The notes under the pieces are model-generated. The model had not been told where the DNA came from and did no database searches. It saw only the letters and a program-made list of their open reading frames with translations. The position numbers were made by a program, and so were the translations under genes. A stretch of DNA of 64,000 nt. It comes from Candidatus Puniceispirillales bacterium (GTDB lineage Bacteria; Pseudomonadota; Alphaproteobacteria; Puniceispirillales; GCA-002684695). Shown here piece by piece: positions 1 through 64,000 of this stretch. The stretch is taken from the NCBI GenBank assembly GCA_045565515.1, contig JBJLFF010000019.1, forward strand, positions 46,960 to 110,959, given 5' to 3'. Positions within the stretch are counted from its first letter, which is position 1. Each line of letters begins with the position of its first letter.

Positions 1-1389
1 ACCTGTTCCAGCAGCCAGTGCTGCTTCTTTTACAGCTTCATTTAATGTAGGATGACCATGACAAGTTCTGGCAATATCTTCTGCACTACCACCAAATGAC
101 ATAGCAGTAGCAACTTCATGAACTAAATTACCAGCTTCATGACCAATAATATGAACACCTAAAACTTTATCAGTATTTTTGTCAGTAAGCATTTTCACTA
201 GCCCATCAGTATGATTAATTGCTCTTGCTCTACTATTTGCACTAAATGGAAATACGCCTTTATTAAATTGAATATTATTATCTATTAGGTCGTCTTCAGT
301 TTTTCCTAAAGTTGCAACTTCTGGTGATGTATAAACAATTCCAGGAACAAGATTATAATCAACATGACCAGCAACCCCATTCATAATTTCAACAGCTGCA
401 ACTCCATCCTCTTCAGCTTTATGAGCTAACATTGGCCCAGGAATAACGTCTCCAATTGCATAAATGGTAGGTATATTTGTTTGAAATTTATCATTAACTA
501 GCACTTGACCTTTTTGAGATAATTTTACACCTAAATCATCTAATCCAATATTATTTGTATTTGGTATCCTGCCTGTAGCTATAAGGACCACATCAGCTTC
601 AAAAGATAATTTTTCATGTGAAGAATTATTTATAGCAGAGAGTTGAACATGATTATTTATTATCTTTGCATCTTGAATAGCAGTATTTAATTCAAATTTA
701 ATACCTTGTTTTTGGAGTATTAACTTAAATTTTTTAGCAATTTCACTATCCATTCCAGGCAGTATTCGGTCCAAATATTCTATAACAGTGACTTCTGAGC
801 CGAGTCTTCTCCAAACAGTACCCATTTCAAGACCAATATACCCTCCTCCAACAACAATAAACTTTTTTGGAACAGTTGTAAGTTCAAGCGCACCAGTAGA
901 GGAAACAATTTTTTTTTCATCAATACTTATATTATTTAGTGGTGCTGCCTCGCTACCAGTGGCGATTAAGATTTTACCAGTTTTAACTATTGTTGTATCA
1001 TTTTTACTAGATACAGTTACCTCAGTAGGAGACGAGATATAACCATTTCCTATGAAAGATGTAATTTTATTTTTTTTGAATAAAAATTCAATTCCTTTAG
1101 TTAAATCTGTAACTATTCTATTTTTATTATCCATCATTTTTGAAATATTTAGTTTTGGGGCACCTAAATCTATTCCAATATTTTTTAATTCAGAAGAGTT
1201 AATACTCTCAAATTTTTCAGATGAGTTTAATAAGGCTTTAGAGGGAATACATCCAATATTAAGACATGTGCCACCAAGAGTTGCTCTTTTTTCAATTACA
1301 GCAACTTTCATCCCTAACTGTGCAGCTCTGATAGCTGCAACATAGCCACCAGGACCCGCTCCAAGTATTGTTAAATCAAATTCACTCAT
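1..1389 (-). CDS. lpdA: dihydrolipoyl dehydrogenase (E3), C-terminus beyond window edge
   Basis: Open minus-strand frame, absent from the ORF track because no stop lies inside the window. My translation from the ATG at 1389 is MSEFDLTILGAGPGGYVAAIRAAQLGMKVAVIEKRATLGGTCLNIGCIPSKALL. It has the GxGxxG FAD fold and the redox-active CLNxGC disulfide. The gene lies directly downstream of sucB. Confidence 0.9.
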   Translation of the reverse strand, partial: MSEFDLTILGAGPGGYVAAIRAAQLGMKVAVIEKRATLGGTCLNIGCIPSKALLNSSEKFESINSSELKNIGIDLGAPKLNISKMMDNKNRIVTDLTKGIEFLFKKNKITSFIGNGYISSPTEVTVSSKNDTTIVKTGKILIATGSEAAPLNNISIDEKKIVSSTGALELTTVPKKFIVVGGGYIGLEMGTVWRRLGSEVTVIEYLDRILPGMDSEIAKKFKLILQKQGIKFELNTAIQDAKIINNHVQLSAINNSSHEKLSFEADVVLIATGRIPNTNNIGLDDLGVKLSQKGQVLVNDKFQTNIPTIYAIGDVIPGPMLAHKAEEDGVAAVEIMNGVAGHVDYNLVPGIVYTSPEVATLGKTEDDLIDNNIQFNKGVFPFSANSRARAINHTDGLVKMLTDKNTDKVLGVHIIGHEAGNLVHEVATAMSFGGSAEDIARTCHGHPTLNEAVKEAALAAGTG

Positions 1390-1409
1390 GACTTCAAAAC
1401 TTTCATAAA

Positions 1410-2603
1410 TTAAATATCAAGAATTAATCTTCTAGGATCTTCAATTATTTCTTTAATTTTTACCAAGAAGGATACAGCTTCTCTTCCATCAATAATTCGA
1501 TGGTCATAGCTTAAGGCAAGATACATCATTGGTCTTATTTCAATGTTATCTCCAACTGCAATAGGACGTTTTTGAATTTTATGCATTCCAAGGATTCCAG
1601 ATTGAGGAGGATTTAAAATTGGCGTTGACATAAGTGAACCGTAGACCCCTCCATTTGAAATTGTAAAAGTTCCACCACTTAGTTCATCCATTCCAATCTT
1701 TCCATCTTTTGCTCTCGTGCCCATATCATTAATAGTTTTTTCAATTTCTGAGAGACTTAAATTCTGTGCATTTTTAATTACTGGAACAACTAGTCCTTGA
1801 GGTGTTCCAACTGCAACTCCAATATTATTGTATTTTTTATAAATAATATCGTCACCATTTATTTCTGCATTCACTGCAGGAAATGCTTTTAATGCAGCTA
1901 TCGATGCTTTAACAAACATTCCCATAAAACCAAGTCGTATTTTGTGTTCTTTTTCGAAAGTATCTTTATATTCTGATCTTAAAGACATCACTGAAGACAT
2001 ATCAACTTCATTAAATGTAGTTAACATAGCAGCCGTATTTTGAGCCTCTTTAAGTCTTTTAGCTACAACTCTTCTAAGCCTAGACATTGGAACTCGTTCT
2101 TCATCAAAAACAATTTTTTCAGAAGTTTTGATTGTATCAGACTTAACCTGATTTTTTAAACTTTCAAGAACATCACCCTTTGTAATTCTTCCATCTTTAC
2201 CTGTTGATGAAACTTGAGAAGGATCCAAATTTTCTTCTGTTATAATTCTTTTTACAGAAGGTGAAAGATGTTCATTCTTTTTCTCTAATTCACTCTGATT
2301 ATTGGGTTCTTTAGCTAGAGGTTTTTCAAGGGTAGGTTCTGAATTATTTCCAACCTCTTTACTTTTCTCTTCTGATAATATTCCAAGTAAAGCTCCAACT
2401 TCAACATTAGCACCTTCATTTGCAACAATTTCATGTAAAATACCAGATACTGGTGATGGAACCTCTAAAGTAACCTTTTCAGTTTCAAGTTCTACTATAG
2501 GTTCATCAGCATTAACACTATCACCTGATGATTTCATCCACTTGGCAACTGTTGCCTCTACGACAGATTCTCCTAATGCGGGTACTAATAAGTCAATTGT
2601 CAT
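1410..2603 (-). CDS. sucB: 2-oxoglutarate dehydrogenase E2, dihydrolipoyllysine succinyltransferase
   Basis: N-terminal lipoyl domain ([15 protein letters not shown]) and C-terminal acyltransferase motif [11 protein letters not shown]. Lies between sucA and lpdA. The track start at 2609 is TTG. I prefer the ATG at 2603, which has GGAG about 10 nt upstream. Confidence 0.93.
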
Positions 2604-2624
2604 ATTCAAATAGCTCCATTAATT

Positions 2625-5486
2625 TTATTCAGCTGCACTAGCAGCATTGATTTTTTCTAAACCTAAAGCCTGATTAATTAATAATTTTTGTTCTCTTAGA
2701 TGTCGTGACATAGTTCCTGTGGCTGGAGAAGCTGCTTCAGGTCGGCCTGCATAAATAGGTCTAGAATGTTTACATTTACTATTTATTAAAACACTTTCTA
2801 ATCTTCTATCAATAAAACTCCAAGACCCCATATTTTCTGGCTCCTCTTGACACCATACAATCTCAGCTTGGGGAGTTTTAGAAAGATATTCCTTAAGAGA
2901 GCTTTTAGGAAAAGGATAAATTTGTTCAAGCCTTAAAATTCTTATATTATACAGTTTACTTTTTTCTCTAGCTTCAAAAAGATCATAAAAAATCTTTCCT
3001 GAGCAAATTATTACCCTTTTAATATCCTTGTCTTTTACTGATTTATTTTTATCATCTATCACTCTATGAAATGATGTTTTCTCGTTCATATCATCAAGAT
3101 TTGAAACACAAAGTTTGTTTCTTAGAAGAGATTTAGGGGTCATCACTATCAATGGTTTTCTAAAATCTCTACACAATTGACGTCTTAAAACATGAAAATA
3201 ATTTGCCGGAGTTGTGCAATTAACAACTTGAATATTATCTTCAGCACAAAGTCTAAGATATCTCTCCAGTCTTGCTGAAGAGTGTTCTGGTCCTTGTCCC
3301 TCATAGCCATGTGGGAGTAACATTACTAAACCGCTCATTCTGAGCCATTTAGCTTCACCAGATGATATAAATTGATCTACTATAACTTGAGCTCCATTTG
3401 CGAAATCACCAAACTGAGCTTCCCACATAACCAATGCATTAGGTTCTGCTTGACTAAAACCATACTCAAAACCTAAAACACCTGCTTCTGATAATGGAGA
3501 ATCAATAACTTCAAAGCTACCTTGATTTTTAGATATGTTTGCAAGTGGAATATGCCTATGTTCTGAATTTTGATCTATAAATACAGCGTGTCTTTGACTA
3601 AATGTCCCACGGCCACAATCTTGTCCGGACAATCGAACAGGGTTCCCATCCACAAGTAAAGTTCCAAAAGAAAGTTGTTCTGCTGTTGACCAATCAATAT
3701 TAGTACCTTCATCTATAGATTTTCTTCTGTTATCAAGAACTCTTTGAAGTTTTTTATGAATTTCAAAACCTTCTGGTACGGTTGTCATTATTTTCCCAAT
3801 AGACTTAATCTTATCTAATTCAACACCGGTACTCCCTCGTCTTTCTTCAAGCCCTGGTGCTTTCTTTAATCCAGACCACTTTCCTTCAAGCCAATCAGCT
3901 TTATTTGGCAAATAGTTACTTCCAGCTTGAAACTCTTGTTCTAAAAACTTATTTCTTTTATCATAAATATCTTTAGCTTCTTCTTGGGTTAATTTTTTTT
4001 CTTTAATTAACTTATCAGCATAAATTTTTGTTACAAAGGGATGATCCGTAATTTTTCTATACATAATTGGTTGAGTAAATGACGGCTCGTCACCCTCATT
4101 ATGTCCGTATCGTCTATAGCCTATTATATCTAAAACTGCATCTGCAGAAAATTTCTGTCTAAATTCAGTTGCAATTCTAGAAACATGGACTACTGATTCT
4201 GGATCGTCAGCATTGACATGAAAAATTGGAGCCATAACAATTTTTGCAACATCTGTGCAATATGGTGAAGATCTAGAGTAAGCAGGCGAAGTAGTAAAGC
4301 CAATCTGATTATTAATTATTAAATGGAGAGTTCCCCCAGTTTTATAACTTCTTAATTCAGCAAAATCAAAAGTTTCAGCAAGTATGCCTTGTCCTGCAAA
4401 TGCTGCGTCACCATGTATTAGTAATCCTAAAACTTTGTTTCTTTCAGTATCATTTCTTTGGTTTTGTTTTGCTCTAACCCTCCCAATTACAACAGGGTTT
4501 ACAACTTCTAGATGAGATGGGTTTGCATTTAGAGTAAAGTGAACATTAGTTCCATCAAACTCGCGATCTGATGAAGAACCCATATGATATTTGACATCTC
4601 CAGAACCCCCAGTTTCTTCAGGGTTAGATGGATTACCCATAAATTCTGAAATAATAGCTCTAAAGGGTTTTTGTAAAACATTATTTAAAACATTTAAACG
4701 TCCTCTATGAGCCATCCCAATGACTATCTCTTCTAGACCAAGTTGAGATCCGCGTTTAGCTATTTGCTCTAAAGCTGGTATCACTGATTCGCTTCCATCT
4801 AAACCAAATCTTTTTGTACCAGTATATTTTTTGTTTAAGAATCTCTCAAAGCTTTCTGCGTCAACAAGTCTTTCGTATATTGCTTGTTTACCTTTATCGG
4901 TAAATTCAGTTTGATTTCTGATATTTTCAATTCTTTGCTGGATCCAAGATTTTTGCTCAGGATCTTGTATATGAAGGTATTCAACTCCAATAGAACCACA
5001 ATAAGTGTCTTTAAGTGTTGATAAAATTTCTCTTAAAGTTGCAGTCTCAAGACCCAAAACATTATCAATATATATTGGTCTATCGTAATCAGACTCAGTG
5101 AAACCATAAAATTCTGGACTAAGCTCAGGATGCTCAACAGGTTTTGTAAGCTTTAAGGGGTCAGTTTTAGCCTCTAAGTGACCTCTGGCTCTATATGCGC
5201 GGATCATCATAACAGCTCTGAGTGAGTCGATACTGGCTTGTCTTATTTGATCTGAAGATAATGAAGCACTACTTATTTTGGTATCTAATGTTTCAGAAGG
5301 TAATGATTTTCCTCTCGCCCACAATGGAATATCATTAAATGATCCATCTGTTTTTAAATCAGCAAACCAGTTATTCCAGTTTGAGTCTATACTTTTAGGA
5401 TCTTCTAACCACTTTTCATATAAATCTGCGATATATGTAGAGTTTAGACCATTTAATATTGTGGGATCTAAAAATGTCTCATCCAT
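2625..5486 (-). CDS. sucA: 2-oxoglutarate dehydrogenase E1 component
   Basis: 953-aa ORF with ATG start. Conserved E1 blocks LIHGDAAFAGQG and LPHGYEGQGPEHSSARLERYL. Operon context sucCD-sucA-sucB. Confidence 0.95.
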   Translation of the reverse strand: MDETFLDPTILNGLNSTYIADLYEKWLEDPKSIDSNWNNWFADLKTDGSFNDIPLWARGKSLPSETLDTKISSASLSSDQIRQASIDSLRAVMMIRAYRARGHLEAKTDPLKLTKPVEHPELSPEFYGFTESDYDRPIYIDNVLGLETATLREILSTLKDTYCGSIGVEYLHIQDPEQKSWIQQRIENIRNQTEFTDKGKQAIYERLVDAESFERFLNKKYTGTKRFGLDGSESVIPALEQIAKRGSQLGLEEIVIGMAHRGRLNVLNNVLQKPFRAIISEFMGNPSNPEETGGSGDVKYHMGSSSDREFDGTNVHFTLNANPSHLEVVNPVVIGRVRAKQNQRNDTERNKVLGLLIHGDAAFAGQGILAETFDFAELRSYKTGGTLHLIINNQIGFTTSPAYSRSSPYCTDVAKIVMAPIFHVNADDPESVVHVSRIATEFRQKFSADAVLDIIGYRRYGHNEGDEPSFTQPIMYRKITDHPFVTKIYADKLIKEKKLTQEEAKDIYDKRNKFLEQEFQAGSNYLPNKADWLEGKWSGLKKAPGLEERRGSTGVELDKIKSIGKIMTTVPEGFEIHKKLQRVLDNRRKSIDEGTNIDWSTAEQLSFGTLLVDGNPVRLSGQDCGRGTFSQRHAVFIDQNSEHRHIPLANISKNQGSFEVIDSPLSEAGVLGFEYGFSQAEPNALVMWEAQFGDFANGAQVIVDQFISSGEAKWLRMSGLVMLLPHGYEGQGPEHSSARLERYLRLCAEDNIQVVNCTTPANYFHVLRRQLCRDFRKPLIVMTPKSLLRNKLCVSNLDDMNEKTSFHRVIDDKNKSVKDKDIKRVIICSGKIFYDLFEAREKSKLYNIRILRLEQIYPFPKSSLKEYLSKTPQAEIVWCQEEPENMGSWSFIDRRLESVLINSKCKHSRPIYAGRPEAASPATGTMSRHLREQKLLINQALGLEKINAASAAE

Positions 5487-5568
5487 ATATTAAGTAACTC
5501 CGTTAAATTTTTTTAAACTTAAACTATTGTTAGAAATTATAAATTGCATATTTAATTTATCAAACATA

Positions 5569-6444
5569 TCAATTTTTCATAGCCTCTAAAATCGCTTCAC
5601 CCAACATGCCTGGGCTATCAGTTACATTGATACCTGCACTTCTCATGGCATCAATTTTTGCATCAGCGCCACCATTTTTGCCTGAAACTATTGCACCTGC
5701 GTGTCCCATTGTTCTTCCGGTAGGAGCAGTTCGTCCTGCAATAAAGCCAGCTATTGGCTTTTTAATTTTTGATTTTTTTAAGAAAGCAGATGCTTCTTCT
5801 TCTGCTGTTCCGCCTATTTCACCAATCATAATTATTGCATCTGTATCTTCATCTTCCAAAAATAATTCTAAACAATCAATAAAGTTTGTTCCATTCAAAG
5901 GATCACCACCTATTCCTATACAAGTCGATTGTCCTAACCCAGCAGCAGTTGTTTGACCTACTGCTTCATATGTTAAAGTTCCCGATCTAGATACAATTCC
6001 TATTTTACCTGGTTTGTGAATGTGCCCGGGCATAATTCCTATTTTACATTCATTAGGTGTTATGATTCCAGGACAGTTGGGCCCAATAAGTCTAGAGCTT
6101 GAGTTACTAAGAGCATTCTTTACTTTTACCATATCCAGAACAGGAATACCTTCTGTTATACAGACTATTAGATCTAATTTTGAATCTATAGCTTCTAGAA
6201 TAGAATCTGCAGCAAAGGGTGGTGGGACATATATTACAGATACATTTGCATTGGTTTGGAAAACAGCTTCTTGAACAGTGTCAAACACGGGCAATTCTAA
6301 ATGCGACTGCCCACCTTTTCCTGGTGTGACCCCACCAACTATCTTAGTGCCATAATCTATTGCTTGCTGACAATGAAAAGTACCTTGGCTACCTGTAAAG
6401 CCCTGACAAATAATTTTTGTATTTTTATTAATTAAAATTGACAT
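5569..6444 (-). CDS. sucD: succinate--CoA ligase subunit alpha
   Basis: CoA-binding N-terminus [22 protein letters not shown], and phosphohistidine loop [10 protein letters not shown]. The ATG at 6444 overlaps the sucC stop (TGATG). The track start at 6447 is TTG. Confidence 0.95.
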
Positions 6445-7613
6445 CAAAGCTCTTTCATTACAGAAGACACAATTTTTTTTGCAGCGTCAGAAAGATTTTC
6501 GGCAGTAATTATATCAATCCCACTTTCAGACATTAATTTTTTTCCTTCTTCCACTTTTGTTCCTTCTAGTCTGACAACAAGAGGGACTTTTATTTTTAAT
6601 TCTTTGGCAGCAGCAATAACACCTTCAGCAATGACATCACACCTCATAATTCCACCAAATATGTTAACTAAGACCCCTTTAACATTTGGATCAGAAAGAA
6701 TAATTTTGAAAGCCTCAGTAACTTTTTCTTTTGTAGCGCCACCACCAACATCCAAGAAATTTGCTGGAGAGCCTCCTTCAAGCTGAATAATATCCATTGT
6801 TGCCATAGCTAAGCCCGCACCGTTTACCATGCACCCTATATTTCCATCTAATTTTATGTATGAAAGATCAAACTCAGAAGCCTTTAATTCCAGTGGATCT
6901 TCTTCGCTAGGGTCCCTCATATTTATGACTTTAGGATGGCGAAACAAAGCATTATCGTCAAAAGACATTTTTGCATCAAGTGCTATTAGTTCATCTGAGT
7001 TAGTTACTACAAGTGGATTAATTTCTATCAAGGACGCATCATTTGCAATAAAAGTGTTATAAATATTTCTTAAAAATATAGTTGCAGATCTTATAGATTT
7101 ACCCGTAATACCTAATGCTGATGCAAGCCTTCTTGCATGGAAGTCTTGAAATCCAGTTGAAGGACTAACACTTAGTTTCAATATTTTTTCAGGTGTTTCC
7201 TCAGCTACTTTTTCAATATCCATTCCGCCTTCAGTTGATCCAATAAAAGTAATACACCCTAAATTTCTATCAACTAAAACGGAAAGGTATAATTCTCTTT
7301 TAATATCGCAGCCTTCCTCGATATATAATCTCTTAACTACTTTACCTTCAGAACCAGTTTGAGGAGTTACTAAAGTCTTTCCTAGAATTTCTTTTGCAGC
7401 TATTTCAACATTATTTAAAGAATTAACAACTTTGACACCACCAGCTTTACCTCGACCACCAGCATGTATTTGAGCTTTTACAACCCAAATAGGGCCACCA
7501 AGTTTTTTTGCCACTTGAATAGCTTCATCTACAGAAAAAGCTGGGAAGCCTTTAGCGACATTTACATTGTTAGACGCTAGAAGTTCTTTAGCTTGGTGTT
7601 CATGAATATTCAT
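6444..7613 (-). CDS. sucC: succinate--CoA ligase subunit beta
   Basis: 389 aa. Canonical N-terminus [12 protein letters not shown] and ATP-grasp block [12 protein letters not shown]. Coupled to sucD. Confidence 0.95.
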
Positions 7614-7635
7614 TTATCTTCTTTGTAATTATGCT

Positions 7636-8610
<975 letters not shown>

Positions 8611-8680
8611 CTAAGTTTTTATCTTAAAATCATCTTAACTACAACAGTTTGGTAGCCACAAAATTTAATAATTTATAAAT

Positions 8681-9772
8681 CTATCTTGGAGAATTTGTTA
8701 ATTCTAACAATCTAGATCTTGTTCTATCAAATTCAAACTTCCAGTCATTTCCTGTATAAATTTTTTCAATGGGCATTGCAGCATTACAAATTATAAAACA
8801 TTTTGACTCGTACAATGCATCAATTAGCCAAATAAACCTTCTTGATTCATTTCTTTTTTCGTCATTTAAAACTGGGATATTATCGATAACTAATCCTCGG
8901 TACCTTGCTCCAACTTCAATATAATCTCTTGCTGCAAGTTTTTTTTCACATAAATCTTTAAAATCTAAAAGTGCGATTCCAGCTGCCGCACAAGGTATAT
9001 ATATTTGCCTACCAGCACTTGGAATATATTCTGGTTGTGGGAAAATTTCACCAATTAATTTATTAAAATCATCTTTCAAAACTTTGGTATTTTCATCTGA
9101 TAAAGGGCTATACCAACCTTTCATTCCTATTCTTGCAGATTGCCTAAAATCTTCATCTCCTTTTATTTGAATAACTTCACAATTTTTTTCTAAATTTTTA
9201 ATAAATGGAATAACTCGATCTCTATGAAGTCCTTTATCATAAAGCATTTTAGGTGGCCTGTTAGAGGTGGCTACTATAATAACACCTCTGTTCCAAAGCC
9301 CAGTAAATAATCTGTGTAAGACCATTGCATCAGCTATGTCACGTAATTCCATCTCGTCAAAACAAAGAAGTTTAGTTTCTTTTGAAATTATTTCGGCTGC
9401 ATAGTCTGGAATATTCTCAATATTACTATCTTTTCTAAGTTCATGAATTAAATCATGTGCTTCGGACATGAAATTATGAAAGTGAGTTCTTTTTTTATAT
9501 TTGTATTCAACGTTTTGGAAAAATAAATCCATCAACATGGATTTTCCTCTTCCAACTCCCCCCCATATATAAATACCTTTAAACTCTATATTTTTTTTTC
9601 TACCTAATAATTTAGAAAATCTTTCAAAAAAACTTTTACTATCTTTTGAAGAAATATTAGTAGCAAGAACATTTAATTTTTCTAAGGTTTCTTTTTGGAA
9701 TGGATCAAAATTAATTTTTCCTAATTTTACTAGTGAATTATATTCGACTGTTAATGAAAATTTAGAACCCAC
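8681..9772 (-). CDS. zapE: AFG1/ZapE-family ATPase
   Basis: 363 aa. Walker A GGVGRGKS and Walker B-like LLCFDEMELRD. GTG start at 9772, with no in-frame ATG nearby. Sits upstream of mdh. Confidence 0.8.
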   Translation of the reverse strand: MGSKFSLTVEYNSLVKLGKINFDPFQKETLEKLNVLATNISSKDSKSFFERFSKLLGRKKNIEFKGIYIWGGVGRGKSMLMDLFFQNVEYKYKKRTHFHNFMSEAHDLIHELRKDSNIENIPDYAAEIISKETKLLCFDEMELRDIADAMVLHRLFTGLWNRGVIIVATSNRPPKMLYDKGLHRDRVIPFIKNLEKNCEVIQIKGDEDFRQSARIGMKGWYSPLSDENTKVLKDDFNKLIGEIFPQPEYIPSAGRQIYIPCAAAGIALLDFKDLCEKKLAARDYIEVGARYRGLVIDNIPVLNDEKRNESRRFIWLIDALYESKCFIICNAAMPIEKIYTGNDWKFEFDRTRSRLLELTNSPR

Positions 9773-9780
9773 TTTTAAAT

Positions 9781-11343
9781 TTAGGCCAATCTTTTTGGTG
9801 CTGGACTTTTATCAATATTTTCCATCATTTGGTTGATTAGTTTTTTGTACAACTTTGACCTTACTTTTGAAAAGTTTGCGTCGTCATAAAGATTATGTGT
9901 TTCAAAAGGGTCATTTTCTAAATCATACAATTCCCCAAAATTTTGATCCTTATATAAAGTGAACCTAAATTTTCCTGAAATTAGTGATCTAACAAATGCA
10001 GGTTTATCAAAACCAAATCTTACTATATTATCATGAAATTCAATCATTAAGTCTTCTCTTAAAGATTTATTATCTTTGATACTGCTAGAAATATCTTTTC
10101 CTTGAATTCCCCAATAAGGCTTTACTTCTGCTCTATTTAAAATAGTAGGAGCTATATCAATTGTAGATGAAAGTGCATTTGATAATTTTGAAACTCTTCC
10201 ACTTGGATCAGACCAAATAAAAGGTACCTTGGTAATTGACTGAAAGGGTAAAGCTCCTTTTAACATTAAAGAGAAATCTCCCATATAGTCACCATGGTCT
10301 GAAGTAAAAATAATCACTGTATTATCATATAGATTTCTTTCTTTAAGAGTTTTGATTACAGAGCCAACGGCGTCATCTATCATAGTAATCATACCTGCAG
10401 TAAGCGCCATACTTTCTTGAATTTGTCTTTTCTCAGTTAAAAATACAGATGTTTTACTTACAGGGTCTTTACCATCAAGGTAGTCTCTGTAAACTTTTTG
10501 CATGGGAGGTATAGGGTTCTTGTGAGAACTATATTCAAGTTTTACATCAAAATCATCTGGATTGTACATATCCCAGTATTTACCCGGAGGTGTAAATGGG
10601 TGATGAGGATCTGGAAATGATACAAATGATATGAATGGATTTTCATTATCTGATATTTTTTCAAAATATTCTTTAGCTTTTTTTTCTACAAAAGCAGTAG
10701 GATAAAACTCTTCTGGCACAGGTGTCCTGTATCCCTGCCTACAAGAATAATTATGAGGCAGTTCATTCTCAGGCCCAAAAAACTGTTCCCAGTTAGGGAA
10801 GTTTTCTTTTAACCATTGGAAGTAGTGTCCTTTACAATTGTTACCATGAGCTGTTACTAAATCTACATGTTCAAAGCCATAATATGGTTTTGGAATGTCA
10901 AAATAAACTTCTTTTTGGTAGTTTTTAAAGTCCTCAGAAGTGTAACTTCCATTATCTAACCATGCTTCTTTTACGGGCCCTAAATCGTCATCTTTAATCC
11001 AAGGATGTGGTGGTCCTGGGTCAAAACCTTGTAGATGAATTTTACCAAAACTTGAGGTTTGATATCCTGATTTTAACAAAACATCTACAAAAGTTGTAGC
11101 ACTTTTACTCAGATGGTTTCCATTATATCTTAAGCCATGAACAGACGGATACCTTCCAGTCATTAAAGAAGCTCTGTTTGGCATGCAAACTGGACTTGCA
11201 ACATAGAAATCAGAAAAGCTTGTCCCCAATGAAGAAATATTATCTATATTTGGAGTTTTAATAATATTATGGCCATTACAACCAAGATAATCCCATCTTA
11301 ACTGATCTGCCATGAATATTACAAAGTTGGGTTTTTTGCTCAT
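9781..11343 (-). CDS. Cys-type sulfatase, cytoplasmic (choline-sulfatase-like)
   Basis: 520 aa. N-terminus PNFVIFMADQLRWDYLGC, formylglycine signature CMPNRASLMTGR (CxPxR), and FTSDHGDYMGD. No signal peptide is visible. The stop lies only 8 nt before the zapE start. Confidence 0.85.
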   Translation of the reverse strand: MSKKPNFVIFMADQLRWDYLGCNGHNIIKTPNIDNISSLGTSFSDFYVASPVCMPNRASLMTGRYPSVHGLRYNGNHLSKSATTFVDVLLKSGYQTSSFGKIHLQGFDPGPPHPWIKDDDLGPVKEAWLDNGSYTSEDFKNYQKEVYFDIPKPYYGFEHVDLVTAHGNNCKGHYFQWLKENFPNWEQFFGPENELPHNYSCRQGYRTPVPEEFYPTAFVEKKAKEYFEKISDNENPFISFVSFPDPHHPFTPPGKYWDMYNPDDFDVKLEYSSHKNPIPPMQKVYRDYLDGKDPVSKTSVFLTEKRQIQESMALTAGMITMIDDAVGSVIKTLKERNLYDNTVIIFTSDHGDYMGDFSLMLKGALPFQSITKVPFIWSDPSGRVSKLSNALSSTIDIAPTILNRAEVKPYWGIQGKDISSSIKDNKSLREDLMIEFHDNIVRFGFDKPAFVRSLISGKFRFTLYKDQNFGELYDLENDPFETHNLYDDANFSKVRSKLYKKLINQMMENIDKSPAPKRLA

Positions 11344-11448
11344 TTATCTGTCACACCAATTTTTAAAATTTATTTAATTTTATTTTGCAAACTTTATGAT
11401 TACAAGTAATTGTTTATCAATTAAAAATTTTTGTTCAAGGGATTATAA

Positions 11449-12306
11449 ATGTCAAAAAATAAAGTTGTTCTTCTTGGTACTAAAGGTGGCCCAAGAATGG
11501 AAAAAGGTTTGAGTTGGTCAACATGTTCAGTTATTGAAGTTGAAGGGCATCCTTATATTGTTGATTGTGGGCTTGGTGTTACTAGGCAATTTGTCGAAGC
11601 AGGGTACTCTTTAAGTCAAGTTGATAATATATTTATAACGCACCATCATTCAGATCATAATTTAGAATTTGGTCCTTTAGTTCACACTTTATGGACATCT
11701 GGAACATCTGATCACGTTAATGTTTATGGTCCAAAAGGAACTCAAAACTTACTCGATGGTTTCCTAAAGTCTTTAGAAATTGATATTAATGTTAGAATTG
11801 AAGATGAAAAACAAAGAGATTTAGCTTCAATAATTAAAGTTTCAGAAATTTCTGAAGGTTTAGTCATGGAAGATGAAAGAGTAAAAGTCACTGCTCTAAA
11901 AGTTGTTCATGGGCTATTAGAAAATTGCTTTGCATTCAAATTTGAAACAAAAGACAAAAAAGTTGTTTTTTCAGGTGATACAATTTATTTTCCCCCTCTG
12001 ATTGAATTTTCTAAAGATGCTGATCTCCTTGTTCATGAAGTTATGTTAGAAAGAGGAATAAATGTCCTCGCTGAGAGATTAAAAAAAGTTAAACCTAATT
12101 TAATAGACCATTTAATGATAAGCCATACTACAGCTGAGGACGCAGCTAAGCTTGCAAAAGAAGCTAATGTAAAACACATGGTTTTTAATCACTATGTCCC
12201 TCATATTCCAAAGGAATTTCCTAATTCAGAGTTTGTAGATGCAGCTAAAAGAGTTTGGGATGGAAAAATAACTGCAGGCTATGATTTATGTGAGATTGAT
12301 TTTTAA
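11449..12306 (+). CDS. MBL-fold metallo-hydrolase, first cistron of the pca operon
   Basis: 285 aa. HxHxDH metal motif in FITHHHSDHNLEF, with further His/Asp-containing blocks downstream. Ends 11 nt upstream of pcaD. Confidence 0.75.
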   Translation: MSKNKVVLLGTKGGPRMEKGLSWSTCSVIEVEGHPYIVDCGLGVTRQFVEAGYSLSQVDNIFITHHHSDHNLEFGPLVHTLWTSGTSDHVNVYGPKGTQNLLDGFLKSLEIDINVRIEDEKQRDLASIIKVSEISEGLVMEDERVKVTALKVVHGLLENCFAFKFETKDKKVVFSGDTIYFPPLIEFSKDADLLVHEVMLERGINVLAERLKKVKPNLIDHLMISHTTAEDAAKLAKEANVKHMVFNHYVPHIPKEFPNSEFVDAAKRVWDGKITAGYDLCEIDF

Positions 12307-12317
12307 AAGGATAATTT

Positions 12318-13073
12318 ATGGGAATCAAACTTAATTTTAAATCTCAAGGTCAGGCTCACAATGAAACTATTTTATTTATTCATCCATTAGGAGCTGATCA
12401 TTCGGTTTTTGATTCTGTTATAAATGGTGTCAAAAATACTTATCATTGTATTTCTGTTGATATAAGAGGTCATGGAAAGTCTCCAGTTTTGGAGCCTCCT
12501 TATTCTATAGAAGAAATGGCACAAGATATTGCATCAACTTTTAACTTTGAAAGCCCGATTAATATAATGGGTGTTTCAATTGGTGGAATGATTGCAATGA
12601 GTCTAGAAATTAATAAAATGATACCTATCAAAAAATTAATACTATCTGATACTGGGCATAAAATTGGTAATCATGATCTTTGGCAAGAGAGAGTCGACTT
12701 GGTGCAGGCAGGTGGATTAGAGAAGATTGTTGATATGGCGATAGAAAGGTGGTTTCCCAAGGAATTTAGAGATGCTTCACCAAAAATTATGGAAGAGTGT
12801 AAAAGCCTTCAATTGAAAAATACAGTAAAAGGTTATGTGGGAGCTTGCCAGGCAATTCAATCAGAAGACTTAACAAATCACTTATCAAAAATTACATGCA
12901 AAGTTCTGGTTTTAACTGGTACCAAAGATATTTCAACACCACCTGAACTTGGTAAAGAATTAGCTGCTTTACTCCCTTATGGAAATTTTAAGGAATTAAA
13001 TGGTATTGGGCATGTACCACCTTTACAGAGCCCTGATATGATTATAAATATTTTACAAGAATTTCTAAATTAA
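12318..13073 (+). CDS. pcaD: 3-oxoadipate enol-lactonase
   Basis: 251-aa alpha/beta hydrolase. Nucleophile elbow GVSIGG and C-terminal GIGHVPPLQSP. Immediately precedes pcaC and pcaHG. Confidence 0.8.
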   Translation: MGIKLNFKSQGQAHNETILFIHPLGADHSVFDSVINGVKNTYHCISVDIRGHGKSPVLEPPYSIEEMAQDIASTFNFESPINIMGVSIGGMIAMSLEINKMIPIKKLILSDTGHKIGNHDLWQERVDLVQAGGLEKIVDMAIERWFPKEFRDASPKIMEECKSLQLKNTVKGYVGACQAIQSEDLTNHLSKITCKVLVLTGTKDISTPPELGKELAALLPYGNFKELNGIGHVPPLQSPDMIINILQEFLN

Positions 13074-13085
13074 GATGTTAAGAAA

Positions 13086-13472
13086 ATGACACAGAAAAAT
13101 AAAACGAGCACATATACAAAAGGCATGGAAATTAGGAGACAAGTGTTAGGAATTAAGCATGTTGAAAATGCTATAAAAAATACTAACAAAATTGATGAAA
13201 AATTTCAAAAATTTATAACTGAAGGTGCTTGGGGATCAGTCTGGTCAGGTGATCAGCTTACAAAAAGAGATAGAAGTTTAATAACGATTTCATTATTAGC
13301 AGCATTAGGTCATCATGAAGAGTTAGAAATGCATTTTAATGCATCTAAAAATACAGGCGCGACTTATAGTGAAATTGCTGAAACTTTAATGCATGTTGCT
13401 GTTTACGCAGGCGTGCCAGCATCTAACAGTGCATTCAAAATATTAAAAAAGGTTTTTCAAGAAAGTAAATAG
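13086..13472 (+). CDS. pcaC: 4-carboxymuconolactone decarboxylase
   Basis: 128 aa. CMD-family pattern AWGSVWSGDQLTKRDRSLITISLLAALGHHEEL. Lies in the pca gene context. Confidence 0.85.
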   Translation: MTQKNKTSTYTKGMEIRRQVLGIKHVENAIKNTNKIDEKFQKFITEGAWGSVWSGDQLTKRDRSLITISLLAALGHHEELEMHFNASKNTGATYSEIAETLMHVAVYAGVPASNSAFKILKKVFQESK

Positions 13473-13478
13473 ATCAAT

Positions 13479-14183
13479 ATGCAAAATAATCCATGGAACA
13501 AAAGAGATTGGTCAAACCATCCAGATTTGATTTATCCAGATTATAAATCTACAATTTTGAGGAACCCTCAAAACCCTCTCAAAAAACTAAATAATTTTAA
13601 CGAAATTCCTGGACCCAAGTTTGAAAGCTTTTCAATACGAACGATTGATTCTGATTTAACTTTAAATGCTAAAAAAGACCATAACCCTATAGGAGAAAGA
13701 ATTATTGTACTTGGGCAAGTTAAAGATGAATTTGGTAAGCCAGTACCAAATTGCCTAATAGAAATTTGGCAAGCAAATTCTGCAGGAAGATACGTTCACA
13801 GAGAAGAAATACATGATGCTCCTTTAGACCCCAATTTTTTAGGTGCAGGAATGACACTGACTGATGATAATGGAAATTATAAGTTTACTACAATAAAGCC
13901 CGGCTCTTACCCATGGGGTAATCATCATAATGCATGGCGACCAGCACATATTCATTTTTCTATCTTTGGAAGATCTTTTGTAGATAGACTTGTTACACAA
14001 ATGTATTTTGAAGGTGACCCATTATTTAAATACGATCCAATATTTAATTCAATTCCTGATAAAAAAGCTCAAAATAGACTAATTGCTAAATTTTCAATCG
14101 ATAAAACCGTTCCTGAGTTTGCCCATGCATATGTTTTTGATATTGTCCTCAGAGGGCGACAAGCAACGCCAATGGAAGTTTAA
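13479..14183 (+). CDS. pcaH: protocatechuate 3,4-dioxygenase beta subunit
   Basis: 234 aa. Intradiol dioxygenase blocks IEIWQANSAGRYVH and WRPAHIHFSIFG (iron ligands). Confidence 0.92.
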   Translation: MQNNPWNKRDWSNHPDLIYPDYKSTILRNPQNPLKKLNNFNEIPGPKFESFSIRTIDSDLTLNAKKDHNPIGERIIVLGQVKDEFGKPVPNCLIEIWQANSAGRYVHREEIHDAPLDPNFLGAGMTLTDDNGNYKFTTIKPGSYPWGNHHNAWRPAHIHFSIFGRSFVDRLVTQMYFEGDPLFKYDPIFNSIPDKKAQNRLIAKFSIDKTVPEFAHAYVFDIVLRGRQATPMEV

Positions 14184-14186
14184 AAA

Positions 14187-14756
14187 ATGAAAAAAAATAC
14201 TTTTTTACAAACTTCTTCTCAAACTGTAGGGCCTTTTTTTGCTTATGGGTTAACTGCCCAACAATATAGATATGACTTTCCAAGTCTATTTAATGGTAAT
14301 CTCAGAAAAAATGATATTGATGGAAAAGAAATTTCTATTAAAGGTAGGGTTTTAGATGGGAAAGGTAATCCTTTACATGATGCCATGATAGAGATTTGGC
14401 AAGCTGATCCACAAGGTAATTATAATACTGATCAAAATAGTGATTTTTTAGGTTTCGGGAGAATGGGAACGGGTAGTGACAATTTTATTGGGTTTAATTT
14501 TTTGACATATAAACCTGGAAAAATTAATGATAGTTCCGCGCCTCACATAAATTTAACAGTTTTTGCTAGAGGGATGCTTAATCATTTATTTACTAGAATA
14601 TATTTTTCTGATGAGAAAAACGAAATTGATGAAGTATTTAATCAAGTTGATCCATTACTAAGACCAAGATTAATTGCTGAAAAAGTTAATGAAGAAGAAT
14701 ATTATTTTGATATAATTCTTCAGGGTGAAAATGAGACGATATTTTTTGACATATAG
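14187..14756 (+). CDS. pcaG: protocatechuate 3,4-dioxygenase alpha subunit
   Basis: 189 aa. IEIWQADPQGNY and APHINLTVFARG blocks. Starts 3 nt after pcaH. Confidence 0.9.
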   Translation: MKKNTFLQTSSQTVGPFFAYGLTAQQYRYDFPSLFNGNLRKNDIDGKEISIKGRVLDGKGNPLHDAMIEIWQADPQGNYNTDQNSDFLGFGRMGTGSDNFIGFNFLTYKPGKINDSSAPHINLTVFARGMLNHLFTRIYFSDEKNEIDEVFNQVDPLLRPRLIAEKVNEEEYYFDIILQGENETIFFDI

Positions 14757-14776
14757 AATTTAATTAGGATGTTTTA

Positions 14777-15637
14777 ATGACAAAATTTTTATCATTAGAG
14801 GAGGGAGTAAGAGAAAATCTTAAACCTGGCAACCAAGTTTGTTTTGAGGGTTTTACACACCTAATTCCTCATGCTTCTGCTCATGAGGTTATTCGCCAAA
14901 AGATAGGCAGCTTAACTATAGTAAGAATGACACCCGATGTGATTTATGATCAGCTAATCGGAATGGGGTTGGTTAAGAAAATGATTTTTTCATATGCTGG
15001 GAATCCAGGAGTGGGTCTTTTAAGAAGGTTTCGTGACTCAGTTGAAAATGGATGGCCTAATAAAATTGAAATAGAAGAGCATTCTCATTCAGCTATGGCC
15101 CATGCTTATGAAGCGGGTGCTGCTGGTTTGCCATGTGCTATATTTCGGGGTTACATGGGCGCTGAATTAAGGGAGGTTAATTCAAATATAAAAGAAGTAA
15201 CTTGTCCATTTACTGGTGAAGAATTAACTGCAATACCTGCTTTAAATCCTGATGTAGCATTTATTCATGCGCAAAAGGCAGATAAAAAAGGAAATGTTTT
15301 AATTGAGGGAATACTAGGTGTTCAAAAAGAAGCCGTTTTAGCATCAAAAAGATCAATAGTAACTGTAGAGGAAATAGTAGAAAAATTAGATTGTCACCCC
15401 AACACAACAATACTTCCATATTGGACAACATCTGCAATTTGCCATGTTCCTGGAGGCGCTCACCCATCCTATGCTAGAGGTTATTATAAAAGAGATAACG
15501 CAAACTATATTGAGTGGGATAAAATTGCTTCTGACAGAGCAACTTTTTTAAGCTGGATGCAAGAAAATGTTATTAAAGTGTCCCCAAAAATATTTCAAAA
15601 TAGAATAAAAAATTTAAAAGAAGATGAAAATGAATAA
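14777..15637 (+). CDS. pcaI: 3-oxoadipate CoA-transferase subunit A (family I CoA-transferase)
   Basis: 286 aa. Glutaconate/3-oxoacid CoA-transferase A-subunit-like sequence. Overlaps the B subunit by 14 nt and lies between pcaG and pcaF. Confidence 0.8.
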   Translation: MTKFLSLEEGVRENLKPGNQVCFEGFTHLIPHASAHEVIRQKIGSLTIVRMTPDVIYDQLIGMGLVKKMIFSYAGNPGVGLLRRFRDSVENGWPNKIEIEEHSHSAMAHAYEAGAAGLPCAIFRGYMGAELREVNSNIKEVTCPFTGEELTAIPALNPDVAFIHAQKADKKGNVLIEGILGVQKEAVLASKRSIVTVEEIVEKLDCHPNTTILPYWTTSAICHVPGGAHPSYARGYYKRDNANYIEWDKIASDRATFLSWMQENVIKVSPKIFQNRIKNLKEDENE

Positions 15638-16415
15638 TAATTATTCTCCTGATGAAATGATGACTATAGTTGCATCAAGAGCTCTTAAGAATGATGATGT
15701 TTGTTTTGTTGGAATTGGAGCTCCGTCTGCAGCCTGTAATATAGCTAGATTAACTCACGCTCCAGACATAACACTTATCTATGAAAGTGGAACTATAGGT
15801 ACTGCACCAAATATTTTGCCTCTTTCGATTGGTGATGGGGAGCTATGTGAAACTGCTCTCACAACAGTTTCAGTTCCTGAAATGTTTAGGTATTGGCTTC
15901 AGGGTGGTAGGATTACTATTGGGTTTTTGGGTGCTGCTCAATTAGATAAGTTTGGAAATATTAATACAACAGTAATTGGAGATTACAGTGGACCCAAAAC
16001 TCGTTTGCCGGGTGGAGGTGGGGCTCCTGAAATAGCTTCATCTGCAAAACAAGTATATATAACAATGAAGCAATCTCTTAGAGGTATGGTAGAAAAAATA
16101 GATTTTTTCACTAGTTTTGGACATGGATCAGGAGGAAACGAGAGAAAATCAAGAAATATTAATACTGAAGGACCAAGTTTGTTAATAACAGATTTAGCAA
16201 TTTGGAAACCAGATCCGATTTCCAAGGAGTTTACTGTTCATTCACTTCATACTGGCGTTTCTAAAGAAATGGTCCAAGATAGTTGTGGGTGGAAGGTAAA
16301 GTATTCTGACAACATTGAAGTTACTGAACCACCTACAGAATTAGAATTAAAAACTTTAAGGGATTTAAAGGAAAGAACAAAAATAGCAAACTCAAGGAAA
16401 GATACAAACTTATGA
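15624..16415 (+). CDS. pcaJ: 3-oxoadipate CoA-transferase subunit B
   Basis: 263 aa. Catalytic-Glu region LIYESGTIG and glycine-rich loop LPGGGGAPE. ATGA overlap with pcaF. An alternative ATG lies at 15630. Confidence 0.8.
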   Translation: MKMNNNYSPDEMMTIVASRALKNDDVCFVGIGAPSAACNIARLTHAPDITLIYESGTIGTAPNILPLSIGDGELCETALTTVSVPEMFRYWLQGGRITIGFLGAAQLDKFGNINTTVIGDYSGPKTRLPGGGGAPEIASSAKQVYITMKQSLRGMVEKIDFFTSFGHGSGGNERKSRNINTEGPSLLITDLAIWKPDPISKEFTVHSLHTGVSKEMVQDSCGWKVKYSDNIEVTEPPTELELKTLRDLKERTKIANSRKDTNL

Positions 16416-17614
16416 AAGATGCTTTTATATGTGATGCAATTAGATCACCTATTGGAAGATTTGGTGGAAGCCTTGCAACAATTAGAGCTGATGATCTAGC
16501 ATCACTTTCATTAAAAGAATTAATAAAAAGAAATAGCTCAATAAATTGGGAAGACGTGGATGAGGTTGTTTTTGGCTGTGCTAATCAATCTGGTGAAGAT
16601 AATAGGAATGTAGCTAGGATGTCGCTATTACTTGCTGGACTGCCTCAAACAATTCCTGGAATTACAATCAATAGACTATGTGCTTCAGGATTAGAAGCTG
16701 TTACATATGCTGCTAGAATGATTAAATCTAATGAAGCGGATTTAGTCATTGCAGGTGGTGTAGAGAGTATGAGCAGAGCTCCATTTGTTATTCCAAAGTC
16801 ATCATCAGCTTTTTCAAGAAACGCTGAGATTTATGATACGACTATAGGATGGAGATTCATAAATCCAATCATGAAAGAAAAATATGGTGTTGATTCTATG
16901 CCAGAGACAGGAGAAAATGTTGCAGAACAATGGAATATAAGTAGAGAGGATCAGGATAAGTTTGCATTTTGGTCTCAAAAAAAGACTTCCAAAGCAATAT
17001 CATCTGGAAGATTTAAAAACGAGACTTTTAATATAAAAATTAATTTAAAAAAGAATGAAATAATTTTTAGAGGTGATGAACATCCTCGAGAGACTAGCAT
17101 AGAAAAACTAAACTCCTTACCAACTCCATTTAGAAAAAATGGAACTGTAACTGCGGGAAATGCAAGTGGAGTCAATGATGGCTCTGCTGCATTGATAATA
17201 GCATCAGAACAAGCAGTAAAAAAATATAACCTAAATCCAAGAGCAAAAATTATAAATTCTGCGGCGGTTGGTGTTGAACCAAGAATTATGGGAATTGGTC
17301 CTGTTGGAGCCACAAAAAAGGCTCTTTCACTTTCAAACCTAAATTTAGATAATATTCAAGTAATAGAATTAAATGAAGCTTTTGCCTCACAAGCTTTGGC
17401 AACGATTCGAGATTTGGGATTATCTGATGATGATGATCGTGTAAATATTAATGGTGGGGCAATAGCTTTAGGCCATCCATTGGGTATGTCAGGTGCTCGT
17501 TTGGTTCTAACTGCCACTGAAGAGTTACATCAAAATAATAATAATAAGATGGCTCTTTGTTCTATGTGTGTAGGTGTAGGACAAGGAAGTGCGATAATTC
17601 TTGAAAAAACTTAA
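16412..17614 (+). CDS. pcaF: 3-oxoadipyl-CoA thiolase
   Basis: 400 aa. Thiolase motifs [10 protein letters not shown] (active Cys), [24 protein letters not shown] and CVGVGQG. Confidence 0.9.
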
Positions 17615-17649
17615 ACTTCAAATTTTTAGCTAATTTACTTTTGGAACAA

Positions 17650-18240
17650 TTATAAGGCTTTAAGGTTAAGATTTTTTCGGAATCTATTTTTTAACTCTAC
17701 TCCGTCTAATATAGGCAAACTTCTGGGTGGTAGTTGGGGTTCAACTTTTATATTTGCAAAAATGGGACCGTCAATAGGTGGAAGATAATCTATCAAATTA
17801 TTTAAATCATTATCAGATTTTACAGAAAAACTATGTTTAAAATTTGAAGCTTTTGCAATTTTATGTAGATCAACTCCAAATGAAGTATGGCTTTTTTGCA
17901 TTCCAGTTTCTCCATAATAGCCATTATCTAAAACTATAATAGACAAGTTATTTGGTTTTTGAACACCAATTGTTGCGAGTGAACCCACTCCCATTAATTG
18001 TTCGCCATCTCCAGTTATTACTATTACTGGTAAATTTGGATTAGCCATTGCTAGTCCAAGCCCAACCATTGCAGCACCTCCCATGGCACCCCATAAGTAA
18101 AAGTTTGAATCATTATCACCAGCATCAAATACATCATATGTTGGTGACCCTAAACCAGTAATTATCTTAGCTGCTTTTCGATTATCAACTATCTGTTTTA
18201 CAACTGATCTTCTTTTTAAATTAATATCTTTTCCTACCAT
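17650..18240 (-). CDS. comE: TPP-dependent sulfopyruvate/phosphonopyruvate decarboxylase, beta subunit
   Basis: 196 aa. TPP-binding motif ITGDGEQLMG...LDNG. Overlaps the alpha-subunit gene by 7 nt. The split two-subunit layout matches ComDE-type enzymes. Confidence 0.65.
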   Translation of the reverse strand: MVGKDINLKRRSVVKQIVDNRKAAKIITGLGSPTYDVFDAGDNDSNFYLWGAMGGAAMVGLGLAMANPNLPVIVITGDGEQLMGVGSLATIGVQKPNNLSIIVLDNGYYGETGMQKSHTSFGVDLHKIAKASNFKHSFSVKSDNDLNNLIDYLPPIDGPIFANIKVEPQLPPRSLPILDGVELKNRFRKNLNLKAL

Positions 18241-18749
18241 TCTTTTCTTCCAAGTAATCTTTGGGATAATAAAACAGCAATTTGTTGGTCACTTGAAAAG
18301 GCACTGTATAATGCTGCATCAGTAAAAGAGATTACATCTATTGGATTAGTAGCTTTATGAACTACTACACCCATATTTTCTAGGCAACCTTGCGTAGCTT
18401 TACCCATTGGAACTTGCCATGAATTAAATTCTCCAAATTCTCCACGCATAGTAATCAAAGTAACAAAAGGGAAATTACAATTTGACAATAATGAAAGCAT
18501 GTTAATACAGTTTCCAACACCACTGCTTTGCATTAAAAGAACAGATTTTTTGCCACCAAGCCAACAACCACCTGAAAAGGCAACACCCTCTTCTTCAGTA
18601 CTTAAAACTATAGGTTTTATAGATTGATCTTCTTCTGAAAGTGAAATTAATTTGGCATGTCCTGCATCAGGTACATATGGCAAAAAATTAATTTTATGCC
18701 TTTTTATAATGTCAAATAAATTTTTTTCCCAGTTGTTGTCAGTAATCAT
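18234..18749 (-). CDS. comD: TPP-dependent sulfopyruvate/phosphonopyruvate decarboxylase, alpha subunit
   Basis: 171 aa. Pyrimidine-binding half of a TPP enzyme (LSTEEEGVAFSGGCWLGGKKSVLLMQSSGVGN). Coupled to the beta subunit. Confidence 0.65.
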   Translation of the reverse strand: MITDNNWEKNLFDIIKRHKINFLPYVPDAGHAKLISLSEEDQSIKPIVLSTEEEGVAFSGGCWLGGKKSVLLMQSSGVGNCINMLSLLSNCNFPFVTLITMRGEFGEFNSWQVPMGKATQGCLENMGVVVHKATNPIDVISFTDAALYSAFSSDQQIAVLLSQRLLGRKEW

Positions 18750-18924
18750 TTCTTTTGTAAATAATGTTTCTCTTTGAAAATAAAAATATATTTTAACTTA
18801 ATAATTATATTACTGATAAATAGAATCAATAATTAAACTATTTTATTAAATTTAAATTATTTTGATTAACATTAAATATAAAGCTATCTTTAAAATATTA
18901 ATTCTCATTAATTAAAAGTTAGTT

Positions 18925-20478
18925 ATGATTACAGAAGTAAAAAGAAGAAATAAAAGAAAAAATCATCAGGATGATTTCAAGCAAATTGATCCAGTTATCT
19001 CAAAAGGTATGGAAGGTGGTAATTACAAACCATTAAGTGATAACGATATAAAAAAAATATATTCAACTGCATTAGAAGTATTAGAAAACTTAGGCGTTGG
19101 AAACCCATTGCCAGAACTATTAGATGCTGCAATTAATCAAGGTTGTAAAGTTAATGATGAAGGCAGGTTATGTTTTCCAAAGTCATTAGTAGAGGATGTA
19201 ATCAGTAGGGCAGGAAGGAACTTTACTTTATATGGGAGAGATCCAAAATATGACATTGAGCTTTCTGGAAATAAAGTCAATTTATTTGGAGCTGGTGAGG
19301 CAGTTTCAGTATTAGATTTGGGAGCAAATAAGTATCGCCCTTCAACTATCAACGATGTTTATGATATTGCTAGGATGGTCGACTATTTAGATAATATTCA
19401 TAGCTATTCCAGATTTGTGGTTCCAACAGAATTAAGTGAAGATTTATTGGTTGCTGACATTAACACAGCTTATGCAAGTTTAATGGGCACACAAAAGCAT
19501 ACGGCCCTTACATTTTCGGATGGAAAAAATGTTAAACCGACACTTGAAATGCTAGATATAATTGCAGGGGGAGAAGGAGAGTTTATAAAAAGACCATTTT
19601 GTCATGGAGGTGGCTGTACTATCGTTTCACCTTTACAATATGGAACTGATAATTGCGAAGTGGCTCTAGCATCATTACAATTAAATGCTCCAATTTGGGT
19701 TGTAATAGCACCTCAATCTGGAGCCACGGCACCTGCAGCTCTTGCAGGGTGTTTAGTACAGGCTTTAGCAGAGACTTTGGCGAGTCTTTTACTTATAGAT
19801 CTTATTAAACCAGGGCATCCTGTTATTTTTGGCCCTTGGCCTTTTGTTACAGACTTAAGAACAGGTGCTTTTTCTGGTGGTGGAGGTGAAGAAGCAATTA
19901 TGAGTGCAGCTTCAGCACAAATTACTAATTATTGCGGATTAGTTAGTTCAGTAGGTGCTGGTATGACTGATGCTAAAAGTCCTGATGCTCAGGCAGGTTA
20001 CGAAAAAGGTATTTCAATAGTGATGGCAGCATTAGCTGGTTGTAATAATGTCTCTGAATCTTCTGGAATGATGGCAAGTTTAATGGGATGCTCTTATGAG
20101 TCTCTTGTTATTGATAATGAAATGCTAGGTATGGTAATGAGAGTTGTTCGGGGTATTGAAGTCAACGATGATACTTTGTCTTATGACGTTATTAAGAAAA
20201 CTATTAAGGGTGAGGGGCACTTTTTAAGATCATCTCAAACATTGTCTCTCATGAAAACAGAGTATTTATATCCAGAATTAGCAGATAGATCTAGGCAAGA
20301 AGAATGGGAAGTTGAGGGTTCACCAGATATGAGAAAAAGAGCTGAACTTCATGCAAGAAAAATCTTAAACTCACATTATCCAGTTTATATAGATGATGAA
20401 ACTGATAAAAAAATTCGCGATAGATTCCCCATAAAAATAACAAAAAATATCATTAAACCTGATGCTAATAGGTTTTAA
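18925..20478 (+). CDS. MttB-superfamily (trimethylamine methyltransferase-like) protein, non-pyrrolysine type
   Basis: 517 aa. N-terminal pattern PLSDNDIKKIYSTALEVLENLGV is typical of the MttB family. The frame is uninterrupted, with no in-frame TAG. Confidence 0.75.
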   Translation: MITEVKRRNKRKNHQDDFKQIDPVISKGMEGGNYKPLSDNDIKKIYSTALEVLENLGVGNPLPELLDAAINQGCKVNDEGRLCFPKSLVEDVISRAGRNFTLYGRDPKYDIELSGNKVNLFGAGEAVSVLDLGANKYRPSTINDVYDIARMVDYLDNIHSYSRFVVPTELSEDLLVADINTAYASLMGTQKHTALTFSDGKNVKPTLEMLDIIAGGEGEFIKRPFCHGGGCTIVSPLQYGTDNCEVALASLQLNAPIWVVIAPQSGATAPAALAGCLVQALAETLASLLLIDLIKPGHPVIFGPWPFVTDLRTGAFSGGGGEEAIMSAASAQITNYCGLVSSVGAGMTDAKSPDAQAGYEKGISIVMAALAGCNNVSESSGMMASLMGCSYESLVIDNEMLGMVMRVVRGIEVNDDTLSYDVIKKTIKGEGHFLRSSQTLSLMKTEYLYPELADRSRQEEWEVEGSPDMRKRAELHARKILNSHYPVYIDDETDKKIRDRFPIKITKNIIKPDANRF

Positions 20479-20481
20479 AGA

Positions 20482-21258
20482 TTAACGTCTTTCAACCATT
20501 AATTTCTTTATTTCACCAATAGCTTTTGCAGGGTTTAATCCTTTGGGGCAAGTTTTTGAGCAATTCATTATAGTATGACATCTATAAAGTTTAAATGGAT
20601 CTTCTAACGCATCTAAACGTTCTCCAGTACTTTCGTCTCTACTATCTGCTATCCATCTGTAGGCTTGAAGGAGGACCGCTGGTCCAAGATACTGGTCTCC
20701 ATTCCACCAGTAAGAAGGGCAAGAAGTTGAACATGAGAAACATAAAACACACTCCCATGCACCATCTAGGACTGCTCTTTCTTCTTTAGATTGTCTTCTC
20801 TCACCATCTGTAGGGGGGCTGTCTGATTTTAGCCATGGTTCAATAGAACTTAATTGTGCATATGCTTTACTTAAATCTGGAACTAAGTCTTTTACAACGC
20901 TCATATGAGGAAGAGGAAAAATAACAACATCGCCTTTTACATCTTCAATACTTTTTAAACAAGCAAGGGTATTAGTACCATCTATATTCATTGAACAAGA
21001 GCCACAAATACCTTCTCTGCATGATCTTCTAAAAGTTAGGCTCCCATCAACTTCACTTTTAATTTTTATAAGTGCATCCAAAACCATTGGACCACAATCA
21101 TCTTTATCAATCGTAAAGGTATCAACTCTGGGATTACTATCATCATCTGGTGACCATCTGTATATTTTAAAAGTTTTTTGCTCACCGTCAGTTTTGGGCT
21201 TTGGGTGTTCGTGACCTTCAATAATCTCACTATTTTTTGGTAATTTAAACTCTGCCAT
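20482..21258 (-). CDS. sdhB: succinate dehydrogenase iron-sulfur subunit
   Basis: 258 aa. Three Cys clusters: [15 protein letters not shown] (2Fe-2S), [12 protein letters not shown] (4Fe-4S) and [12 protein letters not shown] (3Fe-4S). Confidence 0.95.
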
Positions 21259-21265
21259 AATTTAC

Positions 21266-23056
21266 CTAATAAACTCTTGCTACAGGTGCAATACTTTGCA
21301 CCTCATTGGTTAATGTTGATAATTTTACGTCTCTGTATCCCAGTTTAGACTTATTCTTCTCATCAAGCCACATGACTGTATGCTTCATCCAGTTTTTATC
21401 ATCACGTTCTGGATAATCTTCATGCGCATGTGCGCCTCTCGATTCCTGTCTCTCATTGGCAGAGCGTATTGTCACCAGTGCCTGACCCAACAGATTATCA
21501 AGCTCTAACGTTTCAACCAGATCTGTATTCCAAATCAGCGATGTATCCTGCAGACGAACATTTTGCATATCCATTGCAATATCACCTAACTTCCTCACAC
21601 CTTCATCAAGTACTTCTGTGTTACGGAACACAGCAGCATGTCTTTGCATAGCCTTTTGCATATCCAGTCTTAACTCAGCTGTTGAGACATCACCTTTTGA
21701 ATGACGGATACGATTAAAACGGTCTAATATTTTTTGTGTAGCTGATTCGGCTAGAGGCGGTAGAGACTCACCCGGCTTCATTGTCTCTGAAGCACGCTGT
21801 GCAGCAGCACGTCCAAATACAACAATATCTAATAAAGAGTTTGTTCCCAAACGGTTGGCTCCATGGACAGACACACAAGCAGCTTCTCCAATTGCCATCA
21901 GACCAGGTGCTGTACGGTCAGGATCTTTAGCTGTTGGTGACAGAACCTCACCATGGTAATTGGTTGGAATACCTCCCATGTTATAATGTACTGTTGGAAG
22001 CACTGGAATCGGTGCCCGTGTCACATCCACACCACAGAAGATCTTTGCTGTCTCTGTAATGCCTGGTAATTGCTTATGCAATGTCTCTGGATCGATATGT
22101 TCAAGATGAAGCATGATATGATCATTATCATTACCGACACCACGTCCTTCGTTGATCTCAACTGTCATGGCACGACTGACAACATCTCGGCTTGCAAGGT
22201 CTTTGGCTGTTGGAGCATAACGCTCCATAAAGCGCTCACCTTCTGAGTTGGTTAGATACCCTCCTTCACCTCTGGCACCTTCTGTAATTAGAACACCCGC
22301 ACCATAGACACCTGTTGGATGGAACTGGACAAACTCCATATCCTGAAGAGGCAGACCTGCCCTTAATACCATGGCATTACCATCACCTGTACAGGTATGT
22401 GCTGATGTACATGAGAAGTAAACACGGCCATAACCACCTGTTGCTAAAACAGTCTTCTGGGCACGAAAGCGGTGAAGGGTACCATCTTCCATACATAAAG
22501 CCAGGACACCGCAGCATCTGCCTTCATCATCCATGAGTAGATCAAGGGCAAAATACTCGATAAAAAACTCTGCCTTATACTTCAGGCACTGCTGATACAA
22601 CGTATGAAGGATGGCATGACCTGTCCTGTCTGCCGCAGCGCACCCACGTCGCGCCATAGCCTTGCCCTGTTCGAGGGTATGGCCACCAAATGGTCTTTGA
22701 TAGATCTTGCCTTCTTCTGTCCTTGAGAAAGGCACACCATAATGTTCAAGCTCGATCACTGATGGAATGGCATTCTTGCACATATACTCAATTGCATCCT
22801 GATCACCCAGCCAGTCAGATCCCTTGACCGTATCATACATATGATACTGCCAACTATCATTATCTCCCATATTGCCTAATGCAGCACTAATACCGCCCTG
22901 AGCAGCAACAGTATGTGATCGTGTTGGAAAGACTTTAGTGATGCAGGCTGTCTTAAAGCCTTCTGCTGTCATGCCTAACGTTGCACGAAGACCGGCACCA
23001 CCTGCACCCACAACCAAAACATCATACTCGTGATCTGTTATAGGATAACTCGTCAT
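21266..23056 (-). CDS. sdhA: succinate dehydrogenase flavoprotein subunit
   Basis: 596 aa. [11 protein letters not shown] dinucleotide fold and covalent-FAD histidine block [10 protein letters not shown]. Followed by sdhB. Composition is anomalous (see findings). Confidence 0.95.
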
Positions 23057-23178
23057 AAAGAACTCTAAAATTTGATTTAATTATATATAATATAAATATT
23101 ACAATACAAAATAACAAAAATATGTTTATTTTTTTTATATATGGTTTAATTAAAGTTCATTTGGGTAGGAAAAATTAT

Positions 23179-24219
23179 ATGAAATTTCAGCTAGCGGTAA
23201 ATCTTGAACGACAATCTTCTCACCAAGATATGAAGACTGTCGCAGATCATACTTTAGAAATGGTTAAAAAAGCTGATAAAGGTGGTTTTAATATTGTTTG
23301 GTCTGCAGAACATCATGCATTAGAAATGACCATAGCACCTGACCCATTTCAACTTCTTACATGGTGGGCGACACACACTGAAAAAATTAGATTAGGAACA
23401 GCTGTTGCTGCAGCTCCATATTGGCACCCTATAAAATTAGCTGGTGAAGCTGCTATGACAGATTTAATTTCTAATGGCAGGTTAGAATTTGGAATAGGCT
23501 CTGGGGCATATCAAAGAGAGTTTGATCGTATGTTTCCAGGTTTGAAACAATCAGATGCATGGAAATTCATGCAAGAGTCACTGCCAGCAATTAAAGCATT
23601 GTGGAAAGGCGACTATGAACATAAGGGAGAGTTTTGGTCATTTCCAATGTCAACCTCTGTTCCTAAACCAATTCAAGATCCTCATCCACCAATATGGGTT
23701 GCAGCTAGAGCTCCTATTACATATGATTTTGCTGTTGAACATGAATGTAATATAATGTCTTGGCCTCTTACAAGACCAATGTCTGAAGCAGAGCTATATA
23801 AATCCAGACTAGATGAGGCGATGAAAAAGTTTCCAAATAAACCTAAGCCAATATTTTCTATGATGAGACATACAGCTGTTTATGAAAATAAACAAGATTG
23901 GGAAATTCCTGTAAAGGCCCTAACAAAAGTCCTTGGGCAATTTGAAAATTTATTTAAAAATCTTGGTGATGTAGAAAATGGCTTTACAAAAGTTATACCT
24001 TTAAATGAATTAGAAGATAGAGAACAATACAACCCAAAAATGTTAGATGAAAATTTGATGTTTGGTACCCCAGAAGAAATTATAAAAAAATTAAAGTTAT
24101 ATGAAAAATTGGGTGTTGATGAATTTATATATTATGCAACATTTGGTTTGGGGCATGAAGAACAACAAAAATCGATAGATTTATTTATCTCCGAAGTAAT
24201 GCCAGAGTTTCTGAATTAA
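23179..24219 (+). CDS. luciferase-like (LLM class) flavin-dependent oxidoreductase
   Basis: Starts MKFQLAVNLE. Contains the FNIVWSAEHHALE block typical of LLM enzymes. The track start at 23122 adds a hydrophobic 19-aa extension with no family precedent. I prefer the ATG at 23179, which has an AGGA upstream. Confidence 0.8.
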   Translation: MKFQLAVNLERQSSHQDMKTVADHTLEMVKKADKGGFNIVWSAEHHALEMTIAPDPFQLLTWWATHTEKIRLGTAVAAAPYWHPIKLAGEAAMTDLISNGRLEFGIGSGAYQREFDRMFPGLKQSDAWKFMQESLPAIKALWKGDYEHKGEFWSFPMSTSVPKPIQDPHPPIWVAARAPITYDFAVEHECNIMSWPLTRPMSEAELYKSRLDEAMKKFPNKPKPIFSMMRHTAVYENKQDWEIPVKALTKVLGQFENLFKNLGDVENGFTKVIPLNELEDREQYNPKMLDENLMFGTPEEIIKKLKLYEKLGVDEFIYYATFGLGHEEQQKSIDLFISEVMPEFLN

Positions 24220-24239
24220 ATAATTAGAGTATTAATGAT

Positions 24240-25400
24240 ATGCTGATGACACAAAATCATGAACAAGAATTATTAGAAAAAACAGTAAAAAGATTCGTAG
24301 AGGAAGAATTATACCCACACGAAGAAACTGTTGATACAAATGGCGAAGTCCCTATTGATCTTGGTAGGCAAATAGAAAAAAGATCAAAAGAAGTAGGACT
24401 TTTTGCTGCTAACTTGCCATCTAATGTTGGCGGCGGTGGATTAGATTATGAAAGCATGCATCTAATTGAACGTGAATATGGTAAAACAAGTCATGCCCTC
24501 CATGCATGGGCAGCCAGACCAACCGAAATTCTATTAGCGTGTGAAGATGACCAAATAAAAAACTATTTAGACCCCTGTGTTACTGGTGAGAAAAGAGAGT
24601 TATTTGCTTTAACAGAACCAGAAGCAGGTTCTGACATAATGTCCATGAAAAGTAATGCTAGAAAAGATGGAGACGACTGGATCCTGAATGGGTCAAAGCA
24701 CTTCATATCTGGTCCTGTAATGCCAGATTTTGCAATAGTATTCGCTTCTACTGGAGAAGATGAAACACCTAGAGGTAAAAGGAAAAGAATTACTGCATTT
24801 TTAGTTGATGTTGGTGAAAAAGGATTTGAAATAGGAGTTGGATCAAAGTGTGTTAGTTACAGGGGGCACCATGCATTCAGATTAAATTTTTCAGACGTTC
24901 GTTTAGGTCCTAATCAAATTTTAGGGGAAGAAGGAAAAGGACTAGAGCTATCTGGCAAGTGGCTTGGAATGGGAAGGATTTGGGTTGGAGCTTCATGTTG
25001 TGGCAAAGCAGAAAGATTGTTTGAGTTAGCAAAGGATTGGGCTGCATCAAGAAAGCAATTTGGTCAACCAATTGGTAAGTTCCAAGCAACAGGATTTAAA
25101 TTAGCAGACATCGCTATAGAATTAAGAGCGGCAGATCTTTTAGTGAAAGATGCAGTGAAAAGAGCAAACGAAGGACAAATGTCCGATGCAGATGCCGCTA
25201 TGGTAAAAGTTTTTTGTTCTGAAATGCTTAATAAAGCTGCTGATAGTACTGTTCAGCTTTATGGTGGAATGGGCTTAATGGAAGAATTACCAATTCAAAG
25301 ACTATGGAGAGATTCTCGACTTGAAAGAATATGGGACGGAACCTCTGAAATACAAAGGCATATTATCACACGGTCTATTTTAAGACCCTTAGGTGCATGA
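24240..25400 (+). CDS. acyl-CoA dehydrogenase family protein
   Basis: 386 aa. LTEPEAGSD block and C-terminal IWDGTSEIQRHII (catalytic Glu region). Confidence 0.88.
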   Translation: MLMTQNHEQELLEKTVKRFVEEELYPHEETVDTNGEVPIDLGRQIEKRSKEVGLFAANLPSNVGGGGLDYESMHLIEREYGKTSHALHAWAARPTEILLACEDDQIKNYLDPCVTGEKRELFALTEPEAGSDIMSMKSNARKDGDDWILNGSKHFISGPVMPDFAIVFASTGEDETPRGKRKRITAFLVDVGEKGFEIGVGSKCVSYRGHHAFRLNFSDVRLGPNQILGEEGKGLELSGKWLGMGRIWVGASCCGKAERLFELAKDWAASRKQFGQPIGKFQATGFKLADIAIELRAADLLVKDAVKRANEGQMSDADAAMVKVFCSEMLNKAADSTVQLYGGMGLMEELPIQRLWRDSRLERIWDGTSEIQRHIITRSILRPLGA

Positions 25401-27499
25401 GAACCAATCAACTAAACAACCTTAACAGACTATTTAATCCAAAGAATATAGCAGTTTTTGGCGGTAACGATGCTGAAATAGTTATTTCTCAATGTAAAAA
25501 AATGGGGTTTAAAGGTGAAATTTGGCCTGTAAATCCAAAAAGGGATTTAATTAATGGAATTAAATGTTTCTCTTCTGTAAATGACCTTCCAAAAGGACCC
25601 GATGCTTCATTTATAGCAGTTCCAAGACAACCAGCAATTGAAATAGTTAAACAATTAAATGAAATGAATTCTGGCGGTGGTGTATGCTATACAGCTGGAT
25701 TTAGAGAGGTTGGAGAAGAAGGCTCAAAGCTTGAAAAAGAACTTTTAGACAATGTTGGTGACTTTGCATTAATTGGCCCAAATTGTTATGGAATGATAAA
25801 TTATGTTAATAAAATAGCTCTTTGGCCTTTTGACCACGGAGGTAATTTCCCAGGTTTTGGTGCAGCAGTTATTACTCAAAGTGGAATGCTTTCAAATGAC
25901 CTTTCCACTAGTCGTAGATCAATGCCTTTTGCATATATGGTGTCAGCTGGAAACCAGTCTGTTTTATCAATAGAAGACTATGTAGATTTTTTTTCTCAAA
26001 AAGAAGAAGTTAAAGCCATTGGTCTTCATATAGAAGGCCTCCAAGACATAGAAAAATTTCAAAGAGGCTGCTTAAAGGCATTAGAAAGAAAAGTACCCAT
26101 CGTCGCAATTAAAACTGGTTCATCAACCATAGGTAATAATCTTGTAAGCAGTCATACCGGATCGCTATCAGGGACAGATGAAATATATAACTCATTATTT
26201 GATCATTTAGGTATAATAAGAGTAACAAACCCACATGAATTTTTGGAAACGCTAAAGTTTTTATGTATTTCTGGTCCAGTTTCTGGAAAAAGAGTTGCTG
26301 CATTTACTTGCTCTGGTGGAGGCGCCACAATGCTTGCAGATTATGCTGAAAAAATTAATTTAGAATTTAATCAACCATCAAAAAAAGTAGATTGTGAACT
26401 AAAAAAATTACTTCCTTTAACAGCTACCGTTTCTAATCCTTTAGATTATACTACACCAATATGGGGGCAGCCTGAGAAAACAGGCCCTGTTTTTAACACG
26501 TTTTTTAAAGATAAATATGATTGTGCCATTTTAGTCCAAGATTATTTACCACCAGGAATTAATGAGCTTAATAAGTATTATTTATATGATGCAAAAGCTT
26601 TTTTTGAAGCTTCTCAAAAACTTAAATTACCTTCTATAATTTGTAGTACTGTCCCAGAAAATAATGATCCAGAAATATCTGATTTTTTTGTTAGCAATAA
26701 GGTTACTCCATTACAAGGATTAGAGGAAGCACTGAATGCTGTGAAACGAAGTTACAAATTTAATCAACGATATAAAGATTACCTTGATGGCAAAGTCTTT
26801 GTTAAAAAATCTATCACAAATTCTTTAAAAAATCCTTTGATGCTAAATGAAATTGAGTCGAAATCAATTCTTAAAAAAATTGGTTTGAGAATACCAAGTT
26901 TTTTGAACGGGAAAAATTATTTAAATGCAAATAATTCTAATGATCAAAACTTTAAATTAAATTTTCCAGTTTGCGCAAAAATGGTTAGTAATGATGTTGA
27001 ACATAAAACTGATATAGGTGCAATACAGTTAAATATTAATAGTTTAAATGAACTTAATTTAGCTCTTAAAAAAATAGAAATTAACGTCAAAAATGCTAAA
27101 ATAAGTTTTACAGATGATTTTCTTGTCGAAGAAATGCAGCCTAGTCCACTAGGAGAGCTTTTAGTTGGTATATTTTATGACCAACAATTTGGATATGTAA
27201 TGACGATAGCTTCTGGTGGTATACTAGCTAACCTATTGGAGGATTCGATTTCTATTTTACTTCCAGCATCTTCAGATGAAATAGATAGTTCTTTAAAAAA
27301 ATTAAAAATTAATAAGTTATTTTCTGGTTACCGAGGGAAAAAAGAAATTAATAGGAAATTACTTTTAAAAAACTTAAAAAAACTTTCTGATTTTGTAATT
27401 GACCCAAATAATAAAATTCAACAATTAGAAATAAACCCGTTATTTGTTTTTGAAGAAAACAATGTAGCTGTTGATGCCATTATTTGGAAATCTAAATGA
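25397..27499 (+). CDS. ADP-forming acyl-CoA synthetase (fused alpha/beta, acetate--CoA ligase family)
   Basis: 700 aa. CoA-binding start NPKNIAVFGGND, SucD-like IGPNCYG, phosphohistidine block SSHTGSLSG and a C-terminal ATP-grasp half. ATGA overlaps on both sides. Confidence 0.85.
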   Translation: MRTNQLNNLNRLFNPKNIAVFGGNDAEIVISQCKKMGFKGEIWPVNPKRDLINGIKCFSSVNDLPKGPDASFIAVPRQPAIEIVKQLNEMNSGGGVCYTAGFREVGEEGSKLEKELLDNVGDFALIGPNCYGMINYVNKIALWPFDHGGNFPGFGAAVITQSGMLSNDLSTSRRSMPFAYMVSAGNQSVLSIEDYVDFFSQKEEVKAIGLHIEGLQDIEKFQRGCLKALERKVPIVAIKTGSSTIGNNLVSSHTGSLSGTDEIYNSLFDHLGIIRVTNPHEFLETLKFLCISGPVSGKRVAAFTCSGGGATMLADYAEKINLEFNQPSKKVDCELKKLLPLTATVSNPLDYTTPIWGQPEKTGPVFNTFFKDKYDCAILVQDYLPPGINELNKYYLYDAKAFFEASQKLKLPSIICSTVPENNDPEISDFFVSNKVTPLQGLEEALNAVKRSYKFNQRYKDYLDGKVFVKKSITNSLKNPLMLNEIESKSILKKIGLRIPSFLNGKNYLNANNSNDQNFKLNFPVCAKMVSNDVEHKTDIGAIQLNINSLNELNLALKKIEINVKNAKISFTDDFLVEEMQPSPLGELLVGIFYDQQFGYVMTIASGGILANLLEDSISILLPASSDEIDSSLKKLKINKLFSGYRGKKEINRKLLLKNLKKLSDFVIDPNNKIQQLEINPLFVFEENNVAVDAIIWKSK

Positions 27500-28902
27500 C
27501 CTTAATTCACCGTCTATTTCTATTCATTATTTTTATATTATTTCCGGTCATTTCTTTTGCGCATGTTTCAGAAAGAGCTTTAATTCTTTTACTTCCAACA
27601 GAATTTTATATTCCAGCTGGTATTTCAGTTTTAATACTCACGATTTTAATAGCTTATTTAACTCCAGTCTCATTCATAACATCTCTTTTCAAATCTCATG
27701 AATTGAAAATTAATTTTAATAAATATATTTCTATAAACCAACTTGAAAATTTGAAAATTTTTACGAGCTGTGTAAGTTTTTTATTTTTGATAATTTTAAT
27801 AATTTTTGGGTTTATAGGCTCCAGAGACCCACTAGCAAATCCTTTATCCCTATTTATTTGGTCAGTTTGGTTTATGGTAATGCCTGTAATTCAGATTCTG
27901 TTAGGTAACGCTTGGGCATTTTTAAATCCTTGGTATGGAATAGGAAAATTATTTTTTAAAGATAAGAAAGTCTATAAATTAAATAGTAATTACTCGCTTA
28001 TATTTTCGTCAGCAGGATTTTTACTTTTTTCAATGTTTATGTTAGTGGACATTGCTCCTGATGACCCTGACAGGCTTGCAAATATTGTAACTCTATACTT
28101 TTTAATAAATCTTTTGTTTGTAAAGATTTTTGGTGTCAATTGGCTTGAAAAGGGTGAATGTTTTACCGCATTTTATGGATTACTGTCTAAATTGTCATGG
28201 ATTTGGATAATGGAAGGCAAAATTCATATTGGTTTTTTTGGTTCTCAACTTAAAAAAATTAAAACGTTTCCTTCTTTGTCTGTTTTGTTTTTATCAATAA
28301 TTTTAGCAACATTATCTTTTGATGGATTAAATGAAACATTTCTTTGGTTCAAGGTAATTGATGTAAACCCTTTAGAGTTTCACGGAAGATCATCAGTTAT
28401 TATTGAGAACTCCTTTGGTTTAATTTTTTTTGCGGTAATGTTATTTTTTATATTTTCAATAACTATATTTTTAGGTCATAAATTTATAAATGAAAGAGTA
28501 CCTTTTAAAGAAATCATAGGCATCAACTCCATTGCACTTCTACCGATCGCTCTTGCTTATCATATAGCTCATTATTTGACATCATTTTTGGTAAACATAC
28601 AATATTCATATAAAGTAGCTTCTGACCCTCTAAACAATGGCAAAGACTTTTTTAATATAGGTGATTTTAATGTTACCACTAGTTTTTTTAATACTATTGA
28701 AACAGTTAAACTAATTTGGTTTATTCAAGCATCAGCAATTGTCATAGGGCATGTCATAGCTGTTTTGTTGGCTCATTCAATTTGTGAGGGATATCTAAAA
28801 AAGAAATCGTCTATATTAATCAGTCAATTCCCAATTAGTATATTTATGATTTGTTATACTTTTCTTGGATTATGGATACTATCAACGCCAACAGTCGGAT
28901 AA
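27496..28902 (+). CDS. polytopic membrane protein of unknown function
   Basis: 468 aa with roughly 10-12 hydrophobic segments. N-terminal signal-like segment ends VISFA/HVSE. Paired His residues sit in late helices (AYHIAHYL, IGHVIAVLLAH). Translationally coupled (ATGA) to the synthetase gene. Confidence 0.7.
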   Translation: MTLIHRLFLFIIFILFPVISFAHVSERALILLLPTEFYIPAGISVLILTILIAYLTPVSFITSLFKSHELKINFNKYISINQLENLKIFTSCVSFLFLIILIIFGFIGSRDPLANPLSLFIWSVWFMVMPVIQILLGNAWAFLNPWYGIGKLFFKDKKVYKLNSNYSLIFSSAGFLLFSMFMLVDIAPDDPDRLANIVTLYFLINLLFVKIFGVNWLEKGECFTAFYGLLSKLSWIWIMEGKIHIGFFGSQLKKIKTFPSLSVLFLSIILATLSFDGLNETFLWFKVIDVNPLEFHGRSSVIIENSFGLIFFAVMLFFIFSITIFLGHKFINERVPFKEIIGINSIALLPIALAYHIAHYLTSFLVNIQYSYKVASDPLNNGKDFFNIGDFNVTTSFFNTIETVKLIWFIQASAIVIGHVIAVLLAHSICEGYLKKKSSILISQFPISIFMICYTFLGLWILSTPTVG

Positions 28903-28997
28903 ATTGGAATATCTATTATAACTAGACATTAGAGCAAATTTGAATCTATAGTTATTAATATAACTGATAATCGTAATTTTAATTATGGGGCAGGTAA

Positions 28998-30284
28998 ATG
29001 AAAAAAATAATAAAAAATAATATTTCTAGAAGAAAATTAATGAAAGGTGTAGCAGCTGCAGGAAGTGTAGCAGCAATGCCTGGATTTGTAAGATACAGTC
29101 AAGCGGCAAGTTCAGAGCCGATTAAGATTGGATTTCAAGTTCACAGAACTGGGATTGGAGCTGCCTACGGAAGGTGGTATGATAGAACAACTCAAGCTGC
29201 TGTAAAAGTTATTAATGATGCAGGCGGCATTAATGGCCGACCAGTTGAAGTTGTTGCTGAAGATGATGGAACTGATCCAAAAAGAGGCGCAGAAGCGCTT
29301 GAAAAATTTGCAAACCAGCATAGCTGTGATGTTGCGTTTGGAACTCTTTTTTCTCATGTTGTAATCGGTTCTGCGCCTAGAGCAGGGGAATTAAAGCTTC
29401 CATATTTTGTTGTATCTGAAGGGCACCATGTAGCTTCAGGCATGCTTAATAGATATACATTACAACCTGGCATTACTGATGTTAAAAGCCAAGTTCAAGC
29501 AATGGCTCCTTTTGTAAAAGAAAATTTAGGTAAGAAAGTTACTATGGTATACCCAGACTTTGCTTTTGGTCATGATCATAGAGATTATTTTTCAGCTGCT
29601 TTTGAGGCTCAAGGTGGGCAAATCATTGCCAAAGTTCCAATTCCACCAACAGAATCTAGTTTTTCAAAATATTTCCCTAAAATTCCAAGAGATACAGAAG
29701 TATTATATCACGTGATGGTTGGGCCAGCTGTTTTAACTTTTGTTAAAGAGCTTGGTGAATTCTATGGATCAAAAAGTCCAAAACTATTTGGATTTATTGA
29801 TAGCGTTGAAGCTGTAGATTTAAGCACTCCAGGACTAGAGTTCCTAGATGGCAGTTATTTTTGGGAAGGAAATCCAAGGTACGCTCAGGCAAACCAAAGT
29901 GATCATGATAAATTTTACAGAGCAGCTATTGGCGTAGATGCTAATGGTGCCTCTGCATCTGACCCTAAAGATGTTTCAACGTATGCTCATATGTTTGGAT
30001 GCTGGGAAACACTCCATATTATTAAAAAAGGTATGGAGGAATCAGGTTACTCTGGAGTTGGTGACAGGGCTAAATTAATTGAAGCTGTTGAAAGTATGAG
30101 TGATATGCCATTATCTCAGGCTCACCCTCAGGGAGCTAAAATATTTAATGGTAAAACTCACCAAACATTTGGTCATCAATATATAACTAAAATGACTAAT
30201 GGAAAGTTAGTTCTAGCGCATACGACATCAATTGAGGATACCTTCTATCCTGATGAAGTTGATTACACTAAACAATCATTTTAG
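28998..30284 (+). CDS. ABC transporter substrate-binding protein (Leu/Ile/Val-binding, type-1 PBP family) with Tat-like signal
   Basis: 428 aa. N-terminus NISRRKLMKGVAAAGSVAAMPG matches the twin-arginine pattern. IKIGFQVHRTGIGAAYG is typical of LivK-like SBPs. Followed by livHMGF. Confidence 0.85.
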   Translation: MKKIIKNNISRRKLMKGVAAAGSVAAMPGFVRYSQAASSEPIKIGFQVHRTGIGAAYGRWYDRTTQAAVKVINDAGGINGRPVEVVAEDDGTDPKRGAEALEKFANQHSCDVAFGTLFSHVVIGSAPRAGELKLPYFVVSEGHHVASGMLNRYTLQPGITDVKSQVQAMAPFVKENLGKKVTMVYPDFAFGHDHRDYFSAAFEAQGGQIIAKVPIPPTESSFSKYFPKIPRDTEVLYHVMVGPAVLTFVKELGEFYGSKSPKLFGFIDSVEAVDLSTPGLEFLDGSYFWEGNPRYAQANQSDHDKFYRAAIGVDANGASASDPKDVSTYAHMFGCWETLHIIKKGMEESGYSGVGDRAKLIEAVESMSDMPLSQAHPQGAKIFNGKTHQTFGHQYITKMTNGKLVLAHTTSIEDTFYPDEVDYTKQSF

Positions 30285-30305
30285 TTTAAATTGACTTAAA
30301 ACAAC

Positions 30306-31187
30306 ATGGATTTAGGGCCTTATCTACTTTTTGCTTCATTAGAAGGCCTTGTCCATGCAGCTGTACTATCTCTCATTGCTCTGGGATTAAGTTTAGTATT
30401 TGGAGTAATGAGAATAGTAAATGTTGCACATGGTGAGTTTTTTATGCTTGGCGCTATACTGGCGTGGTGGGTATCAAGCTTTGCTTTAGGAAATCCAGCA
30501 ATAGGTTTTTTATTAGCATTATTAATAGCTCCTTTGATTGCTGGTATTATTGCAATGTTTTCAGACTGGTTGATTTTGAAACGTTTAAAATACGATCCTG
30601 AAGCTACAATTATAGCAACAATTGGAATTTTATATATTATTCAACAAGCTGCTTTAATGACTTTTGGACCTGATGCAAGACCAGTTGAACAACCATTTAA
30701 TATAAGATTAGATCTGTATTGGTTTGGATTTTCGGCATATAAGTTTTTTGTTATTTTTGCTGCCATAGTTCTGTTATTAGGTGTTTGGCTGGTTATGGCT
30801 AAAACTAAGTTTGGTCTTCTTTTAAGAGCTACGCAATTAGACAGTGAAACAGCTCAAGCTTTTGGAATACCTATTTCAACTGTATATAGCCTTGTTTTTG
30901 GTGCTGGTGCGGCTATAGCTGCAGTTGGTGCTGTTCTCATAGTTCCAATTCAGCAAGCGCATTATTTAATGGGAGGAGAACCATTACTTCTAGCCTTTAT
31001 TGTAGTTATTATCGGTGGCTTAGGAAGCCTAAGAGGAACTGTTGCTGCTGCTGTTCTTATAGGTATGAGTGATGGTATAATATCAGTTTTTTTCTCTCCA
31101 AATTTAGCAAAAATATTAGCAACTTTATTAGTTGTATTTGTTTTATTAATAAAGCCTAACGGATTATTTGGAACAGCTAAAGCATGA
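30306..31187 (+). CDS. livH: branched-chain amino acid-type ABC permease
   Basis: 293-aa hydrophobic protein. LSLVFGVMRIVNVAHGEFFMLGA is typical of the LivH family. Confidence 0.88.
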   Translation: MDLGPYLLFASLEGLVHAAVLSLIALGLSLVFGVMRIVNVAHGEFFMLGAILAWWVSSFALGNPAIGFLLALLIAPLIAGIIAMFSDWLILKRLKYDPEATIIATIGILYIIQQAALMTFGPDARPVEQPFNIRLDLYWFGFSAYKFFVIFAAIVLLLGVWLVMAKTKFGLLLRATQLDSETAQAFGIPISTVYSLVFGAGAAIAAVGAVLIVPIQQAHYLMGGEPLLLAFIVVIIGGLGSLRGTVAAAVLIGMSDGIISVFFSPNLAKILATLLVVFVLLIKPNGLFGTAKA

Positions 31188-32125
31188 GAAAAGATATACT
31201 TCTACATTTAGGAGCTTTGGCAATACTTCTATTGCTTGAATTGCTAGGAATTTTTTCAGATTACCATCAAGGTAATTTTGCAAGAATATTAGTATTAGCA
31301 GCTTATGGTATTGGCTATAACGTTTTATTTGGTTACACTGGTCTTTTAAGTTTAGGGCATGCACTTTTTTTCTCAGCAGGACTGTACGCATCTGGCCTAT
31401 CAATTTACCACTTAGATTATAATGTTGGGCAATCATTAATATTAGCAATTTTCATTTCTGCTTTTGTCTCACTGGTGATTGGATATCTTGCTCTTAGAAC
31501 GGTTGGTGTGTCCTTTATGATTGTAACTCTCATGTTCTCACAAGTTGCCTATTTATGTATTTTGTATTTTGGAGGTGTTACGAGAGGTGACGAAGGTATT
31601 GTCATACAACAGTCAAGCAGAGTTTTTCTTTCCTTGGATTTATCTAATCCTACTATACGATACTATTCAGCTTTAATAGTATTTTCTTTATGCTTAATTA
31701 TTAACCTATGGATTGCAAAAAGTTCATTTGGCAGAGTTTTGATTGCGATTAGGGAAAACAGTGATAGAGCTCTAATGCTTGGTTATAACGTACATTTATA
31801 TAAGTTATTTTCTGTTATCATTTCAGGAACTATCTCTGGTTTAGCAGGAGCCTGTTACGGTATTTTATTTGGTTATGTAGGGGCAAGTTTTGCAGCAGTA
31901 CCATACTCAATATTTCCACTTTTATGGGTTTTAATTGGTGGTGCTGGAACTGTTTTGGGACCACTAGTAGGAGCAATTTTTATGTTTTATCTAATTGATT
32001 ATGCAAGCGATATCACGGATGCTTACATGATAATAGTTGGAATTACACTTTTGATGGTAACTTTATTTGCAAGACGTGGTTTACTAGGTGAATTAAGGTA
32101 TAGGTATTTTAAATGGATACCATAG
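31184..32125 (+). CDS. livM: branched-chain amino acid-type ABC permease
   Basis: 313 aa. YNVLFGYTGLLSLGHALFFSAG is typical of the LivM family. ATGA overlap with livH. Confidence 0.88.
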   Translation: MRKDILLHLGALAILLLLELLGIFSDYHQGNFARILVLAAYGIGYNVLFGYTGLLSLGHALFFSAGLYASGLSIYHLDYNVGQSLILAIFISAFVSLVIGYLALRTVGVSFMIVTLMFSQVAYLCILYFGGVTRGDEGIVIQQSSRVFLSLDLSNPTIRYYSALIVFSLCLIINLWIAKSSFGRVLIAIRENSDRALMLGYNVHLYKLFSVIISGTISGLAGACYGILFGYVGASFAAVPYSIFPLLWVLIGGAGTVLGPLVGAIFMFYLIDYASDITDAYMIIVGITLLMVTLFARRGLLGELRYRYFKWIP

Positions 32126-32829
32126 ACAATATTCTCCTTTACACAGAAAACATAAGTAAAAATTTCCAAGGTATTAAAGCTGTAAATAATGTAAACTTCA
32201 AAATAAATAAAAATGAAATAAGAGCTTTAATTGGACCTAATGGAGCAGGCAAAACAACTTTTGTTTCATTACTTTGCGGAAGGATTAAAGCTTCTAAAGG
32301 GAAAGTGGTTTTTGGTGGAAAGGATATTTCTGATTTTCCTGTCTATAAAAGAATTTCAAATGGAATAGGCTATACTTTTCAAATTACATCAATTTTTTTT
32401 AATTTAACTGTTTACGAAAATGTTGCCTTAGCTATTAAAAAAGATAATTCAAATGAGAAAATAAATACAGTCTCTGAAGTTCTAACTAAAGTTGGGCTTT
32501 TGGATAGGATCAATCAAAGAAGTGGAGACTTAAGTTATGGTCACCAAAGACTTCTTGAATTAGCGATGGGGATGGCTCAAAAGCCAAAGTTACTAATTTT
32601 AGACGAGCCAACACAAGGATTATCAGATTCAGAAATTGAAAATTTTAAAAAATTAATAAAAGATATTTCTTCATCGACAACTATACTATTAATCGAACAT
32701 AATATGGATGTTGTGATGTCTATAGCAGATAATATTTCAGTTCTTCATTTTGGTGAAATAATTGCTGAAGGTGATAAAAAGACTATTCAAAATGACCCTA
32801 TTGTTCAAAAAGCTTATCTGGGGGATTGA
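32113..32829 (+). CDS. livG: ABC transporter ATP-binding protein
   Basis: 238 aa. Walker A GPNGAGKTT, signature LSYGHQRLLE and Walker B LLILDEP. Confidence 0.9.
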   Translation: MDTIDNILLYTENISKNFQGIKAVNNVNFKINKNEIRALIGPNGAGKTTFVSLLCGRIKASKGKVVFGGKDISDFPVYKRISNGIGYTFQITSIFFNLTVYENVALAIKKDNSNEKINTVSEVLTKVGLLDRINQRSGDLSYGHQRLLELAMGMAQKPKLLILDEPTQGLSDSEIENFKKLIKDISSSTTILLIEHNMDVVMSIADNISVLHFGEIIAEGDKKTIQNDPIVQKAYLGD

Positions 32830-33524
32830 TGCTAACTGTTCAAAACCTGACATCATATTATTCTAATATAAAAATACTCAAAGATCTCACATTTAGTTTA
32901 CGAAAAGGTAAGGTAACATGTCTTCTTGGGAGGAATGGCGCTGGCAAAACAACAACACTCAAATCAATAATGGGTTTAGTTGATAAAACTGAAGGATTAA
33001 TATCCTTTAATGATGAAACAATATCAAAAATTTCACCCCATCATATACCTAAAAAAGGGATCGGATACGTTCCTCAAGGTAGAAGGCTTTTCTCAGAATT
33101 AACTGTTGAAGAAAATTTGGAAATAGGTCTTTTAACAAGAAGAAAAAGTGAGGTTACAAAAAATAATGTTTTAACTATGTTTCCTAAGTTAAAGGAAAGG
33201 CTAGATCAAATTTCTGGAACATTATCAGGTGGTGAACAGCAAATGTTGGCTTTGGCTAGGGCACTTTGTATTGAGCCTACTTTATTACTACTAGACGAAC
33301 CTACTGAGGGCCTTCAACCCTCTATGATTTCTCTGATTAGAAACAGTATTTTAGAATTAAAAAAACAAGGTGTTTCTATCCTTCTAGTCGAACAAAGAGT
33401 TGACGCTATTTTATCTATTGCTGATGAAATTTTGGTTATTGAAAATGGGTCTATAATTTTTTCAGCTGATGCAAAAGAAGTACAAAATGACAATAAAAAA
33501 TTATATAGTTTAATAGGTATTTAA
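32829..33524 (+). CDS. livF: ABC transporter ATP-binding protein
   Basis: Walker A GRNGAGKTT, signature LSGGEQQMLA and Walker B LLLLDEP. The ATG at 32829 overlaps the livG TGA. The track start at 32826 is TTG. Confidence 0.9.
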   Translation: MLTVQNLTSYYSNIKILKDLTFSLRKGKVTCLLGRNGAGKTTTLKSIMGLVDKTEGLISFNDETISKISPHHIPKKGIGYVPQGRRLFSELTVEENLEIGLLTRRKSEVTKNNVLTMFPKLKERLDQISGTLSGGEQQMLALARALCIEPTLLLLDEPTEGLQPSMISLIRNSILELKKQGVSILLVEQRVDAILSIADEILVIENGSIIFSADAKEVQNDNKKLYSLIGI

Positions 33525-33526
33525 AA

Positions 33527-34198
33527 TTATAATTCAGAAGTAGATAATAATTTAACCCCTTTACCTTTCATATCGTTTAAAGAATTTTCAAGTGAATTGT
33601 TTAAATCAATTGCTCTACATGCGTTCTTTATTACAGTAACATCGTAACCTAGCTTTGCTCCATCAATAGCAGAAAAATAAACACAGAAATCCAACGCCAA
33701 GCCACAAAGGTAAATTTTATTAATTCCCCTTGATTTTAAGTACCCATCTAAGCCAGTTGGTGTTTTTTGGTCGTTTTCAAAGAATGCTGAATAACTATCA
33801 ATTTCAGGCCTAAAACCTTTTCTGATTATAAGGTCTGCATTATCAGTAATTAATTTTGTATGAAATTTAGAACCTTCAGTCCCTTGTATACAATGATCTG
33901 GCCATAGAACTTGCTTGCCGTAGAACATTTCAACCATTGAAAGTGGGTCTTTACCATCGTGATTAGATGCAAATGATTTATGTGTATTAGGATGCCAGTC
34001 CTGAGTTATAATTTTTATTTTGAACTGCTCTTGAATTTTATTTGCAATTTCAACTACCTCGTCACCTTGATTTACTGCTAAGGCCCCACCAGGACAAAAA
34101 TCATTTTGAATGTCAATTAATACTAATGCTGTATCTTCACCAAAATTACTCATCATTAATTTACCTAAAGAATTTATATTTAATTTATAATTCAACAT
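33527..34198 (-). CDS. pncA: nicotinamidase/pyrazinamidase (isochorismatase family)
   Basis: ALVLIDIQNDF start block, DWHPNTHKSF metal site and catalytic Cys block LCGLALDFCV. The start may instead be the ATG at 34156 (MMSNFGED), which has AGGT upstream. Confidence 0.85.
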   Translation of the reverse strand: MLNYKLNINSLGKLMMSNFGEDTALVLIDIQNDFCPGGALAVNQGDEVVEIANKIQEQFKIKIITQDWHPNTHKSFASNHDGKDPLSMVEMFYGKQVLWPDHCIQGTEGSKFHTKLITDNADLIIRKGFRPEIDSYSAFFENDQKTPTGLDGYLKSRGINKIYLCGLALDFCVYFSAIDGAKLGYDVTVIKNACRAIDLNNSLENSLNDMKGKGVKLLSTSEL

Positions 34199-34282
34199 AT
34201 TTTTTTTAAAATATAGTTTTAATTTTATTTTAGTATTAAAATTATCTTGAAAGATTGGATTTAATATTTAACAGGCATACTT

Positions 34283-35108
34283 ATGGTTGAAGAAAAAATT
34301 AAATCAATGAAGTTATATAACTTTATTGACCGTGTATATAATGAGCTTAAAGAATTAGGTAAAGAAATTGAAGGAGATTTATCAATTGATGAATTGTCTT
34401 CATTTGATCAATTACATTACCATGGCACCGAATCTATTGATTTTACTATAGAAAAGCTAGGTATAAATAGTAACTCAAGAGTTTTAGAAATTGGCTCTGG
34501 TATTGGTGGGCCCTCAAGATATTTAGCCCAAGCAACTGGTGCAAAAGTAACAGCTCTAGAACTTCAAGAAGATCATCATCTAGTTGGAATAGATTTAACT
34601 AAAAGATGTGGGTTGGAAAATAATGTTGAGCATTTATGTGGTGATTTTTTAGACATGTCTTTGCCAGCTGAAAATTATGATGCAATTGTGAGTTGGCTCG
34701 CTCTATATCATATACCTGATAGAGATAAATTATTAGAATCATGTTTAAAAATTCTTAAGCCTAATGGTTATTTTTTTTGCTGAAGATTTTGCTTGTCATC
34801 AACCTTTTAGTGATGGCGAAAAGTCTGAGCTTTCAAAAGATTTTTTTGCTAATTATATTGTTAGTTACTCTGATTATAATTCTGATCTTATCAAAGCAGG
34901 ATTTTCAGAAATTGTTTCAGATGATATGACAATAAGCTGGAGTGATTTTACTAAATCAAGGCATAAAGCCTATAAAGATAATATTGCTAGGCACACAAGA
35001 GTTCATAATGAAACTGTAGTTGAAAATATGCTATATTTTTACAACTTTGCCATGAGGTATTTAGATGGTGGTAAACTTGGTGGAATTAGAATATATGCTA
35101 AAAAATAG
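34283..35108 (+). pseudogene. class I SAM-dependent methyltransferase interrupted by a 1-nt frameshift in a T8 tract
   Basis: The two track ORFs 34283-34783 and 34764-35108 are consecutive parts of one protein. Motif I is VLEIGSGIGGPSRYLA. Removing one T from 34771-34778 joins ...LKILKPNGYFF to AEDFACHQPF... Confidence 0.8.
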
Positions 35109-35129
35109 GTTATTTATCAGAAAATTTAT

Positions 35130-36614
35130 TTAGCGCATCTGAAATGGGTTTGACATAGGCTCATCAGATGTATTAATCCAAACTGTTTTGATGCGTGTAT
35201 AATCATGAATTGCCTGCATTCCGCTTTCTCTACCATAACCAGAGTCCTTATAACCCCCAAAAGGTGCAATTGGAGAGACAACTCTGTATGTATTAACCCA
35301 AACAATTCCAGCTCTAAGCGCTTTAGTGACCCTTAATGAACGAGCACCATTTTTTGTAAAAACTCCTGCAGCTAAACCATATTTTGTATCATTAGCTAGT
35401 TTAATAACTTCTTCTTCACTCTTAAATCTTATTACACTCAGGACTGGACCAAATAGTTCCGTATCTACTATTTTTAATTTTTGATCGTGGCAATCAACAA
35501 TAGTTGGTTCATAAAACCAGCCTCCATTCGGATTTGAAGGTCTTTTTCCTCCATGTAAAATTTTAGCACCCTGAGCCTTAGCATTAGAAATTTCATTTTC
35601 AATCAAATTCATTTGACCTAAAGTAGCTAATGGGCCCATTTGCGTTTCTTCTTGAAGAGGGTCACCTAATTTGATTTTTGAAGCCAAATTGAGCATTTTA
35701 TCTAGAAATTCATCAGCAATACTCTCATGTAAGTATAGCCTAGAACCTGCTACACAGCTTTGTCCACTTGCTCCAAATATTCCAGCAATGGATCCATTCA
35801 CAGCACTTTCAATGTCGGCATCATCAAAGACAATAAAAGGTGACTTTCCTCCAAGTTCTAGAGAAACTTCTGCAAAATTTTCAGCTGAGTTTCTTATTAC
35901 ATGTCTTGCTGTAGATGGTCCCCCCGTAAAACTAATCCTGTGTACTAATGGATGAGTTGTAAGAGTTTTTCCACATGGATCTCCATGACCAGAGATAATG
36001 TTTACAACTCCCGGAGGGAAACCTGCTTCCTCTATAACTTTCCCAAATTCCAGCATTGCTGCTGATGCATGTTCTGATGCTTTTAAAACAACAGTATTCC
36101 CAGCAGCTAGTGCAGGACCTATTTTCACAGCAACTAAAAATAATTGTGAATTCCACGGTACAATTGCAGCAATCACCCCTAAAGGTTCTCTTACATTGAA
36201 TGCGTACATGTCTGGTTTGTCTATTGGAAGTGTGGCTCCTTCTATCTTATCAGCTAAACCTGCATAATAATGAAAGTATTCTGCAATATATTTTGCCTGC
36301 CATCTTGTTTCTTTTAATAACTTTCCGGTATCAATAGATTCTATTTTACCTAATTCTTCAGATTTATTAGCTAGAAGGTCACCTAATTTTCTTAAATATT
36401 TACCTCTTTGGGTTGGAGTAATTTTAGACCACTCACCTTCACTGAATGCATTATACGCAGATTCTACAGCTTTGTTTACATCTGAAGCTGATGCTTCTGG
36501 TATAAGCGCCCATGGTTTTCCTATGCTTGGATTTATACTTTCAAAAGTTTCACTTTTTTCACTTCCAATCCATTCACCATTTACAAACATTTTGTAAGTT
36601 TCAAGATTACCCAT
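35130..36614 (-). CDS. NAD(P)-dependent aldehyde dehydrogenase
   Basis: 494 aa. ELGGKSP block and catalytic Cys block GQSCVAGSRLY. Confidence 0.92.
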   Translation of the reverse strand: MGNLETYKMFVNGEWIGSEKSETFESINPSIGKPWALIPEASASDVNKAVESAYNAFSEGEWSKITPTQRGKYLRKLGDLLANKSEELGKIESIDTGKLLKETRWQAKYIAEYFHYYAGLADKIEGATLPIDKPDMYAFNVREPLGVIAAIVPWNSQLFLVAVKIGPALAAGNTVVLKASEHASAAMLEFGKVIEEAGFPPGVVNIISGHGDPCGKTLTTHPLVHRISFTGGPSTARHVIRNSAENFAEVSLELGGKSPFIVFDDADIESAVNGSIAGIFGASGQSCVAGSRLYLHESIADEFLDKMLNLASKIKLGDPLQEETQMGPLATLGQMNLIENEISNAKAQGAKILHGGKRPSNPNGGWFYEPTIVDCHDQKLKIVDTELFGPVLSVIRFKSEEEVIKLANDTKYGLAAGVFTKNGARSLRVTKALRAGIVWVNTYRVVSPIAPFGGYKDSGYGRESGMQAIHDYTRIKTVWINTSDEPMSNPFQMR

Positions 36615-36726
36615 TATAAATCACCTATACTTTAAATTTTTATTCTTACATATTCAGCATGATTTTTATTCCACGTCAAATAACTTAAGTATATAAATGA
36701 AAGAAGTATTTTGGAGAAAATGTTTA

Positions 36727-37113
36727 ATGAGCAAAAAAAAAGTTATAGGAGATCCTGTTGTGATCGGAGGACGAACTTTATCTTTATCACGAGCTATTAG
36801 AGCAGGTGATTTTGTTTTTCTTACAGGGCAGGTTCCATTCAAGAATGGTGAAGTTATGACACAAGGCACTATTGAGGAACAAACAATTGCAGTTTTAGAG
36901 GATATTAAAAAAACTCTTGGATTAGCTAATTGTAATTTTAAAGATGTTGTAAAAGCAATGGTATGGTTATCCAAAAAGGACTACTTCCCAGGTTTTAATA
37001 AAATCTTTAGTACATATTTTCCTAAAGACCCTCCAGCTAGATCAGCAGTTGTTAACGAATTACTAGTTGATGTAAAAGTTGAAATCGAAGTAATTGCATA
37101 TAAGCCAGAATAG
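36727..37113 (+). CDS. RidA/YjgF-family enamine/imine deaminase-like protein
   Basis: GDFVFLTGQVPF and ARSAVVNELLVDVKVEIEVIAY blocks. The ATG at 36727 gives a family-typical 128 aa. The track start at 36697 would add 10 aa. Confidence 0.85.
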   Translation: MSKKKVIGDPVVIGGRTLSLSRAIRAGDFVFLTGQVPFKNGEVMTQGTIEEQTIAVLEDIKKTLGLANCNFKDVVKAMVWLSKKDYFPGFNKIFSTYFPKDPPARSAVVNELLVDVKVEIEVIAYKPE

Positions 37114-37118
37114 AATTT

Positions 37119-37913
37119 ATGAAAACTTTTTATAATAGTGGTTCGTCTATTAATTTAGTCTCTTCAAACGGTCCTTATGTTATTATGGTTCATGGTTTAG
37201 GCCTTAATAAAAAAATGTGGGGATGGCAAACTAATGAACTATCAAAAAACTTTAGCGTTGTAACATATGATTTGATTGGTCATGGGGAGAGTAAAGATCC
37301 TGAGGGAAAATTAAATTTAGAGAAGTTTTCTAAGCAAATTTATGAAATAATGAATTTCTTATCTATCAAAAAAACTGCCTTAATAGGATTTTCTCTGGGT
37401 GGAATGATTGCTAGAAAATTTGCTATTAAATATAGTGAAAAATTGTGGGCTTTGGCAGTTTTAAACTCTGCTCATAAGAGAGATCAAAAAGCCAAAGATG
37501 CCGTTCAATTAAGGGTAAACAAAGTTAAAATAGATGGCCCTCAAGCTACAACAGAGGATGCACTTAATAGATGGTTTACAGAAGAATATAGAAAAAATAA
37601 TCCTGATGTAATGAATAAAATTAGGAATTGGGTAATGGAAAATAAAAAAGATGTTTACCCAAAGGCTTACCAAGTTCTTGTTGACGGTGTTGATGAGCTA
37701 TTAGATCCATCTTTACCAATAAATTGCCCAACACTTATTTTAACTGGTGATGAAGATTTTGGAAACTCCCCTCAAATGTCTTCAGAAATATCAAAACAAA
37801 TCAAAGGATCAGAATTAAAGATCTTGCCAGGTTTAAGACATATGGCATTAATAGAGGATGCTAGTACTGTTAACAACTTACTATTAGAATTCTTACTTAG
37901 AAACGTTAATTAA
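37119..37913 (+). CDS. alpha/beta-fold hydrolase
   Basis: 264 aa. HGLGLN oxyanion region, nucleophile elbow GFSLGG and C-terminal GLRHMALIED. Confidence 0.85.
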   Translation: MKTFYNSGSSINLVSSNGPYVIMVHGLGLNKKMWGWQTNELSKNFSVVTYDLIGHGESKDPEGKLNLEKFSKQIYEIMNFLSIKKTALIGFSLGGMIARKFAIKYSEKLWALAVLNSAHKRDQKAKDAVQLRVNKVKIDGPQATTEDALNRWFTEEYRKNNPDVMNKIRNWVMENKKDVYPKAYQVLVDGVDELLDPSLPINCPTLILTGDEDFGNSPQMSSEISKQIKGSELKILPGLRHMALIEDASTVNNLLLEFLLRNVN

Positions 37914-37940
37914 ATATTTAAATTAGAGTTTAATTATAAA

Positions 37941-38870
37941 ATGCAATTTGATAAATTAGAATATAGGAAAACATTAGGACAGTTTGTAACAGGTGTTACT
38001 ATTGTTACTACTACGTCTGAGGATGGCACTCCAAGAGGATTTACAGCTAATTCCTTTACATCAGTATCATTAGATCCTCCTTTAGTCTCAATATGTATTG
38101 GGGATTTCAATGAAGGAATTGATATATTTAAAAATTCTAAATATTTTGCCATTAATATTTTAAATGAAAATCAAATGGAAATCTCAAATATATTTGCAAC
38201 ACCATCTCAAAATAAATTTGATAATACAAAATGGTTTAAAGGTGATTTAGGGGCGCCAATTATAGAAAATTCTCTCGCATGGTTTGAGTGTTGTAATTTT
38301 GAACAAATTAGATCTGGAGACCACATAATTTTAATCGGAAACGTAAAGTCTTTTAAAAAAGATAGTGGTTATCCATTAGGTTATTATAATGGAAGTTATA
38401 TAAAATTTAATAACGAAACTTCCTTGGTCAGTGCAATTGAGAAAAACACAAAAACAATCGTCGGTATGATTGTTGAAAACGAAACATCTATTTTATTTTT
38501 TGAGGATAAGGAAAATAATGTTTTGTCTTTACCCAAGGTTGGTGGCAATGGTGGACCTTCAAATACTACAACTCTAATCGATAAATATTCTAGTGTTGGA
38601 TTAAATGTAAAACTTGATTTTGTCTACTCTGTTTATGAGGATAATAAACAGGATGCTGTATGTATATATTATAGATGTAAAGCTAATGGAAAACCTCCAG
38701 ATAAACATAAATATATAAAATTTAATGAAATCAGTTGGGATAAAATTAAAGATGAAGCATTAGTTATAATGCTCAAAAGATATATAGAAGAGTCTAACCA
38801 TGGTAATTTTGCAATTTATATGGGTGATGAAACTAAAGGACAAACTCAAATTCTTAACAAAGGAGACTAA
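37941..38870 (+). CDS. flavin reductase domain protein with an uncharacterised ~150-aa C-terminal domain
   Basis: 309 aa. The N-terminal ~160 aa match the HpaC/flavin reductase-like pattern (FVTGVTIVTTTSEDGTPRGFTANSFTSVSLDPPLVSICI). I could not recognise a family for residues ~160-309. Confidence 0.8.
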   Translation: MQFDKLEYRKTLGQFVTGVTIVTTTSEDGTPRGFTANSFTSVSLDPPLVSICIGDFNEGIDIFKNSKYFAINILNENQMEISNIFATPSQNKFDNTKWFKGDLGAPIIENSLAWFECCNFEQIRSGDHIILIGNVKSFKKDSGYPLGYYNGSYIKFNNETSLVSAIEKNTKTIVGMIVENETSILFFEDKENNVLSLPKVGGNGGPSNTTTLIDKYSSVGLNVKLDFVYSVYEDNKQDAVCIYYRCKANGKPPDKHKYIKFNEISWDKIKDEALVIMLKRYIEESNHGNFAIYMGDETKGQTQILNKGD

Positions 38871-38872
38871 TC

Positions 38873-39475
38873 ATGAAACTTCAAATTAGAAAAATAGTTA
38901 CTTTTGAAGAAGAAATATTTATTGAAGGAGAAAAGGAAGCTACTCAACCGCTTAAATTATTTGGAGTTGCAGCTGTCGTAAAAAATCCTTGGTCTGGAAG
39001 GGGATTTGTTGATGACTTAAAACCAGAAATAAAGTCTTTTGGACCAATTTTAGGTAAAGAATTAACTAATCGTATTATTGATTTAGCTGGTGGGGGTGAT
39101 AAGATCGAAGCTTATGGTAAGGCATGTATGTCCGGACTTAACTGTGAGATTGAACTATCTTCAGCTTTAATCCATACTCTTCATTTTGGAAATTTTTATA
39201 GGGATGCAGTTAAAGCAAAGAGCTATCTTGGTTTCACAAATACAAGAGGACCTGCAAATACACAAATTCAGGTGCCACTTATGGATAAAAATGACTCAGG
39301 TCGAAGGTCACATTATTTAACTGTTCAATTTTCTATATCTGATGCACCAGCAAGTGATGAGTTAATAGCAGTTTTTGGTGGCGCAAATGGTGGCCGCCCT
39401 CATCATAGGATAGGAGATCGATACTCTGATTTGTCAGAATTAGGTCATGATGTTGATAATCCTGCAGGAGTATAA
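38873..39475 (+). CDS. AA_synth/DUF1185-like ('amino acid synthesis' family) protein
   Basis: 200 aa. Pattern IRKIVTFEEE...AAVVKNPWSGRG...YGKACMSG...DAPASDELIAVFGGANGGRPHHRIG matches my memory of this family. An HMM search is needed to confirm. Confidence 0.7.
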   Translation: MKLQIRKIVTFEEEIFIEGEKEATQPLKLFGVAAVVKNPWSGRGFVDDLKPEIKSFGPILGKELTNRIIDLAGGGDKIEAYGKACMSGLNCEIELSSALIHTLHFGNFYRDAVKAKSYLGFTNTRGPANTQIQVPLMDKNDSGRRSHYLTVQFSISDAPASDELIAVFGGANGGRPHHRIGDRYSDLSELGHDVDNPAGV

Positions 39476-39500
39476 ATATTAACTGTTAGAAGTTTTTAGG

Positions 39501-40637
39501 ATGAATAAAGATTTAGAAGGAATACAAGTAATTACTCTAGAACAAGCGGTAGCTGCTCCTTACGCTTCAGGTAAATTAGCACAGGCTGGTGCAAGAGTTA
39601 TCAAGATTGAAAGAGCGGAAGGTGACTTTGCACGAAGATATGACTCTGATGTTAATGGTTTAAGTGCATATTTTGTATGGTTAAACCATGGTAAAGAGTC
39701 TGTTTGCTTAAATATTAAAGATGCTGAAGATCTTTTAATTCTTAAAAATATTATCTCTAAATCAGATATCTTTATTCAAAATCTAATGCCTGGAGCAACT
39801 AATAGAATAGGTATAAGCAGTAAAAGTTTAAGAGAGAAATACCCTTCATTAATTACATGCGATATAAGTGGCTATGGACAAAGTGGTCCATATAGTAAAA
39901 TGAAAGCTTATGATCTTTTAATACAAGCTGAAAGTGGTTTAGCTAATATAAATGGTTCTTCTCAAGAACCAGGGCGTGTAGGAGTTTCTGTATGTGATAT
40001 AGCCGCAGGAATGACTTCTTTTCAAGCTATCTTGCAAGCCTTAATTGGAAGAAATAAAACTGGGTTAGGAAGGGGAATAGAAGTTTCCTTATTCCATTCA
40101 CTTTCTGATTGGATGAATGTCCCTTACTTGCAAACTGTTTATGGGAAACGGAAAGTCAAGAGAGCGGGATTGCATCACGCTACAATTGCACCATATGGAG
40201 TTTATAAATGTAGGCAAGATGAACTAATTCTAATTTCAATTCAAAATGAGCGTGAGTGGTCAAGTCTTTGCAGTTTAGTACTTAAAAAAACTGATTTGAT
40301 TGAAAAAGATAATTTTTCAAATAATAGTAATAGAGTTATTAATAGAAATAGGCTTGATCAAATTATTAATGACGTATTTGGAAGTATGTCGAGAAAGGAT
40401 ATAATAAAAAGACTTCAGGATGCTGATATAGCTTATGGTCAATTAAGCACCGTTGAAGATCTTGCTGACCATCCCCAAAGCAATTTTATTAGTGTTCAAA
40501 CTTCAGAGGGGGAAATTAGTCTCTTGTCACCAGGAGCAGTAATAAATGGTGAAGAAGTTACTTTTGGAAAAGTGCCTTTTTTAGGAGAGCATACTAATAA
40601 AATAAAAAATGAATATAAAAACTTAAAGAATGATTAA
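39501..40637 (+). CDS. family III (CaiB/BaiF) CoA-transferase
   Basis: 378 aa. N-terminal signature LEGIQVITLEQAVAAPYASGKLAQAGARVIKIERAEGDFARRY. Confidence 0.88.
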   Translation: MNKDLEGIQVITLEQAVAAPYASGKLAQAGARVIKIERAEGDFARRYDSDVNGLSAYFVWLNHGKESVCLNIKDAEDLLILKNIISKSDIFIQNLMPGATNRIGISSKSLREKYPSLITCDISGYGQSGPYSKMKAYDLLIQAESGLANINGSSQEPGRVGVSVCDIAAGMTSFQAILQALIGRNKTGLGRGIEVSLFHSLSDWMNVPYLQTVYGKRKVKRAGLHHATIAPYGVYKCRQDELILISIQNEREWSSLCSLVLKKTDLIEKDNFSNNSNRVINRNRLDQIINDVFGSMSRKDIIKRLQDADIAYGQLSTVEDLADHPQSNFISVQTSEGEISLLSPGAVINGEEVTFGKVPFLGEHTNKIKNEYKNLKND

Positions 40638-41802
40638 CCCTAATATCAAAAATATTTCTGAACCACCAATACCTTTAGCAATTTCATGGTCAAGTGAATA
40701 TGACGGTGAACATGGTGAATTGATAGATATGTCTCAAGCAGTTCCTTCATACCCACCTCACCAAACACTTATAGAAAGTTTTATGCACTATAGTGCTGAT
40801 AAAAAGCTTATGTCATATGGCGAAATAGAAGGAGAAGAAATACTAAGGCAAAATTACTCAAATCATATTAATAAACGGTATCAGACAAATACATCCTACA
40901 ATCAAATTTTGATTACTTCAGGATGTAATCAAGCCTTTATAGCATCAATAATATGTTTAGCTGAAGCCGGAGATGAAATTATGATTTCTAATCCAGGCTA
41001 CTTTAGCCACGAACTTTCCTTAAAAATGCTAAATATTAAACCTAAATTCTTTGAGCTTAATAAAAATAACAATTTTGAGATAGACTTAAATGAAATTGAA
41101 AAGAAAATAACTCCAAGAGTTAAGGCTTTAGTTATAGTAAGTCCTGGAAATCCAACCGGATCTCCTCAAAGTAAAGAAAATTTAAATAAACTATTAAACC
41201 TGTGCACTGAAAAAAATATATTTTTAATCATTGATGAAACGTATAGAGATTTTATTTACCCAAATAATGGAAAGCCACATAACTTATTTGATAATGAACA
41301 GTGGAGTTCAAATTTAATTCAACTTTATAGTTTTTCAAAATCATTTTGTATACCTGGACATCGACTTGGTGCAATAACGGCCGATATCAAAATGATCAGT
41401 GAAATATCAAAAATTATGGATAACATTCAAATTTGCGCACCAAGACCTGCTCAACAATCAGTAGCAGATTTTTTGCCTAATTTAGAAAACTTTATAGATA
41501 ATAAGTGTAATAAGATTGGAGAGAAAGCAAATTTATTTTCTAACTCTCTTCCAAAGTCTACTGGTTGGGAAATATCTTCAATCGGTACTTTCTTTGCATA
41601 TGTAAGGCATCCTTTTAAAGATATAAAGTGTGATAAATTATCAAAAATATTAGCATCTAAATGTGGTTTAATTACTATACCTGGAATATATTTTGGCAAG
41701 AAACAAGAAAGATACCTAAGATTATCAATTGCTGGTCTTTCAAATGAAGAAATTATTGAGGTTAAAAATAGGTTAGATTTACTGAATGAGCATCTAAAAT
41801 AA
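40630..41802 (+). CDS. class I/II PLP-dependent aminotransferase
   Basis: 390 aa. PLP-lysine block YSFSKSFCIPGHRLG and SPGNPTG block. Overlaps the CoA-transferase gene by 8 nt. Confidence 0.88.
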   Translation: MINPNIKNISEPPIPLAISWSSEYDGEHGELIDMSQAVPSYPPHQTLIESFMHYSADKKLMSYGEIEGEEILRQNYSNHINKRYQTNTSYNQILITSGCNQAFIASIICLAEAGDEIMISNPGYFSHELSLKMLNIKPKFFELNKNNNFEIDLNEIEKKITPRVKALVIVSPGNPTGSPQSKENLNKLLNLCTEKNIFLIIDETYRDFIYPNNGKPHNLFDNEQWSSNLIQLYSFSKSFCIPGHRLGAITADIKMISEISKIMDNIQICAPRPAQQSVADFLPNLENFIDNKCNKIGEKANLFSNSLPKSTGWEISSIGTFFAYVRHPFKDIKCDKLSKILASKCGLITIPGIYFGKKQERYLRLSIAGLSNEEIIEVKNRLDLLNEHLK

Positions 41803-41980
41803 TATTTACCATAAAAATAAAACAATGGATGCTAACTAAATCTAAAAGAAACAAAATTAAGAATAATAATAAAAATAAATATTTTTTATTTAAAAAAGAT
41901 TGCTTTATAATATATTGCATTATTGACTTTAATTTATTTGACTGACCAATTTTCTCGAATAGAACTAGAGAGGTTCAATT

Positions 41981-42769
41981 ATGGAAGTAAAATTTTTAGG
42001 AGTAAGAGGTTCTACGGCTACCCCAGGAAATGGATTTTCTGAATTTGGAGGTAACACATCATGTACAGAAGTACTTCATAATAATTTTCAAGTAATTCTT
42101 GACGCTGGTACTGGATTTAAAGATGTTAAGATAAGGAAAGATGTTCCGGTTTTAATATTATTTAGTCATTTTCATTTTGATCATATACAAGGACTTCCTT
42201 TCTGTAGAGATCTTCTATCACCAGATACTCCAATATATTTTTCCAGTGCCTTAGTTTCTAAGGATGAATTAAAAGGCATTTTAGGCGGTTGCTTTAGTCC
42301 ACACTACTTTCCTATAGAACTTGTAGAAAACCTTACTCATATTCAGTATTTAGAATTTGAAGAGGCTGCTAAAATTATTAAATCTAATTGTGAAATTACA
42401 AGTATAAACTTAAGACACCCAGGCGGAGCTACGGGTTATAAATTTGAATCAAACCAAGGTAAGTTTTGTTATTTACTCGATCACGAATATGATGATGACA
42501 GTGCCCCAGATATTATTGAAGCATCTAATAATAGTGATTTTGTTATGTGGGATGGAATGTTTACTTCTGAAGAGTTATCAATGAGGAAAGGATGGGGACA
42601 TTCTTCAATAACGCAAGGGAATGAATTTTTGGATATAACAAATTCTAAAAAAATGGCTATATCTCACCACAGTCCTTACAGGGATGATAAAGATATGATG
42701 AGTTTAGAAAGTGAAATTAAAAATAAAAATCTTTTCTTTGCTAAAGAAGGTCAAATTATAAAAATTTAG
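41981..42769 (+). CDS. MBL-fold metallo-hydrolase, candidate cyclic-nucleotide phosphodiesterase
   Basis: 262 aa. N-terminus KFLGVRGSTATPG...FGGNTSCTEV and metal motif SHFHFDHIQG. The function is inferred only from the fold class and the adjacent cNMP-binding gene. Confidence 0.6.
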   Translation: MEVKFLGVRGSTATPGNGFSEFGGNTSCTEVLHNNFQVILDAGTGFKDVKIRKDVPVLILFSHFHFDHIQGLPFCRDLLSPDTPIYFSSALVSKDELKGILGGCFSPHYFPIELVENLTHIQYLEFEEAAKIIKSNCEITSINLRHPGGATGYKFESNQGKFCYLLDHEYDDDSAPDIIEASNNSDFVMWDGMFTSEELSMRKGWGHSSITQGNEFLDITNSKKMAISHHSPYRDDKDMMSLESEIKNKNLFFAKEGQIIKI

Positions 42770-42783
42770 AAAATAAAATATAT

Positions 42784-43137
42784 ATGGAAAAATTAGAATT
42801 TAATAAAGGTCAGTTTGTTTTCAAAGCAGGCGATAGCGCGGGATATTTATTTTTATTAATTAAAGGGGAAGTTGGCATTTTTTTACCCACTAATGAAACA
42901 AATAACCCAAATTTCCCTGTTGGTGAAAACGAAATTTTTGGAGAAATGGGTGTTATTGAAGATACTTTACGAAGTGCAGGCGCAAGATGTATGACTGATT
43001 GTGTTGTTATATCATTATCGAAACAAGAATATGAAAAAAAACTCAATGAATCAGATCCCTTCATTAAAGGTTTACTAAGATTATTATCGATTAGATTGAG
43101 AGAAATGACAAAACCAAAAACTTTAGGTTCAAAGTAA
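42784..43137 (+). CDS. stand-alone cyclic nucleotide-binding domain protein
   Basis: 117 aa. CAP/cNMP-domain pattern FVFKAGDSAGYLFLLIKGEV with phosphate-binding cassette FGEMGVIEDTLRSAGARC. No output domain is present. Confidence 0.8.
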   Translation: MEKLEFNKGQFVFKAGDSAGYLFLLIKGEVGIFLPTNETNNPNFPVGENEIFGEMGVIEDTLRSAGARCMTDCVVISLSKQEYEKKLNESDPFIKGLLRLLSIRLREMTKPKTLGSK

Positions 43138-43163
43138 AAGGGTGATAATTAATATCACCCTTT
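43137..43163. terminator. perfect 11-bp stem / 5-nt loop hairpin between convergent genes (bidirectional terminator candidate)
   Basis: AAAGGGTGATA-attaa-TATCACCCTTT. It starts at the last base of the TAA of the cNMP-binding gene and lies 39 nt from the stop of the convergent small ORF. Confidence 0.7.
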
Positions 43164-43201
43164 AAATATTAGTTAATTACTTAGTTCTAACAAAATACAA
43201 T

Positions 43202-43450
43202 TTATTTATTCATTTTGGAAATCATAAACCAAGCAAGTAATACTATTGAAATTCCAATAATTGCCTCACTTGTAATTATGGATATTAATTCTCCAATGTT
43301 CAGAATAACTGATCTTACGTAAGGCCCTGACCCATCTCCTAAGAGGATAAAAACCAAAACAATAATCAACACTATTAACGTACCGGCTTTACTTAGCTCC
43401 CAAACAAAGGAGCTGAAGCTTCGCAAATTACTAATAATTTTATTATCCAT
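43202..43450 (-). CDS. small two-TM membrane protein (paralog of 43493-43711)
   Basis: 82 aa with two hydrophobic helices. Its C-terminal half aligns with the neighbouring 72-aa protein. Confidence 0.55.
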   Translation of the reverse strand: MDNKIISNLRSFSSFVWELSKAGTLIVLIIVLVFILLGDGSGPYVRSVILNIGELISIITSEAIIGISIVLLAWFMISKMNK

Positions 43451-43492
43451 ATGTTAAATTCATATACTAAATTGTATCAGAACTAAAAGTAT

Positions 43493-43711
43493 TTATCTTT
43501 GGAACAACCAAAGAATAATACCCACAGCAACTAAGCCTGGTAGACCTGAACTTCCTAGTTCAGCAACCAATGCTGTGATGTTACCTACAACACCACCAAA
43601 GAATGCCATGTTTCCAGCTCCAACAAGTAATGTTAGAACAATTGCTAAGGCTAATAACGCCAGACCTAAGTCTGTTAAGCCACCTATAGTGCCTTTTGCC
43701 TTGTCAATCAT
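43493..43711 (-). CDS. small two-TM membrane protein with strong Shine-Dalgarno
   Basis: 72 aa, Gly/Ala/Leu-rich, with two helices. GGAGG lies 6 nt upstream of the ATG, which is unusual in this SD-poor window. Confidence 0.6.
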   Translation of the reverse strand: MIDKAKGTIGGLTDLGLALLALAIVLTLLVGAGNMAFFGGVVGNITALVAELGSSGLPGLVAVGIILWLFQR

Positions 43712-43989
43712 GAGTAACCTCCAATTATCGTTATAATAAAAAGACCAAAATTAGTCTCACGTTATGCAAATAACAAATATCTGGTATGTACACCTAGTAT
43801 AAAAATTGTATTTACCCACTATATATAGTATTAATGTTGTATTTTTGCAACACTTTGATATGTTCAAATGCTCTCAATGTATTTATTGATCAATAGTTCA
43901 AGAATAGTAGAAAAATTATCAAAATTAAAAAAAAACAATTTTTTTTTAACATTTAAGATAAATTAAAGGTTCTTTAATAACGCTTATTT

Positions 43990-44016
43990 AAAAAAAAAAC
44001 CCCAAATTAATGGGGT
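43990..44016 (-). terminator. orphan intrinsic terminator on the minus strand
   Basis: The minus strand reads ACCCCA-ttaatt-TGGGGT followed by T9-10 (plus strand A-run 43990-43998). No annotated minus-strand gene lies upstream of it. Confidence 0.5.
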
Positions 44017-44064
44017 CAGTTTAAAGGAGAAAATAAAATATTGCGTAAAATAAGAGTTAAAACA

Positions 44065-44086
44065 GTCAAAAAACTGTCAAAAAACT
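44065..44086. repeat. perfect tandem duplication of an 11-bp A-tract unit
   Basis: GTCAAAAAACT x2, at 44065-44075 and 44076-44086. Lies about 80-100 bp upstream of the alaX ATG. Confidence 0.8.
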
Positions 44087-44165
44087 TAGTTAAATATTAC
44101 AATGTATGAAAAAAGCAAAATTGATGCCAAACTATTTAGGTCTTTGCAATTTAGGTAAGTAAAAA

Positions 44166-44873
44166 ATGAAACAGATATCGACTATTGAATTATTCAAGGA
44201 TAATCCATACCAAAAAAATTGTCCTTCAAAAATTATTGATGCTACAGACAATTGGATCCAACTAGATCAAACAATTTTTTATGCACAAGGTGGAGGACAG
44301 CTTGGTGATACCGGCATATTAAAAGCTGAAAATGGTACTATTAAGATTGAAAATACGATAAGAGAAAATAATTCTATAAAACATCTAATAAATAATGATT
44401 TAAAATTCAAAATTGGGGATAGTGTTGAGTGTTTTATAGATTGGGAGAGAAGATACAAGCTAATGAAAATTCACACTTGCCTTCACCTGCTATGCTCAAT
44501 AATTGATGGTAAAGTAACGGGTGGCTCTGTGAATGATGGGAAAGGTAGATTGGATTTTAATTTAGACCATAAACCTAACAAAGAAGAGGTTAACATTAAA
44601 CTTAATAAGTTAATTCAAGGCAATTATAACATTAATTATTCATGGATAAGTCAAAAAGAATTAGATGAAAACCCTAATTTAATAAAGACAATGTCAGTTC
44701 TTCCACCAAGAACAAATGGTAAAATAAGAATGGTTAGAATAGGTGAAAACATTGATTATCAGCCATGTGGAGGAACACATGTTAAAAATACCTCTGAAAT
44801 TGGAAATATTGAAATTTATAAAATTGAAAATAAAGGTAAGTTAAATAAAAGAATTGCTTTATCTCTTATATAA
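44166..44873 (+). CDS. alaX: AlaX-type alanyl-tRNA editing protein (free-standing AlaRS editing domain)
   Basis: 235 aa. Zinc motifs HTCLHLL (HxxxH) and CGGTHV (CxxxH). Confidence 0.85.
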   Translation: MKQISTIELFKDNPYQKNCPSKIIDATDNWIQLDQTIFYAQGGGQLGDTGILKAENGTIKIENTIRENNSIKHLINNDLKFKIGDSVECFIDWERRYKLMKIHTCLHLLCSIIDGKVTGGSVNDGKGRLDFNLDHKPNKEEVNIKLNKLIQGNYNINYSWISQKELDENPNLIKTMSVLPPRTNGKIRMVRIGENIDYQPCGGTHVKNTSEIGNIEIYKIENKGKLNKRIALSLI

Positions 44874-44895
44874 CTAAAATCAAAAACTAGCTAAA

Positions 44896-45642
44896 ATGAG
44901 TCAATTCTCACTTGAGATTTATTTACTTTTATCTTTACCAGCATTTTTTGTTGGCCTTTCCAGAGGAGGTCTTGGAGGAGGTTTTGCTTTGGCCGCAGCT
45001 ATTTTTTCTGCACAAATATTTGAACCTATAAAAGCAGCAGCATTTTTACTACCTTTGCTTATAATTTCAGATCCATTATCAGTATGGATCTATAGAAAAA
45101 ATATTTACTGGAATAGTATTAAAATTCTTTTACCCGGTGTTATTTTAGGTGTTGTATTAACTTTTTTTTTAATAAATAAAATCTCAAGTTCTATGATAAG
45201 TATAATAGTTGGTTTTTTAGGTATTTTTTTAGCTATTGATGGGTTAGCAAGAAAATTTGTTGAAACTCCAAAAAAAATACTTCACCCTACAGTTGGTATT
45301 TTCTTAGGTGCTATGGGAGGGTTTTCAAGCTTTGTAATTCACTCAGGCTTGCCCCCAATTGCTGCTTACCTATTACCGTTAAAATTAACAAGACAAAAAT
45401 TTATGGGAACTGTTGCGCTTATTTTTGCTATAACAAATATTGTAAAACTCTTCCCATATTTTTTATTAGGGCTCTTTGATAAAGAATTAATTAAACTAAC
45501 TTTAACATTTATTCCAATTACATTTTTGGGTATTTTTGTAGGGAAATTTATAAATAATAAAATTTCTGACCAAGTTTTTTTCTTTATAATTTATACTAGT
45601 GTTTTCTTTCTAGGGTTAAGATTAATTTGGTTTTCAATTTGA
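44896..45642 (+). CDS. TauE/SafE (DUF81) family anion exporter
   Basis: 248 aa with about 7-8 TM helices. FFVGLSRGGLGGGFALAAA is typical of the family. Confidence 0.8.
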   Translation: MSQFSLEIYLLLSLPAFFVGLSRGGLGGGFALAAAIFSAQIFEPIKAAAFLLPLLIISDPLSVWIYRKNIYWNSIKILLPGVILGVVLTFFLINKISSSMISIIVGFLGIFLAIDGLARKFVETPKKILHPTVGIFLGAMGGFSSFVIHSGLPPIAAYLLPLKLTRQKFMGTVALIFAITNIVKLFPYFLLGLFDKELIKLTLTFIPITFLGIFVGKFINNKISDQVFFFIIYTSVFFLGLRLIWFSI

Positions 45643-45645
45643 AAA

Positions 45646-46437
45646 TTGAATAGTTATATTAATATTATTATGCCTTCTGAAATAGTTATAAATTTCTTAT
45701 ATTTTCCTGATAATATTTCAATACTTGCAATAGTATCTATTATTTTAACAAGTTTTGTTTCCTCTTTAATTTCATCAATAATTGGATTTGGTGGAGGAAT
45801 GCTTTTATTAGGAATTCTTGCACTAAATTTTTCCGGGAGTGTAATAATACCTCTTCACGCTGTCATACAACTAGGTTCAAATTTCAATAGATTAATATTT
45901 TTTAAATTTAGAATAAAATGGAGTGTTGTTATTCCTTTTTCATTAGGCTGTCTGATTGGAGTACCATTAGGTGGAATTTTTTCATTATCTATTGATGAGA
46001 ATTTAATAAAGGTTTTAATAGCTTTATTTATATTACTTAATACATTCAGTAAAATTCCTATTCTAAATCAAAATAGACTTTTTTTAACAGGTTCTATTTC
46101 TAGTTTTTTATCTACAATAATAGGTGTTACTGGTTCTTTGATTTCTAGTGTCATTCAGTCGTACAAGCTTGAAAAATCTGAGTATATTTCAAGTTGTGCC
46201 TTTCTGCTTCTAACACAGCATTTTCTTAAATGCATATTATTTGGTTTGATGGGCTTTGCGTTTAAAGACTATTTTTTGCTCGTTGCATTAGTAATAATAA
46301 GCGGTATTTTTGGTACATTCATAGGAAAATTTTTAATTTTTAGAATTCCAGATTCTTACCTTTTACTTGTAATAAAGGTAATCTTAATTGTGATATCTTT
46401 GAATTTACTCATAAATGGTATAAGTAATATTATATAA
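45646..46437 (+). CDS. TauE/SafE (DUF81) family anion exporter, second tandem copy
   Basis: 263 aa. SSIIGFGGGMLLLGILA is typical of the family. The track start is TTG, and an alternative in-frame ATG lies at 45670. Confidence 0.75.
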   Translation: MNSYINIIMPSEIVINFLYFPDNISILAIVSIILTSFVSSLISSIIGFGGGMLLLGILALNFSGSVIIPLHAVIQLGSNFNRLIFFKFRIKWSVVIPFSLGCLIGVPLGGIFSLSIDENLIKVLIALFILLNTFSKIPILNQNRLFLTGSISSFLSTIIGVTGSLISSVIQSYKLEKSEYISSCAFLLLTQHFLKCILFGLMGFAFKDYFLLVALVIISGIFGTFIGKFLIFRIPDSYLLLVIKVILIVISLNLLINGISNII

Positions 46438-46473
46438 TAATACTCTTCAAAACATTCATTTTAGGAGAAATGC

Positions 46474-48351
46474 ATGCTAGGCTTTTTAGAATTACCTAAT
46501 TTAAAATTTAGAGTTTTAATAAACTTTAAGACTCTAATCATATCAATTTTTTTGAGTAACATTGCATATAGTGGTGACAATATAATAAAATCTCATGGAA
46601 TATCAACTTTTGGCGAATTAAAATATGAGAAAAACTTTAAACACTTAGATTATGTGAACCCAAATGCTCCTAAAGGCGGCGAAGTGTCTATATGGGCTTT
46701 TGGCTCTTTTGACTCTATGCATCCATACACTCCTAAGGGAAGGTCAGGTAGTCTTTCTTCAATTTTTTTTGAAAGTCTTCTGACTGGAACTTCTGATGAA
46801 ATAGACTCCTCATATGGTTTAGTTGCAGAAAGTATAGAATATCCCGAAGATCGTTCTTGGGTTATATTTAACATGCGACCAGAAGCCAGGTTTTCTGATG
46901 GATCAAAATTAACTTCTGAAGATGTACTATTTTCTTATGAATTATTAAAGGAAAAGGGTCTACCTTCATTTAGAGCAGTAATTGAAAAAGAAATCGAAAC
47001 GGTTACAATTTTAAATGATCATAAAATTAAATTTGAATTCAAAAAAGGTGTGCCAACTAGAGACCTTCCAGCCTCTGCTGGATCATTACCAATATTTTCA
47101 AAATCATATTATGAAACTAATGATATTGATTTTGAAGCATCAACTCTTGAACCTGCATTAGGTTCTGGACCTTATGTTTTAGATAAAATAGATGTTGGCC
47201 AAACAATAGTTTATAAGAAAAATCCTAATTACTGGGGTTCTAATTTATCTATTAATAAGGGAAGGAATAATTTTGATAAAATAAGAATTGAATATTTTGC
47301 AGATTATAATTCTGCGTTTGAAGGTTTTAAAGGTGGGAGTTACACTTTTAGAACTGAATATATGTCAAAATTATGGGCAACAGGATATGATTTTCCAGCC
47401 ATTGAAAAGAAATGGGTTACAAAAAAATTATTACCAAACGGCGATATGGCTCCTGGTCAATCATTTATAATCAATCTTAGGAGAGATAAATTTAAAGATA
47501 TAAGAGTTAGAAAGGCTATCGGTTTAATGTTTAATTTTGAATGGTCTAACAAAACTCTATTCTATGACCTATACGCAAGAATAAATTCTTTTTGGGAAAA
47601 CAGCGACATGTCAGCTGAAGGCAAACCGTCAAAAGCTGAAATGAACATATTACAATCAGTAGAGAGTATTTTACCAGACAACGTTATTGATTCAGAAGTT
47701 GCACAAGTATCATTATCTTCAATAAAGCAATTAGACAGAAAAAATCTTCGGAAGGCTTCAAAACTACTAGATGAAGCTGGTTGGGAAGTATCAAGTGATG
47801 GATTAAGAAAAAATTCAAATGGCGAAACTTTAGATGTTGAGATTTTAAATGACTCTCAAGCATTCACAAGAATTATAGAACCATTTATTCAAAATTTAAT
47901 ATCTTTAGGTGTAAACGCGAAACATACTAAAATTGATAATGCTCAAATGACTGAAAGAGAAAGATCTTTTGATTTTGATATTGTAACTGGAAATTTTCCA
48001 ATGTCTTTTACTCCAGGAAGTGGTCTAAAACAGTATTTTGGCTCTGAAACGGCAGACGTTTCTATTTTTAATAAATCAGGTATTAAAAGTGATGCAATTG
48101 ATAAACTGATTGAAGTTGTGATGTCGGCAAAAACTAGACAAGAACTAAAAATTTCTGTTCGAGCTTTAGATCGAGTTTTAAGATCATATTATTTTTGGAT
48201 ACCTCAGTGGTATAAAAATGTTCATACAGTTGCTTATTATGATTTTTATGAGCACCCTGAAAATCTTCCTCCTTATGACATGGGTCTTTTAGACTTTTGG
48301 TGGATGAATGAGAAAAAATTTTCTGATTTAAAAGAAAAGGGTGCGTTTTAA
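46474..48351 (+). CDS. yejA: family-5 periplasmic peptide-binding protein, YejA-like
   Basis: 625 aa with a hydrophobic N-terminal signal region. The extended size and the yejBEF gene order downstream support the call. Confidence 0.75.
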   Translation: MLGFLELPNLKFRVLINFKTLIISIFLSNIAYSGDNIIKSHGISTFGELKYEKNFKHLDYVNPNAPKGGEVSIWAFGSFDSMHPYTPKGRSGSLSSIFFESLLTGTSDEIDSSYGLVAESIEYPEDRSWVIFNMRPEARFSDGSKLTSEDVLFSYELLKEKGLPSFRAVIEKEIETVTILNDHKIKFEFKKGVPTRDLPASAGSLPIFSKSYYETNDIDFEASTLEPALGSGPYVLDKIDVGQTIVYKKNPNYWGSNLSINKGRNNFDKIRIEYFADYNSAFEGFKGGSYTFRTEYMSKLWATGYDFPAIEKKWVTKKLLPNGDMAPGQSFIINLRRDKFKDIRVRKAIGLMFNFEWSNKTLFYDLYARINSFWENSDMSAEGKPSKAEMNILQSVESILPDNVIDSEVAQVSLSSIKQLDRKNLRKASKLLDEAGWEVSSDGLRKNSNGETLDVEILNDSQAFTRIIEPFIQNLISLGVNAKHTKIDNAQMTERERSFDFDIVTGNFPMSFTPGSGLKQYFGSETADVSIFNKSGIKSDAIDKLIEVVMSAKTRQELKISVRALDRVLRSYYFWIPQWYKNVHTVAYYDFYEHPENLPPYDMGLLDFWWMNEKKFSDLKEKGAF

Positions 48352-48369
48352 AATATTTAAAGTTTTATT

Positions 48370-49476
48370 ATGATACCTTATATTTTAAGAAGATTATTGC
48401 TTATTATCCCAACTTTACTTGGAATAATTCTTATTAATTTCTTTCTTATTCAATTTGTACCGGGTGGACCTGTAGAACAAATTTTATCTGAAATGCAGGG
48501 TAATAATAATATTTTTGAAAATATTGCTGGCGGTACTGAGAATAAAAATCTTCAGGGTACTATGCAAAATGATGTGGGTGGATCATTTTCAGAAAAATAT
48601 ATTGGAGCAAGAGGTCTTCCAGATGATTTCATATTAGAACTAGAAAAACAGTTTGGCTTTGATAAACCTCCTATAGAAAGATTCTTTAATATGATTTGGA
48701 GTTATATTTTTTTTGATTTTGGAGAAAGTTATTTTAGGTCAATAAGTGTAATAGACTTGGTTATTGAAAAGCTTCCAGTATCAATAAGTTTAGGCCTTTG
48801 GACTACGCTGCTAGCATATTTTATTTCTATACCTCTTGGGATCCGAAAAGCGGTAAGCGATGGAAGTAAATTCGATACTTGGACTTCTGGTGCTATTATA
48901 GTGGGTTATGCAATCCCTGGTTTTCTATTTGCAATAATTTTATTAGTACTATTTTCTGGAGGCTCGTTCTTAAAGATTTTTCCTATCAGAGGTCTAACCT
49001 CTGAAAATTGGGAAAGTCTATCCATTTTTGGGAAAATATTAGACTACTTTTGGCATATATCTCTGCCAGTGATAGCTTCCTCAATTGCAGGTTTTGCGAC
49101 ATTAACACTTCTAACTAAGAATTCTTTTCTTGATGAAATAAATAAACAATATGTATTAACTGCAAAAGCTAAAGGCTTATCTGAAAAAAAAGTACTCTAC
49201 AATCATATTTTTCGAAACGCTATGTTAATTGTAATTGCTGGCTTTCCTGGTGCCTTTTTGAGTGTTTTTTTTGGTGCATCCCTTATAATCGAAACTATTT
49301 TCTCTCTAGATGGTCTGGGCAGGATGGGTTTTGAAGCAACTGTTGCAAGAGATTACCCAGTAATATTTGCGACATTATATGTTTTTGGGCTAATAGGTTT
49401 GCTTATAGGAATTTTATCAGATTTAATGTATATGTGGATAGATCCAAGAATTGATTTTGAATCTAGAGAAAACTGA
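48370..49476 (+). CDS. yejB: peptide ABC permease, YejB-like
   Basis: 368 aa. N-terminus MIPYILRRLLLIIPTLLGIILINFFLIQFVPGGP, then a long periplasmic insert before the permease core. Confidence 0.8.
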   Translation: MIPYILRRLLLIIPTLLGIILINFFLIQFVPGGPVEQILSEMQGNNNIFENIAGGTENKNLQGTMQNDVGGSFSEKYIGARGLPDDFILELEKQFGFDKPPIERFFNMIWSYIFFDFGESYFRSISVIDLVIEKLPVSISLGLWTTLLAYFISIPLGIRKAVSDGSKFDTWTSGAIIVGYAIPGFLFAIILLVLFSGGSFLKIFPIRGLTSENWESLSIFGKILDYFWHISLPVIASSIAGFATLTLLTKNSFLDEINKQYVLTAKAKGLSEKKVLYNHIFRNAMLIVIAGFPGAFLSVFFGASLIIETIFSLDGLGRMGFEATVARDYPVIFATLYVFGLIGLLIGILSDLMYMWIDPRIDFESREN

Positions 49477-50573
49477 TGCTCAATTCAAATCTTATAATTC
49501 GAAGAATTAATAATTTTAAATCTAATAAGAGGGCATTCTGGTCCCTAATCATTTTCTGCTTGCTATTTTTTATTTCACTTTTTTCTGAAATTATTGCCAA
49601 TGAACGTCCCCTACTAGCCAAATATAAAGATAACTATTATTTTCCTATCTTTAATTTTTATTCAGAAACTACATTTGGTGGAGATTTTAAAACTGAAGCC
49701 ATTTACAAAGATCTTGAGGTTCAATGTTTAATTATTTCTGGAGGCAAGGTTGATTGCTGGGATTTTCCAAAACTTATAATAGAAGAAGTTAACAATACAA
49801 AAAATTATCCAGAAAAAGGTCTTATTATTTGGGCACCAATTCCATATTCATATAATAGTATTAATGATTTAGATGGACCAGCACCATCACCACCGGACAA
49901 AAACCATTGGCTTGGAACAGATGACACATCTAGAGATGTACTTTCAAGAATAATTTATGGATTCCGACTTTCTGTTTTTTTTGCAATTGTTGTTACATTT
50001 ATATCTTCAGTAATAGGTATAATGGCTGGTGCAGTACAAGGTTACTTTGGTGGGTGGATTGATTTAATATTTCAAAGAATAATAGAAGTTTGGGGCGCCA
50101 CTCCATCTCTATATATCATAATAATTGTAGCAGCTATTTTACAAATGAATTTCTGGCTATTAGTAGTTTTGATGTCTTTGTTTTCTTGGACTGCACTAGT
50201 GGGTGTTGTAAGAGCTGAATTTTTGCGCGCAAGAAATTTTGAGTATGTAAGAGCAGCTAAAGCACTTGGTGTTTCAAACTTCAAAATTATGTATAGGCAT
50301 ATTTTACCTAATGCAATGGTTGCAACATTAACAATGCTTCCATTCATTGTAACAGGAGCAATTGGTTCCCTTGCAGCATTAGATTTTATAGGCTACGGAC
50401 TACCTTCATCGTATCCTTCATTGGGTGAATTAACACTCCAGGCTAAAAATAATTTACAGGCTCCATGGCTAGGGTTTTCTGCATTTTTTACTTTTGCTTT
50501 GATGCTTTCTTTATTAGTTTTTATTTTTGAAGGTATAAGGGACGCATTTGACCCTAGAAAGATTTTTAAATGA
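49476..50573 (+). CDS. yejE: peptide ABC permease, YejE-like
   Basis: 365 aa. WLGTDDTSRDVLSRIIYG block typical of DppC/YejE permeases. TGATG overlap with yejB. Confidence 0.8.
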   Translation: MLNSNLIIRRINNFKSNKRAFWSLIIFCLLFFISLFSEIIANERPLLAKYKDNYYFPIFNFYSETTFGGDFKTEAIYKDLEVQCLIISGGKVDCWDFPKLIIEEVNNTKNYPEKGLIIWAPIPYSYNSINDLDGPAPSPPDKNHWLGTDDTSRDVLSRIIYGFRLSVFFAIVVTFISSVIGIMAGAVQGYFGGWIDLIFQRIIEVWGATPSLYIIIIVAAILQMNFWLLVVLMSLFSWTALVGVVRAEFLRARNFEYVRAAKALGVSNFKIMYRHILPNAMVATLTMLPFIVTGAIGSLAALDFIGYGLPSSYPSLGELTLQAKNNLQAPWLGFSAFFTFALMLSLLVFIFEGIRDAFDPRKIFK

Positions 50574-52159
50574 TTGATAATGTTTTATCAATAAAGAACT
50601 TATCAATAAGTTTTAGAGAGCAAACAAAAAATAAAAAAGTTTTACATAACTCAAGTTTCAATCTTAAAAGGGGAAAAACATTATCCCTTGTTGGGGAAAG
50701 TGGATCTGGAAAATCCATAACATCTTTAGCTGTAGTATCTTTACTACCTAAGAATGCAATTATCAAAGGATCAATAACATATAATCAAAGGGAATTGATT
50801 GGTTTAGATGAAAATGAGTTGCAAACATTACGTGGCAACAAAATAAGTTTTATATTTCAAGAGCCTATGACATCTTTGAATCCCTTGCATACAATTGAAA
50901 AACAAATAGGAGAAAGTTTAGGATTTCATCAAAAGTTGTTTGGGGATGAAAGAAAGATTAAAATTATAGAGCTTTTAAAAAAAGTTAAAATCCCAAATCC
51001 AGAAACAAGGCTTCTTGACTACCCTCACCAATTATCTGGAGGTCAGAAACAACGCGTTATGATTGCAATGGCTCTAGCTAATAAACCTGATTTACTCATT
51101 GCAGATGAACCTACCACATCACTAGATGTGACTATTGAAAAAGAAATAATTTCATTGCTGATGGAACTCAAAGCATCAGAAAATATGTCTATGATATTTA
51201 TTACACATAATCTAAGGGTTGTAAAAGAGATCTCTGATGAAGTTTGTGTTATGCAAAATGGGGAAATTGTTGAGAAGGGATCAACAAAAAAAATTTTTAG
51301 TAATCCCGAGTCTGATTATACTAAAAAGCTCCTAAATTCATTACCTAAAGGGTTTAAAAAAATATCAAAAAAAGCAGTTAGTAATATATTAAAAATAAAA
51401 AATTTAAAAGTTTGGTTTCCGATAAAAAGAGGTCTTTTTAGAAGAACTGAAGGATTCATTAAAGCTGTTGATCAAATTTCATTTGATGTTAATGAAAATG
51501 AGACATTGGGCATAGTTGGAGAAAGTGGTTCAGGCAAAACTTCAGTAGCCCTAGCCATTTTGAAATTAATTAAGTCAGAGGGGTCGTTAGTTTTTAAAAA
51601 TCGTGATTTGAGAAAATTAAATAAAACAGAAAATTTACAATTCAGAAAGCATGCTCAAATAATTTTTCAAGACCCATATGGTTCTCTCTCTCCAAAAATG
51701 ACTATAGAGGAAATCATAGGAGAAGGCCTAGATATTCATGAAAAGCACAGTAAAAAATTAAGATATGAGATGATCTGCGGCATTCTGAATGAAGTGGGCT
51801 TAGAAAAAAGTATGTCATCCAGATTTCCGCATGAGTTTTCAGGTGGACAAAGACAAAGGATAGCAATAGCAAGAGCTTTGATACTTAAACCAAGTCTTTT
51901 AATCTTGGATGAGCCAACTTCAGCTCTTGACGTATCGGTTCAGTTACAAGTTATTCAGTTATTGCAATCTCTCCAAAAAAAATATGCTTTATCTTATATT
52001 TTTATAAGTCATGACATAGCTTTAATTCGTTCAGTAAGTGATAAAATTATTATTATGAATAATGGAGCAATTGTTGATGAAGGCGATACAAAATCTTTGT
52101 TTTCTAAACCTAAGTCTTTATATACAAAAAAACTTATCCGTGCCTCTAATATAGCCTAG
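50570..52159 (+). CDS. yejF: fused double ATP-binding-cassette protein, YejF-like
   Basis: 529 aa with two cassettes. Walker A GESGSGKS occurs twice, and the signatures are LSGGQKQRV and FSGGQRQRI. Confidence 0.85.
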   Translation: MIDNVLSIKNLSISFREQTKNKKVLHNSSFNLKRGKTLSLVGESGSGKSITSLAVVSLLPKNAIIKGSITYNQRELIGLDENELQTLRGNKISFIFQEPMTSLNPLHTIEKQIGESLGFHQKLFGDERKIKIIELLKKVKIPNPETRLLDYPHQLSGGQKQRVMIAMALANKPDLLIADEPTTSLDVTIEKEIISLLMELKASENMSMIFITHNLRVVKEISDEVCVMQNGEIVEKGSTKKIFSNPESDYTKKLLNSLPKGFKKISKKAVSNILKIKNLKVWFPIKRGLFRRTEGFIKAVDQISFDVNENETLGIVGESGSGKTSVALAILKLIKSEGSLVFKNRDLRKLNKTENLQFRKHAQIIFQDPYGSLSPKMTIEEIIGEGLDIHEKHSKKLRYEMICGILNEVGLEKSMSSRFPHEFSGGQRQRIAIARALILKPSLLILDEPTSALDVSVQLQVIQLLQSLQKKYALSYIFISHDIALIRSVSDKIIIMNNGAIVDEGDTKSLFSKPKSLYTKKLIRASNIA

Positions 52160-52201
52160 CTAAGTAAATACTAATTAATTATTACAAATAGATTGCTTGG
52201 T

Positions 52202-52216
52202 ATGCATATTTTGCAT
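52202..52216. promoter_or_regulatory. LysR-type T-N11-A dyad upstream of the LysR gene
   Basis: ATGCA-tattt-TGCAT is a perfect 5-bp inverted repeat fitting T-N11-A. A third TGCATATT copy lies at 52247-52254. The site is 57-71 nt upstream of the ATG at 52273. Confidence 0.5.
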
Positions 52217-52272
52217 ATTAAGTATTTATAATTGATATTTATTTTTTGCATATTAATGAATTAAGTATAATT

Positions 52273-53184
52273 ATGAAATGGGATAGATTAAGATTATTTA
52301 ACGTAGTTGCACAAGCGAAAAGCTTAACTGATTCTGCAGCTCTTTTAAATATTAGTCAATCAGCTTTAAGTAGACAAATGCAATCACTTGAGCATGAAGT
52401 TGGCAATAGACTATTCGTAAGAAGATCACGTGGAATTGAACTTACTCCTGCTGGAATTCAAGTAGCTGAAGCTGCTAAAAAACTTTCTCAAAGCATCGAA
52501 GATGTAAACCAAAAATTAATATCTGATCAAACGGTACCAAACGGTAAATTAAGAGTTTATGCTACAAATGCTTTTGGATCTCTATGGTTGGCGCCACGCA
52601 TGGGTGCTTTTTTAGATAAGTATCCAGAAATTTCTCTTGCACTTAGCTTGAGAGATGCAGAGCCTAAGGTTTCACCCTCTCAACCACATGCCGAAATCCG
52701 GATGACACCAATAAAAACACAAGATTACATTCAAATCAAATTAGCAACATTTCAATATAAAATTTTTGCTTCTACATCATACTTAAAAGAAAAAGGTGTT
52801 CCTTCAACTGAAAGGGAATTGGATAATCATAAAATCATTTCATATGGTGAGGATGCTCAACCACCTTTAGATAAGAAAAGGCTAAATTGGTTATTGTGGC
52901 AAGGCAAAGAGAATGTTTCAAGAGTTCCATGTCTTGAAATAAGTAGTATATATGGATTGGCAAAATGCGTTGAAGCTGGTTTAGGAATAGCAAGCTTACC
53001 TGGATGGATGAATGATGAAACTAATAACTTATTTGAAGTTTTAAAAGATTTAAATGGCCCAACTTTAGACATTACTTTTTGTTATCACGAACAAATGAGA
53101 GATGACCCTAGGATTATTGCTTTGAAAGATTACTTACAAAGTTTAATAAGGGACGACCTGAGTAAATTCTCAAATACTTTATGA
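52273..53184 (+). CDS. LysR-family transcriptional regulator
   Basis: Starts MKWDRLRLFNVVAQAKSLTDSAALLNISQSALSRQMQSLE (winged HTH). The track start at 52246 is TTG inside the putative operator, so I prefer the ATG at 52273. Confidence 0.9.
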   Translation: MKWDRLRLFNVVAQAKSLTDSAALLNISQSALSRQMQSLEHEVGNRLFVRRSRGIELTPAGIQVAEAAKKLSQSIEDVNQKLISDQTVPNGKLRVYATNAFGSLWLAPRMGAFLDKYPEISLALSLRDAEPKVSPSQPHAEIRMTPIKTQDYIQIKLATFQYKIFASTSYLKEKGVPSTERELDNHKIISYGEDAQPPLDKKRLNWLLWQGKENVSRVPCLEISSIYGLAKCVEAGLGIASLPGWMNDETNNLFEVLKDLNGPTLDITFCYHEQMRDDPRIIALKDYLQSLIRDDLSKFSNTL

Positions 53185-54195
53185 TTATAACTTTTCAATA
53201 TCTTGCCAAGTTGGAAGTAAATCATTTTTTTCAGACTTTGCTTCGTAAACCCCTCTTGCAATTGCTCTTGATAAGCAAATAGCAGCAGCATTTCCAATGT
53301 TATAAATATCACTAGGCTCTATCTTAATTTTTTTTCTACCAGTTGAAGCGGCAAAAATTAAATCACCGTCATAAGGTGTATGTGAAGGTAAAATTGCTCT
53401 GGACATTCCATCATGAGCAGCAACAGAAACTCTTTTTAGTTCTACTTTCGATAAATCTAGATCTGTAGCCACTATGGCTATTGTAGTATTATCAATTGAA
53501 AAAGTATCCTTTCTAGCATCATCACCCCGACGATATTCAGTAAAAATATTTTTTGGTAAAATAAATTCCTTTCCTCCAAATTCATCTCCAATTTCAAATG
53601 GTGAGGCCCAAAATGAATTACTACCATCTGTGACAACTGAACCACTTGGGTTAACTGCAACTAATGCTCCAACTGTTGCACCATTACCAAGAACAATTGA
53701 TGCAGAACCTAATCCGCCTTTAAGATTACTTGTTGTGGCTCCATAACCAGCTCCTACAGTCCCTATTTTAAAAGAATCACTAATTGATTTAAATGCAAGT
53801 TTACCTAAATTTCTATATGGATTTTCTTTCCATTGATCATCACCACCATTAAATAAATCAGCGAGTATTGCACTTGGAACTATTGGAATATTGATATCTT
53901 TTAGAGGATAACCCCTATTTTCTTTTCTTAAACAATCTACAACTCCTGTAGCAGCATCAAGACCAAATGCAGAACCACCAGAAAGAACAATAGCATCTAT
54001 TTTTTCAACTAGTTTATCACTTTCCAAAAGATCTGTTTCTCTTGTTCCTGGAGCACCCCCAAGAACTGTAACAGCAGCTGCAAATCTTTTATCAGAAGTA
54101 AAAACAGTCACACCACTTTTCATGATTTCATCATGCGAATTACCAATCAATACCCCAGTTACATCAGTTATGAGATTTTTTTTTCCTACTTTCAT
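53185..54195 (-). CDS. DmpA/peptidase S58 family aminopeptidase
   Basis: NLITDVTGVLIGNSHD and LSGGSAFGLDAATGV blocks. The ATG at 54195 forms an ATGA overlap with the SDR stop. The track start at 54201 is GTG. Confidence 0.85.
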   Translation of the reverse strand: MKVGKKNLITDVTGVLIGNSHDEIMKSGVTVFTSDKRFAAAVTVLGGAPGTRETDLLESDKLVEKIDAIVLSGGSAFGLDAATGVVDCLRKENRGYPLKDINIPIVPSAILADLFNGGDDQWKENPYRNLGKLAFKSISDSFKIGTVGAGYGATTSNLKGGLGSASIVLGNGATVGALVAVNPSGSVVTDGSNSFWASPFEIGDEFGGKEFILPKNIFTEYRRGDDARKDTFSIDNTTIAIVATDLDLSKVELKRVSVAAHDGMSRAILPSHTPYDGDLIFAASTGRKKIKIEPSDIYNIGNAAAICLSRAIARGVYEAKSEKNDLLPTWQDIEKL

Positions 54196-54938
54196 ATACA
54201 CCTTCCTCCATCAACTTCTAGTGCAACACCTGTAATCATACTTGCTTTTTCAGAACATAGAAAAACAGCTGCATTGCCCATATCTTCTGGAGTTGAGAAT
54301 CTCCCCAACGGAATTGTTGATAAAAATTTTTGTCTGATTTCAGGCGTATCTTCACCCATAAACGTTTTTAATAAAGGCGTCTCACCTGCTACTGGATTAA
54401 TTGCATTTACTCTAATTTTAAATGGTGCGAGCTCTATTGCTAGAGATTTAGTAGCAGTAATCATCCATCCTTTAGTAGCATTATACCATGTTAATCTTGG
54501 TCTGGGGCTAATACCTGCAGTTGAAGCTATGTTCAATATAACTCCTGATTTTCTTTTTTTCATTTCAGGAACAAAAGCTTTTGACATCAGAAAAACTGAT
54601 TTTACATTAACATTGAGAACCTTTTCAAACTCCTCATAAGAGATATTTTCAATAAAATCTGGCATATGAGTTATACCTGCATTATTCACAATAATATCAG
54701 GATGACCAAATATCTTTTTTGCTTCATTTTTCAAATTTTCAATACTTTTTAAATTAGAAACATCGGTATTTATTGAGTATGCACTTTGACCAAGTTTATC
54801 TGCCTCCTGTTCAGCTAAATCAGCATTTCTATCAGCAATTATTACTTTAGCACCATTATTAATAAATTTCTGCACAATGCCTAAACCAAATCCAGATGCT
54901 CCACCTGTTACAATAATATTTTTTTTATTTAGTTCCAT
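54192..54938 (-). CDS. short-chain dehydrogenase/reductase
   Basis: 248 aa. TGGASGFGLG cofactor motif, NNAG block and catalytic YNATK (YxxxK). Confidence 0.92.
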   Translation of the reverse strand: MELNKKNIIVTGGASGFGLGIVQKFINNGAKVIIADRNADLAEQEADKLGQSAYSINTDVSNLKSIENLKNEAKKIFGHPDIIVNNAGITHMPDFIENISYEEFEKVLNVNVKSVFLMSKAFVPEMKKRKSGVILNIASTAGISPRPRLTWYNATKGWMITATKSLAIELAPFKIRVNAINPVAGETPLLKTFMGEDTPEIRQKFLSTIPLGRFSTPEDMGNAAVFLCSEKASMITGVALEVDGGRCI

Positions 54939-54940
54939 TT

Positions 54941-56407
54941 TTACCCATGATTGATTGCTATTGTTTTAATCGTTGAAAAACTATTCAGTGCTTCAAATCC
55001 CTTTTCTCTTCCATAACCTGAGTGACCTGTTCCCCCAAAAGGTAGTTCTACTCCTCCACCAGCTCCATAGTTATTAATAAAAACTTGACCTGCTTTTATT
55101 TTTTTTGCCATTCTCAATTGACGTGAACCATCATTTGTCCAAATACCCGCAACTAAACCAAATTTGGTTCCGTTTGCAATTTTAATGGCCTCCTCCTCGT
55201 CATCAAAAGGTATTAAAACTTGAACTGGACCAAATATTTCTTCTTGAGCAAGTGCATGACTGGGGTCAACCATTCCAAATAAAGTAGGAGAAATAAAAGA
55301 CCCATTTTCTAATTTGTCATTTATTTTTAATTCAGCTATTTTTTTCAAATCTAAACCTAAATTCAAATATTTTTGAACCATATTTACTTGTTTTTTAGAA
55401 ATCAAAGGACCTAAATCAAAGTCTTGAATAGCAGGGCCTACAGTCAAATTTTTATATTCATCAGCTAAGGCCTTTTCAACTTTAGTATAAATTGATCTTT
55501 GAATTAATATTCGCGATGAAGCAGAACAGGTTTGCCCTGCATTTTGAAGCCCAGCTTTTATAAGAAAAGGTATGGCTTGACTAATATTTGCATCTGAAAA
55601 GACTATCTGTGGAGATTTTCCACCCAATTCTAATGTAACTGGTACAATATTTTCAGCGGCGTTTTTCTGAATTTTTGTACCAACTGGAACTGAGCCTGTA
55701 AAAGATATATGATTTATTCCAGAATGTTTACTTAATATTTCTCCTGTTTCACTTCCATACCCAGTAACAACATTTAATGCACCTTTTGGAAGGTTAGCCT
55801 CTCTACATATATCTGCAAATGCAAGCGCTGTTAAGCAAGCATCTTCAGATGGTTTTAAAACTACAGCATTCCCCATTGTCAAAGCACCTATTACTGAACG
55901 ACCAATAATTTGCATTGGATAATTCCATGGAATTATATGAGCAGTTACACCATGAGGTTCTCTAAGAGTATATACCGTATAACCATTCTGATACGGAATA
56001 GTCTCACCATGTATTTTATCAGCAGCTCCTGAATAAAACTCTAAATACCTTGCTAAAGCTATTGCATCAGCTTTGGATTGTGATAATGGCTTGCCAACAT
56101 CAATTGACTCAATTCTTGAAAGGAGATCAATTTTATCCTTAACAAGGAAACCAATTTTTTGAAGAATCCTTCCCCTTTCAAGTGCAGTAAATTGCCCCCA
56201 CTCACCATCAAGCGAATGCCTCGCTGCTGAAACAGCTAAATTGACATCCTGATCAGAGCATCTTGCTATTCTACATATTTCTTTACCACTTGAGGGATTT
56301 AATAAAGGTAAGTAATTATTTGAATTGGGATCCTGCCAGACACCGTTAATAAAACATTTTTGAGGATCGAACCATATTAATTTTTTTAAATTATCTAAAT
56401 TGTCCAT
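54941..56407 (-). CDS. NAD(P)-dependent aldehyde dehydrogenase
   Basis: 488 aa. ELGGKSP block and catalytic Cys block GQTCSASSRIL. Confidence 0.92.
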   Translation of the reverse strand: MDNLDNLKKLIWFDPQKCFINGVWQDPNSNNYLPLLNPSSGKEICRIARCSDQDVNLAVSAARHSLDGEWGQFTALERGRILQKIGFLVKDKIDLLSRIESIDVGKPLSQSKADAIALARYLEFYSGAADKIHGETIPYQNGYTVYTLREPHGVTAHIIPWNYPMQIIGRSVIGALTMGNAVVLKPSEDACLTALAFADICREANLPKGALNVVTGYGSETGEILSKHSGINHISFTGSVPVGTKIQKNAAENIVPVTLELGGKSPQIVFSDANISQAIPFLIKAGLQNAGQTCSASSRILIQRSIYTKVEKALADEYKNLTVGPAIQDFDLGPLISKKQVNMVQKYLNLGLDLKKIAELKINDKLENGSFISPTLFGMVDPSHALAQEEIFGPVQVLIPFDDEEEAIKIANGTKFGLVAGIWTNDGSRQLRMAKKIKAGQVFINNYGAGGGVELPFGGTGHSGYGREKGFEALNSFSTIKTIAINHG

Positions 56408-56413
56408 TTTCTG

Positions 56414-58009
56414 TCACAAGTTCCTAATAGCATTCTCTAAGTTTGGTGATGATTCAAGAAGATTTTTAGTATATTGATGGGATGGTGAGTTAAATATTTC
56501 TTTTGTATTTCCAGCCTCTACTATTTCTCCTGATCTCATTACTAACACTCTGGATGTTATAGATTTCACTAAAGATAAATCATGACTAATAAAAAGATAA
56601 GATAGGCCAAAACTTTCTGATAATTCAACTAGTAAATCTAAAATTTGAGCTCTTATTGAAACATCTAAAGCTGAGACTGCCTCATCAAGTATTATTAATT
56701 TTGGTTTCAAAATTAAAGATCTTGCAATTGCAATTCTTTGTCTCTGCCCTCCCGAAAACTCATGTATGAACTTTTTATAATCACTAGGTTTTAATCCTAC
56801 ACGTTGAAGCAATTCTTTGACCATATCTAATTTTTGAGTATCACTTGTTTTTCGGTTCTCTAGATATAAAGGCTCAGAAACAAGTTTAAGTACATTATGT
56901 CTTGGATTAAATGAGCCAAATGGATCCTGAAAAACAACTTGAACTTTCTTACGTATTTTATTATCAACTTTTTCTGATCTAATCTCATCATTTTCTAAAA
57001 ATATTTTTCCATTAGAAATAGGATCCAGACCTAATATAGCTCTCGTAATCGTTGATTTCCCACACCCACTTTCACCAACTAAACCAACATTTTCATTGTA
57101 TTTAATAGAAAAAGATACATTTCTCACCGCATTAAAAGAGCTTCTTTTACCAAAAAATTTGAATGAATTATCCTGATAATCTCTACTGATATTATCAACT
57201 TTTAACAGTAATTTACCTGTAGCCACTTTTTTTAATTTTTTTGACTTATAGTTGCTAGCTATTAGTAAATTCTTACTATATTTATTTTTTAACCCATTGT
57301 TTAATATATTTATTTTACCTTTTTCTACAATTTCTCCGTCTTTCATTATAATTATGTTGTTTGCCATTTCAGCAATTACAGATAGATCATGAGTAATCAT
57401 TAACAAACATAGATTATCTTCAATAACCAAATCTTTTAGTAATTTAATTAATTTTGCTTGTGTTGTAACATCTAATGCAGTTGAAGGTTCGTCAGCTATT
57501 AGTAATTTTGGCTTTATTGCAATTGCCATAGCAATAACAACTCTCTGCCTCTGGCCACCGGAAAGTTCATAAGGAAACCTAGTTAAAGGAAAATCTTTTT
57601 GGGGCAAACCTACCCTTTCTAAAATTTTTGCTGCCTTTTCTATTGCATCTTTAGAACTCATATTTAAATGTATCCTGATAACTTCTGCGACCTGATCTCC
57701 AATATTCTTTAAAGGATTTAAAGCTGTCATCGGCTCCTGAAAAATAAAACCTATATCTTTTCCTCTTATTTGACACATTTCCATTTCAGAAGTTTCTAAT
57801 AAATTTTTTTGATTAAATATTATTTCGCCACTTAATTGTGATCCATTAGGTAATAGTTTAATAATTGAGTTTGCTGTCATGGATTTACCAGAACCACTTT
57901 CTCCAATTATTCCTAAAATTTCTCCGGAAGCAGCTTCAAAATTTAAACTTTTCAAAATAATGTTATTATTAATGTTTAAATTAAGATTTTTTATTTTAAT
58001 AAGTGTCAT
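56414..58009 (-). CDS. fused double ABC ATPase of a peptide/opine-type importer (DppD/DppF-like)
   Basis: 531 aa. Walker A motifs GESGSGKS and GESGCGKS. The signature LSGGQRQR/FSGGQRQR occurs twice. Confidence 0.9.
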   Translation of the reverse strand: MTLIKIKNLNLNINNNIILKSLNFEAASGEILGIIGESGSGKSMTANSIIKLLPNGSQLSGEIIFNQKNLLETSEMEMCQIRGKDIGFIFQEPMTALNPLKNIGDQVAEVIRIHLNMSSKDAIEKAAKILERVGLPQKDFPLTRFPYELSGGQRQRVVIAMAIAIKPKLLIADEPSTALDVTTQAKLIKLLKDLVIEDNLCLLMITHDLSVIAEMANNIIIMKDGEIVEKGKINILNNGLKNKYSKNLLIASNYKSKKLKKVATGKLLLKVDNISRDYQDNSFKFFGKRSSFNAVRNVSFSIKYNENVGLVGESGCGKSTITRAILGLDPISNGKIFLENDEIRSEKVDNKIRKKVQVVFQDPFGSFNPRHNVLKLVSEPLYLENRKTSDTQKLDMVKELLQRVGLKPSDYKKFIHEFSGGQRQRIAIARSLILKPKLIILDEAVSALDVSIRAQILDLLVELSESFGLSYLFISHDLSLVKSITSRVLVMRSGEIVEAGNTKEIFNSPSHQYTKNLLESSPNLENAIRNL

Positions 58010-58864
58010 TTACTTTAAGCCTATCAATTTTGGATCAAAGTAATCTCTCAATCCATCACCCATTAAGTTTAAACCTAAAACTGTAATCACAATAACCATG
58101 CCAGGGAAAATAGCCATATGAGGTGCAATAGAAATCATAGTTTGGCTGTCAGCTAACATTCGTCCTAAACTTGGTATAGGTGGTTGGGCTCCTAATCCTA
58201 CATAAGATAATGCAGCTTCTGCCAGTATTCCCAAAGAAAATTGAATTGTAGCTTGGACTATGAGTAAATTTAATATGTTGGGAATTATGTGTTCAATCGA
58301 AATTAATAAAGACCCTTTCCCTGCAACTTTTGCCGCCAAAATATATTCTTTTGACCATTGAGTAAGAGCTGCTCCTCTAGCAACTCTTGCAAAAACTGGT
58401 ATGTTAAAAATTCCAATTGCAATAATTGCATTAAATGCACCTGGGCCCAATACAGCTGTTATTAAAATTGCGATAATTAGTGCTGGAAAAGCAAATATCA
58501 GATCATTAAACCTCATAACTAAATCGTCAAAAAAGGTGCCTCTTTTTGCTGCAGCAATCATTCCTAAAGGCAAACCAAATATGATTCCGATGCTAACAGC
58601 AACCAACGCAACAGCAATCGAAGTCTGAGCACCAACCATTATCATGGACAGAATATCTCTACCAAAATGATCAGTACCTAAAATATTTTCTAAGGAAGGG
58701 GTTTTAAATCTATTGCTTATTTCAAGAATAGTAACATCATAAGGTGTCCAAAAAAAAGAGAGTATCGCCAAAGAAAAAATACTAAGTACACATAATGATC
58801 CAATCCAGAAACTAAATGAAAAATCTGATTTAAATATTTTTCTATTTTTAAGGGTTGGAATCAT
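58010..58864 (-). CDS. peptide-type ABC permease (DppC-like)
   Basis: 284 aa. LGTDHFGRDILSMIMVG block. The ATPase gene follows with no intervening bases (permease stop at 58010, ATPase start at 58009). Confidence 0.88.
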   Translation of the reverse strand: MIPTLKNRKIFKSDFSFSFWIGSLCVLSIFSLAILSFFWTPYDVTILEISNRFKTPSLENILGTDHFGRDILSMIMVGAQTSIAVALVAVSIGIIFGLPLGMIAAAKRGTFFDDLVMRFNDLIFAFPALIIAILITAVLGPGAFNAIIAIGIFNIPVFARVARGAALTQWSKEYILAAKVAGKGSLLISIEHIIPNILNLLIVQATIQFSLGILAEAALSYVGLGAQPPIPSLGRMLADSQTMISIAPHMAIFPGMVIVITVLGLNLMGDGLRDYFDPKLIGLK

Positions 58865-59811
58865 AAAACCGATGATCTTAATCTAGGGTCAACAATTACA
58901 TAAGCTATATCAACAATAAATGTTACGACGACAACTGAAAATACAAGTAACATAATAACGGATTCAACCACAATTATATCTCTTTGTGCTATACTTTGAA
59001 AAATTAATCTCCCAAGCCCAGGTAAGAAAAAAACATTTTCAATAATAATAGCACCTGCCATTAAAAAGGAAAATTGAAGTCCAATGATAGTCAATACTGG
59101 AATTAATGCATTTCTTATTCCATGGTGTACCAAAGCCTGATTGTAGGACAAGCCTTTTGCTCTTGCAGTTTTGATGAAATCTTCATTAAGTGTGTCTATT
59201 AAAGCAGACCGCATTACTCGGGCTAAGATTGATGCTTGTGGCAATGCTAAAGCTATAGCAGGTAGCGTTAAAGATTTTAAACCAAATAATATTCCAGCTT
59301 CCCAGCCTGGGAAACCGCCCGCAGAAAACCATCTTAAGATAATTGCAAATAAATAAACAAGTAACATTGCAAACCAGAAATTTGGGATTGCAATTCCTAT
59401 TTGAGTAATTCCCATTACTGATAAATCAGAGACTTTTCCTCTATTTGCAGCTGCATAAATTCCAACTGGAAGAGCAATAACCGTTGATAGTATGAGTGCA
59501 TATATTGCTAAAGGTAATGATACCCACAATCGTTCAGAGACCATTTCTATAACAGGTGATCTATATGTATATGAAATACCAAAATCACCTATAAGCATAC
59601 CTTTTACCCAAACAAGATATCTTTCAAGTTTAGGTTTATCTAAACCTAATTCTTTTTTAAGGGCAAGTAATGTATCTTCCTGAGCATTTATACCAAGCAT
59701 ATATGATGCAGGATCTCCAGGTATTATCTCTAAAGAAATAAAAATAACTATTGAGGCAATAACTAATGTGACAAAAAGGGTTATTACCCTTCTAACAAAA
59801 TATTCAAACAT
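58861..59811 (-). CDS. peptide-type ABC permease (DppB-like)
   Basis: 316 aa. N-terminus FEYFVRRVITLFVTLVIASIVIFISLEIIPGDPA and TARAKGLS block. ATGA overlap with the next permease gene. Confidence 0.88.
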   Translation of the reverse strand: MFEYFVRRVITLFVTLVIASIVIFISLEIIPGDPASYMLGINAQEDTLLALKKELGLDKPKLERYLVWVKGMLIGDFGISYTYRSPVIEMVSERLWVSLPLAIYALILSTVIALPVGIYAAANRGKVSDLSVMGITQIGIAIPNFWFAMLLVYLFAIILRWFSAGGFPGWEAGILFGLKSLTLPAIALALPQASILARVMRSALIDTLNEDFIKTARAKGLSYNQALVHHGIRNALIPVLTIIGLQFSFLMAGAIIIENVFFLPGLGRLIFQSIAQRDIIVVESVIMLLVFSVVVVTFIVDIAYVIVDPRLRSSVL

Positions 59812-59830
59812 TTATAAAGTCTTGAAAAAT

Positions 59831-59855
59831 ATCGGGATGCATTACGCATCCCGAT
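59831..59855 (-). terminator. intercistronic hairpin (attenuator/terminator) after the SBP gene
   Basis: ATCGGGATGC-attac-GCATCCCGAT is a perfect 10-bp stem. On the minus strand it is followed by ATTTTTC. It lies between the SBP stop (59864) and the permease start (59811). Confidence 0.65.
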
Positions 59856-59863
59856 ATTAAAAG

Positions 59864-61348
59864 TTAGTTTTGCCAATATACTGCTGTTAAATCAGTAGCT
59901 TGTGTAGGAGAATTTTCCCACATTCCAACTACACCTGAATTAACAACACTAAGCTGAGCTCTTTGAAAGAGATAACCATTGACGTAATCATCAGCTATTA
60001 TTTGTTGAGCATCTTTCATAAGGCTTGTTCTTTGTACAGGATTTGTTTCAGCCGTTAGATCATCCATGACCTCCTGAAATTTTTTGCTATCATATTGAAA
60101 GTAATAGTCAGGTCTAGCATAAATTCCAATGTCAAATGGTTCTGTATGAGAAACAATTGTGAGGCCATAATCTTTACCCCTAAATACTTGTTCAAGCCAT
60201 TGAGCCCACTCAAGATTTGAAATTTCAACATTAATTCCAACCTCTCTTAATTGTGAAGCAATTATTTCACCACCTTTTCTAGCGTAAGCTGGTGGCGGTA
60301 ATTTAAGAGTTGTAGTAAAGCCATCAGGAAAACCAGCCTCTGCTAATAACTTTTTTGATAGCTCTGGGTCGTAGTTTGATTGTCCAGTTAAATCAACATA
60401 AGCAGGATGATGTGGAGCAAAGTGTGTTCCTATAGGCGTTCCATATCCAAACATTGCTCCATCAATAATAGCCTGCCTATTAATAGCATGTGCCAAAGCC
60501 TTCCTTACTTTTAAATTATCAAAAGGTTCCATTTTATTGTTTGTTGAAAGGATAGTCTCACCTTCATTTGAACCAATTAAGACGTTAAAGCGAGGGTCCG
60601 CATCAAATTGGACAAGATTTTCTGGAGCAGGAAAGCTTTTAAATACATCTACATCTTCGGCCATCATAGCTGCAAATGCAGCTGATGGGTCTGAAATAAA
60701 TTTAAAAGTTGCACTTTCAAGTTTAGACGGCGTTCCCCAGTAAGAATTATTTTTCTTTAGTTCAATTCTATCTCCTTGAACCCATTTATCAAAAACAAAC
60801 GCACCTGTACCTATTGGATTTTGTTTAATGTTTTCTATACTTTCTTCTGCAACGATTACAGCATCACCCCATGCAAGATTAAAAAGAAAATTACCATTTG
60901 GCTTATCCAGAGTAACCTTGACTTTATGGTGATCAAGTATTTCAACACTAGTTATACCCGCAAACAATGCTTTTTGTGCATTAGTAGTATCTTCAGCTCT
61001 TGCTCTATCTAAAGAAAATTTAACATCATTTGCATCCATATCACTACCATCATGGTATTTGACACCTTTATTCAAATGAAATGTATAAGTTTTTCCATCA
61101 GAAGAAACATCCCATGATTTTGCTAATCCAGCCACAATTGATCCATCTGAAGCAAACCTTGTTAAACCCTCAAATACATTAGAGTATAAAACTTGATCAA
61201 TAGCACCAGCTGCAGCACCTGTAGGGTCCAAATGTGGTGGCTCTAACTGTAAACCAACTGTCAAATCAGTTTTAGCCGCAAAAGCATTTACTGAAAAAAC
61301 AAAAGGTAAAACAAATATAATTGAAAACAATTTCTTAAAGAATTTCAT
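59864..61348 (-). CDS. family-5 periplasmic substrate-binding protein (DppA/OppA-like)
   Basis: 494 aa. Signal peptide MKFFKKLFSIIFVLPFVFSVNAFA. Family-5 style blocks GLTRFASDGSIVAGLAKSW and YHDGS. Confidence 0.88.
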   Translation of the reverse strand: MKFFKKLFSIIFVLPFVFSVNAFAAKTDLTVGLQLEPPHLDPTGAAAGAIDQVLYSNVFEGLTRFASDGSIVAGLAKSWDVSSDGKTYTFHLNKGVKYHDGSDMDANDVKFSLDRARAEDTTNAQKALFAGITSVEILDHHKVKVTLDKPNGNFLFNLAWGDAVIVAEESIENIKQNPIGTGAFVFDKWVQGDRIELKKNNSYWGTPSKLESATFKFISDPSAAFAAMMAEDVDVFKSFPAPENLVQFDADPRFNVLIGSNEGETILSTNNKMEPFDNLKVRKALAHAINRQAIIDGAMFGYGTPIGTHFAPHHPAYVDLTGQSNYDPELSKKLLAEAGFPDGFTTTLKLPPPAYARKGGEIIASQLREVGINVEISNLEWAQWLEQVFRGKDYGLTIVSHTEPFDIGIYARPDYYFQYDSKKFQEVMDDLTAETNPVQRTSLMKDAQQIIADDYVNGYLFQRAQLSVVNSGVVGMWENSPTQATDLTAVYWQN

Positions 61349-61401
61349 TTTTTAATCTCCCTTTTTTATAATCATGCGCTTAAAATTATTTAAAATTCAA
61401 G

Positions 61402-62682
61402 TTATTTAAGCAATCCTTGTAAAGAAATTGCCATAACTTTAGCACTGTCAAGCATATCATCAACAGAGATGTATTCATCAGGTTGATGCGCCAAATCAAG
61501 AATACCTGGACCATACGCAACACAATTTTTTAACTTCCCTATTCGTTCAATATGCTTTTGGTCATAAGTTCCAGGAGAAATAACATAATCAGGTTGAACA
61601 CCTATTATTTCTTTAATTGAATTACTCAGCTCACTAACCAAATGAGAATTTTTATCAGCCATAGTTGGTATCACTTCATGTAAATCACTAATCTTATATT
61701 TGAAGCCTTCTCTTGAAGTTTCTAAATTATCCAACAAACCTTTAATATCTTTCTTAACATTATTGATACTTTCCTCTATTAAAAATCTTCTATCAATTAT
61801 GATTTTGCAACTGTCGGCTACAACTGCAGCTGGATAACCACTAAAGTCTTCCTCTTGTTCAACTTCACCGCCATGAATAGAATTAATATTCATTGTCGAA
61901 GTTTTAGCTCCGTCAGGTACGACTGGCATCTTAGTTTTTATAGTTTGTAATTTTGGGTAAAGTTTTTCTTCAAATTCTTTCAAAACAGCTCCCATATGAC
62001 GTATGGCACTATCGCCTAAAAATGGCATAGACCCATGAGCGATTCTACCAAATGTTTCTATTTCTGCCCACCAAACGCCTCTGTGACCAAGACATATTCT
62101 ATCCTTATTTAAAGGTTCAGGAATAATTACACTATTAACCTTACTAGGTGAGAAGTAACCTTTACTTGCTAAATAAGCTACTCCTCCATAACCACCCGTT
62201 TCCTCATCAGCTGTAAAAGAGAATTCTATTTTTCCAGGATAGTTTGGAAATAATGATATAAAGCTTTCAACAGCTATAATAGATGACGCTATACCTCCTT
62301 TCATATCACATGCACCACGACCGTATACTAAACCGTCAATGCACCTTCCTTCAAAAGGATCAACTGTCCAACCTTTTCCAGTTTCAACTACATCCGTATG
62401 CCCATTAAAATGAACTGTTTTACCTTGTAAACCGCCTTCCCTAGAACATACTAAATTCCATCTTGGGAATTTGTCACTATCCCCCGGTGTATCGTAAGCC
62501 CTTATGAGCTTAGCTGTAAAACCGCTCTTTTCCATTCTTATTTTTAGATATTCACAGATTTCGAGGTAGTTGTTTCCTGGAGGATTTAATGTTGGAATTT
62601 TGATTAGTTTTTGAGTCAAATCTATTAAATCATCTCTGCGACTTAAAATATCATTTAGAAGATTTTCTGATTTGAAATCCAT
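61402..62682 (-). CDS. M20-family metallopeptidase/deacylase (ArgE/DapE/ACY1-like)
   Basis: 426 aa. Metal-ligand blocks HFNGHTDVV, GRGACDMKGG and TADEETGG. Confidence 0.88.
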   Translation of the reverse strand: MDFKSENLLNDILSRRDDLIDLTQKLIKIPTLNPPGNNYLEICEYLKIRMEKSGFTAKLIRAYDTPGDSDKFPRWNLVCSREGGLQGKTVHFNGHTDVVETGKGWTVDPFEGRCIDGLVYGRGACDMKGGIASSIIAVESFISLFPNYPGKIEFSFTADEETGGYGGVAYLASKGYFSPSKVNSVIIPEPLNKDRICLGHRGVWWAEIETFGRIAHGSMPFLGDSAIRHMGAVLKEFEEKLYPKLQTIKTKMPVVPDGAKTSTMNINSIHGGEVEQEEDFSGYPAAVVADSCKIIIDRRFLIEESINNVKKDIKGLLDNLETSREGFKYKISDLHEVIPTMADKNSHLVSELSNSIKEIIGVQPDYVISPGTYDQKHIERIGKLKNCVAYGPGILDLAHQPDEYISVDDMLDSAKVMAISLQGLLK

Positions 62683-62784
62683 AAGAAATCCTAAAAGCTA
62701 ATATCTAATAACTTACAAATGATTATAGTTTAAGTTAAGAAATTATTTAATAAATATTAAATTTAATAAAATAATGATATCAAA

Positions 62785-63609
62785 CTAGGATAAAATTATA
62801 TTTTTATCATGTGTTAAACTAGGGATTTTATTTCGAACTAATTGGACTTCTTCTAAATCAATATTAGCAAATGAAACCCCTCGTTTGCCTCCAGCATCAG
62901 ATATTATTTCTCCCCATGGGTTGACAACTAAAGAATGACCATATCCACCTCCTCCACCTTGAATACTTCCAATGGCTCCAGGGGATATAATAAAAACTCC
63001 ATTTTCAATCGCTCTAGCTCTATTTAAAACATGCCAATGCGCTTCGCCTGTCTTTTGAGTAAATACGGCAGGAATAAATATTATTTCTGCACCTGCATGA
63101 GATAACTCTCTATACAAATATGGAAATCTTATATCATAACATACTGTTTGTCCGAGAATTCCAAATTTAGTTTTAGTAATAGATACATTTTGGCCACCAG
63201 AAACCGCATTGCTTTCTCGGTACTTTTCAGTTTCAGATAAATCTACATCAAATAAATGCACCTTATCATACCTGCTTATAATATTCCCATCATCATCAAT
63301 AATAAAACTTCTATTGAATATTTTCCCTTCTGAGTTAAGGATTGCTATTGATCCAATTAAAATGAAGACTTTATTTTTTTTAGAATATTTTTTTAATTCA
63401 TTTAAGACTATATGATCTTCTTCTATTGAAGAAGGTGGTCTTAACATTCCATTTTCAGTTTTAAGGCCACCACAATATTCTGGTAGAGCTATAAATTTAG
63501 CACCTTCATTTATAGCTTGATTAGATAGACTAAAAATTTCTGTCAGAGCTGATTCAAAGTCTGGTTTTGGTTCTGTCTGCACACAGGCAATTTTAAAAAT
63601 ATTTTCCAT
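62785..63609 (-). CDS. nitrilase-superfamily carbon-nitrogen hydrolase (Nit/omega-amidase-like)
   Basis: IACVQ start block, Glu in ALPEYCGG and catalytic Cys block QTVCYDIRFP. I prefer the ATG at 63609. The track start at 63618 is GTG. Confidence 0.85.
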   Translation of the reverse strand: MENIFKIACVQTEPKPDFESALTEIFSLSNQAINEGAKFIALPEYCGGLKTENGMLRPPSSIEEDHIVLNELKKYSKKNKVFILIGSIAILNSEGKIFNRSFIIDDDGNIISRYDKVHLFDVDLSETEKYRESNAVSGGQNVSITKTKFGILGQTVCYDIRFPYLYRELSHAGAEIIFIPAVFTQKTGEAHWHVLNRARAIENGVFIISPGAIGSIQGGGGGYGHSLVVNPWGEIISDAGGKRGVSFANIDLEEVQLVRNKIPSLTHDKNIILS

Positions 63610-63652
63610 AGTATTCACTATAAAATAATCTGCTTAATCTTAAACAAAAATT

Positions 63653-64000
63653 TTATAAATTTTTATATTGAGACGGCATTACTCCAAATTTCTCTTTAAA
63701 ACTTTGCGAAAATTGTGAGGAACTTGAAAAACCACATGAAAAAGCAATTTCTGTAATTGAAAACTGTGATTGTTTAAGTAATTTTTGTGCAAGTTCCAAT
63801 CTTAATTTTCTATAAACATCCATCGTTGTTTTATTTAAATTTTTTTTGAAAAGCCTATTTAGTTGACGTGGACTTATATCTACAATTTCAGATATTTCTT
63901 TAAGAGACAATGTATTAGAAAGATTATTTTCCATAATTTCTATTGCTGATACTATTTTTGAGTTATTTACATTGTACCTTTCAACAATACCAGATCTTTG
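63653..64000 (-). CDS. AraC-family transcriptional regulator, N-terminal part beyond window edge
   Basis: C-terminal double HTH (LSLKEISEIVDISPRQLNRLFKK ... ITEIAFSCGFSSSSQFSQSFKEKFGVMPSQY). The frame stays open upstream of the track Met (…QRSGIVERYNVNNSKIVSAIEIMENN) to position 64000, so the gene is truncated by the window. Confidence 0.85.
   Translation of the reverse strand, partial: QRSGIVERYNVNNSKIVSAIEIMENNLSNTLSLKEISEIVDISPRQLNRLFKKNLNKTTMDVYRKLRLELAQKLLKQSQFSITEIAFSCGFSSSSQFSQSFKEKFGVMPSQYKNL

Follow-up and report, generated by a model that had tools for sequence, protein, structure and literature searches.

A protocatechuate operon lacking pcaB and headed by an arylsulfatase-like metallo-beta-lactamase-fold protein in a bacterium syntenic with SAR116 subclade III

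In alphaproteobacterial operons of the pcaDCHGB type, the protocatechuate branch of the beta-ketoadipate pathway relies on a ring-cleaving dioxygenase, a decarboxylase, an enol-lactone hydrolase, a CoA-transferase and a thiolase, and a 2026 preprint has already described, in SAR116 subclade III, a form of the operon in which a gctAB-type CoA-transferase stands in for pcaIJ alongside fadA/pcaF (bioRxiv 10.64898/2026.07.17.739263). The locus analyzed here, part of a 64 kb window (the whole stretch of DNA that was analyzed), encodes the same enzymes as both systems, keeps the D-C-H-G order of the former and carries the gctAB-type transferase and fadA/pcaF of the latter. It departs from known pca operons in that pcaB is missing from the operon and from the 64 kb, no pcaQ/pcaR, pobA or pcaK gene adjoins it, and its first cistron encodes a metallo-beta-lactamase (MBL) fold protein facing a divergent sulfatase gene across what is probably a common promoter region. 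The word "lactamase" does not occur in the main text of the preprint (bioRxiv 10.64898/2026.07.17.739263).

The eight plus-strand ORFs of the operon (11449-17614) were all confirmed at the positions given by an earlier sequence-only reading, which had described them as closely packed, with gaps of -14 to +20 nt; the ORF list and the measured gaps (11, 12, 6, 3, 20, -14 and -4 nt) bear this out. The operon and its upstream side comprise the following features.

9781..11343, minus strand: formylglycine-type (S1) sulfatase, 520 aa (Pfam Sulfatase and SGSH_C)
11378..11414, no strand assigned: conserved element TTTTATTTTGCAAACTTTATGATTACAAGTAATTGTT within the 105-bp sulfatase-MBL intergenic region
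11449..12306, plus strand: MBL-fold binuclear-metal hydrolase of the ElaC/AtsA clade, 285 aa, first cistron (Pfam, NCBIfam, PDB profile, Foldseek)
12318..13073, plus strand: PcaD-like 3-oxoadipate enol-lactonase, an alpha/beta hydrolase, 251 aa (TIGR02427)
13086..13472, plus strand: PcaC, 4-carboxymuconolactone decarboxylase, 128 aa (TIGR02425, Pfam CMD)
13479..14183, plus strand: PcaH (TIGR02422, Pfam PCDO_beta_N and Dioxygenase_C)
14187..14756, plus strand: PcaG (TIGR02423)
14777..15637, plus strand: CoA-transferase subunit A, glutaconate-CoA-transferase type, in the PcaI role, 286 aa (PF01144)
15624..16415, plus strand: CoA-transferase subunit B, in the PcaJ role, 263 aa (PF01144 and the same context as subunit A)
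16412..17614, plus strand: PcaF, 3-oxoadipyl-CoA thiolase, 400 aa (TIGR02430, PRK09050)

The earlier naming of these genes as PcaD, PcaC, PcaH, PcaG, PcaI, PcaJ and PcaF is upheld by NCBIfam and Pfam scores, with a CoA-transferase pair in the place of PcaI and PcaJ. PcaC (163.2 bits against TIGR02425, cutoff 155.7), PcaH (331.7 against TIGR02422, cutoff 296.4), PcaG (198.2 against TIGR02423, cutoff 126.25) and PcaF (647 against TIGR02430, cutoff 597; 665 against PRK09050, cutoff 605) exceed their cutoffs, and PcaD falls slightly below (223 bits against TIGR02427, cutoff 255.85). Both CoA-transferase subunits match the pcaI/pcaJ models weakly, with 38 bits for subunit A against the pcaI/scoA model. 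Their homologs (53-66% identity) adjoin pcaF and pcaHG in 16 metagenome loci, and this regular partnership argues for a PcaIJ role of the glutaconate-type pair; the SAR116 preprint names subunit A gctA and proposes the same PcaI role (bioRxiv 10.64898/2026.07.17.739263). The operon is a genuine protocatechuate branch of the beta-ketoadipate pathway, without PcaB.

By synteny, the window matches SAR116 subclade III, sharing a suc-mdh-AFG1-sulfatase/MBL backbone with the single amplified genome (SAG) AG-343-K16 (GCA_902532475.1), a member of that subclade with a GC content of 33.6% (bioRxiv 10.64898/2026.07.17.739263). Ring cleavage had been singled out as notable in so streamlined a genome, a view that is not supported for this host: published clade estimates of 1.8-3.1 Mb indicate no extreme streamlining, and protocatechuate cleavage has been reported across SAR116.

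The earlier claim that the 64 kb holds no pcaB was sustained by every search. A six-frame scan of the window for the lyase-1 signature gave a sole, chance match inside an acyl-CoA dehydrogenase, Pfam returned no Lyase_1 domain in 19 further ORFs of the window that are 330 aa or longer, and tblastn of the window with a bona fide PcaB and a divergent pca-linked lyase yielded nothing above 23 bits. The four ORFs of this size outside the Pfam scan lie in the suc-mdh block, and their counterparts in locus L091 carry 2-oxoacid dehydrogenase E1/E2, CoA-ligase and AFG1 domains. No PobA-type or MFS-type protein was found among the Pfam-scanned large ORFs of the window. The companion claim that regulators and transporters are missing holds for the genes adjoining the operon and fails for the window as a whole, which contains, away from the operon:

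52273-53184: LysR-type regulator
28998-33524: ABC uptake system
46474-52159: ABC uptake system
56414-61348: ABC uptake system

The first cistron was correctly read as a 285-aa MBL-fold protein; Pfam identifies it as Lactamase_B_2/Lactamase_B, with the HHHSDH motif at residues 65-70, and it has no signal peptide, which points to a cytoplasmic location. Its nearest solved relative, in both sequence and fold, is the MBL-fold arylsulfatase 8gyg of P. atlantica (SulfAtlas S4), a kinship that is new here. 8gyg is the top PDB profile match (E 5.5e-44, with RNase Z 20 orders weaker at 4.5e-24), aligns over the full length in BLASTP at 30% identity, a level at which transfer of function within the MBL superfamily is weak, and is ranked first by Foldseek (TM 0.88) for the predicted AlphaFold model (pLDDT 90.6). 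S4 arylsulfatases, among them AtsA of Pseudoalteromonas carrageenovora, share with this protein the MBL fold, the HxHxDH metal motif, a similar length (~290-300 aa), a GT-x-GGP N-terminal motif and a position near RNase Z in the superfamily, and have been assayed on artificial aryl sulfates only (PMC5066984). The MBL protein differs from them in overall sequence, in lacking a signal peptide and in its own invariant residues, the likeness being known from sequence and predicted fold. The alignment of its family, spanning SAR116, Paracoccaceae and Granulosicoccus, contains 59 invariant columns, arguably reflecting one common activity. Of its invariant residues (R16, T45-R46-Q47, R116, D119-E120 and K215), at least R16, R46 and R116 are not matched by 8gyg in the pairwise alignment, and the substrate may therefore differ from that of 8gyg.

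Two other comparisons are relevant. The RNase Z/ElaC tRNA 3'-processing endonucleases belong to the same superfamily branch, have the same metal ligands and match in part, but the MBL protein scores about half of their equivalog cutoffs (136 vs. 252 bits), with matches split in two stretches, is shorter (285 aa) than the 302-307-position models and the 306-320-aa solved chains, and lies in a catabolic context instead of one of RNA processing. With PcaB, a class II fumarase of the lyase-1 superfamily, the sole likeness is one of position, a single pathway step being left without an operon gene; fold and catalytic apparatus are unrelated, the window holds no lyase-1 domain or signature beyond the chance match, and we know of no MBL-fold enzyme that carries out carboxylate-to-alkene cycloisomerization.

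Relatives with 65-100% identical MBL proteins present six or seven locus arrangements (A, L091-93; B, L094; C, L081-86; D, L087-90; E, L095 and L178; F, L183-185; plus L192), none with pcaB. The sulfatase lies opposite the MBL gene in every related locus whose contig reaches the upstream side, and the content downstream varies from pca genes to a reductive dehalogenase, PhyH, P450 or nothing. This fixed pairing with variable downstream content is new here. The S1 sulfatase, transcribed divergently, lacks a signal peptide, shows a CMPNR (C-x-P-x-R) motif and has arylsulfatase PRK13759 as its best NCBIfam match (248 bits, under cutoff). When the intergenic regions from A, B, C, D and F are aligned, the TTTTATTTTGCAAACTTTATGATTACAAGTAATTGTT block is almost unchanged, being retained in D, where no pca genes follow, and the 11378..11414 element is probably a shared promoter/operator region of both genes. 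The SAR116 pairing could also be plain inherited synteny. PcaD orthologs (59-72% identity) sit shortly downstream of the MBL gene, directly adjacent in A, B, C and E but with one gene in between in F, and pcaHG occurs in A, B, E and F, with the MBL gene as first cistron and no lyase-1 gene in all four. Co-occurrence of MBL and pca genes, raised as a check by the sequence-only reading, breaks down at both ranges: the MBL proteins of B and C are 99% identical, yet pcaCHG-gctAB-pcaF is present in L094 and missing in L081, an 86% ortholog in L087 (D) is monocistronic, and of 80 orthologs in other phyla (35-51% identity) not one has a pca gene within 10 kb.

The neighborhoods of these 80 orthologs bear on whether the MBL gene is a resident that encodes a housekeeping zinc hydrolase (such as an RNase Z-like phosphodiesterase or nuclease without any aromatic or sulfate-ester role) and behind whose promoter pca and other cassettes landed. 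Most lack an informative neighbor, the commonest being a COG0523 metallochaperone (6/63); the locus itself lies between conserved TCA-cycle blocks, suc-mdh and sdh, and its content shifts between near relatives as in a genomic island; and the partial RNase Z and cyclic-nucleotide phosphodiesterase matches in NCBIfam, like the closeness in fold of PNGM-1 and YhfI, two promiscuous RNase Z-like proteins, suit such an enzyme. Other distant orthologs have more telling neighbors: an S1 sulfatase adjoins the ortholog in L013 (0-nt gap) and, convergently, in L003, an SsuA-like binding protein in L042 and a bona fide pobA in L002 (5-nt gap), and the Bosea ortholog (L010) has been added to a homogentisate operon that is complete without it, hmgA-MBL-fahA-maiA. 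Against a housekeeping enzyme, S1 sulfatases recur beside the gene in three unrelated lineages, and pobA, hmgA or a pca operon adjoins it in three more; a rough estimate predicts <0.2 chance sulfatase adjacencies in 80 loci. As RNase Z models also stay far under cutoff, 8gyg is clearly the top match and the inserted cassettes (dehalogenase, PhyH, P450) are all aromatic-tailoring, a housekeeping role is possible but unlikely.

Whatever the MBL protein does, the host might have no dedicated cycloisomerase, the pathway being incomplete, cross-fed or completed by a moonlighting lyase such as adenylosuccinate lyase. PurB-like lyases are the closest paralogs of PcaB, no related arrangement has pcaB, and in the available part of Table S6 the one SAG of subclade III, AG_333_N20 (67% complete), lacks K01857 (bioRxiv 10.64898/2026.07.17.739263). 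SAG absences are nevertheless weak evidence because completeness is 58-81%, pcaB is patchy in subclade III, being missing from only some genomes (bioRxiv 10.64898/2026.07.17.739263), and pobA is likewise unlinked there, which suggests that dispersed pathway genes are normal in these genomes. That seven pca genes have been kept intact and closely coupled speaks for a functional pathway, and we regard this explanation as improbable.

Displacement of PcaB by the MBL protein would give the observed pattern too, since the latter heads all four pcaHG arrangements and in a sister marine lineage with 76-78% identical PcaH a lyase-1 gene adjoins pcaHG while the contig carries no MBL gene. Related operons of other bacteria place pcaB between pcaC and pcaH or after pcaG (L097, L099, L117, L127, L142), the same part of Table S6 lists K01857 as absent in 5/5 pcaH-positive IIb/IIc SAGs and present in 6/6 IIa SAGs (bioRxiv 10.64898/2026.07.17.739263), and several invariant Arg/Lys residues could bind a polycarboxylate. 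The variable pca content behind near-identical MBL genes, the pca-free distant loci, the surplus ortholog of Bosea, a family conservation too high to suggest a lineage-specific new activity, the kinship to a sulfate-ester hydrolase and the patchiness of pcaB make it very improbable that the MBL protein performs the lactonizing step, one of the possibilities raised earlier.

Of the three options put forward earlier, processing of an upstream ester or lactone by the MBL protein is the best supported, although a lactone is less likely than a sulfate ester: the resemblance to arylsulfatases and the constant sulfatase neighbor make it more likely that the protein frees phenolic acids than that it replaces PcaB. 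Counting against this reading, no transporter of sulfated aromatics was identified. We give an even chance to the reading as a whole, that of a SAR116 subclade III protocatechuate operon whose MBL protein is an accessory phenolic-ester hydrolase and not a cycloisomerase, and whose lactonizing gene is unlinked or unrecognized. Transcription of the operon would then start at the promoter that belongs to two resident genes facing each other, one for a cytoplasmic sulfatase of the formylglycine type and one for a zinc-type MBL hydrolase of the ElaC/AtsA clade, and we infer that the sulfatase and MBL/pca arms are co-regulated. The ester hydrolyzed by the MBL protein would be anionic and derived from a phenolic acid, with an aryl sulfate as the most plausible candidate, and the phenol released would enter ring cleavage; PcaHG, PcaC, PcaD, the glutaconate-type CoA-transferase as PcaIJ, and PcaF are all encoded in the operon. 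Conversion of 3-carboxymuconate to 4-carboxymuconolactone would be encoded outside the locus, by an unlinked canonical or divergent lyase-1 gene or by an enzyme not yet recognized. The same place behind the sulfatase-MBL pair would be taken in sister genomes by alternative funnel enzymes, namely a fusion protein with a reductive dehalogenase, a dioxygenase of the PhyH type or a P450.

The eight plus-strand ORFs at 11449-17614 are separated by gaps of 11, 12, 6, 3, 20, -14 and -4 nt, and their positions are identical to those of the sequence-only reading, which had described a beta-ketoadipate operon missing pcaB and led by a 285-aa metallo-beta-lactamase (MBL)-fold hydrolase. Curated models back its calls for PcaH (TIGR02422, 331.7 bits against a cutoff of 296.4), PcaG (TIGR02423, 198.2 against 126.25), PcaC (TIGR02425, 163.2 against 155.7) and PcaF (TIGR02430, 647.2 against 597), each above cutoff. 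Over its whole length the PcaD ORF matches no family better than TIGR02427, yet the score of 223.2 bits lies below the cutoff (255.85). The PcaI and PcaJ calls hold at the level of the CoA-transferase family, both subunits matching PF01144, but not at that of the classical subfamilies, whose models reach only 38 and 30 bits, below cutoff. In 16 loci from soil and freshwater, homologs of this gctAB-type pair (53-66% identity) adjoin pcaF and pcaHG, and the pair is therefore the regular PcaIJ of this operon family; we infer that it supplies 3-oxoadipate:succinyl-CoA transferase activity. Among the more distant pca loci, 11 include an ORF of 389-487 aa with a lyase signature in the cluster, as in L097 with the order gctAB-pcaF-pcaD-pcaC-pcaB-pcaH-pcaG; judged from such gene orders, the ancestral operon likely contained pcaB.

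This is a genuine operon for the protocatechuate pathway, in a SAR116 form already described in part. The backbone formed by lpd-sucBA-sucDC-mdh-AFG1 and the divergent sulfatase and MBL genes is found again in several contigs of marine metagenomes at 99-100% identity, and at about 80% identity in the SAG AG-343-K16 (GCA_902532475.1). This SAG belongs to subclade III (IIc in tables), with a GC content of 33.6% and an estimated size of 3.1 Mb (bioRxiv 10.64898/2026.07.17.739263, July 2026). Contrary to the initial description of a streamlined genome, the host is no extreme streamliner. Subclade III is reported to lack pcaIJ and to carry gctAB in one operon with pcaGH, and some of its members to lack pcaB as well (bioRxiv 10.64898/2026.07.17.739263), so that the literature already covers the operon, its exchanged CoA-transferase and the patchy distribution of pcaB. 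The word "lactamase" is absent from the main text of that preprint, in which neither the MBL gene nor the sulfatase is discussed. What is new is a conserved divergent pair in which a classical sulfatase faces an S4-like MBL hydrolase and whose promoter would drive the pca genes.

The absence of pcaB from the 64-kb window was confirmed by signature, domain and tblastn searches. Pfam detected no Lyase_1 domain in the 19 other window ORFs scanned, each 330 aa or longer, and tblastn of the window returned no match either to a bona fide PcaB (that of L097, which scores 667 bits with PRK09053) or to a divergent lyase linked to pca genes. A GS..M..K.N lyase-1 signature at 24627 is a chance match within an acyl-CoA dehydrogenase. 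A 468-aa ORF at 27496-28902 (plus strand) was considered as a cryptic PcaB and rejected, since neither Pfam nor NCBIfam gives a match and it resembles neither of the two lyases; in its plus-strand cluster it is preceded by a luciferase-like monooxygenase, an acyl-CoA dehydrogenase and an ADP-forming acyl-CoA synthetase and followed by a Liv-type (Peripla_BP_6) ABC transporter. The accompanying claim that regulators and transporters are missing stands only in part: no PobA-like or MFS protein was found among the scanned ORFs, but the window does contain a LysR regulator (52273-53184) and three ABC importers, none of them beside the operon. A second plus-strand cluster (36697-42769) encodes another PcaD-like alpha/beta hydrolase (TIGR02427, 157 bits) and another MBL-fold protein, of 262 aa and unrelated to the first, together with a Rid-family protein, a flavin reductase, a family III CoA-transferase and an aminotransferase.

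The enzymes known to lactonise 3-carboxy-cis,cis-muconate are of the lyase-1 type in bacteria and of the beta-propeller type in fungi. One proposal of the sequence-only reading was that the MBL protein replaces PcaB; it would then be a third, metal-dependent and non-homologous lactonising enzyme that displaced pcaB in SAR116 subclade III. The organization of related loci, gathered through exact-protein look-ups with 10-kb flanks, bears directly on this proposal and falls into six or seven arrangements.

Arrangements of the locus in relatives (identity of the MBL protein to that of the window, and gene order)
A (L091-93), 99-100%: window type
B (L094), 80%: MBL-pcaD-DUF1989-(1056-aa reductive dehalogenase/flavin-ferredoxin reductase fusion)-pcaC-H-G-gctAB-pcaF
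C (L081-86), 81%: MBL-pcaD-DUF1989, then on the opposite strand P450, amidohydrolase_2 and others
D (L087-90), 86%: MBL alone, then a convergent aminotransferase
E (L095/L178), 65%: MBL-pcaD-C-H-G, ending against sdhB
F (L183-185), 80%: MBL-PhyH-pcaD-C-H-G-gctAB-pcaF
L192, 88%: MBL-pcaD-DUF1989 and further genes

The MBL gene heads every pcaHG-bearing arrangement of the clade, and no lyase-1 gene occurs in arrangements A-F or in L192, as a replacement of PcaB would predict. Arrangement D and arrangement C, which has no pcaCHG within 10 kb, nevertheless argue against it, since there the MBL gene persists without pcaCHG. B and C encode MBL proteins with 99% mutual identity, although pcaCHG-gctAB-pcaF occurs in B only. 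The pcaD gene adjoins pcaC in A, E and F, and its ortholog still lies beside the MBL gene where pcaCHG is absent. Furthermore, an S1 sulfatase gene is divergent from the MBL gene in every arrangement whose contig covers the upstream side. The comparison thus identifies the sulfatase-MBL pair, usually with pcaD, as the stable unit, and the pca genes, together with changing aromatic-tailoring enzymes (dehalogenase, PhyH, P450), as cargo that would share its promoter.

Features at the head and the end of the operon (window positions)
9781-11343, minus strand: S1 formylglycine-dependent sulfatase, divergent from the MBL gene (PF00884, 1.5e-45)
11378-11414: sulfatase-MBL intergenic block of about 37 nt, TTTTATTTTGCAAACTTTATGATTACAAGTAATTGTT, conserved in A, B, C, D and F
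11449-12306, plus strand: MBL-fold hydrolase, first cistron of the operon
17650-18749, minus strand: split TPP enzyme, similar to sulfopyruvate decarboxylase alpha/beta but scoring below cutoffs, directly after pcaF
18925-20478, plus strand: non-pyrrolysine MttB-family methyltransferase homolog, after the split TPP enzyme

The sulfatase carries the maturation motif C/S-x-P-x-R as CMPNR in translation, and both arylsulfatase and choline-sulfatase models score below cutoff. The intergenic block, which contains a palindromic TTGCAA and a TTAC-NN-GTAA half-palindrome, is also kept in an arrangement without pca genes and may be a promoter or operator; no regulator gene adjoins it. The region of the TPP enzyme and MttB homolog, to which arrangement F adds an NAD-binding dehydrogenase, is another sulfur-related feature of the locus. 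Among the cargo genes, the 1056-aa fusion of AG-343-K16 (L094:6649-9819), inserted with the DUF1989 protein between pcaD and pcaC, has a reductive dehalogenase domain above cutoff (TIGR02486, 196 bits) and looks like a self-sufficient aerobic dehalogenase that could supply dehalogenated phenolic acids to the pathway. L184 and L185 carry the PhyH-family gene between MBL and pcaD in intact form (307 aa; L184:7883-8806), and in L183 (L183:7882-8806) it is split into ORFs of 127 and 171 aa, owing to a frameshift or to misassembly in one metagenome.

The MBL protein matches Pfam Lactamase_B and bears its metal motif, HHHSDH, at residues 65-70. AlphaFold structure prediction (pLDDT 90.6, pTM 0.91) followed by Foldseek, as envisaged for the initial proposal, placed it closest to 8gyg, a solved MBL-fold arylsulfatase of SulfAtlas family S4 from Pseudoalteromonas atlantica (TM 0.88), with RNase Z, an ElaC homologue, PNGM-1 and YhfI ranking lower. 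A profile of 18 family members searched against the PDB likewise retrieved 8gyg first (E 5.5e-44, full length) and RNase Z next (E 4.5e-24), and the best RNase Z models give 136 bits against a cutoff of 252 and 135 against 293, models of this type all reaching about half of their cutoffs. Family S4 was founded on AtsA of P. carrageenovora and lies next to RNase Z in the superfamily; its members have been assayed on artificial aryl sulfates only, with phenolic sulfates suggested as substrates (PMC5066984). The protein shares the HxHxDH metal motif and the fold of S4, but its membership is borderline: the pairwise identity to 8gyg over 299 columns is exactly 30%, the threshold being at least 30% full-length identity to characterised AtsA (PMC5066984), and the reference here was 8gyg, not P28607. 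At least R16, R46 and R116, invariant in the MBL family, are unshared with 8gyg, for which no paper giving active-site details was found in a literature search. The family has 59 invariant columns, a strong conservation that argues against a PcaB replacement, and we know of no precedent for cycloisomerase chemistry in the MBL fold. Trans-dienelactone hydrolase, if an MBL-fold zinc lactonase, would have tied muconolactone chemistry to the fold; this lead was discarded, the literature showing a cyclase-like PF04199 protein.

The co-occurrence of MBL orthologs with pca genes, on which the replacement proposal was to be judged, did not extend beyond the clade: no pca gene lies within 10 kb of the ortholog in any of 80 genomes of other lineages (35-51% identity), and within the clade C and D lack pcaCHG. 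The family is thus widespread without pca genes. Clustering of the neighbours of these 80 orthologs revealed no general neighbour family, and the informative contexts came solely from targeted annotation of immediate co-directional neighbours. The commonest is a COG0523 (CobW-like) metallochaperone, which follows the ortholog in 6 of 63 loci at a gap of 0-18 nt (L021, L022, L029, L031, L034 and one more, mostly Paraburkholderia, Burkholderia or Robbsia); it fits a zinc enzyme and suggests that family expression is linked to zinc limitation. A PehA-like S1 sulfatase adjoins the ortholog at a 0-nt gap in L013, a convergent S1 sulfatase in L003 and an SsuA-like binding protein in L042. A rough estimate that assumes a few sulfatase genes per genome predicts about 0.1-0.2 chance sulfatase adjacencies in 80 loci, against two seen, plus the SAR116 case.

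The family is also recurrently linked to phenolic acid catabolism. In L002 (8784-10861) the ortholog directly follows a bona fide pobA (TIGR02360, 547 bits against 539) at a 5-nt gap, in L008 it neighbours a large aromatic flavin hydroxylase, and in a Bosea MAG (L010:4969-8990) it lies within hmgA-MBL-fahA-maiA (maiA 264 bits against 171), with 4-nt overlaps on either side. The Bosea homogentisate pathway is complete without the MBL protein, a further argument against a lactonising role. These aromatic contexts share phenolic acids (4-hydroxybenzoate, protocatechuate, homogentisate), and an aryl-sulfate or related aryl-ester hydrolase fits all of them, whereas a cycloisomerase fits only one. 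The S1 sulfatase neighbours in three lineages and the SsuA-like neighbour lend indirect support to the presumed hydrolysis of aryl sulfate esters by the MBL protein. The best mechanistic reading is that the MBL protein and the sulfatase would remove sulfate or other ester groups from presumed phenolic acid substrates before ring cleavage, with the pca genes read from the promoter of the pair. Both proteins lack a signal peptide, and any substrate must therefore be imported.

An unlinked pcaB most likely accounts for the lactonising step, because only "some" genomes are reported to lack the gene (bioRxiv 10.64898/2026.07.17.739263), SAG completeness is 58-81%, and subclade III genomes have pobA at an unlinked position. 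A divergent lyase that escapes KEGG assignment is a possible alternative, as is a true gap in the pathway. A sister marine lineage, in which PcaH is 76-78% identical, has a divergent lyase-1 gene (L096:554-1912, minus strand; L175:3582-4718, plus strand) transcribed divergently from pcaHG. The encoded lyase is 28% identical to PcaB and below all NCBIfam cutoffs, the closest models being PurB/XcbD-like. After it come a 246-aa protein unmatched in Pfam, a GST and a zinc-type alcohol dehydrogenase, with neither pcaC nor pcaD nearby, and this neighbourhood may represent a different downstream route for carboxymuconate. An unlinked copy of this lyase in the clade of the window was sought and set aside: a 62% relative (523 member sequences), which follows an Opp-type ABC transporter on a contig of 30% GC, is not attributable to this genome. 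That the sister lineage pairs pcaHG with a lyase-1 gene and has no MBL gene nearby would favour replacement of PcaB by the MBL protein, as would the Table S6 rows listed among the 45 genomes considered (bioRxiv 10.64898/2026.07.17.739263): K01857 appears in 6/6 pcaH-positive IIa genomes and 0/5 pcaH-positive IIb.II/IIc genomes, the latter including the one subclade III SAG in these rows, AG_333_N20 (67% complete). Set against the opposing evidence above, this replacement appears very unlikely.

If pcaB is merely unlinked and the MBL protein a bystander, the finding is an ordinary one. The locus sets a clean question: given that the clade keeps seven pca genes together and never pcaB among them, which enzyme there lactonises 3-carboxymuconate? 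The set of candidates is small. SAR116 ranks among the marine heterotroph groups of highest abundance, and its use of aromatic carbon centres on protocatechuate. Were the sulfatase-MBL pair to desulfate phenolic acids, algal and seagrass phenolics bearing sulfate would pass straight into the beta-ketoadipate pathway in the open ocean, and the poorly known S4-like MBL hydrolases would gain their first physiological role.

Follow-up and report, generated by a model that had tools for sequence, protein, structure and literature searches.

The succinate dehydrogenase flavoprotein gene sdhA in the 64-kb stretch of DNA analyzed here (hereafter the window, meaning all 64,000 nucleotides) was found to be a genuine single-gene compositional outlier, and on the reading that we favor, for which belief and doubt are roughly balanced, it would be functional, inherited along with its surroundings and kept at a mid-GC equilibrium of its own. 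Single-gene GC outliers are usually taken as products of recent horizontal transfer or misassembly; this sdhA outlier is reproducible across a clade and appears to be native to its family and stationary in composition. The gene, its GC3 peak and the adjacent partner gene are located as follows.

21266..23056, minus strand: sdhA, succinate dehydrogenase flavoprotein, 596 aa, assigned from the ORF, its composition and TIGR01816
22427..22876, minus strand: sdhA codons 61-210, the GC3 peak in in-frame 30- and 60-codon profiles
20482..21258, minus strand: sdhB, iron-sulfur subunit, normal GC3 (0.216), beginning 7 nt downstream of the sdhA stop codon

Against a comparison set of the 53 other ORFs of the window, each of at least 150 aa, sdhA (GC 0.457, GC1 0.586, GC2 0.430, GC3 0.353) deviated strongly both in GC3 (mean 0.191, sd 0.023; z = 7.1) and in total GC (mean 0.333, sd 0.028; z = 4.4). 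Its GC3 thus lay outside the distribution of the window genes, whose maximum was 0.233, and the single-gene outlier of the original prediction was borne out. The most GC-rich 1791-nt segment of the whole 64 kb started at 21251 (GC 0.456), and the best one away from the sdhA neighborhood in the same scan reached only 0.376. The hand counts behind the prediction were reproduced upon recomputation, giving 48.3% G+C at 21441-21500, 46.7% at 22381-22440 and 65.0% at 22621-22680 within sdhA, and 35.0% at 20881-20940 within sdhB. The claimed preference for G/C-ending codons also held in the codon table, where the fractions in sdhA versus the other window genes were 0.67 versus 0.17 for AAG, 0.49 versus 0.21 for GAG, 0.65 versus 0.19 for CAG, 0.65 versus 0.16 for CGN and 0.40 versus 0.08 for ATC; unlike these, GAC, CAC and TAC showed no rise. 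Four-fold sites were enriched in C as well as in G, and GC1 and GC3 were elevated.

The anomaly had been described as fading over the last 150 nt of the gene, which turned out to be an effect of amino acid composition, the last 51 codons still having a GC3 of 0.314. Since the first 50 codons were similarly high (0.320), the anomaly spans the gene from start to stop codon with no internal breakpoint. When identity to L082, L002 and L083 was followed along sdhA in sliding segments, no switch appeared either, and an internal recombination breakpoint was therefore rejected. At codons 61-210, GC3 reached 0.40-0.50 in the window and 0.40-0.57 in the related L171; in L082 no other stretch of the gene is as AT-rich (0.10-0.17). 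An overlapping gene constraining the silent sites was rejected, as the stop-free alternative frames that the five GC-rich genes have in common do not exceed 174 nt, and so was a structured RNA, as the GC3-peak region folded no better than shuffled sequences (z = +0.94). No Rfam family was found in sdhA.

The deduced SdhA matched the NCBIfam profile TIGR01816 (sdhA_forward) at 963 bits (cut-off 727), with residues 9-596 aligning to profile positions 1-584, and its translation contains the covalent-FAD motif R-S-H-T. Comparison with sdhA of L001 gave dN 0.024 and dS 0.71 (dN/dS of about 0.03). As judged from these sequence features, the window sdhA is a bona fide flavoprotein gene, predicted to be functional, and is under strong purifying selection. 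It is the only sdhA copy in the 64-kb window, and an exact sequence look-up found no identical copy of its protein on record.

Like the canonical alphaproteobacterial sdhCDAB operon, the window has sdhA and sdhB adjacent with a 7-nt spacer; unlike it, the window, L001 and L176 carry a divergent LLM-ACAD-ACS cluster in place of sdhC/sdhD. The surroundings of the pair comprise the following features.

13479..20478, no strand: conserved downstream synteny block, colinear with L171 and partly with L082
18925-20478, plus strand: mttB-like gene, in the downstream block
17650-18749, minus strand: sulfopyruvate-decarboxylase-like pair, in the downstream block
14777-17614, plus strand: pcaF and two CoA-transferase subunits, in the downstream block
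13479-14756, plus strand: pcaH/pcaG, in the downstream block
23057..23178, no strand: divergent spacer of 122 nt, 13.9% GC, where synteny with the sdhCDAB relatives ends
23179..24219, plus strand: LLM (luciferase-like) oxidoreductase gene with NCBIfam LLM matches, divergent from sdhA
24240..25400, plus strand: acyl-CoA dehydrogenase gene (ACAD), co-linear with the LLM gene in the window, L001 and L176
25397..27499, plus strand: ADP-forming acyl-CoA synthetase-like gene (ACS), co-linear with the LLM gene in the same three

On the downstream side, the window from 23047 to 13120 was colinear with L171 at 77% nucleotide identity, and it was colinear with L082 for the pca/sulfatase/AFG1/mdh/suc genes. 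This retained synteny indicated that sdhAB lies at its ancestral locus. According to Pfam and NCBIfam annotation, the neighbors of sdhA are metabolic and transport genes only, with no mobile-element genes near it, and no tRNAs were found nearby.

On the upstream side, the alignment to L171 ended at window position 23047. The reported separation of sdhA from sdhC/sdhD was confirmed, as tblastn with four different SdhC/SdhD pairs matched nothing across the 64 kb. The 122-nt AT-rich upstream spacer also stood as described, provided that translation of the LLM gene begins with the conserved MKFQLA at 23179, a start common to the window, L001 and L176. Among these three the spacer is 84% conserved despite saturated four-fold sites in the flanking genes, and it contains a candidate sdhAB promoter that matches the consensus (TTGTTA-17-TATATT, 23117-23089, minus strand). 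The LLM gene, also the neighbor of sdhA in L001 and L176, occupies the position of sdhD in the relatives, of which L171, L082 and L002 have the full order sdhC-sdhD-sdhA-sdhB. In L171 and L089, the GC-rich sdhA directly follows low-GC sdhC-sdhD, the sdhD stop codon of L089 overlapping the sdhA start. The composition anomaly and the break of the operon are thus separate events; a later rearrangement, independent of the anomaly, took sdhC/sdhD away from this position. In L001 and L089, sdhB is also detached from sdhA, and all four neighbor combinations (sdhD or LLM upstream, sdhB or GCV_T downstream) were observed.

Relatives of the same composition, which the original prediction had named as speaking against a foreign origin, were found in at least seven independent assemblies from related marine alphaproteobacteria of low GC (L001, L171, L172, L176, L087 and L088-L090), where the anomaly (GC3 0.34-0.43) is again bounded by the ORF. 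L176 reproduced both this composition and the LLM / sdhA-sdhB-mttB arrangement, being colinear with the window over both junctions at 80% nucleotide identity, and L001, L171/L172, L087 and L088-L090 reproduced the composition alone. The GC-rich sdhA sequences of the different assemblies were 87-96% identical, and their flanks differ but are all low-GC. Within the intact operon of L171, GC3 was 0.15 in sdhC, 0.26 in sdhD, 0.37 in sdhA and 0.22 in sdhB. Comparison of 90 sdhA loci revealed that sdhA GC3 follows locus GC, with only the window clade lying about 0.15 above the trend; in the other low-GC genomes L082, L085, L004 and L030, sdhA GC3 was 0.16-0.21. L171 and L176, to whose SdhB the window SdhB is 93% identical, share a 99%-identical sdhA-sdhB-mttB core within unrelated flanks, showing that recombination or mosaic assembly affects the locus, which could distort divergence comparisons. 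A literature search for an earlier account of an sdhA compositional anomaly returned nothing relevant.

Separate SdhA and SdhB trees, proposed in the original prediction as a check on foreign origin, were congruent by distance methods (NJ and quartets). The quartets placed the window clade with the L082 clade, apart from the mid-GC SAR116 members and outgroups, in 100% of cases for SdhA and in 94-100% for SdhB, and the split persisted in both proteins under Dayhoff-6 recoding. NJ bootstrap also grouped the GC-rich clade with the low-GC L082/P0022 types (96.5%). Strict synapomorphies were thin, three for window plus L082 versus two for window plus mid-GC. The branching order of sdhA agreed with that of ACAD, ((window,L001),L176), and with those of the flanking sdhB and mttB. 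Six amino acid changes were fixed on the stem of the GC-rich clade without GC direction, and 16 on the L082 branch, 12 being AT-ward and 10 not shared by P0022.

For silent-site divergence, NG86 dS and paralinear distances were rejected as unstable near saturation, and p4/psat was used. Within the clade, comparison of the same pairs of genomes gave a four-fold p4/psat of 0.54-0.70 for sdhA and of 0.87-0.99 for sdhB, mttB, pcaFJIH, ACAD, LLM and ACS. Synonymous changes were polarized by parsimony in the window and L001 with L171 as outgroup, which replaced the distant L088, rejected as too saturated and AT>GC-biased in an L082/L085 control. The resulting 39 GC>AT and 49 AT>GC changes in sdhA fitted stationarity at GC3 0.35 in F81-type simulations (P of about 0.4), in which decay toward either 0.19 (P ≤ 0.002) or 0.25 (P 0.01-0.02) was rejected; these tests are based on a single well-suited triple and about 500 sites. 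The silent sites of sdhA being less diverged than the saturated flanks, the gene is not evolving neutrally under the mutation regime of its host, and it carries no signal of amelioration.

The interpretation offered in the original prediction was supported in part: the genuine single-gene outlier, set apart from sdhC/sdhD, stood, and xenologous replacement with a 5' breakpoint was unsupported as stated, because the operon break is a separate event, the trees are congruent, the relatives are alike, and amelioration, mobile elements and tRNAs are lacking.

The slow and balanced silent changes suggest that sdhA is at its own equilibrium rather than a decaying leftover. In the reading to which we give about even weight, sdhA would be phylogenetically native to a family-level group of low-GC marine alphaproteobacteria, probably SAR116-like, and would have been inherited together with its flanks since at least the common ancestor of the window, L001, L171/L176, L087 and L088-90. 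Only this ORF would be mid-GC in that sub-clade (GC of about 45%, GC3 of about 0.35), with a codon dialect like that of 43%-GC relatives, and its synonymous sites change two to three times more slowly than those of the flanks, with GC>AT and AT>GC in balance. Such an equilibrium would have to be upheld by a fixation bias specific to the gene, whether through selection at synonymous positions or through GC-biased conversion. The mid-GC state could be a retained ancestral one, which is conceivable because the replacements in the sister lineage of L082 are AT-ward and lineage-specific, or it could stem from a single ancient capture, the donor being a mid-GC relative within the family. In the sub-lineage of the window, L001 and L176, the later rearrangement would have removed sdhC/sdhD from the position and left sdhAB with a conserved putative promoter region of its own, which the divergent LLM gene shares; the genes for the membrane anchor would then presumably be elsewhere in the genome. 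It counts against this reading that the proposed force would have to act on sdhA but spare the co-transcribed sdhB/sdhCD, and that it is evidently absent in L082 and P0022. If the reading is true, one gene in streamlined AT-rich marine genomes can stay far from mutational equilibrium, sdhA would offer a clean case in nature for testing whether selection or biased conversion acts at silent sites, and compositional HGT detectors would mis-call it.

Xenologous displacement, and GC3 islands that arise from horizontal transfer and later ameliorate, are described by the framework of Lawrence and Ochman. The window resembles such cases in that one essential gene deviates in GC, GC3 and codon usage beside a native partner-subunit gene, and differs in the lack of incongruence, mobile elements and amelioration of sdhA and in a deviation that is sub-clade-wide and looks stationary. 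A single old (homeologous) replacement of sdhA alone by that of a mid-GC family member at the base of the sub-clade, with neutral amelioration still ongoing, is possible, though we are inclined to doubt it. The restriction of the deviation to the ORF and the low-GC sdhA of sister lineages agree with it, as do the codon dialect and four-fold base frequencies, which nearly match those of the 43%-GC genome L002 (sdhA GC 0.452, GC3 0.332), and the mid-GC-like amino acids (GARP/FYMINK of 1.3 in the window type versus 1.03 in L082). In SAR116, moreover, subclades of 38-51% GC and of about 30.5% GC have been reported to live together (PMC8547437). However, SdhA is not incongruent with SdhB or ACAD, the polarized changes hold no GC>AT excess and neutral decay was rejected, and the silent sites are less diverged than the saturated flanks. 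No donor-context contig was found either: in the seven lineages (eight distinct assemblies) whose sdhA context was examined, the flanks were low-GC throughout, and the best 120 database matches contained no closer relative from a mid-GC genome.

We consider it unlikely that sdhA sits in a lineage-specific recombination hot spot, at which GC-biased conversion or an equivalent fixation bias would keep it about 16 GC3 points above the mutational equilibrium, long enough to saturate the neighbors' silent sites, and which would also drive recurrent rearrangements at both gene ends, among them the four neighbor combinations and the L171/L176 core in different flanks. The reported effects of GC-biased gene conversion are modest and regional. 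A bias toward GC that counters AT-biased mutation would lead to slower substitution and to a GC3 that is both raised and stationary, and the sdhA locus does bear signs of recombination or rearrangement; in contrast to such conversion, the excess here amounts to 16 GC3 points and ends exactly at the ORF, leaving the spacer and sdhB untouched. The process has reportedly been described in bacteria by Lassalle et al. in 2015.

Repeated recent imports of exactly this gene into each of the low-GC lineages, from a mid-GC donor population outside the sampled ones, seem improbable to us; the alleles would then have existed for the greater part of their past in mid-GC genomes. Such imports would account at once for the stationarity, the low silent divergence and the mid-GC dialect, and the neighbors of sdhA do vary by lineage in all four combinations. 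Nevertheless, replacement would need to have happened independently at least five times, each time with the same limits exactly at the ORF, the branching order of sdhA equals that of ACAD, sdhB and mttB, and no contig with a window-type sdhA in mid-GC flanks was found, although the 90% SdhA cluster (P0001) holds 479 sequences. Nor were viral carriers found; a phage-borne sdhA was rejected, as the best viral-contig matches were just 61-62% identical.

Codon-usage selection in highly expressed genes, accompanied by reduced dS, is well known from the work of Sharp and Li and of Akashi. Silent divergence below that of the neighbors together with gene-specific codon usage is its textbook signature, and very high expression of sdhA, with optimal codons lowering dS and shifting GC3, would produce both. 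We regard this explanation as quite improbable, since the co-transcribed, stoichiometric sdhB (in L171 also sdhC/sdhD) lacks the bias, as do the TCA-cycle genes sucABCD and mdh and three solute-binding-protein genes of transporters in the window (GC3 0.16-0.21; the latter three alone 0.18-0.21). In addition, the enriched codons are G-ending Lys, Glu and Gln codons and CGN instead of the usual C-ending (NNC) set, and the bias is missing in the sister lineage L082.

An assembly artefact, in which the contig would have received its sdhA from another, more abundant organism, deserves next to no credence even with real chimeras at this locus, because it would require two joints exactly at the ORF ends in at least seven assemblies from different projects and assemblers, whose sdhA sequences are similar but not identical and whose differing flanks are never mid-GC; the chimera named as an alternative in the original prediction was thus excluded, also by the colinearity of L176 over both junctions. 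The chimeras themselves concern L173 and L174, which were rejected as evidence for a recent xenologous replacement of sdhCDA. The SdhA type that they carry occurs in gammaproteobacterial surroundings in L175, together with its own sdhB, their parents overlap identically over only 30 nt, with the joint lying within sdhB, and about ten further database SdhB have differing foreign N-termini joined to window-clade SdhB at the same motif; L173, L174 and these SdhB are therefore assembly chimeras, the first two serving as a positive control for what a real chimera looks like. Public metagenome assemblies contain many chimeric SdhB joined at a conserved Fe-S motif.

The sdhA gene lies directly upstream of sdhB in the window, whose overall GC is 33.2%:

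21266-23056, minus strand: sdhA, 596 aa (GC 0.457, GC1 0.586, GC3 0.353)

Its product was recognized as full-length SdhA by TIGR01816 (963 bits) and retains the covalent-FAD motif RSHT. In agreement with the original prediction, sdhA was a single-gene compositional outlier: GC3 in the 53 other window ORFs of at least 150 aa was 0.191 ± 0.023 (maximum 0.233), which gave sdhA a z of 7.1 for GC3 and 4.4 for total GC, and the 1791-nt sliding window of highest GC in all 64 kb begins at 21251. The hand counts and codon list offered for it were correct on recomputation; the described 3' "fade" is an amino-acid composition effect and not a fading of the anomaly, since GC3 is 0.31-0.32 in the first 50 codons and likewise in the last 51. 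The GC island coincides exactly with the sdhA ORF, and sdhB, 7 nt downstream, has normal composition. The codons AAG, GAG, CAG, CGN and ATC were raised, GAC, CAC and TAC were unaltered, and four-fold frequencies were A.34, C.15, G.14 and T.37, a dialect practically equal to that of the 43%-GC relative L002, whose sdhA and remaining genes alike use it. A C-ending pattern of translational selection was considered, and is not what this shift shows.

Contigs of independent projects encode SdhA 87-96% identical to that of the window, and carry the same ORF-bounded anomaly between low-GC flanks.

GC3 of sdhA on relatives' contigs
L001: 0.342 (flanks 0.21-0.24)
L171: 0.370
L176: 0.377
L087 (3' fragment): 0.43
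L088, L089, L090: 0.34

Since L176 is colinear with the window across ACS-ACAD-LLM (acyl-CoA synthetase-like, acyl-CoA dehydrogenase and luciferase-like oxidoreductase genes) and sdhA-sdhB-mttB at 80% nucleotide identity, both junctions are reproduced in another species-level lineage, and the assembly chimera once offered as the alternative is excluded for the GC-rich sdhA. In a control of 90 sdhA loci, sdhA GC3 tracked locus GC and was only 0.16-0.21 in other genomes of 28-34% GC (L082, L085, L086, L004, L030); as had been argued, protein conservation thus does not force this composition. The gene represents an unusual, well-replicated single-gene compositional plateau.

A recent sdhA replacement was considered for the contigs L173 and L174, in which the flank is 99% identical to L171, SdhA is just 64% identical and the break falls within sdhB, and was rejected. 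Because this SdhA is also found beside its own sdhB, sdhE and pdxJ in gammaproteobacterial surroundings (L175), the "parents" are identical over 30 nt only, at a 17-residue SdhB motif, and some ten database SdhB sequences have various foreign N-termini fused at the same motif, both contigs were regarded as assembly chimeras. The chimeric SdhB sequences are as follows:

L173:10001-10777
L174:1342-2118
proteins P0124, P0125 and P0269-P0277

In each, the N-terminal ~80 residues derive from another organism (of several types, e.g., the gammaproteobacterial L175 type) and the C-terminal part from SdhB of the GC-rich clade; judged by sequence, they most likely arose as chimeras in metagenome assembly and from there entered public protein databases. 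L173/L174 are a positive control for a chimera at this locus, and the GC-rich sdhA is unlike it.

The best 120 database matches of SdhA fell into three groups, namely its own clade (96-86%), the low-GC L082 type (83%) and a Puniceispirillaceae (SAR116) plateau (79-81%), and those of SdhB showed the same pattern. Neighbor joining (200 bootstraps) united the GC-rich clade with low-GC L082/L085 and the database protein P0022 at 96.5%, and quartets separated the GC-rich and L082 clades from mid-GC SAR116 and outgroups at 100% for SdhA, also with Dayhoff-6 recoding, and at 94-100% for SdhB, every tree being distance-based and strict synapomorphies few (3 vs 2). Window sdhA has the dialect of high-GC relatives, yet groups with low-GC-type SdhA, a grouping that compositional attraction would oppose. 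The sucC, mdh and AFG1 genes were likewise nearer to L082 than to mid-GC L002 and L083, and the flanking ACAD gave the same order as sdhA, ((window,L001),L176). The genealogies are thus congruent, and nothing in them points to a distant donor. SAR116 is described as containing one subclade of 38-51% GC and another, uncultured and streamlined, of ~30.5% GC (PMC8547437); the window has 33% GC and very short spacers, and its organism fits a low-GC relative, a placement that we infer.

SdhA composition was also mid-GC-like (GARP/FYMINK 1.3 vs 1.03 in L082 and P0022). Polarised using mid-GC outgroups, six fixed replacements on the stem of the GC-rich clade had no GC direction, while 12 of the 16 on the L082 branch were AT-ward; as 10 of the 16 are absent from P0022, SdhA drifted toward AT independently in the sister lineages, and the GC-rich SdhA looks "undrifted".

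At four-fold sites, sdhA differences reached 0.54 of saturation between the window and L001, 0.66-0.68 between the window and L171/L176, and 0.70-0.72 between L001 and L171/L176, against 0.87-1.09 for the flank genes sdhB, mttB, pcaF, pcaJ, pcaI, pcaH, ACAD, LLM and ACS in the same genome pairs (0.87-0.99 without pcaH, which has 68 sites). With L171 used for polarisation, synonymous changes at third positions along the window and L001 branches numbered 39 GC>AT and 49 AT>GC. F81-type simulations, fitted to the distances and the tip GC3 that were observed, matched these counts under stationarity at 0.35 (P about 0.4) and rejected neutral decay to 0.19 (P <= 0.002) or 0.25 (P 0.01-0.02). Together with the congruent genealogy, these results indicate that sdhA stayed at an equilibrium of its own as the genes around it went to saturation. 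We give roughly even chances to a clade-wide state in which a functional sdhA would have been inherited together with its flanks, a gene-specific compositional equilibrium would be actively maintained on it, and the mid-GC state would be an ancestral one or the result of a single capture from a mid-GC member of its own family. The main rival, an old intra-family replacement with plain amelioration, seems rather improbable, as the tests of stationarity and rate speak against it.

The sdhC/sdhD genes were indeed missing from their canonical position, and tblastn with four SdhC/SdhD pairs gave no match in the window. The locus of L171 reads GMC / sdhC-sdhD-sdhA-sdhB / mttB / comDE / pcaFJIGH (GC3 0.15, 0.26, 0.37 and 0.22 for sdhC to sdhB) and is colinear with the window from sdhA codon 4 through position 13120 (77% identity). 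In L089 (sdhC-sdhD-sdhA), the sdhD stop overlaps the sdhA start, and only sdhA is GC-rich. The anomaly is hence older than, and independent of, the event in which the divergent LLM-ACAD-ACS cluster took the place of sdhCD. By sequence comparison that event is separate and restricted to the window, L001 and L176. The data do not support a xenologous replacement, whether distant or recent, that was tied to the sdhCD break. In the more distant syntenic relatives L082/L085, sdhCDAB adjoins pcaGH and sdhA is low in GC (GC3 0.16-0.18; 83% amino-acid identity). Window positions 1410-17614 keep synteny with 32%-GC L082 (sucBADC-mdh-AFG1-sulfatase, then lactamase-hydrolase-pcaHG); sdhCDAB directly abuts pcaG in L082, and the window and L171 interpose pcaIJF, a sulfopyruvate-decarboxylase-like pair and mttB.

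We infer a force maintaining the sdhA composition. An attractive candidate is GC-biased conversion at a local hot spot of recombination: the upstream neighbours of GC-rich sdhA (sdhD or LLM) and its downstream neighbours (sdhB or a GCV_T-family gene) occur in all four pairings (L171, window/L176, L001, L089), indicating recurrent breakpoints exactly at both gene ends, and a 4.16-kb sdhA-sdhB-mttB core is 99% identical in L171 and L176 but sits between unrelated flanks. Against this candidate, the GC effect ends at the ORF limits. In L171 the core (L171:2287-6446) lies between sdhCD/GMC and comDE, and in L176 (L176:4109-8268) between LLM-ACAD-ACS and tctB; duplication of the core, rearrangement at the strain level and mosaic assembly are the candidate explanations. 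Neither an overlapping ORF nor RNA structure was found in sdhA as a cause of the silent-site pattern. Generic expression bias is unlikely, since sdhB, sdhC, sdhD, sucABCD-mdh and three genes for solute-binding proteins show nothing out of the ordinary.

The AT-rich intergenic region and divergent LLM gene noted upstream of sdhA were both present:

23057-23178: sdhA/LLM divergent spacer, 122 nt (13.9% GC)

It is 84% conserved across the window, L001 and L176, though silent sites elsewhere are saturated, and contains a promoter-like site and a long conserved block (AAAAAATAAACATATTTTTGTAATTTT...). The spacer probably acts as a promoter/operator region common to both genes, and the start of the LLM gene is most likely 23179 rather than 23122. 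Downstream, mttB (+) and sdhB (-) converge at 20478-20482, where the 3 nt separating their stop codons leave no space for a terminator. Rfam PYLIS_3, the pyrrolysine insertion sequence of mttB, matched 19963-20062 (+) with 55 bits within the mttB-like gene (18925-20478); as this ORF has no in-frame stop codon, its product is presumably a non-pyrrolysine MttB-family member keeping the element's sequence. One further ORF had the lowest GC1 of the window:

27496-28902, plus strand: 468-aa ORF (GC1 0.339)

It had no match in Pfam or NCBIfam; its neighbours are the acyl-CoA synthetase-like gene on one side and an ABC transporter operon for branched-chain amino acids on the other.

What the first reader, a model, noticed from the sequence alone, without database searches (positions are those of the whole stretch)
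23179..28902. Translationally coupled LLM oxidoreductase / ACAD / ADP-forming acyl-CoA synthetase / unknown His-rich membrane protein operon
Four plus-strand genes run with a 20-nt gap and then two ATGA overlaps (25397, 27496). The last product is a 468-aa polytopic membrane protein for which I recognise no family. It has a signal-like N-terminus ending VISFA/HVSE, which would leave an N-terminal His if cleaved there. It also has two helices with paired histidines (AYHIAHYL and IGHVIAVLLAH). This arrangement is reminiscent of metal- or heme-ligating membrane proteins. Strict coupling to a soluble NDP-forming acyl-CoA synthetase is unusual. The LIV-type ABC importer immediately downstream (28998-33524) may supply the substrate. 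No regulator is present. This could be an undescribed organic-acid activation and oxidation pathway with a dedicated membrane redox or transport component.
Basis: partly seen in the sequence, partly recalled or inferred. Interest (0 to 1): 0.55.

Follow-up and report, generated by a model that had tools for sequence, protein, structure and literature searches.

The report
His-rich partner of pyridine ABC importer
The unknown histidine-rich membrane protein is real and belongs to a large unannotated family, but its constant partner is the downstream binding-protein/ABC importer (probably for nicotinamide or nicotinate), not the acyl-CoA enzymes upstream, and distant relatives point to a role in handling copper or a similar metal.

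Summary
The sequence observation holds. Four plus-strand genes (LLM, ACAD, ADP-forming acyl-CoA synthetase, 468-aa membrane protein "X") are joined by a 20-nt gap and two ATGA overlaps.

X has no Pfam, NCBIfam or PDB sequence match, and its confident AF2 model (pLDDT 88.9) has no Foldseek match in the PDB.

In 273 relatives, H23 is 96% conserved and H356, H359, H419 and H427 are 96-99% conserved. H23 follows a canonical AxA signal-peptidase site, so it would be residue 1 of the mature protein.

The interpretation needs correcting:
- ACD neighbours X in only 4 of 82 non-redundant loci.
- A Tat-signal LIV/Urt-type binding protein follows X in 77 of 77 testable loci. The full ABC set follows in 61 of 66.
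- Half of the loci also hold nicotinamidase pncA or nicotinate-catabolism genes.

So X is the sixth gene of a probable nicotinamide/nicotinate uptake module.

Distant X-like genes lie beside small secreted HxHGY proteins, P19-like and PCuAC-like proteins, P-type ATPases, and copper monooxygenase operons with sigC. From this I infer that X binds a metal, most likely copper, and works with the binding protein. The mechanism is unproven. The family appears undescribed.

The parts
23179..24219 (+). Luciferase-like (LLM) flavin/F420-class oxidoreductase. The ORF could also start at 23122. It is a neighbour of the X module only in the SAR116-like clade.
   Evidence: Pfam Bac_luciferase 4e-52, with no NCBIfam subfamily above cut-off. 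84-91% identical copies in L005, L009 and L010 only.
24240..25400 (+). Acyl-CoA dehydrogenase.
   Evidence: Pfam Acyl-CoA_dh_N/M/1. Best NCBIfam hits (acryloyl-, glutaryl- and crotonobetainyl-CoA types) are all below cut-off.
25397..27499 (+). ADP-forming (NDP-forming) acyl-CoA synthetase, 700 aa. Its stop overlaps the start of X (ATGA).
   Evidence: CoA_binding_2 + Succ_CoA_lig + ATP-grasp_5. Junction sequence. Next to X in only 4 of 82 loci.
27496..28902 (+). X: a 468-aa inner-membrane protein of an unannotated family. It has a cleavable signal peptide plus 10 TM helices and is the first gene of the conserved six-gene uptake module.
   Evidence: No Pfam, NCBIfam or PDB sequence match. AF2 pLDDT 88.9 with 10 long helices. 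No Foldseek PDB match, best TM 0.23. Synteny.
27496..27564 (+). Signal peptide (residues 1-22, ending S-F-A) and the His23 codon (27562-27564). His23 is the predicted first residue of the mature protein.
   Evidence: H23 is 96% conserved. Position -1 is A/G/S in 258 of 261 and position -3 is small in 251 of 261. An h-region is present in 229 of 244.
28561..28572 (+). Codons for H356 and H359 (the YHIAHY motif, middle of TM8).
   Evidence: 97% and 99% conserved in 273 sequences. Helix 337-376 in the model.
28750..28776 (+). Codons for H419 to H427 (the GHVIAVLLAH motif, TM9).
   Evidence: 99% and 96% conserved. Helix 401-433. M451, Y454 and T455 on TM10 are 97-98% conserved.
28922..28952 (+). 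Conserved CTAGACA element and promoter-like site in the 95-nt X-SBP spacer. It is a candidate internal promoter for the binding-protein/ABC genes.
   Evidence: Invariant in 6 low-GC relatives. TAGACA-18-TATAGT matches 10 of 12 consensus positions. No terminator-like site lies between X and the SBP. Promoter-like sites in the region are not more frequent than in shuffles.
28998..30284 (+). Tat-signal periplasmic binding protein (LIV/cluster-B type, urea/amide branch). It is the invariant partner of X.
   Evidence: Peripla_BP_6 1e-46, with weak urea-SBP and AmiC similarity below cut-offs. An RR motif is found in at least 77 of 88 orthologues. It is 72-80% identical where X is 37-43%. Eleven histidines are conserved at 97% or more: H49, H120, H144, H194, H238, H331, H388 and H408 across 85 orthologues, with H143, H376 and H393 added in the 16-sequence set.
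30306..32125 (+). Two permease genes (30306-31187 and 31184-32125), UrtB/UrtC-like.
   Evidence: NCBIfam UrtB 7e-53 and UrtC 4e-34, both below equivalog cut-offs.
32113..33524 (+). Two ABC ATPase genes (32113-32829 and 32826-33524), UrtD/UrtE-like.
   Evidence: NCBIfam UrtD 1e-68 and UrtE 3e-75, both below cut-offs.
33527..34198 (-). Nicotinamidase/pyrazinamidase PncA, convergent with the ABC operon.
   Evidence: NCBIfam NF008623 scores 222 bits against a cut-off of 174. It holds the same position in 15 of 66 loci, across SAR116-like, other marine alphaproteobacterial and Rhizobiaceae lineages.

Best explanation
X is the first gene of a conserved six-gene uptake module: X, a Tat-exported LIV/Urt-type binding protein, two permeases and two ATPases. 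In this SAR116-like lineage the module has been fused head-to-tail onto an LLM/ACAD/acyl-CoA-synthetase operon.

The module most likely imports a pyridine carboxamide or carboxylate (nicotinamide and/or nicotinate). Nicotinamide would then be deamidated by the adjacent PncA.

X itself is a 10-TM inner-membrane protein. Its signal peptide is cut to expose His-1 in the periplasm. It carries an invariant intramembrane cluster: H356 and H359 on TM8, H419 and H427 on TM9, and M451, Y454 and T455 on TM10.

I infer that X binds a metal ion, most likely copper. The ion would be held by the N-terminal amine and imidazole ('histidine-brace'-like) and passed to or held at the membrane His/Met site. I also infer that X acts together with the unusually His-rich binding protein, either metallating it or docking it, so that ligand capture or hand-over depends on X.

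Shown: the gene module, the residue conservation, the predicted topology, and the genomic association with nicotinate/nicotinamide genes and (in remote relatives) with copper/metal genes. Inferred: the ligand, metal binding, the identity of the metal, and the X-SBP interaction.
For: Module membership:
- The SBP lies directly downstream of X in 77 of 77 testable loci. The full ABC set follows in 61 of 66.
- All 12 plasmids with an SBP at 60% identity or more also hold X, although the gene order varies: upstream, divergent, or last in the operon.
- All 6 places found from the SBP alone have X upstream.
- Five Roseovarius loci keep only X + SBP.

Ligand:
- PncA passes its equivalog cut-off and recurs in 15 loci.
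- 34 of 82 loci hold 6-hydroxynicotinate reductase, Mo-hydroxylase, enamidase-like or hydantoinase genes. 42 of 82 hold one of these or PncA.
- Annotated examples are Sulfitobacter P3 and Neorhizobium pNCHU2750a, the latter with nicA, nicB, hnr and MarR.
- The transporter falls in the urea/amide branch of the HAAT family.
- A 'putative nicotinate ABC transporter' was noted in Azorhizobium-type nic clusters (PMC3511419).

Metal:
- His-1 follows a canonical AxA site, and the five His are 96-99% conserved.
- A PCuAC-like gene lies divergent from X in 26 of 82 loci.
- Remote X-like genes are preceded by small secreted or lipoprotein HxHGY proteins with weak cupredoxin hits.
- Remote X-like genes also lie beside pmoCAB plus sigC and an anti-sigma gene (SigC is the copper-starvation sigma factor, PMC7924339), P-type heavy-metal ATPases, P19-like proteins, DyP and NosD.
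Against: - No metal binding, ligand binding or protein contact has been measured or modelled.
- No step of nicotinate or nicotinamide metabolism is known to need copper. The Mo-hydroxylase of these clusters lacks the CODH copper loop.
- The window itself has no PCuAC-like gene, no small HxHGY partner and no nicotinate hydroxylase or reductase.
- The PCuAC-like domain has lost the canonical Cu(I) ligands.
- X shows no similarity to CopD.
- Archaeal and some actinobacterial relatives lack the N-terminal His.
- P19 and DyP neighbours fit iron as well as copper.
- AF2 places residues 19-28 with pLDDT below 50, so the position of His-1 is unknown.
- Neighbouring hom-like genes (35130-39475) leave homarine or trigonelline as alternative ligands.
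Confidence: 0.45

Rival explanations
1. X is itself a translocator for the same organic ligand. It would be a binding-protein-dependent, non-ABC (secondary or channel-type) route working beside the ABC permease, with the His/Gln/Tyr track serving proton coupling or ligand passage rather than metal binding.
For: Five Roseovarius loci keep X + SBP as an isolated pair with no permease or ATPase genes within 10 kb. Conserved polar residues (Q369, H359, H356, H419, H427, Q444, Y454, T455) are spread along TM8, TM9 and TM10 in sequence and predicted topology. In Variovorax an X-like gene follows a Bug-type (TTT) binding protein.
Against: The same invariant residues are kept in relatives whose partners are small metal-type proteins rather than SBPs, so they are unlikely to be ligand-specific. 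No internal repeat typical of secondary carriers was found by profile comparison. There is no fold match to any solved transporter. The ABC genes are present in 61 of 66 loci.
Confidence: 0.2
2. X is a transmembrane redox protein (heme b or copper centre). It would move electrons between the quinone pool or a cytoplasmic reductase and a periplasmic partner.
For: Four invariant intramembrane His. Partners in other clades resemble electron carriers or redox enzymes: cupredoxin-like proteins, DyP, HiPIP. A ferredoxin-NADP reductase gene lies next to X in Neorhizobium, and in 4 of the 82 surveyed loci.
Against: The His spacings (3 and 8 residues, all near mid-membrane or the cytoplasmic half) do not fit the two-helix bis-heme pattern. 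There is no match to any cytochrome b, FRD or NnrS family. The Fpr gene co-occurs with 6-hydroxynicotinate reductase, which needs reduced ferredoxin, and is rare. The invariant partner, an SBP, is not a redox protein.
Confidence: 0.12
3. One reading: X is a dedicated membrane component of the LLM/ACAD/acyl-CoA-synthetase organic-acid pathway, to which it is translationally coupled.
For: There is an ATGA overlap with ACD in the window. Tight junctions (0 to -10 nt) occur in four close relatives: L005, L009, L010 and L011.
Against: ACD is absent from 78 of 82 loci. These include relatives with 69% identical X that keep X-ABC-PncA (L012-L015). Upstream neighbours of X are otherwise unrelated or divergent.
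Confidence: 0.05
4. X is a general copper or iron importer that merely happens to sit beside the ABC operon and has no functional tie to it.
For: Family-level neighbours are metal-handling genes of many kinds.
Against: Co-occurrence with this one SBP orthologue group is strict in both directions and survives gene-order rearrangements.
Confidence: 0.08

Closest known systems
CopC/CopD copper uptake pairs (E. coli YobA/YebZ, B. subtilis YcnJ)
   Same: A His-containing polytopic inner-membrane protein is encoded with an extracytoplasmic metal-binding partner. A signal-peptide-exposed N-terminal His serves as a copper ligand, which in CopC is established knowledge. X-family members are likewise paired with small secreted HxHGY proteins or PCuAC-like proteins.
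   Different: No sequence or profile similarity (Pfam CopD not hit; hhalign to YebZ probability 0.4%). X has 10 TM helices rather than 8. The His-1 is on the membrane protein itself. In this clade the partner is a LIV-type SBP with an ABC transporter.
UrtABCDE / LivJHMGF (HAAT-family ABC importers; amide sensor AmiC)
   Same: The five genes downstream of X have this architecture and score best against Urt components. The SBP is Peripla_BP_6 with AmiC and urea-SBP similarity.
   Different: All five score below the Urt equivalog cut-offs. The genomic context is pncA and nicotinate catabolism, not urease. The SBP always carries a Tat signal. No HAAT system that I know of has an obligate sixth polytopic membrane gene (my own recollection, not tested).
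'Putative nicotinate ABC transporter' of Azorhizobium/Bradyrhizobium-type nic clusters (PMC3511419)
   Same: An ABC transporter embedded among nicotinate dehydrogenase, 6-hydroxynicotinate reductase and enamidase genes, as in L092, L095 and L002.
   Different: That transporter was only predicted and never characterised. I could not check whether it is orthologous. No role for an X-like gene is mentioned in the paper.
CbiM/NikM (S-components of ECF Co/Ni transporters) and HupE/UreJ
   Same: These are membrane metal transporters in which a processed N-terminus (Met-His in CbiM/NikM) supplies metal ligands together with membrane His residues. This rests on established knowledge, not on a test here.
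   Different: No homology was detected. Size and topology differ. No ECF T-component is present.
FTR1/EfeU-type permeases with P19/EfeO/EfeB partners
   Same: In haloarchaea X-like genes sit where a permease would be expected, next to P19-like (PF10634) and DyP-like proteins.
   Different: X is not matched by the FTR1 Pfam family. I saw no REXXE-type motif when reading the X sequence (not searched for systematically). That context is archaeal, at 22-26% identity.

Membership tests
HAAT (LIV/Urt-type) ABC importer | Cluster-B periplasmic binding protein (Peripla_BP_6/5) | tested here: met
   PF13458 1.4e-46 and PF13433 1e-13 for 28998-30284.
HAAT (LIV/Urt-type) ABC importer | Two BPD_transp_2-type permeases and two ABC ATPases in one operon | tested here: met
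   UrtB/UrtC and UrtD/UrtE are the best NCBIfam hits. Orthologues carry PF02653 and PF00005.
Urea transporter UrtABCDE (equivalog) | Scores above the NCBIfam equivalog cut-offs for UrtA-E | tested here: not met
   SBP 40-66 bits against about 493. UrtB 180 against 250, UrtC 119 against 296, UrtD 231 against 304, UrtE 253 against 286.
Nicotinamidase PncA | Score above the equivalog cut-off (NF008623) | tested here: met
   222 bits against a cut-off of 174 for 33527-34198(-).
Nicotinate-catabolism gene cluster (Eubacterium barkeri/Azorhizobium type) | Co-location with nicotinate hydroxylase, 6-hydroxynicotinate reductase and enamidase | tested here: not met
   These genes are absent from the 64-kb window by tblastn. 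They are present next to orthologous X-ABC modules in 34 of 82 other loci.
NDP-forming acyl-CoA synthetase (ACD) | CoA-binding, succinyl-CoA-ligase flavodoxin and ATP-grasp_5 domains in one chain | tested here: met
   PF13380, PF13607 and PF13549. No substrate-specific equivalog is reached.
CopD family | Match to the CopD profile or a CopD sequence | tested here: not met
   No Pfam hit at E<=1 for any of 54 members. hhalign of A1 against E. coli YebZ gives probability 0.4%. A single-sequence target limits sensitivity.
Histidine-brace copper proteins (CopC, LPMO, PmoB type) | His as first residue of the mature protein after signal-peptide cleavage | tested here: met
   Predicted from sequence only: an AxA|H site in 96-99% of 261 relatives. 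Cleavage has not been verified experimentally.
Histidine-brace copper proteins (CopC, LPMO, PmoB type) | Cu coordinated by the N-terminal amine and imidazole plus a second His | not testable with these tools
   The AF2 model places residues 19-28 at pLDDT below 50.
Bis-heme membrane cytochromes (cytochrome b / ferric-reductase type) | Two His pairs on two helices spaced about 13 residues apart, and a family profile match | tested here: not met
   The spacings are 3 (H356/H359) and 8 (H419/H427) residues. No profile or fold match was found.
Any curated protein family or solved fold | Significant Pfam, NCBIfam, PDB-sequence or PDB-fold match | tested here: not met

The most novel reading that the evidence does not exclude
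The X family would be a previously unrecognised class of metal-handling (probably copper) inner-membrane proteins. Its hallmarks are a signal-peptide-exposed His-1 and an intramembrane His/Met site. Members always work with an extracytoplasmic partner protein.

In the clade found here the partner has become a Tat-exported, His-rich LIV-type binding protein. Uptake of the vitamin B3 pyridine nucleus in abundant marine bacteria would then be metal-assisted. Either copper on the binding protein ligates the pyridine nitrogen, or X + SBP form a binding-protein-dependent translocator distinct from ABC, TRAP and TTT systems.
Probability: 0.2. Interest if true: 0.85.

Novelty: new variant of a known kind. 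Interest (0 to 1): 0.6.

Why it matters
The relatives I examined carry no family or functional annotation, and Foldseek found no similar fold in the PDB. The partner binding protein is very common in marine metagenomes: one exact sequence is indexed in 683 blocks of the collection.

If X is a copper-handling protein, it adds a new player to bacterial copper acquisition, including in the copper-monooxygenase clusters of actinobacteria. It would also link trace-metal supply to vitamin B3 and pyridine uptake in SAR116- and Roseobacter-type bacteria.

Even without the metal hypothesis, the finding gives a concrete, testable candidate for the nicotinamide/nicotinate importer of marine alphaproteobacteria. 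It also corrects an operon-based misassignment.

Tried and rejected
- A profile of 54 sequences against PDB sequences gave nothing.
- Pfam at E<=1 on all 54 members gave only scattered chance hits.
- Profile comparison of the N- and C-halves of X found no internal repeat.
- hhalign against E. coli CopD (YebZ) was negative.
- The small clade-B partner shows no BLAST similarity to the PCuAC-like protein.
- The AF2 model of the binding protein was too poor to use (pLDDT 47, shallow alignment), so no ligand inference was drawn from structure.
- The closest solved SBPs are only remote: E 1e-12, aromatic-acid and amide binders.
- Rfam found no riboswitch in 22900-34400.
- Promoter- and terminator-like sites are not enriched over shuffles.
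- I tested whether the Mo-hydroxylase of the nic clusters could be a Cu-Mo CODH-type enzyme needing copper. It has no CODH active-site loop.
- I considered Fpr next to X as a split NOX-like system. I rejected this because Fpr is rare (4 of the 82 surveyed loci, plus the Neorhizobium plasmid) and tracks the 6-hydroxynicotinate reductase gene.
- Literature searches for a described nicotinate or nicotinamide ABC transporter, or for this membrane family, found only one passing prediction.
- The trigonelline pathway paper (PMC5948990) was not held. The supplements of the homarine paper were not held either, so the hom assignment could not be verified.
Full report
**1. What is in the sequence**

ORF listing shows four plus-strand genes: 23122/23179-24219, 24240-25400, 25397-27499 and 27496-28902. 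The first junction is a 20-nt gap. The other two are ATGA stop/start overlaps, read directly as GGTGCATGAGAACC and TCTAAATGACCTTA.

Pfam and NCBIfam identify three of the products:
- a luciferase-like oxidoreductase;
- an acyl-CoA dehydrogenase;
- a single-chain ADP-forming acyl-CoA synthetase (CoA_binding_2 + Succ_CoA_lig + ATP-grasp_5).

None of the three reaches a substrate-specific equivalog cut-off.

The fourth product ("X", 468 aa) has no Pfam or NCBIfam match. It starts with a hydrophobic segment ending VISFA|HVSE and has about ten further hydrophobic segments.

Downstream lie a Peripla_BP_6 binding protein with an RR (Tat-type) signal, two permeases and two ATPases, all scoring best against the urea transporter UrtA-E but below its cut-offs. 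Convergent with them is an isochorismatase-family gene that passes the NCBIfam equivalog cut-off for nicotinamidase PncA, 222 bits against 174.

**2.

X has more than 1,600 relatives among 90%-identity clusters, all unnamed and without Pfam domains. It has 1,994 relatives among 50%-identity representatives.

- In 54 sequences down to 39% identity, H23, H356, H359, H419 and H427 are invariant.
- In 273 sequences that include a second clade at about 30% identity, they are 96%, 97%, 99%, 99% and 96% conserved.
- Other residues conserved at 92-99% in that set are M451, Y454, T455, D276, Q369, D377, E221 and an N-P motif.

The residue before H23 is A, G or S in 258 of 261 sequences. The residue at -3 is A, V, S, T or G in 251 of 261. 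The median upstream length is 27 residues, and 229 of 244 have a hydrophobic core. This is a canonical signal-peptidase I site, so His would be residue 1 of the mature protein.

AlphaFold2 with this alignment gives a confident model (pLDDT 88.9, pTM 0.86) with ten long helices. Only the signal-peptide junction (residues 19-28) is uncertain.

**3. The conserved partner is the ABC system, not the acyl-CoA genes**

I looked at neighbourhoods of distant homologues. I then fetched 80 genome loci and scored them by tblastn with the window's proteins. The counts below are for 82 non-redundant loci.

| Feature near X | Count |
|---|---|
| Binding protein directly downstream, same strand | 77 of 77 loci with enough sequence |
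| Both permeases and both ATPases following | 61 of 66 |
| X + SBP as an isolated pair (Roseovarius) | 5 |
| ACD present | 4 of 82, all closest SAR116-like relatives |

Relatives with 69% identical X keep X-ABC-PncA without LLM, ACAD or ACD.

The link also holds in the other direction:
- All 12 plasmids with an SBP at 60% identity or more contain X. The gene may be upstream, divergent, or last in the operon.
- All 6 distinct places retrieved from one abundant marine SBP sequence have a 460-aa X homologue immediately upstream.

The SBP is unusually conserved: 72-80% identity where X is 37-43%. It carries the RR motif in at least 77 of 88 orthologues. It also has eleven highly conserved histidines.

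The ATGA coupling to ACD is thus a local fusion of two units. A conserved CTAGACA / promoter-like element in the X-SBP spacer suggests the transporter genes also have their own promoter.

**4. What the module probably transports**

PncA sits convergent to the operon in 15 loci from at least three lineages. In 34 of 82 loci the module lies among nicotinate-catabolism genes: 6-hydroxynicotinate reductase, a Fer2-Mo hydroxylase with its FAD subunit, an enamidase-like amidohydrolase, hydantoinase A/B, UPF0280, AA_synth proteins and MarR. In all, 42 of 82 loci hold one of these or PncA.

RefSeq and GenBank annotation of two plasmids makes the context explicit:
- Sulfitobacter mediterraneus P3 carries 6-hydroxynicotinate reductase, a molybdopterin oxidoreductase and an FAD-binding subunit, then PCu(A)C, then X and the ABC genes.
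- Neorhizobium pNCHU2750a carries nicA, nicB, fpr, X, livKHMGF, MarR, hnr and hyuA.

A 2012 paper noted a "putative nicotinate ABC transporter" in the Azorhizobium/Bradyrhizobium nic cluster (PMC3511419). It is the only paper in the library that uses such a phrase.

The transporter belongs to the urea/amide branch of the HAAT family. Nicotinamide, which is an amide, and/or nicotinate are therefore the most likely ligands. In this streamlined genome, which has no hydroxylase or reductase in 64 kb, the purpose would be NAD salvage via PncA.

The ligand is inferred, not shown. The adjacent genes at 35130-39475 (ALDH, RidA, alpha/beta hydrolase, flavin reductase, AA_synth) resemble the recently described homarine operon homABCD (PMC13236597). 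N-methylated pyridine carboxylates therefore remain possible ligands.

**5. What X may do**

Clade-A loci often have a PCuAC-like gene divergent from X (26 of 82). Its N-domain has lost the usual Cu(I) ligands, but its C-domain has four invariant His.

A second clade at about 30% identity has no SBP. There the X-like gene is translationally coupled to a small secreted protein. That protein has the motif [IL]HLHGY...GRFP..H and weak cupredoxin hits.

Annotated plasmids extend the pattern to remote relatives:

| Organism | Genes around the X-like gene |
|---|---|
| Mycobacterium dioxanotrophicus | sigC, small lipoprotein (HVHVHGY), X-like, anti-sigma, pmoCAB |
| Mycolicibacterium chubuense NBB4 | between the copper monooxygenase hmoCAB and sigC on one side and a soluble monooxygenase on the other |
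| Haloferax, Haloarcula, Haladaptatus, Halobacterium | P19-like Tat proteins, DyP-like proteins, P-type heavy-metal ATPases, a NosD protein |
| Pseudonocardia | a galactose-oxidase-like gene nearby |

SigC is the copper-starvation sigma factor of M. tuberculosis (PMC7924339).

An N-terminal His exposed by signal-peptide cleavage is the hallmark of histidine-brace copper sites (CopC, LPMO, PmoB). Processed N-termini that ligate Ni or Co occur in CbiM/NikM. Both statements rest on established knowledge, not on tests here.

His, Met, Tyr and Gln residues are conserved on TM8, TM9 and TM10. In the predicted topology they lie at different depths of the membrane, which would suit passage of a metal ion. 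I could not check this on the model's coordinates.

My best reading is that X binds a metal, most likely copper, with iron not excluded. In this clade it would serve or dock the His-rich, Tat-exported binding protein. As I recall, several periplasmic cuproproteins (for example NosZ and CueO) are Tat substrates that receive copper after export. This last step is inference.

Arguments against this reading:
- No reaction of nicotinate metabolism is known to need copper.
- The Mo-hydroxylase lacks a CODH copper loop.
- X has no similarity to CopD.
- The window has no other copper gene.

**6. Rivals**

- X could be a binding-protein-dependent translocator for the organic ligand. The X + SBP-only loci support this.
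- X could be a transmembrane redox protein. The His spacing and the absence of any cytochrome signature argue against it.
- X could be part of the acyl-CoA pathway. Synteny contradicts this.
- X could be an unrelated metal importer. The strict two-way co-occurrence contradicts this.

**7. Novelty and score**

The five transporter genes, PncA, and the LLM, ACAD and ACD genes are ordinary members of known families. X is not: it has no family, no annotation, no solved fold relative, and a striking conserved His-1 plus His-cluster signature. An obligate sixth polytopic membrane gene in a HAAT-type importer is, to my knowledge, undescribed.

I file the system as a new variant of a known kind, an SBP-dependent ABC importer with an unprecedented accessory. 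The possibility remains open that the X family is a categorically new metal-handling or SBP-dependent membrane component. Interest is 0.6: the family and its associations are solid and testable, but the mechanism remains inferential.

Noticed in passing
window 35130-39475 (ALDH 35130-36614 -, RidA-like 36697-37113 +, alpha/beta hydrolase 37119-37913 +, flavin reductase 37941-38870 +, AA_synth 38873-39475 +): This gene set resembles the homarine-catabolism operon homABCD described in 2026 for SAR11, SAR116 and Rhodobacterales (PMC13236597). That operon has a flavin-supplying HomA next to HomB, a 'peptidase' HomC and an ALDH-like HomD. The same genes follow the X-ABC-PncA module in L005, L009 and L010. 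Orthology to SPO3188-3191 could not be checked because no sequences or supplements were held.
   Followed up: partly
window 34283-35108: A SAM-methyltransferase is split into two overlapping ORFs (166 aa and 114 aa, with a 20-nt overlap). The orthologue in L005-L007 is a single 275-aa gene. This is probably a frameshift, either a sequencing error or a pseudogene.
   Followed up: partly
window 28922-28952 (X-SBP spacer): CTAGACA is invariant in six low-GC relatives and forms the -35-like half of a TAGACA-18-TATAGT promoter-like site. An imperfect 13-nt inverted repeat (28918-28930 / 28943-28955) overlaps it. This could be an internal promoter or operator for the transporter genes.
   Followed up: partly
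L001 9171-9962(-), L092 8147-8905(-), L058 9101-9853(-), L003 9131-9910(-): These 'PCu(A)C' proteins are divergent from X in nicotinate clusters. They have a degenerate PCuAC domain without conserved Met/His ligands. They also have an unannotated C-terminal domain with invariant His (GHAHLY...NDHR). The gene heads operons with hydantoinase A/B or with the nicotinate hydroxylase.
   Followed up: partly
L089 7628-8053, L090 7648-8004, L091 2127-2498, L094 6313-6669, L103 5060-5497, L104 4877-5368: An unannotated family of small secreted or lipoprotein partners carries the motif HxHGY ... GRFP..H, with weak Cupredoxin_1 hits. Its genes are translationally coupled to X-like genes in Alpha- and Betaproteobacteria and in Actinobacteria.
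   Followed up: partly
L104 (M. dioxanotrophicus plasmid) and L103 (M. chubuense NBB4 pMYCCH.01): The gene run sigC, small lipoprotein, X-like, zf-HC2 anti-sigma lies immediately beside copper membrane monooxygenase genes (pmoCAB/hmoCAB). A review treats this sigC as a possible hydrocarbon regulator (PMC8784404). A copper-supply role seems at least as likely.
   Followed up: no
L001, L003, L058, L088, L095 and about 20 further loci: Hydantoinase A/B (HyuA/HyuB-type, ATP-dependent lactamase family) genes are recurrent members of the nicotinate clusters (26 of 82 loci). Several of these loci show no enamidase-like gene within 10 kb. They may open the tetrahydro-6-oxonicotinate ring in place of enamidase.
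   Followed up: no
window 18925-20478: A non-pyrrolysine MttB-family methyltransferase (quaternary-amine demethylase type) lies next to the sdhAB genes, just upstream of the operon. Another MttB gene lies near a clade-B X-like gene in L090.
   Followed up: no
L008 / L016 12834-14279: In one Rhodobacteraceae lineage the SBP gene is separated from the permease genes by an inserted DUF2306 gene and a LytTR-domain regulator gene.
   Followed up: no
L005-L007 1239-3934 versus window 24219-24240: Relatives with 54% identical X carry enoyl-CoA hydratase, 3-hydroxyacyl-CoA dehydrogenase and a BKACE (beta-keto acid cleavage enzyme) gene between LLM and ACAD. The window lacks all three, so the upstream operon is itself variable.
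   Followed up: no
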